From IMG/VR virus record IMGVR_UViG_2548876701_000026: a stretch of 17,205 nt of DNA; one strand, 5' to 3'. Position numbers and translations under genes: made by a program. The stretch comes from a virus (lineage: Duplodnaviria > Heunggongvirae > Uroviricota > Caudoviricetes). Within the stretch, counting starts at the first letter, position 1. Every line of letters starts with the position of its first letter. The notes below the pieces were generated by a model. It was not told the DNA's origin and searched no databases. It saw only the letters and a list, made by a program, of their open reading frames with translations. Positions 1-17,205 of the stretch are shown one piece after another.

Positions 1-201
1 TTAAGACTCCAGTTTCGCAAAGGCTCGACGTAACTGATTATTCAAATCACGGTCGACCAGCATCGCTATCAGCTCGTCTCGACTGTAGTAAGGGCGATCA
101 GGGTTATCGACTCCAAGTCTCAGCAGGGACAGGAGGTGACGGGTAGGCAGACCACGGTAGCGGAGAGTTGCACGACCAATAGGTGTGCGCGGGTCAATCA
201 T
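1..201 (-). CDS. hypothetical small protein (66 aa), translationally coupled to the upstream Rha-like gene
   Basis: Complete ORF: stop codon at 1-3, start at 201, overlapping the stop of the 203-931 gene. No recognisable motif. Confidence 0.45.
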   Translation of the reverse strand: MIDPRTPIGRATLRYRGLPTRHLLSLLRLGVDNPDRPYYSRDELIAMLVDRDLNNQLRRAFAKLES

Positions 202-202
202 C

Positions 203-931
203 TTAGAGTCCCTCCAGCTTGCCGGATTGGGCTTGCTTCAGGAGATGCTCTTGCTTCTGCTGGTCGGTGCCAGTGAAGGCAATAAGGATGCCTCGCAGTT
301 TATCGACTATCGCAGGCTTACCGAAGACCTCCAATCCCTTAGCGTTGAAGCGAAAGTTATAACCACCTGCTGAGAACTTCTGGTCTGACGGCTTAATGAT
401 ACGGAAGCAGTCGGAATACTTTGGATTTACAGACCACTCGTTACTGATTGGGTTCTTACGAAAGAGACCACGATGCTGAAGAAGTGCGGTCATTAGCTTC
501 TGAGCGGGTAGACCATAGGTTTTGCAGTAGTCGCCCCAAGTCACGCCTCGGCGGTTAGCGGACTGAATGGCTGCTCGCTTCTTCTGGTCTTCCAGTTGAA
601 GGACTCGACGCTCTAACGTCTGAATATGGTCGTAACACTTGGCGCGGAGGTGAACGGAATAGCCAGCGACCAGAATGAAAGTATGCTTACGGTCGAGACG
701 GTACAGAGGCTGCTGTTTCCCCTGCGCGTTTAGATAGACATCTTCAGTCACCCCGATATGACTGCTCAGTTTTGAGCACTGCTCAGTTTTGAGCGCGTTA
801 AGCTCCTCAGCCATATTGCGAATATCACGTAGGACATTTCGGTGCTCCTTGCCTGTCAGCTCAGCAATTTCAACTGAGGTCATGGAGACAAGCTGGTCGA
901 GGTTAATGACGCTGATTTCTTGTTGAGACAT
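203..931 (-). CDS. Rha-family phage regulatory protein with antirepressor (KilAC-like) C-terminal region
   Basis: N-terminal segment SVEIAELTGKEHRNVLRDIRNM matches the Rha-family signature as I remember it. AAGGAG-like RBS upstream of the ATG at 931. 242 aa. Confidence 0.7.
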   Translation of the reverse strand: MSQQEISVINLDQLVSMTSVEIAELTGKEHRNVLRDIRNMAEELNALKTEQCSKLSSHIGVTEDVYLNAQGKQQPLYRLDRKHTFILVAGYSVHLRAKCYDHIQTLERRVLQLEDQKKRAAIQSANRRGVTWGDYCKTYGLPAQKLMTALLQHRGLFRKNPISNEWSVNPKYSDCFRIIKPSDQKFSAGGYNFRFNAKGLEVFGKPAIVDKLRGILIAFTGTDQQKQEHLLKQAQSGKLEGL

Positions 932-1233
932 TTACGTGTACTCCTTTTGTTTGCACCCTGAAGTCGCACCCCCACTGACCTACTCAAGCCCCCACGTAAA
1001 GGGAGACCAGCAGGCAACAGGACGCAAACAGAATGACTTGAGGTAATTGGGGTTAGTGGTCTGCGATGACCATAGAGATGAAGGTTCGACAGCATGTCCG
1101 AGCGTGTGTGGTGATAGACTTAAGTCACGAGACCAAAGAACACAAAGGCTGACCAGAGGCTGGTGGCTAGCAAGCTAGCGTGGACCACGGTTTCTCGCTT
1201 GCCGTCTCTCAGGAGGTCAGAGGCGAGATATGG

Positions 1234-1255
1234 TCCCTATAGTGATAGTTTAGTC
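1234..1255 (-). promoter_or_regulatory. T7-class single-subunit RNA polymerase promoter-like element (copy 1), predicted start near 1237 reading leftward into the Rha gene
   Basis: Minus strand reads GACTAAACTATCACTATAGGGA; the core TCACTATAGGGA equals the -8..+4 core of the T7 consensus TAATACGACTCACTATAGGGAGA. Exact 21-nt direct repeat of 1793-1813. Confidence 0.5.
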
Positions 1256-1587
1256 AAACAGGAATGAACTTCGGAGAACCTGACGCGAAAGTGTTCAGTA
1301 CTTCCAGTTAGACCCGAAGTATGGAGAACCACATCATAGCGACCGTAGTATACTTCGGGCTGACAGGACTGGAGGCTGGACTTAAAGTTCTTCTTATTGG
1401 AATTGTGATAACACAATCCATAACAAGATGAACTCATGGTCTCCTCAAGCCTGCTGGTCAGGCTCAAAGCTCCAACCTCAGACACCACTGGTCTAACCTT
1501 TTTGAGTTTCCGCCTGTCCACAAATGGATGGCAGACCTCAGCAATGATGTCTTGGTTCTTCACAATCTCGCACACCGATGGTCGCAT
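1237..1587 (-). CDS. hypothetical protein (116 aa by ORF track; alternative start at 1437 with GAGGAG RBS gives 66 aa)
   Basis: ORF lies between promoter-like copies 2 and 1. Weak RBS at 1587, better RBS before the internal ATG at 1437. No motif recognised; could be spurious. Confidence 0.2.
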   Translation of the reverse strand: MRPSVCEIVKNQDIIAEVCHPFVDRRKLKKVRPVVSEVGALSLTSRLEETMSSSCYGLCYHNSNKKNFKSSLQSCQPEVYYGRYDVVLHTSGLTGSTEHFRVRFSEVHSCLTKLSL

Positions 1588-1790
1588 AGACGGATACTTC
1601 CGCTGCGGTCTGATGTTCTCCGCCTGTCAAAGGAGAGAGATTGCTACGTTAAAGGGAATGGTCTCAGGCCAAGGTGATTTAACACTAGGCTTATTGCGGA
1701 TGGTTTCCAATCGGTCCGCTACCGGAAGCCTGAGACTTAATGAATGTGTGGGTCGGTGGCTGTATTAAGCCCGGGGGGACTTAGGGTCTC

Positions 1791-1813
1791 TCCCCTATAG
1801 TGATAGTTTAGTC
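1791..1813 (-). promoter_or_regulatory. T7-class promoter-like element (copy 2), predicted start near 1795
   Basis: Minus strand reads GACTAAACTATCACTATAGGGGAGAGACC. Identical 21-mer to copy 1, and GGGGAGAGACC resembles the T7 initiating region GGGAGACC. Confidence 0.5.
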
Positions 1814-1820
1814 CCCCCCC
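1813..1820. repeat. C8/G8 homopolymer tract between promoter-like copies 3 and 2
   Basis: cccccccc at 1813-1820, read directly. Confidence 0.9.
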
Positions 1821-1839
1821 TTCCCCTATAGTGTGGGTT

Positions 1840-1840
<1 letters not shown>
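1821..1840 (-). promoter_or_regulatory. T7/SP6/K11-class promoter-like element (copy 3, divergent upstream half), immediately after the stop of the 1840-2499 gene
   Basis: Minus strand reads AAACCCACACTATAGGGGAA; CACACTATAGGG core. Confidence 0.35.
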
Positions 1841-4099
<2,259 letters not shown>

Positions 4100-4340
4100 G
4101 TACTGAGACCTTAGGTCTGCTCACTACTTCAACAAAGTTAGTCACAGTGTTGGTTACAGTGAGTAAAACTATCGGAAGGCTTTAAGCCGTATCCCTTAGG
4201 ATTCAGTAAGTTAGTAGACTTTAAGAATGGTCATGGAGCGGGCGAAGGGAATCGAGGAAACCCATAATAACCTGCTGTAAAATAAAGATTTTGTGATCAA
4301 TCATAGGTAACTGATTACGTGATAATAGAGGATCATTATC

Positions 4341-5561
4341 GTGTCGATCAAGAGCCAAGCATACTTATTTAAGAGAAAAGATGGGATCTGGATGTTTCAG
4401 ATTTTTGTTCCTAAATACTTACGTCATCTTTACCCTTACAAGTTGTGGAGAAAAAGCACATCTACACGAGATCTGAATGAGGCGAGAAGATTCAGAAACC
4501 ATCTATTATTAGAATGGGAGGAACTAAAGCGGAAACATAATCCTGATAACCCCGAAAGGAGGTTACAACAAGCTATTGAATCCTTACATTCAGAGGCAAG
4601 GGCCAATAAAAACACGCAAAGAGCCGTAAAACGCGGTTATGCATCGCCTTCCCTATGCTTAATACGTGACGAATACGCCGAATGCTACAGAGAGCGTCGT
4701 TCATACTCAACACTACAGAAATCAGCAAGGGCCGTTGAGCTATTTTTACAAAGCATTCAGAAAGATGATATTCATATTGAGAAAATAGGCAGACGGCTTG
4801 TAACAGTATTCTTAGATGACCAGAAGCAACGAGGAGCAGCCGATCAATCTCGTCAAAACTGGCTTACATGCTTAGGATCGCTCTATGAATTTGCTAAACG
4901 CCGTTATGACGGAATACCAGACAGTAACCCTTTTCACGGTCATAATCTCGAAGCACGTCGCACAATCGAGAGTTATCAACCGTTTACACCTGAACAAATG
5001 CAAAAGCTACTTGATGCAGCGGAGCCGGAGATCAGAAATATTATTTTAATGGGCTTGTTTTCAGGATGCAGATTAGACGAACTGGCAAGTCTGAAAAAGT
5101 CAGAGGTTGTAACTGTGGAAGGAATACGCTGTTTTTATATCAGCAAAAGTAAGACTAAAGCAGGGATCAGGCACGTTCCGATACATTCGAGACTATCGAT
5201 TATTGTCGATGAATATTTAAATCATAATTATGGTGAATATTTGTTCCCTCACTCGAACAAAGTAAAAAGAATCGACGGTAAGAAAGGCCCGTTCTATTCT
5301 CAAGCGTTCTCACGTTTACGTCGTAGCGTCTTGCCAATCGCTACAAATAGACAATGCTTTCACAGCTTGCGCGGGATGTTTATCACTTGTCTTGATCGTG
5401 CCGGAGTGCCTGAACAGCGGATCGGTGCCATTACCGGACATACAGAGCAGAGAGCTAAAACAGAAGCCTTTCGCACCTACTCACAAGGGGCAAGCATTCC
5501 AGAATTAGCTGAATATGTAGAATTAGTAAGATATGAATTAAATATTGATTTTAAGGCTTAA
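4341..5561 (+). CDS. int: tyrosine site-specific recombinase / phage integrase (406 aa, GTG start)
   Basis: R in GCRLDELASL, H-x-x-R in HSLRGMFITCL, GHTEQ...AFRTYSQ with the Tyr. N-terminus YLFKRKDGIWMFQIFVP parallels the other integrase. AGAGGA RBS 8 nt upstream of GTG. Confidence 0.85.
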   Translation: MSIKSQAYLFKRKDGIWMFQIFVPKYLRHLYPYKLWRKSTSTRDLNEARRFRNHLLLEWEELKRKHNPDNPERRLQQAIESLHSEARANKNTQRAVKRGYASPSLCLIRDEYAECYRERRSYSTLQKSARAVELFLQSIQKDDIHIEKIGRRLVTVFLDDQKQRGAADQSRQNWLTCLGSLYEFAKRRYDGIPDSNPFHGHNLEARRTIESYQPFTPEQMQKLLDAAEPEIRNIILMGLFSGCRLDELASLKKSEVVTVEGIRCFYISKSKTKAGIRHVPIHSRLSIIVDEYLNHNYGEYLFPHSNKVKRIDGKKGPFYSQAFSRLRRSVLPIATNRQCFHSLRGMFITCLDRAGVPEQRIGAITGHTEQRAKTEAFRTYSQGASIPELAEYVELVRYELNIDFKA

Positions 5562-5582
5562 AACAACGCCATAGGCGCAATA

Positions 5583-5611
5583 AAGAGGCTTCCTTGTAAT
5601 GGGAGCCTCTT
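5583..5611. terminator. bidirectional hairpin terminator between the convergent integrase (plus) and 613-aa gene (minus)
   Basis: aagaggcttcc / gggagcctctt form an 11-bp stem with one G-U wobble and a 7-nt loop, with T/A-rich flanks. Confidence 0.45.
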
Positions 5612-5668
5612 ATATGCTTAATTCCTTATAAGAGTGTTTTAAATGGTGATTAAACATTCTCTTTATCA

Positions 5669-7510
5669 TTAACTTGGTGCTTGCCCAGACAGAGCCGCCA
5701 ACGTGAAACTACGTTCAAAATCTTGTTGGATACTTCCCACTTTGTAATCGAGGTATGATCCAAGCTGACTACCATCAGGAGCGATATTCACATCAACCTT
5801 ACTTTCTGGCACGTTTACGACAATGCTTGGCGCATACGTCATAGATGGGGTAGTGTTCAGATCACGGCTAACGTTCTCTTTCAGGGATTGCACGTTATCG
5901 GACGGGCTTGAATAGTTCTGAATTGCAGTTCCGCCAGTCGTTGGCTTGTCTTCCGTGCCAGGGATAGGCGATAAGCCTAAAGCACTACGACCCCAATCAA
6001 CCATGCCGCCTACAAACGAATCCTTATAATACATACCGGACGAATCAAGGTTTTCATGTTTGTTCTCTGGATTTATATTCTGGTATGCAGCAGTAAGCCA
6101 CGATACAGCACCAGCAAAGGCGCTCATCATTTCAGCCGTTGAGCTTCCAAGTTCTTTAAACAGAGGATTGAGATCTTTCAACATTTGCGCCCACTCTTCA
6201 CCAGCCTGAGCGTCGAACTCTTCACCGAATCCCGTCATGATAGCTTTCTTACTACCTTCCCAGGCCATATTCATATTAGCCTGTACAGCTTGCAGACGTT
6301 CAGCAGCGTCAAGATCCGCTTGCGTATAGGTGGCATTGGCTTTTTGCATCTTAACGATGGTTTTATTTAGCTCTTCACCGTTACGACTGAAAGCACCACG
6401 GAAATATTGTAAATCATTTCCAAGGTCTTCAAGGATGTGACCCTGCTCCTGATCAGAGAGTCCACGGCGTTCTCCTTCTTTCACTACAGCGCCCAGGAAA
6501 CCTAATGGATCAGTCTGGAAACCTTTAATCTGTTCAGGACTCCAACCATATTTATTAAGGATGTTATCGACGGCACCATTACCGCCAGCCCAGCGACCTT
6601 TCTTAGCGTCCCATTTGGTATTCCCTACGGATTCACCTAAACGCTCTTGAACGTCTTTAAGGTTGTCTTGACGTTGGTCTACGGAACTATCGACACCGTG
6701 TTCTAAGCCGTACTGATTAAGTGCTAACAGGGCGTTAGTGTTTACGTTGACAGCCTTTGCCTTGCGGTTAGTGTCTGTGATCTTGCTTGCCTGATCGGTT
6801 ACGGTATTGAATATCGCAGCACCGCCGAGAGTGGCAGCAGTGAGAGCGGCACCGCCCACCATTGCACCTACACCACCGCCTATATGACCGCCTTTAAGCT
6901 GTTTAGCCATATGTGGATATTTACCGCCATCAGCCGCCACCTGGCGAGCTTTTACAGCAGCCGCACGGCGTTCTAACGTGATACGATCACGGATCAGGTG
7001 ATTCATCTTAGCCTGACTAATAGCGCCTTTCTCATACGCTGCCGTTTGTGCTTTGATGTATTGCAACGTTTTGTAGTATTGGGCGGAGTCCATACCGTCG
7101 CCCATACGCCCTTTCTTAATCCCTTCAAGCTGTCTGAAAGCTTGCTGGCGCTTAATCTCTGCTTTCTCTGCTATTGTCGCTTTAGCGCGGATCTGTTTAT
7201 CGGCAGCTATAGCGGCTTTAGCCTTCGCTTTAGCTTCTGCCTTTGCCACCTTATCAGCGTTCTTCTTATCGGTTTGAGCTTGCTTGTCTGACGCTTTGGC
7301 ATCAGTTTTAGCCTGTGCAGCTTTACGAGCCTTTACCAGATCATGAGCCTCGTCTATAGCTCGTTTAGCCTTCTTCCCTTTCAATGTTGGATTGGTTAGG
7401 TTTTCCATTTCTTTCTGAAATTTCTTCCCTGCGTCCCTTGCTTTCTGTAATGATGCAAAATCAACTTTAAATACAACCTTGTTTGTTAAGGTTGAGATGT
7501 TTAAATCCAT
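5669..7510 (-). CDS. large coiled-coil / glycine-zipper protein, tape-measure-like virion protein (613 aa)
   Basis: Lys/Ala/Glu-rich heptad-like N-terminal third (KVAKAEAKAKAKAAIAADKQIRAKA), hydrophobic Gly-zipper GGHIGGGVGAMVGGAALTAATLGGAAIF, long low-complexity C-terminus. AAGGA RBS upstream. Product assignment by composition only. Confidence 0.45.
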   Translation of the reverse strand: MDLNISTLTNKVVFKVDFASLQKARDAGKKFQKEMENLTNPTLKGKKAKRAIDEAHDLVKARKAAQAKTDAKASDKQAQTDKKNADKVAKAEAKAKAKAAIAADKQIRAKATIAEKAEIKRQQAFRQLEGIKKGRMGDGMDSAQYYKTLQYIKAQTAAYEKGAISQAKMNHLIRDRITLERRAAAVKARQVAADGGKYPHMAKQLKGGHIGGGVGAMVGGAALTAATLGGAAIFNTVTDQASKITDTNRKAKAVNVNTNALLALNQYGLEHGVDSSVDQRQDNLKDVQERLGESVGNTKWDAKKGRWAGGNGAVDNILNKYGWSPEQIKGFQTDPLGFLGAVVKEGERRGLSDQEQGHILEDLGNDLQYFRGAFSRNGEELNKTIVKMQKANATYTQADLDAAERLQAVQANMNMAWEGSKKAIMTGFGEEFDAQAGEEWAQMLKDLNPLFKELGSSTAEMMSAFAGAVSWLTAAYQNINPENKHENLDSSGMYYKDSFVGGMVDWGRSALGLSPIPGTEDKPTTGGTAIQNYSSPSDNVQSLKENVSRDLNTTPSMTYAPSIVVNVPESKVDVNIAPDGSQLGSYLDYKVGSIQQDFERSFTLAALSGQAPS

Positions 7511-7526
7511 AATATTTTCCTTTACC

Positions 7527-7562
7527 TTTTATTTGTTTTGTTTTGTTTTGTTTTGTTTTGTT
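7527..7562. repeat. pentanucleotide simple-sequence repeat (TTTTG)n on plus = (CAAAA)n on minus, about 6 units
   Basis: tttg followed by five perfect ttttg units at 7536-7560, read directly. Encodes the C-terminal KQNKTKQNK of the HTH gene and sits 18 nt upstream of the 613-aa start. Confidence 0.9.
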
Positions 7563-7735
7563 ACGTAGTATTGCACTGCTTCCATAGCTGAGCAGCCAGT
7601 AGTGAAGATTCTTTGACGTACAGCAGTATTAGAGATCCCTAAAAACTTACACACTTGAGAGATATTCAGAATATCTTCCGGTAAGGTGGAAACAGCTTTC
7701 AGGATCTCAACTGGATTGTTGTTTTGTTCGCTCAT
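7529..7735 (-). CDS. small helix-turn-helix DNA-binding protein (AlpA/excisionase-like), 68 aa from the ATG at 7735 (ORF track extends to 7786)
   Basis: ILNISQVCKFLGISNTAVRQRI is a classic HTH. The N-terminal 17 codons of the 7786 start overlap the upstream terminator hairpin, so the internal Met (MSEQ) is preferred. C-terminus is encoded by the (CAAAA)n repeat. Confidence 0.5.
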   Translation of the reverse strand: MSEQNNNPVEILKAVSTLPEDILNISQVCKFLGISNTAVRQRIFTTGCSAMEAVQYYVTKQNKTKQNK

Positions 7736-7778
7736 GATTTTTCTCTCACAATATTTTAATAGACGGTATAAACGAAAA

Positions 7779-7839
7779 AAGGGCAAAAGAGATTGTTTAC
7801 TGTATTTGCGCTACAGGTTTAATAATCCCTTTTGCCCTT
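7779..7839 (-). terminator. intrinsic terminator after the capsid-like gene (long-loop hairpin plus U6 on the minus transcript)
   Basis: aagggcaaaag (7779-7789) and cttttgccctt (7829-7839) are perfect inverted repeats; aaaaaa at 7773-7778 gives UUUUUU 3' of the stem on the minus strand. The 39-nt loop contains an inner ctgta/tacag hairpin. Confidence 0.4.
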
Positions 7840-7888
7840 ATTGCCTGTTTTATTTCCAGTCGCACAGGAAACGACTATTAACGCTTTA

Positions 7889-8917
7889 TTACGCTACTGT
7901 GATCTGTACAGTGAAGCCTACGCCGTGGTTTACAACCATCTGGCTATTCTCAGTAACTACGTTTACAGCGTCGTTACGTGCTGGGCTAAACGCATAGCTG
8001 TAATATTCAGCCGCGCCAGAATTCAGCAGGTCGAACGTTGAAGAAGGAGCGCCGAAAATGTTCTGATAGACGTTAGAGCCTTTAGCGAACTTCGGAACAG
8101 CAACCGCATCAGAAGTCATATGAGCCAGCAGCAGCGGATCAGTAACTTTAACGATATCGATGTTAGTCCCAGGAATAGTGAAGGTAGTCACACCTGGCAG
8201 CAGGGAGCGCACGCTATAAACGATGTTTGCGTCATCGGTAGGGCTTGCATACTGGAACGCGTTAACCATGCCAGCACTGTAACGGATAGCGTTGAAAGCA
8301 GCAGGTTTACAGAATACAACGATACGTTCTACAGCAGCCGCCTGGCTTTGTGCTTTAGTAATAACGTCTGTATGCATCTGATCGAATTGCTGGAACACCA
8401 TAGAAGGCGTGGTGCTTGATGCGTCGATGGTTGCAGTCATCGGAACAACACTAAACAGATCGCCCCACTGGATCAGCACATCATCAGTTTTAGGGGTGTA
8501 AGTGCGACCAGAGAACAGGGAAGCAGCCAGCACGCTTTCTTTAGTACGCTGGAAAGCAATGTGGTGCTTAGCAACATATTCCGCGTAGATATCTGTCAGA
8601 GTTTCTTCAACGGTAGCGCCTGGTTTACGTTTGCCTTGCACGTCTTGCGGCTTAATCATATCTTCACGCAGGAAGTAGGGGATCTCTACTAAAAATTCTT
8701 TACCCTGTTCACGTTTAGTCACGTTATGTTCAGAAGAGAAACGAGAGGTTTCTTTGTTGAACAGAGATTCGTTAGTTTCCACCAGTTGGCTAACAGCCAC
8801 TTTATGAGAACTCACACCTACCGGATCAGTAAAGTCGAGAGAAGTTAACAGGAAGTTGCGAGAGTCGTGCAGACTAAACAGCGGAGCCAGATCGACGGAT
8901 TCATTACCAATAATCAT
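7889..8917 (-). CDS. putative major capsid protein, lambda gpE-like (342 aa)
   Basis: Size and synteny (about 120-aa decoration-like gene immediately upstream, terminator downstream). Loose colinear resemblance to lambda gpE as I recall it (segments IAFQRTKESVLAASLFSGRTYT and ERIVVFCKPAAFNAIRYS). AAAGGAA RBS. Not verified by search. Confidence 0.45.
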   Translation of the reverse strand: MIIGNESVDLAPLFSLHDSRNFLLTSLDFTDPVGVSSHKVAVSQLVETNESLFNKETSRFSSEHNVTKREQGKEFLVEIPYFLREDMIKPQDVQGKRKPGATVEETLTDIYAEYVAKHHIAFQRTKESVLAASLFSGRTYTPKTDDVLIQWGDLFSVVPMTATIDASSTTPSMVFQQFDQMHTDVITKAQSQAAAVERIVVFCKPAAFNAIRYSAGMVNAFQYASPTDDANIVYSVRSLLPGVTTFTIPGTNIDIVKVTDPLLLAHMTSDAVAVPKFAKGSNVYQNIFGAPSSTFDLLNSGAAEYYSYAFSPARNDAVNVVTENSQMVVNHGVGFTVQITVA

Positions 8918-8935
8918 TATTTTTATTCCTTTATA

Positions 8936-9307
8936 TTAAGATGTGAATACAGTGTTAAAACCAGCCATCTGGAAACCTTTTGCAGCCAGGGCAGCAATAG
9001 CAGCTTCTTTCACAGCGCCTTCAACATTCAGAGCATCGGACTTGATGCAAACCAGTCCGGCATTGCTACGCAGCACGTTAACGGTTTTAGCGTCGCCAGC
9101 GGATACCGCATCAGACACAACTACAAGAACATCGCCGCCGCTTACATATTCAGCGCCGTCACTGGTAATCAGATCGCCGCATTCAACATCAACCGCCAGA
9201 TCAACGGTAAAAGATTGCACACAACCGAACTCATCAGTTGCATATGAAACGATATCGGTAAATGATTTGCGAACTGGAAACAGATCGCTCATATTAATAA
9301 TAGCCAT
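8936..9307 (-). CDS. putative head decoration protein (gpD-like), 123 aa
   Basis: Position immediately upstream of the capsid-like gene; small Ala/Val/Gly/Asp-rich protein with a C-terminal AAIAALAAKG segment. AAGGAAA RBS. Confidence 0.35.
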   Translation of the reverse strand: MAIINMSDLFPVRKSFTDIVSYATDEFGCVQSFTVDLAVDVECGDLITSDGAEYVSGGDVLVVVSDAVSAGDAKTVNVLRSNAGLVCIKSDALNVEGAVKEAAIAALAAKGFQMAGFNTVFTS

Positions 9308-9309
9308 AA

Positions 9310-9525
9310 TTAATAGTTTCCTTTTTTGGATTGTTTGATTTGTTCTGCTTTTGCTTTAATCAGATCCTGCATAGTAGGTTTCTGTTCATCAGCAGACTTA
9401 AAAAGCTTATCACAATGTTTTTTCAATTCTGTGGGAGTGATCCCCAGCATATAAGCCGTAGCATTGAATGTTTCATCAGTGATAACCAATTCTTCGTTAC
9501 CATTCTTTAGAATGAGATTTTGCAT
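9310..9525 (-). CDS. hypothetical small protein (71 aa), first gene of the capsid-like cluster
   Basis: ORF with stop abutting the start of the decoration-like gene. No motif recognised. Confidence 0.4.
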   Translation of the reverse strand: MQNLILKNGNEELVITDETFNATAYMLGITPTELKKHCDKLFKSADEQKPTMQDLIKAKAEQIKQSKKGNY

Positions 9526-9578
9526 TATTGCTTTACCTTTATTCCTAACAGTCTTGTTTAGTGCTGATAAAAATAAAA

Positions 9579-9599
9579 CCGGAAGGGGAAAGCTTCCGG
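9579..9599 (-). terminator. intrinsic terminator (minus-strand orientation)
   Basis: ccggaag / cttccgg form a 7-bp GC-rich stem with a 7-nt loop; on the minus strand it is followed by UUUUAUUUUUAU (plus 9565-9577). Confidence 0.55.
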
Positions 9600-10115
9600 C
9601 TTTATGAATACAACATTTGAAGGATGTTATAGAGTGTTACTAAATCGCAGTTTATATGAACTTAAAGAGGAGGACATATAAGAATAAGATTGCTTATTGT
9701 TATATACCCTTGAGGGGTGAATAACAGGCTTACAGGGAGTAGGCGCTTAGGAGGTCGCCCCCTTTGGAGAGGAATCTATAAACCTGTTATTCGTGCGACG
9801 GCTAATCGCTGTCTTTCACAATGTGGATGCATCGATCAGACTTTCAGGAATCACCTATTAACTTTCAAACCTTTTGGATTCTCATTTTAATAGGAGGCGG
9901 TGCCGAGATGATTTCGGGGATCATCCACGCTTTCGCGTTCTAAGATTGGCACCTTAATAAACACCAACAAACAAAAACATATTCAGCTTTAAGCTTAGTA
10001 GAAAACTGTTGTCAAGAAACAGATATACACCGTTATTTGTTTATACGGGGTTTATAGACACTGTAAACAGTGTTTTTAGAAAGTGTTTCATGCTTCGCAG
10101 TTGGTTAAAAAGATG

Positions 10116-10137
10116 AGGGGCCAAATCCGTAGCCCCT
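10116..10137 (-). terminator. candidate intrinsic terminator downstream of the small-gene operon
   Basis: aggggc / gcccct form a 6-bp stem with a 10-nt loop; the minus strand then reads CAUCUUUUUAACC. Confidence 0.35.
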
Positions 10138-10403
10138 GCATTCTTAAGACACAATTTTGATAAAGCAATAAGGAAAATAAAATGAAACTATTAACGAGGG
10201 AAACAATTTCTAAAAAATCACTGTAAAGGGAAAGCGGGATAGGTTAGATAGGGCGCGCCCCCTTGAGGTCTACCCCGCTTTCGTGTAGGATTAGAATCGG
10301 GAGAAGGATTAACGCCAGCTAACACATATTTTCGATTCAAAACCCCACATTTATTATTATAACATTTCTGTTAGTAAAAGTCAATAGGTAAATGCAATTA
10401 TTT

Positions 10404-10613
10404 TCAACTTTTTTCGGTTGTCAGTTCCCACTCACCAAATACGCAATTACCATCTAAAACGATTGTTTGATCGTTACCGTTATCATCGGTTACGTGCATC
10501 AGGCGGGTGTAAGTGTCGAGTAAGCCGGTATACACTTTACCTACTGTGAAACAATTACCCGCTTTCCCTTCTTCTGTGAGCGCCAGAAGGCGCACACGTT
10601 TAGTTTTTGTCAT
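10404..10613 (-). CDS. hypothetical small protein (69 aa), last gene of the operon
   Basis: Start overlaps the stop of the upstream gene (TAATG). No motif recognised. Confidence 0.45.
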   Translation of the reverse strand: MTKTKRVRLLALTEEGKAGNCFTVGKVYTGLLDTYTRLMHVTDDNGNDQTIVLDGNCVFGEWELTTEKS

Positions 10614-10921
10614 TAGTTGTTAGCCTTATCGATTAATTCATTAATGAGGGGTTGCAGATCTGCTACCGCTTCTTTCATGATTTCAGTGGTGTCATGAATG
10701 ACGATGATCAGATTAGAAAGGTCATCAGCTTCAATCTGTGCACCTTCGCTCTCTTCGCACGCTGCAATAAGTAGTTGCAGTGCTTCCCGCGTCGATTCCA
10801 GATTAATAACCGCCTGTGTGATGGTTAGCTCGCTTGGAAAAGTCAGAGCCGCGTTTACTGCTTTCTGTAAATCAATAACCAGATCCATCATTTGAATAGT
10901 TACGTTGTGTACTTCGCTCAT
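10613..10921 (-). CDS. hypothetical acidic protein (102 aa)
   Basis: TAATG overlap with both neighbours; Asp/Glu-rich helical-looking sequence. Confidence 0.45.
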   Translation of the reverse strand: MSEVHNVTIQMMDLVIDLQKAVNAALTFPSELTITQAVINLESTREALQLLIAACEESEGAQIEADDLSNLIIVIHDTTEIMKEAVADLQPLINELIDKANN

Positions 10922-11142
10922 TATGCCACTTCCTCTGATTGTTCTAATTGTTGTTGTGCTTCACGAGCTTTCTTCATAGCAATAGTGAGCGGGATTTTAT
11001 AAGTTGCAATGTTGTCTATAATATCATCGAGTAAACCGAGATCGTTTTCTTCCTGTGCACGTTCAATCAGGCTTATGAAGCATTCAGAAAGAAGTTTAAG
11101 ATCGTGAAAAGTGGTTGTCTCTAAAATTGCTTTGTTAATCAT
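10921..11142 (-). CDS. hypothetical small protein (73 aa)
   Basis: AAAAGGAAAA RBS upstream; acidic C-terminal tail. Confidence 0.45.
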   Translation of the reverse strand: MINKAILETTTFHDLKLLSECFISLIERAQEENDLGLLDDIIDNIATYKIPLTIAMKKAREAQQQLEQSEEVA

Positions 11143-11183
11143 TTTATTTTCCTTTTGTTAAGGGTTATATTCAGCAAACGCTG

Positions 11184-11564
11184 TTAATCGTCGATTTTTA
11201 TTTTATCAAGCAGAAGTAATTCGGTTTCTCTCACCCCTGCATATTGCAGACTGTTAAGAGCCATATACCCCCTAAAGTGGTGCATATCCTGAAAACCCAA
11301 ACACTGCCATCTTTTCAGAAGACTGGAATCTATAACCGTTGTTTTGCGTGGGCGCGGATTAAAGTAAACACCGTCCATACTTTGAATGAGTGATAATTCT
11401 TCGTCTGTTAATTCTGGGCTTGGTTCTTCAAGTATAAAGATCAATTCCTCGCCTGGTTGTGCATCATGCTCATAATTATATTTGCGAGGATTGTTTAACG
11501 CATACTGATCACATGCTTCGCCAATAGTTGTTATTACGTTTTTCTTGCCTTTTTTCTTGCTCAT
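11184..11564 (-). CDS. hypothetical protein (126 aa)
   Basis: GAAGGGGAAG RBS; basic N-terminus MSKKKGKKN. No motif recognised. Confidence 0.45.
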   Translation of the reverse strand: MSKKKGKKNVITTIGEACDQYALNNPRKYNYEHDAQPGEELIFILEEPSPELTDEELSLIQSMDGVYFNPRPRKTTVIDSSLLKRWQCLGFQDMHHFRGYMALNSLQYAGVRETELLLLDKIKIDD

Positions 11565-11685
11565 TGCTTCCCCTTCGTTTTGTTTTTCTTGTTGCAGTGT
11601 TAAAAAAGGAAGCGATCATAAATACTAAGAAAAATATTAAGCTTTCCATTGTTTCACCCTTCAAGATGTTTGATAGTTGTTTGTT

Positions 11686-11904
11686 TTAAGCTACAGAGTC
11701 GATTCTGAATGCTTTCATATGAGTTTTGGTATACTGCAATAATCCTTGTTTACTTAGGCTATCGAGAAGAGCATATAAAAATTGCTCACCTACCACACCG
11801 GAAAACTCAGAATCAAACAGAATCATTCCCGTTCTTTCCCGTAAATATTGCAGAAAGGTTTCTTGTGAAAATTCGCTATCGAATATGGTCACAGCGCCAC
11901 CCAC
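11686..11904 (-). CDS. hypothetical protein (72 aa, GTG start); possibly the downstream half of a frameshifted gene with 11889-12146
   Basis: GTG start overlaps the end of the upstream ORF by 16 nt in another frame; internal duplication IFDSEFS ... LFDSEFS. Confidence 0.3.
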   Translation of the reverse strand: MGGAVTIFDSEFSQETFLQYLRERTGMILFDSEFSGVVGEQFLYALLDSLSKQGLLQYTKTHMKAFRIDSVA

Positions 11905-12146
11905 AATTCGAAAGGGCTTATCTCAAGCAAACGGAACGTCTGACTATTCACAGCCTCATACTTAATTACCCCAAAATGGCTCAGGTGATTTAACCAGTGC
12001 TGTGTGTGTTCTTTACTATGAGGTAACTCCTGAAAGCTGATAATCGCGGGTAGCTCATAATTGCTATCAGCAAGCTGTTTTGCCAGTGTGTAGCCGCTTT
12101 CTGTAATTTCGAATGTTCGTTTGTTTAATGTCAGGTTGTATTTCAT
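11889..12146 (-). CDS. hypothetical protein (85 aa)
   Basis: AAGGAG RBS 9 nt upstream of the ATG; stop of the Rep-like gene is 12 nt upstream. Confidence 0.45.
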   Translation of the reverse strand: MKYNLTLNKRTFEITESGYTLAKQLADSNYELPAIISFQELPHSKEHTQHWLNHLSHFGVIKYEAVNSQTFRLLEISPFELWVAL

Positions 12147-12158
12147 TTTTTATTCTCC

Positions 12159-12824
12159 TTAAAATGGTATTGAGTCATAGATTTCACTTTCTTTTCTCAG
12201 GGCTATCATCAGTGCATTAAAAGCATCATCTTCAAGAATTATCCTCTTCGAGGTCAGTGCACGTTTTATAAAATTTTCTGTTTCTTCTTGCATAGGCTTT
12301 TGGCTGTCTATGGAAATAAGCCATGTAAAAAGATCAGATTGTTCCGTGATTTCTGCCTGTGTTTCCTGCTCAATAGAGTGTGTCGCTTCTAACGGTTCCT
12401 GTGTTTCAGGTGCAGGCTGTTCTACGTTTACAGAGGTTTTTACGTCTTCCGGTGGTGTGATGTGTGCATCTGTAAAGGGTAATGCTTTATAGAGTGATGT
12501 TTGCCCGTCCCGTGCCTCTACAGAAAGAACACCCATATCAATAAACATATTTATAATATTACGCACCTGACGATCACTAACCATTCCAATATTAGCTAAT
12601 GTTTTTTGATTGGCGTAACATTCTTGCCCTTGTTCATTGAACCCAGCTACGTAACTGTAGATTTCAACGGCTGGAAGTGTCGCGGTGTATTCCTTACCTG
12701 ACGGTGAGAACCACTTTTTAAACATCTTCAGCCATTGTTCAACTACTACATATGTTTGTTTACTATCTTTCTTATTGAGGCATTGCGCTTTTGCTTCGGC
12801 AATTGTTTTGGTGTTTTGGTTCAT
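12159..12824 (-). CDS. winged-helix DNA-binding protein resembling phage/plasmid replication initiator or replisome-organizer N-terminal domains (221 aa)
   Basis: Segment YSYVAGFNEQGQECYANQKTLANIGMVSDRQVRNIINMFIDMGVL fits the pattern (Y..N...G.CY.SQ.TLA...G.S...V.R.I..L...G.I) seen in Rep/replisome-organizer HTH domains; acidic linker follows. AAAGGAGG RBS. Confidence 0.5.
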   Translation of the reverse strand: MNQNTKTIAEAKAQCLNKKDSKQTYVVVEQWLKMFKKWFSPSGKEYTATLPAVEIYSYVAGFNEQGQECYANQKTLANIGMVSDRQVRNIINMFIDMGVLSVEARDGQTSLYKALPFTDAHITPPEDVKTSVNVEQPAPETQEPLEATHSIEQETQAEITEQSDLFTWLISIDSQKPMQEETENFIKRALTSKRIILEDDAFNALMIALRKESEIYDSIPF

Positions 12825-12948
12825 TTAGTTCCTCCTTTGTAAGGACTGTAATTAGTAATTCATTAACAAGTTTTGGAATTGATTTCCCTTCTGCCTTTGC
12901 ACGATTTAACAACGCGTTATAAGTTGCAGAATCAAAATTAATATTCAT
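12772..12948 (-). CDS. small DNA-binding-like protein, possibly ribbon-helix-helix (58 aa; below the ORF-track cutoff)
   Basis: ATG at 12948 with AAGGAG RBS at 8-nt spacing. Hand translation MNINFDSATYNALLNRAKAEGKSIPKLVNELLITVLTKEEL... shows a strand-helix-helix pattern. Overlaps the start of the Rep-like gene by about 50 nt. Confidence 0.4.
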   Translation of the reverse strand: MNINFDSATYNALLNRAKAEGKSIPKLVNELLITVLTKEELNEPKHQNNCRSKSAMPQ

Positions 12949-12971
12949 TTGGTTTTCTCCTTCTCCTGTTA

Positions 12972-13154
12972 TTATTCTTTCTCTGCTTCTGCCTTACGCA
13001 GTTCATCAATAATTTTTAGTGCATCGTCAAAGCATTTTTCACGCTCTGGATAACCACAGCGCCGCGCTGTGTTCCTGTTCATCCTTACTTGATGTCGTGT
13101 TAGCTCACCTTTTTTAAATGCCTCTACGACGTGTTCCGGTGTATACCATTTCAT
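12972..13154 (-). CDS. hypothetical small basic protein (60 aa from the ATG at 13154; ORF track begins at a GTG at 13187)
   Basis: AAGGAG RBS 6 nt upstream of the ATG (MKWYTPEHVV...). First gene of the leftward operon. Confidence 0.45.
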   Translation of the reverse strand: MKWYTPEHVVEAFKKGELTRHQVRMNRNTARRCGYPEREKCFDDALKIIDELRKAEAEKE

Positions 13155-13769
13155 AAAAAACTCCTTATTTAGATAAAAGAAAAACACACCTTGCAGCCTG
13201 ACGGCTCAAAGTGCAGTGTTCTGTGATTTGATTATTTAGATGGAGAGAGATGTTTCTCCCCTCCCTACTTACAATACTACATAACGGCGGCTTTGTCAAC
13301 CCTCTCTTATAAAAAACTTGATCATTTTCAATTTCTTATAATTTTTCTTAGCTTTTTGTGCTGCCTACTCTGGTACAATTCTTCCCTGTTGCCTAAAACG
13401 CTCTCAATCGCACTCTGACGGGGGTTTTGATAAAAACAATACATTCCCTTATGTAGAGGTTGTTTATCTCGTCAGAGGCTTATTTAAGGGGCTTATTTTT
13501 GATTTATCAGATGATGGAAAGATGGTGGATAGATAAACTCTGATTTCAGACATCTTATAAAATACCTGTAAAGCTCCTCAGAAGCTCTATAACGAGCTAA
13601 TCTATTACCGCTAAGTGTTTCCCTACCTTATATACGTTTAGCTCGCCTACGGCTTGATTTAAGCGGTAGAAACTTATTTAACCTTCAACTACTAAAACCA
13701 TTCTTTCTTTTTTGTTTGTTGTTGGTTGTTGTCTGTGTCTATGTGCTAACATCGCTAACGCGTAGCACA

Positions 13770-14035
13770 CAAGGTTATTGCACTCGTCAGAGTATTGCAC
13801 AATAGATTTTCTCTTAAATAGATTGATGATCGTTAGATTGGCGTAAGCCTCATCAATGGAACTATTGAAGCGCACAGCGCATAGACACTAACAACCATTC
13901 GCTTACGCTCAGGTTATTGCACAAGTAAATTTCAATCGTTAGATGGTAGTTAGTTAATTATCGTTCTGCGCACAGCGCAAGACTATTAGCCATACGCAAG
14001 CCGTAGGCTATTTGCACATAGTAGATTACATATTC
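13770..14035. repeat. degenerate tandem repeats of about 100 bp carrying recurring TTGCACA, CGTTAGAT and CGCACAGCGCA motifs
   Basis: cgcacagcgca at 13871-13881 and 13969-13979; cgttagat at 13831 and 13937; aggttattgcac at 13772 and 13911. Confidence 0.5.
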
Positions 14036-14918
14036 GTTGTGAGCGGAAAGCGAACATAGATCAGCTAACTACTAACAAAAAACAAAAAACAAAAACTATC
14101 TGTTATGACAAGCATCAGTCTAACTTGTGCAAGGTTCTGGCGAATGCCAATAGATTAAGGGATAGTCGAAGACTCCCTAACGGGTATCCCTATAATTATT
14201 CTTTAAAAGATAAAAGAATTTATAAAAGATAGTTTAATTGTAGTTTAATTATAGTATTGTAGGAACTCATTTCCTGGGTAGGTAGGAAACCCGCACTATA
14301 CGGTAAAAAGTGCTTGCATGTCAACTTATATTATGTTAATTGCGGCTTTAGATCGTCTAAGTGATTGTTAAAAGTAACTTTTAAAGTTAACAATTGATCA
14401 ATCAAACTTAAAAATTCCCGGCTTTAGAAAAGCATAAGTATTGTGCACACTGGTAAGTGTCTTGCACAGAAAAAGGTGTAAAAAATGTCTAAAGCCCTTT
14501 AGATAAAAATGATACCTTTATACATGCGCTAATAGCGCGCATAACAATAACCTACTAACAACTAACTAAAAAGTAAGAAGATGTTGTTATGATTAGTGTA
14601 TCGCTCAACGCTCACATCTATCTCTGATCTATAAATTGGTAACTGTCTAACAACAACAAACAACTATTACATGCAAAACAGCCTTACGGCTGCATAGAGA
14701 TGATTGGCTAACCTTCGGTTGCTACGCATAGCCATATCTATGAGAAGATAAAAGAGATTTAAAGGTTAGTTTGTTGTTGATCTAACTAACATTCGCTATA
14801 CGCTCATACAATCTACATTACACATTAACTATCAAACTACAATCTAACGATATATAGAATCTATATCCACTCATTATCATTCGTGCAATGATCACATTGA
14901 TAGTTCGCTATACGCTCA
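13898..14918 (+). repeat. four same-orientation iteron-like direct repeats TCGCT-N2/3-ACGCTCA; candidate origin or recombinase-binding region
   Basis: Copies at 13898-13911, 14601-14614, 14792-14806 and 14904-14918, inside a 2.25-kb AT-rich region with no credible ORF. Confidence 0.5.
14074..14094. repeat. (AACAAAA)3 heptanucleotide tandem repeat
   Basis: Read directly. Confidence 0.85.
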
Positions 14919-15440
14919 CCTCTATTATGTGCAATGGCTTTTCAGGCAACGCGTTAGCGTATTCTTGCGAATGCCTGATCTCCAAAGCCGGAATTAAACA
15001 GCAAGAATATCTCGTGTAAATCATAGAATATTCATAGTTTATCCCTATGTAATTCCATACTAAAAATTCAATGAAAAGTAGCTTAAAAGAGCAATGTTAG
15101 CTTTCTTCACTTTTACATTATCATCAGCAAAGCCTTATGTAATGCGGCATATAGCGCATCACTGCAAAATTGTTGCTCAATAAACGTTCTATCATTTATT
15201 GAACAAGTTTCCTTTAATGCAACAAAAAATTATTTTTTCAAAATAAACACACTATTTAATAGCTTGCTAATTTTACCAAAATGTAACTACATGATTCTCA
15301 TGCAAGACGTGTAGTGATAAAGCAGGCTAAATCACCACACTAAAAACCTTCGAATTTCGTAGTGAAAAAAGTCCTTTACACACCTAATCAACACGATCAA
15401 TAATCACTACACACAAATCAACACAGAAGGAATAAAGAAA

Positions 15441-15992
15441 ATGGCTAATATTGGATACATTAGGGTATCGACTGTGCAACAAAACACAGACCGTCAATTA
15501 GCTGGAGTAGCTCTTGATAAAGTCTTTGAAGATAAAGCGTCAGGCAAGAATACCCAGCGCCCACAGTTTGAGGCAATGATGAACTATGTGCGGGAAGGTG
15601 ATGTTTTGCATGTTCACAGTATTGATCGACTTTGCCGTAATACAGCCGACCTACTGGCAACGGTTGAGCAATTAACAGAGCGCGGCGTGTCTGTGCATTT
15701 CCATAAAGAAGACTTTAAGACAGGGAAGAACTCTCCCGCAGGGAATATGATGCTCACAGTGCTTGCAGCAGTGGCACAAATGGAACGTGAAATGATGCTT
15801 GAGCGCCAGCGTGAGGGGATCGCCGCAGCTAAGGCCGCTGGACGTATAGCAAAACGTGGTAATGGAAAAGCAATTGATCGAGCGGGAATTGCTGCCGCTC
15901 TCGCGAATGGTGGATCAATTCGGAGCGTAGCAAAAGATTTCAGTGTCAGCACACAAACGGTGCAACGTATCAAGAAAGAGCAGGAAGCGTAA
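15441..15992 (+). CDS. small serine recombinase of the resolvase/invertase family (183 aa)
   Basis: N-terminus MANIGYIRVSTVQQNTDRQ with the catalytic Ser in the GY(I/A)RVS-T motif; DRLCRN; C-terminal HTH GSIRSVAKDFSVSTQTVQRI. Compares well with Hin/Gin/TnpR as I recall them. AAGGA RBS. Confidence 0.85.
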   Translation: MANIGYIRVSTVQQNTDRQLAGVALDKVFEDKASGKNTQRPQFEAMMNYVREGDVLHVHSIDRLCRNTADLLATVEQLTERGVSVHFHKEDFKTGKNSPAGNMMLTVLAAVAQMEREMMLERQREGIAAAKAAGRIAKRGNGKAIDRAGIAAALANGGSIRSVAKDFSVSTQTVQRIKKEQEA

Positions 15993-16227
15993 TGCCTCCT
16001 GATATTTCAGAATTGTCGCTGCATGGACCTGACGGCGCTGATCTTCTCGTTAAGCGATGATCACGTATGCGCCGATTTCAGAGAAAAAGACAGTAACTGA
16101 ACTCACTATGAAGGCTAAACGTATCTTTACACTTGATGGAAACGTCCAAAAAACAACCTAACCCCAAAACCCAACAAATTGCAAAATATTGTTTTTAAAA
16201 GAAAATCAAATCTACATCAAATATTGG

Positions 16228-16256
16228 TTGACGTAGATTGAGGTGAATAGTAGACT
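16228..16256 (+). promoter_or_regulatory. candidate sigma70-type promoter (TTGACG-17-TAGACT) overlapping an imperfect inverted repeat
   Basis: -35 TTGACG at 16228-16233 and a 4/6 -10 at 16251-16256; inverted repeat AATCTACATCAA / TTGACGTAGATT at 16209-16239. Confidence 0.25.
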
Positions 16257-16332
16257 ATTAGGATAAATTACCAGTATTGCACACAACAAATTTGCATGAT
16301 TTAATCCCCCTCACATTCATTTAGGGGGCGTT

Positions 16333-16500
16333 ATGCATTTATCTTCAAAACATCTTAGCACTATCCGCTTTCTCGTTATTGCTTCATTCGTTGTAGCTAT
16401 CAGTTACCGACTTTTTGTTGCCTCCAATGACGAAATGAATCCTCTTGCTATTATTGCCCATTCAATAGCGACAATAGTTAGACGGTTTGAAAAACCGTAA
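16333..16500 (+). CDS. small hydrophobic (single transmembrane helix) protein, 55 aa; not in the ORF track
   Basis: AGGGGG RBS 4 nt upstream of the ATG. Hand translation MHLSSKHLSTIRFLVIASFVVAISYRLFVASNDEMNPLAIIAHSIATIVRRFEKP. The RBS can pair with CCCCCT at 16305-16310. Confidence 0.35.
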   Translation: MHLSSKHLSTIRFLVIASFVVAISYRLFVASNDEMNPLAIIAHSIATIVRRFEKP

Positions 16501-16644
16501 TACAATAAACATCCGAAATAATTTCGAAAGCAACTCATTTTTACTCTGCAAACAATCAGAAAAGACTTAATTTTGCTAAGTTAATGCATTAATCTAAAAA
16601 CGCTTTAAATCAATACATAACCATTATCTCTTGGGATTATTTAC

Positions 16645-16965
16645 ATGCGCAAAAGTTTAATGCTGTTACTTGCTTCAACATTGATTATTTCTGGATGTGC
16701 AACAAAAAAACAACTCGTTCCAACTGGTGGAAGCAAATCAGACGGCACAGTTAGGATGAGTTATTCTTACGGTATGTTTGAAAGTCCTGTTGTAGATCCA
16801 CAACAAGGCATGAATGCAGCCAAAGCGCGTTGTGCCGCTTGGGGATATTCAGGAGCCGAGCCTTTTGGTGGATTCACTTCTCAATGTTCACAACCTTCTT
16901 CATCTGGTTGTATGCAAACACTTGTGACTATCGAATATCAATGCACTGGCGATATTAAGAAGTAA
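16645..16965 (+). CDS. lipoprotein (106 aa)
   Basis: Signal peptide with lipobox LIISGC (Cys at residue 18), followed by a Cys-containing mature domain. Confidence 0.65.
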   Translation: MRKSLMLLLASTLIISGCATKKQLVPTGGSKSDGTVRMSYSYGMFESPVVDPQQGMNAAKARCAAWGYSGAEPFGGFTSQCSQPSSSGCMQTLVTIEYQCTGDIKK

Positions 16966-16970
16966 TAATT

Positions 16971-16987
16971 AGGGGCTTCCAGCCCCT
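16971..16987. terminator. bidirectional hairpin terminator between convergent genes
   Basis: aggggct-tcc-agcccct: perfect 7-bp stem with a 3-nt loop. Confidence 0.5.
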
Positions 16988-16998
16988 TCTATAACCAT

Positions 16999-17205
16999 TC
17001 ATGGAACAGGGACAACCGAAATCACTTTAAACCCTGAAACAGCCGTTACTCCATTAGATGGAGAATTAAATCTCACAGTATCTTTTCTTACTGCATCATG
17101 AATTTCATCTTTTGTTGGTTCATGCTCTGAATGGAATAAAACCTCTTCCATTCTAATTTGATCACCGTCTCTATGCTCATAAGTAATCTTGTAGCTAACA
17201 GTCAT
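16999..17205 (-). CDS. hypothetical small protein (68 aa); start codon is the last three bases of the window
   Basis: ORF with ATG at 17203-17205; convergent with the lipoprotein gene. No motif recognised. Confidence 0.45.
   Translation of the reverse strand: MTVSYKITYEHRDGDQIRMEEVLFHSEHEPTKDEIHDAVRKDTVRFNSPSNGVTAVSGFKVISVVPVP

Follow-up and report, generated by a model that had tools for sequence, protein, structure and literature searches.

A predicted Tn3-like resolvase/res module on a glyU-integrated island of Escherichia coli

Described small serine recombinase systems

The closest described systems are the Tn3 and gamma-delta resolvases with their res sites. In these systems, a recombinase with a two-domain fold has a res of about 115 bp (114 bp in Tn3) directly upstream of its gene. 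The res contains three dimer-binding subsites, with the crossover site in the distal position and site III next to the gene, and about five helical turns separate the centres of sites I and II. The half-sites start with TGT and the accessory sites overlap the promoter. The locus described here was found or predicted to be alike in all these features, and it also shares the protein size, 38% identity of the protein sequence, and the Ser10, Arg8 and DRLxR residues. It is located in a window of 17,205 nucleotides (the whole stretch of DNA that was analysed; IMG/VR record IMGVR_UViG_2548876701_000026). There are also clear differences. The present module is not located on a transposon, and neither TnpA nor terminal repeats accompany it. 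The half-sites of its predicted site III are direct, whereas those of Tn3 are inverted. Site I is 30 bp long with a central AG here, compared with 28 bp and AT in Tn3 and gamma-delta, and site II is 38 bp long instead of 34 bp. In addition, the residues of the Tn3/gamma-delta 2-3' regulatory interface are not conserved in the present recombinase.

Another described system is that of SGI1, a helper-dependent integrative genomic island that replicates after excision (PMC12217951). The layout of its res is 28/22/30/2/25 bp, with the centres of boxes I and II 51 bp apart, a central AC and a weakly symmetric box III (PMC12217951); the promoter lies over box II (Veress, Szabo and Kiss 2025, PMC12217951). 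The restored Res/res of SGI1 resolves cointegrates with an efficiency close to 100% (PMC12217951) and, in clearing tandem multimers, outpaces homologous recombination by orders of magnitude (PMC12217951). By architecture, the locus analysed here is similar, namely a Tn3-like tripartite res and a small serine resolvase on an integrative island. The non-AT central dinucleotide, the weak or absent symmetry of site III and the position of the promoter over the accessory sites are shared as well. However, SGI1 is mobilised by IncA/C plasmids, whereas the present island carries capsid-like and tape-measure-like genes, and the res of SGI1 is usually split by In104, while the res predicted here is intact.

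Two further groups are more distant in their site organization. The Sin and beta recombinases are likewise resolvases, borne on plasmids, and one accessory site in this group (Sin site II) has direct-repeat half-sites, but these systems use two subsites and a host DNA-bending protein instead of the three subsites predicted here. The invertases Hin, Gin, Cin and Pin, which act on two inverted crossover sites at the ends of an invertible segment and use a Fis-bound recombinational enhancer, resemble the present recombinase in protein fold and size, with 37% identity in the case of Gin. However, paired inverted crossover sites, hix/gix sequences and orientation polymorphism were not found at the present locus, and there are three adjacent sites here compared with one in the invertase systems.

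The host island and the recombinase gene

Chromosomes of the E. coli O26:H11 type, for example NZ_AP027176.1, match the full window with 99.8–100% identity. In NZ_AP027176.1 the window adjoins tRNA-Gly (glyU) and is flanked by a remnant of the ETT2 type III secretion system and by the xdh genes. The att core given in Table 1 marks the left end of the island, and a right copy of TGGAGCGGGCGAAGGGAATCGA, also the 3' end of tRNA-Gly, is located about 500 bp past the end of the window. The two att copies thus delimit an island of 13.5 kb, which bears out the placement of the recombinase gene on an integrated element in an earlier note on this DNA. Positions 1–4233 of the window are part of a second, tandem element that has its own integrase.

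The tyrosine integrase gene of the island (4341–5561) lies beside the att core. It is followed by genes encoding a 613-aa tape-measure-like protein and a 342-aa capsid-E-like protein, a run of small ORFs, a gene encoding a 221-aa Rep-like protein, an ORF-free stretch of 2.25 kb (13188–15440), the recombinase gene and a gene encoding a YecR-like lipoprotein. The earlier note had already called the neighbouring gene Rep-like; the gene is there, and the profile matches with replication initiators that back this label are weak (PHROG, E 7e-6; Pfam HTH_36, under the cut-off). A search of the 221-aa protein against PDB and NCBIfam gave no match. The non-coding region between the two genes did not match any Rfam family at the gathering thresholds or at E ≤ 1, and it showed no similarity to plasmids or phages except for copies of the island itself. 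A literature search with the terms used did not return a description of this island family.

The 183-aa product of the recombinase gene, which was previously described as Hin/Gin/TnpR-like, matches the Pfam family Resolvase (PF00239, E 5e-39) over residues 4–135. In its C-terminal part (residues 144–180), HTH profiles scored slightly under the Pfam cut-offs (HTH_23, 24.3 vs 24.6 bits), and the gamma-delta HTH was aligned in the full-length match, up to residue 180 of the recombinase. The protein thus has the composition of a small serine recombinase: a catalytic domain, a length in the range of about 180–200 aa, a C-terminal HTH and no large C-terminal extension. Its alignment with the Tn3 and gamma-delta resolvases is end to end (E 2e-27, 38% identity), and the catalytic residues Arg8 and Ser10 and the DRLxR motif are kept in it. 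The match with the Gin invertase is nearly as close (E 3e-25, 37% identity), and the values of 38% for Tn3 and 37% for Gin do not separate a resolvase from an invertase by protein sequence. Sin is more distant than Tn3 (E 2e-18). Residues R2, R32, K54 and E56, which we take to be those of the 2-3' regulatory interface of Tn3/gamma-delta, are aligned with A, K, Y and R in the recombinase. Since these residues are not kept, any synaptosome would have to be built otherwise. A comparison of the gene with those of five relatives differing at 2–5% of nucleotides gave dN/dS values of 0.02–0.12, so that the recombinase gene can be taken as functional; it is intact and under strong purifying selection.

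The predicted res site and other upstream repeats

Six half-sites of the TGTRGTGAW type are clustered at 15310–15425 (116 bp), within 131 bp of the start codon. Five of the six have at most one mismatch to TGTRGTGAW, while about 0.13 such matches are expected per 116 bp, an estimate derived from the background frequency of the motif across the window; the sixth half-site (15387–15395) came from the dyad scan. Together, they form three predicted sites in the order of 30 bp, an 18-bp gap, 38 bp, a 7-bp gap and 23 bp, site I being farthest from the gene and site III next to it (Table 1). The distance between the centres of sites I and II is 52 bp. The dyad of site I has no second copy in the window or in the 41-kb locus L001 when up to three mismatches are allowed, with 0 expected by chance. 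The predicted res is therefore of the Tn3 type in being tripartite, about 115 bp long, located directly upstream of the gene and carrying the crossover site at the distal end. It departs from this type in site III, which is not an inverted dyad but a pair of direct-repeat half-sites, also in the relatives. The earlier note had expected the site of action immediately beside the recombinase gene and had proposed to look for half-site dyads within 300 bp upstream of position 15441; sites I and II are such dyads, and the whole cluster lies where it was anticipated.

Table 1. Positions of predicted features in the window
Feature	Position	Strand	Description
att core, left island end	4234..4255	.	22-bp direct repeat TGGAGCGGGCGAAGGGAATCGA, identical to the 3' end of tRNA-Gly glyU
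A/T-rich leader	15214..15309	.	Left part of the 15214–16007 cassette; travels with the recombinase type
res site I, predicted crossover site	15310..15339	.	14+2+14 dyad: TGTAGTGATAAAGC, central AG, GCTAAATCACCACA
res site II, predicted accessory site	15358..15395	.	Inverted half-sites CGTAGTGAA ... ATCAACACG, 38 bp end to end; dyad scan
Promoter-like sequence	15375..15404	+	-35 TTTACA, 18-nt spacer, -10 AATAAT; consensus scan, 10/12 matches; inside sites II/III
res site III, predicted accessory site	15403..15425	.	ATCACTACA and ATCAACACA, direct repeat, 14 bp apart
Shine-Dalgarno-like sequence	15426..15431	+	GAAGGA, 9 nt ahead of ATG; sequence reading
Small serine recombinase (resolvase) gene	15441..15992	+	ATG-started ORF, 183 aa; RefSeq WP_001273866.1, 'recombinase family protein'
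Ser10 codon, predicted nucleophile	15468..15470	+	tcg; aligned with Ser10 of Tn3/gamma-delta, motif GY(I/A)RVST
Hairpin across the stop codon	15981..16001	+	Cassette homology stops at 16007

The positions of the -35 and -10 hexamers are kept in the relatives, and the -10 hexamer is TATAAT in L048, L051 and L067. As binding at the predicted sites II and III would cover the promoter-like sequence of the recombinase gene, its expression is probably autorepressed. The A/T-rich leader located between the conserved upstream sequence and site I is common to the window and the loci L002, L005 and L036 only, all of which have the same recombinase type, and it is absent from L003 and L004.

The iteron-like sequence TTCGCTATACGCTCA is found in exact form at 14792 and 14904, 537–649 bp upstream of the recombinase gene, with degenerate copies at 14600 and, on the minus strand, at 14040. 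In total, six matches with at most three mismatches were found vs 0.43 expected. The earlier note had regarded these motifs as the nearest repeats to the gene and had connected them with the recombinase. The motifs are real, but the TGTRGTGAW copies are nearer, within 131 bp, and the connection does not hold. The iteron-like repeats sit in a variable segment (14262–15017), and this segment is missing from 12 related IMG/VR and genome loci that have a 98–99% identical recombinase and the same res, with no TTCGCTATACGCTCA upstream of it. The repeats were therefore rejected as a target of the recombinase; they may serve the island otherwise, for example in replication.

The adjacent block 15014–15213 is conserved in all island variants and carries three CCYTGTGTAAT-like motifs, for which no enrichment was detected elsewhere. 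It was considered as an accessory site and rejected, since it is unchanged where the recombinase is 61.5% identical and the half-sites differ, and since it is also present in a thrW island without a recombinase; thus, it is not part of the res. The motif TATTGCACA showed weak enrichment (14 matches vs 5.6 expected) and is unrelated to the half-site, and it was also set aside.

Homologs of the module and distribution of the cassette

The res layout is kept by recombinase homologs with 62–82% identity, which are located both on islands and on small circular plasmids. For the homologs with 64–70% identity, namely L010 (Enterobacteriaceae strain), L011 (Leclercia), L048 (Salmonella) and L051 (Klebsiella island), half-sites were found at about -131/-110, -83/-54 and -38/-24 from the ATG, as in the window, with the -10 hexamer between sites II and III. 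L011 is a circular 4.9-kb contig with a terminal overlap of 127 nt, and L048 is a 4.7-kb contig. Each of the three sites recurs in a partly different set of loci. The site I dyad, with the core AGC-NN-GCT, is located at -131 to -141 in L002, L010, L011, L048, L051 and L044. The half-sites of site II, at -83 and -54, occupy the same positions in L048, L010, L011, L051 and L067, and the site III pair at -38/-24 is conserved in L002, L048, L010, L011, L051 and L067.

The sequence of the half-site is clade-specific, and all six positions switch together. The half-site is TGTAGCGAT in the Klebsiella island L051, TGTATCGAT in pPSS-11_2 (a 5.8-kb E. coli plasmid), TGTAGTAAT in pDETEC86 (a plasmid of 1,985 bp), TGTTGYAAT in the clade with 78–82% identity (L006–L009) and TGTATYCAT in L003, the ATCC 8739 island with the 61.5%-identical recombinase. 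At the level of the sequences compared, this concerted change amounts to covariation, as expected of a recombinase and its predicted cognate res. The comparison of the window with L002 revealed a divergence of about 4% in the res region and a dS of 0.23 in the gene, i.e., the res changes less than the synonymous sites do.

Homologs that bear a res were found on complete plasmids of 1.95–5.8 kb and on circular contigs of 4.7–4.9 kb. On some plasmids of about 2 kb, the recombinase is the only annotated gene. The presence of the res and the recombinase on such small plasmids makes multimer resolution the obvious role there. The plasmid proteins encoded next to the recombinase homologs gave no Pfam matches.

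The cassette 15214–16007 is present in 296 of 5,426 complete E. coli genomes (about 5%), with a median of one copy, and it is full length in 294 of these 296 carriers. Two or three copies occur in roughly 18 complete genomes. Its GC content is 47–51% vs 31–40% around it. Related islands with the recombinase are located at glyU, thrW and the thiM TPP riboswitch. In this family, the recombinase has the long non-coding region and a conserved Rep-like operon as its neighbours, and the minimal thiM islands of 7.6 kb are no exception; this arrangement resembles the rep-ori-res core of plasmids. Some related islands (L004) lack the recombinase, so it is dispensable for the island family. When L003 was compared with the recombinase-less L004, the homology stopped inside site I of L003, a single case that hints at a res-mediated rearrangement.

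Proposed role and alternative explanations

These characteristics allow us to regard the module, with fairly good confidence, as a stand-alone Tn3-like resolution system that consists of a small serine resolvase and its cognate tripartite res (15310–15425) and resides as a cassette on the glyU-integrated island. The earlier note had offered a plasmid-style resolution system as one of two readings, and the res-type site directly upstream of the gene makes it the best one. The module adds an uncharacterised example to the well-known Tn3-like resolvase/res systems, and its mechanism is ordinary, as a specialist would expect.

From the sequence and from the comparison with Tn3/gamma-delta and SGI1, we infer that the recombinase binds the res, is catalytically active and directional and regulates its own gene, and that the island has a replicating circular form. 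In Tn3-type systems, recombination is confined to directly repeated res on one supercoiled molecule, and its outcome is resolution instead of inversion or fusion. Here, resolvase dimers would bind to sites I, II and III, and two res in direct repeat on one molecule would form a synapse via the accessory sites. Cleavage by Ser10 at the AG in the middle of site I would be followed by strand exchange, with deletion of the DNA between the res sites. Because each island has a single res, two kinds of natural substrate would be expected, namely head-to-tail multimers that arise when the excised circle replicates, and islands integrated in tandem. Both would be reduced to monomers. The weak Rep-like matches are the only sign that the island may have a replicative stage, which speaks against the proposed role. 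Neither an attP nor a tandem head-to-tail junction was found in the 266 complete genomes carrying island ends or in IMG/VR; the absence of the head-to-tail junction from the 266 genomes is weakly consistent with multimer resolution. The label 'recombinase family protein' can thus be replaced by a testable site map that comprises a predicted crossover dyad and two predicted accessory sites, and the module indicates that islands of this widespread, uncharacterised family may pass through a plasmid-like stage. In practical terms, the half-sites that differ by clade represent a potential set of orthogonal resolvase/res pairs.

The host island is more unusual than the resolvase: it is a 13.5-kb element with a capsid-like gene and a long ORF-free region, and its family has three attachment sites. 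A broader proposal, which we put forward tentatively and hold to be doubtful, is that the resolvase/res cassette is the third part of a conserved core (rep, non-coding region, res) in an undescribed family of satellite-like islands that bear capsid genes and integrate at glyU, thrW or thiM. According to this proposal, the resolvase would not only monomerise the excised circle but would also give rise to transient cointegrates by way of cognate res on small plasmids and on other islands. If true, such cointegrates would account for the exchange of recombinase types as cassettes and would provide a plasmid-borne route for the spread of islands.

A related but distinct explanation is that the cassette serves chiefly as an exchange or docking site, at which cointegrates formed by intermolecular res × res recombination shuffle modules, and that multimer resolution is secondary. 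Sharp borders delimit the cassette (15214 or 15014 to 16007), which moves among the glyU, thrW and thiM islands, its GC content is higher than that of its surroundings, identical half-sites TGTAGTGAT are found on small plasmid-like circles, and the L003/L004 breakpoint lies inside site I. In addition, rare Res-dependent cointegrates are described for the SGI1 and Tn3 resolvases (PMC12217951). However, intermolecular fusion is strongly disfavoured by Tn3-like systems (PMC12217951), and the homology borders of the window-type cassette are not at site I. The lone breakpoint case is within the resolution limit of BLAST, and no reciprocal exchange product was found among the fetched loci. We therefore consider a chief role in exchange unlikely.

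It was also considered whether the module could be the leftover TnpR/res of a decayed Tn3-family transposon, or an idle relic that represses only its own promoter. The Tn3 and gamma-delta resolvases are the best structural relatives of the recombinase, and a compact cassette with a foreign GC content is what a relic could look like. But a transposase-like ORF is missing from the island and the cassette borders have no inverted repeats; a Tn3-family transposon would have a TnpA transposase and terminal inverted repeats of about 38 bp around the res/tnpR module. The low dN/dS values and the limited divergence of the res relative to dS between the window and L002 also speak against an idle relic, as do the full-length state of the cassette in nearly all carrier genomes and the retention of the module on 2-kb plasmids that carry nothing else. 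Such an origin or state is quite unlikely.

Compared with the proposed resolution system, a Hin/Gin-type invertase that flips a neighbouring regulatory segment, for example within the 2.25-kb non-coding region or among the cargo genes downstream, is a very improbable explanation. This was the second reading offered earlier, an invertible regulatory segment, and it is not supported. In its favour are the closeness of Gin to the recombinase, the PHROG label 'DNA invertase' of the best-matching family, and imperfect inverted repeats in the non-coding region, e.g., 13753–13783 with 14929–14959. Yet these repeats do not contain a recombinase half-site and lie in sequence that is variable among relatives with the same recombinase. 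A second crossover dyad in either orientation was not found in the window or in the 41 kb, even with three mismatches. Relaxed dyad scans returned matches at the level of chance only, and one candidate (7446–7475) is not kept in the relatives. No hix/gix-like sequence is present. No inversion was observed among 23 genomes, 12 IMG/VR loci and 10 further loci, all of which are collinear; the 23 genomes are those covering at least 80% of the window, and the 22 listed match at 99.8–100%. Three binding sites in a row beside the gene mark a resolvase and not an invertase, and these results rule out a phase-variation switch.

Large serine integrases have a length of 400–700 aa, contain recombinase and zinc-ribbon domains and act on attP/attB. 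Serine recombinases are capable of integration and sub-threshold NCBIfam matches to XisF and Ccr recombinases were obtained, but it is extremely improbable that the recombinase serves to integrate or excise the island or a sub-element, as it has 183 aa and no large C-terminal domains, the XisF/Ccr matches cover the catalytic domain only and are far under the cut-offs (66 vs 375 bits), and the island has its own tyrosine integrase, with an att repeat that is a tRNA 3' end unrelated to the TGTRGTGAW sites.

Gene content and attachment sites of the island family

The description of the island family is based on the island of the window (4234-17205 and about 500 bp beyond), the island locus L002, which has a recombinase of the same type, the ATCC 8739 island L003 with a 61.5%-identical recombinase, and the thrW island L004. 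The gene set of the family contains an integrase with a DUF6538 N-terminus, capsid-E-like and tape-measure-like proteins and a Rep-like operon. No obvious fit of this gene set to the P4-like, PICI, cfPICI or PLE satellites was found, and a literature search with the terms used did not reveal a paper on the family. At least three attachment sites are used, namely the glyU tRNA gene, the thrW tRNA gene and the thiM TPP riboswitch, with the riboswitch present in duplicate at the last site.

Two segments of the window, which cover portions of the Rep-like gene and of the small ORF preceding it, showed 90-96% DNA identity to E. coli phages of the rV5-like type (Vequintavirinae), namely muut, inny, Mt1B1_P17 and PaulScherrer. 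This sequence identity suggests recent exchange with such phages or dependence on them.

Coordinates of the features in the window and related loci
Feature	Locus	Position
Second element	Window	1-4233
Tyrosine integrase (535 aa), second element	Window	2492-4099
Phage-matching segments	Window	12469-12729, 12796-12962
ORF-free stretch	Window	13188-15440
ORF-free stretch	L002	6661-8424
ORF-free stretch	L003	5548-7535
ORF-free stretch	L004	5244-8204
Conserved blocks in ORF-free stretch	Window	13188-13535, 14244-14291, 15014-15213
ORF of 43 aa	Window	14888-15019
Hairpin (12-bp stem), upstream of 55-aa ORF	Window	16209-16239
TATTGCACA motif, upstream of 55-aa ORF	Window	16275
ORF of 55 aa	Window	16333-16500
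End of L003/L004 homology	L003	7396-7427
End of L003/L004 homology	L004	7385-7400
Related island	L068 (NZ_CP126938.1)	31-45 kb

The long ORF-free region

A hallmark of the family is a region of 1.7-3 kb that lacks any ORF of at least 60 aa on the transcribed strands. Its middle part is variable, with short units differing in copy number. The Rfam search of this region gave no matches, even with the threshold relaxed to E <= 1, and the comparison with plasmids and phages revealed no similarity. The region may function as an origin, or else as a regulatory or RNA region. An ATG-initiated ORF of 43 aa overlaps the iteron-like repeats; since relatives lack the segment, this ORF is not conserved and is therefore probably spurious.

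Recombinase homologs and the predicted res site

In the comparison of L003, which carries the recombinase, with L004, which does not, homology ends inside the left half of the predicted res site I of L003. In this single case, the breakpoint may be the footprint of a res-mediated rearrangement.

Complete plasmids of about 2 kb were found in E. coli and Salmonella (pDETEC86, NZ_CP116175.1, 1,985 bp; NZ_AP027492.1, 1,952 bp; NZ_CP130129.1, 2,000 bp). According to the annotation, retrieved for pDETEC86 alone, the sole gene of this plasmid is a recombinase homolog (68% identity); the plasmid has its own predicted three-dyad res and upstream runs of GAGTAACCC / AAGTAACCAGCC repeats. An entire related island, peppered with IS3 copies and adjoining sopAB, is located on a 166-kb conjugative IncF plasmid (L068) of avian pathogenic E. 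coli.

Recombinase homologs (64-72% identity) were also found in Klebsiella (L051-L053) and E. coli (L044-L047), where they reside in further small islands or at the ends of prophages, adjoining defence-type cargo, namely Kiwa KwaA/KwaB, an HNH endonuclease and a DUF6119 protein. A GmrSD nuclease is close by in L003.

Neighbouring features of the window

A second element, which shares the tRNA site with the island in a tandem arrangement, encodes a DUF4145 protein and a Rha-family regulator in addition to its integrase; the next feature along the genome is an IS66 element. The hydrophobic 55-aa ORF, annotated as "hypothetical" in several genomes, had no matches in the Pfam search; it could encode a small membrane peptide or represent a toxin-like gene.
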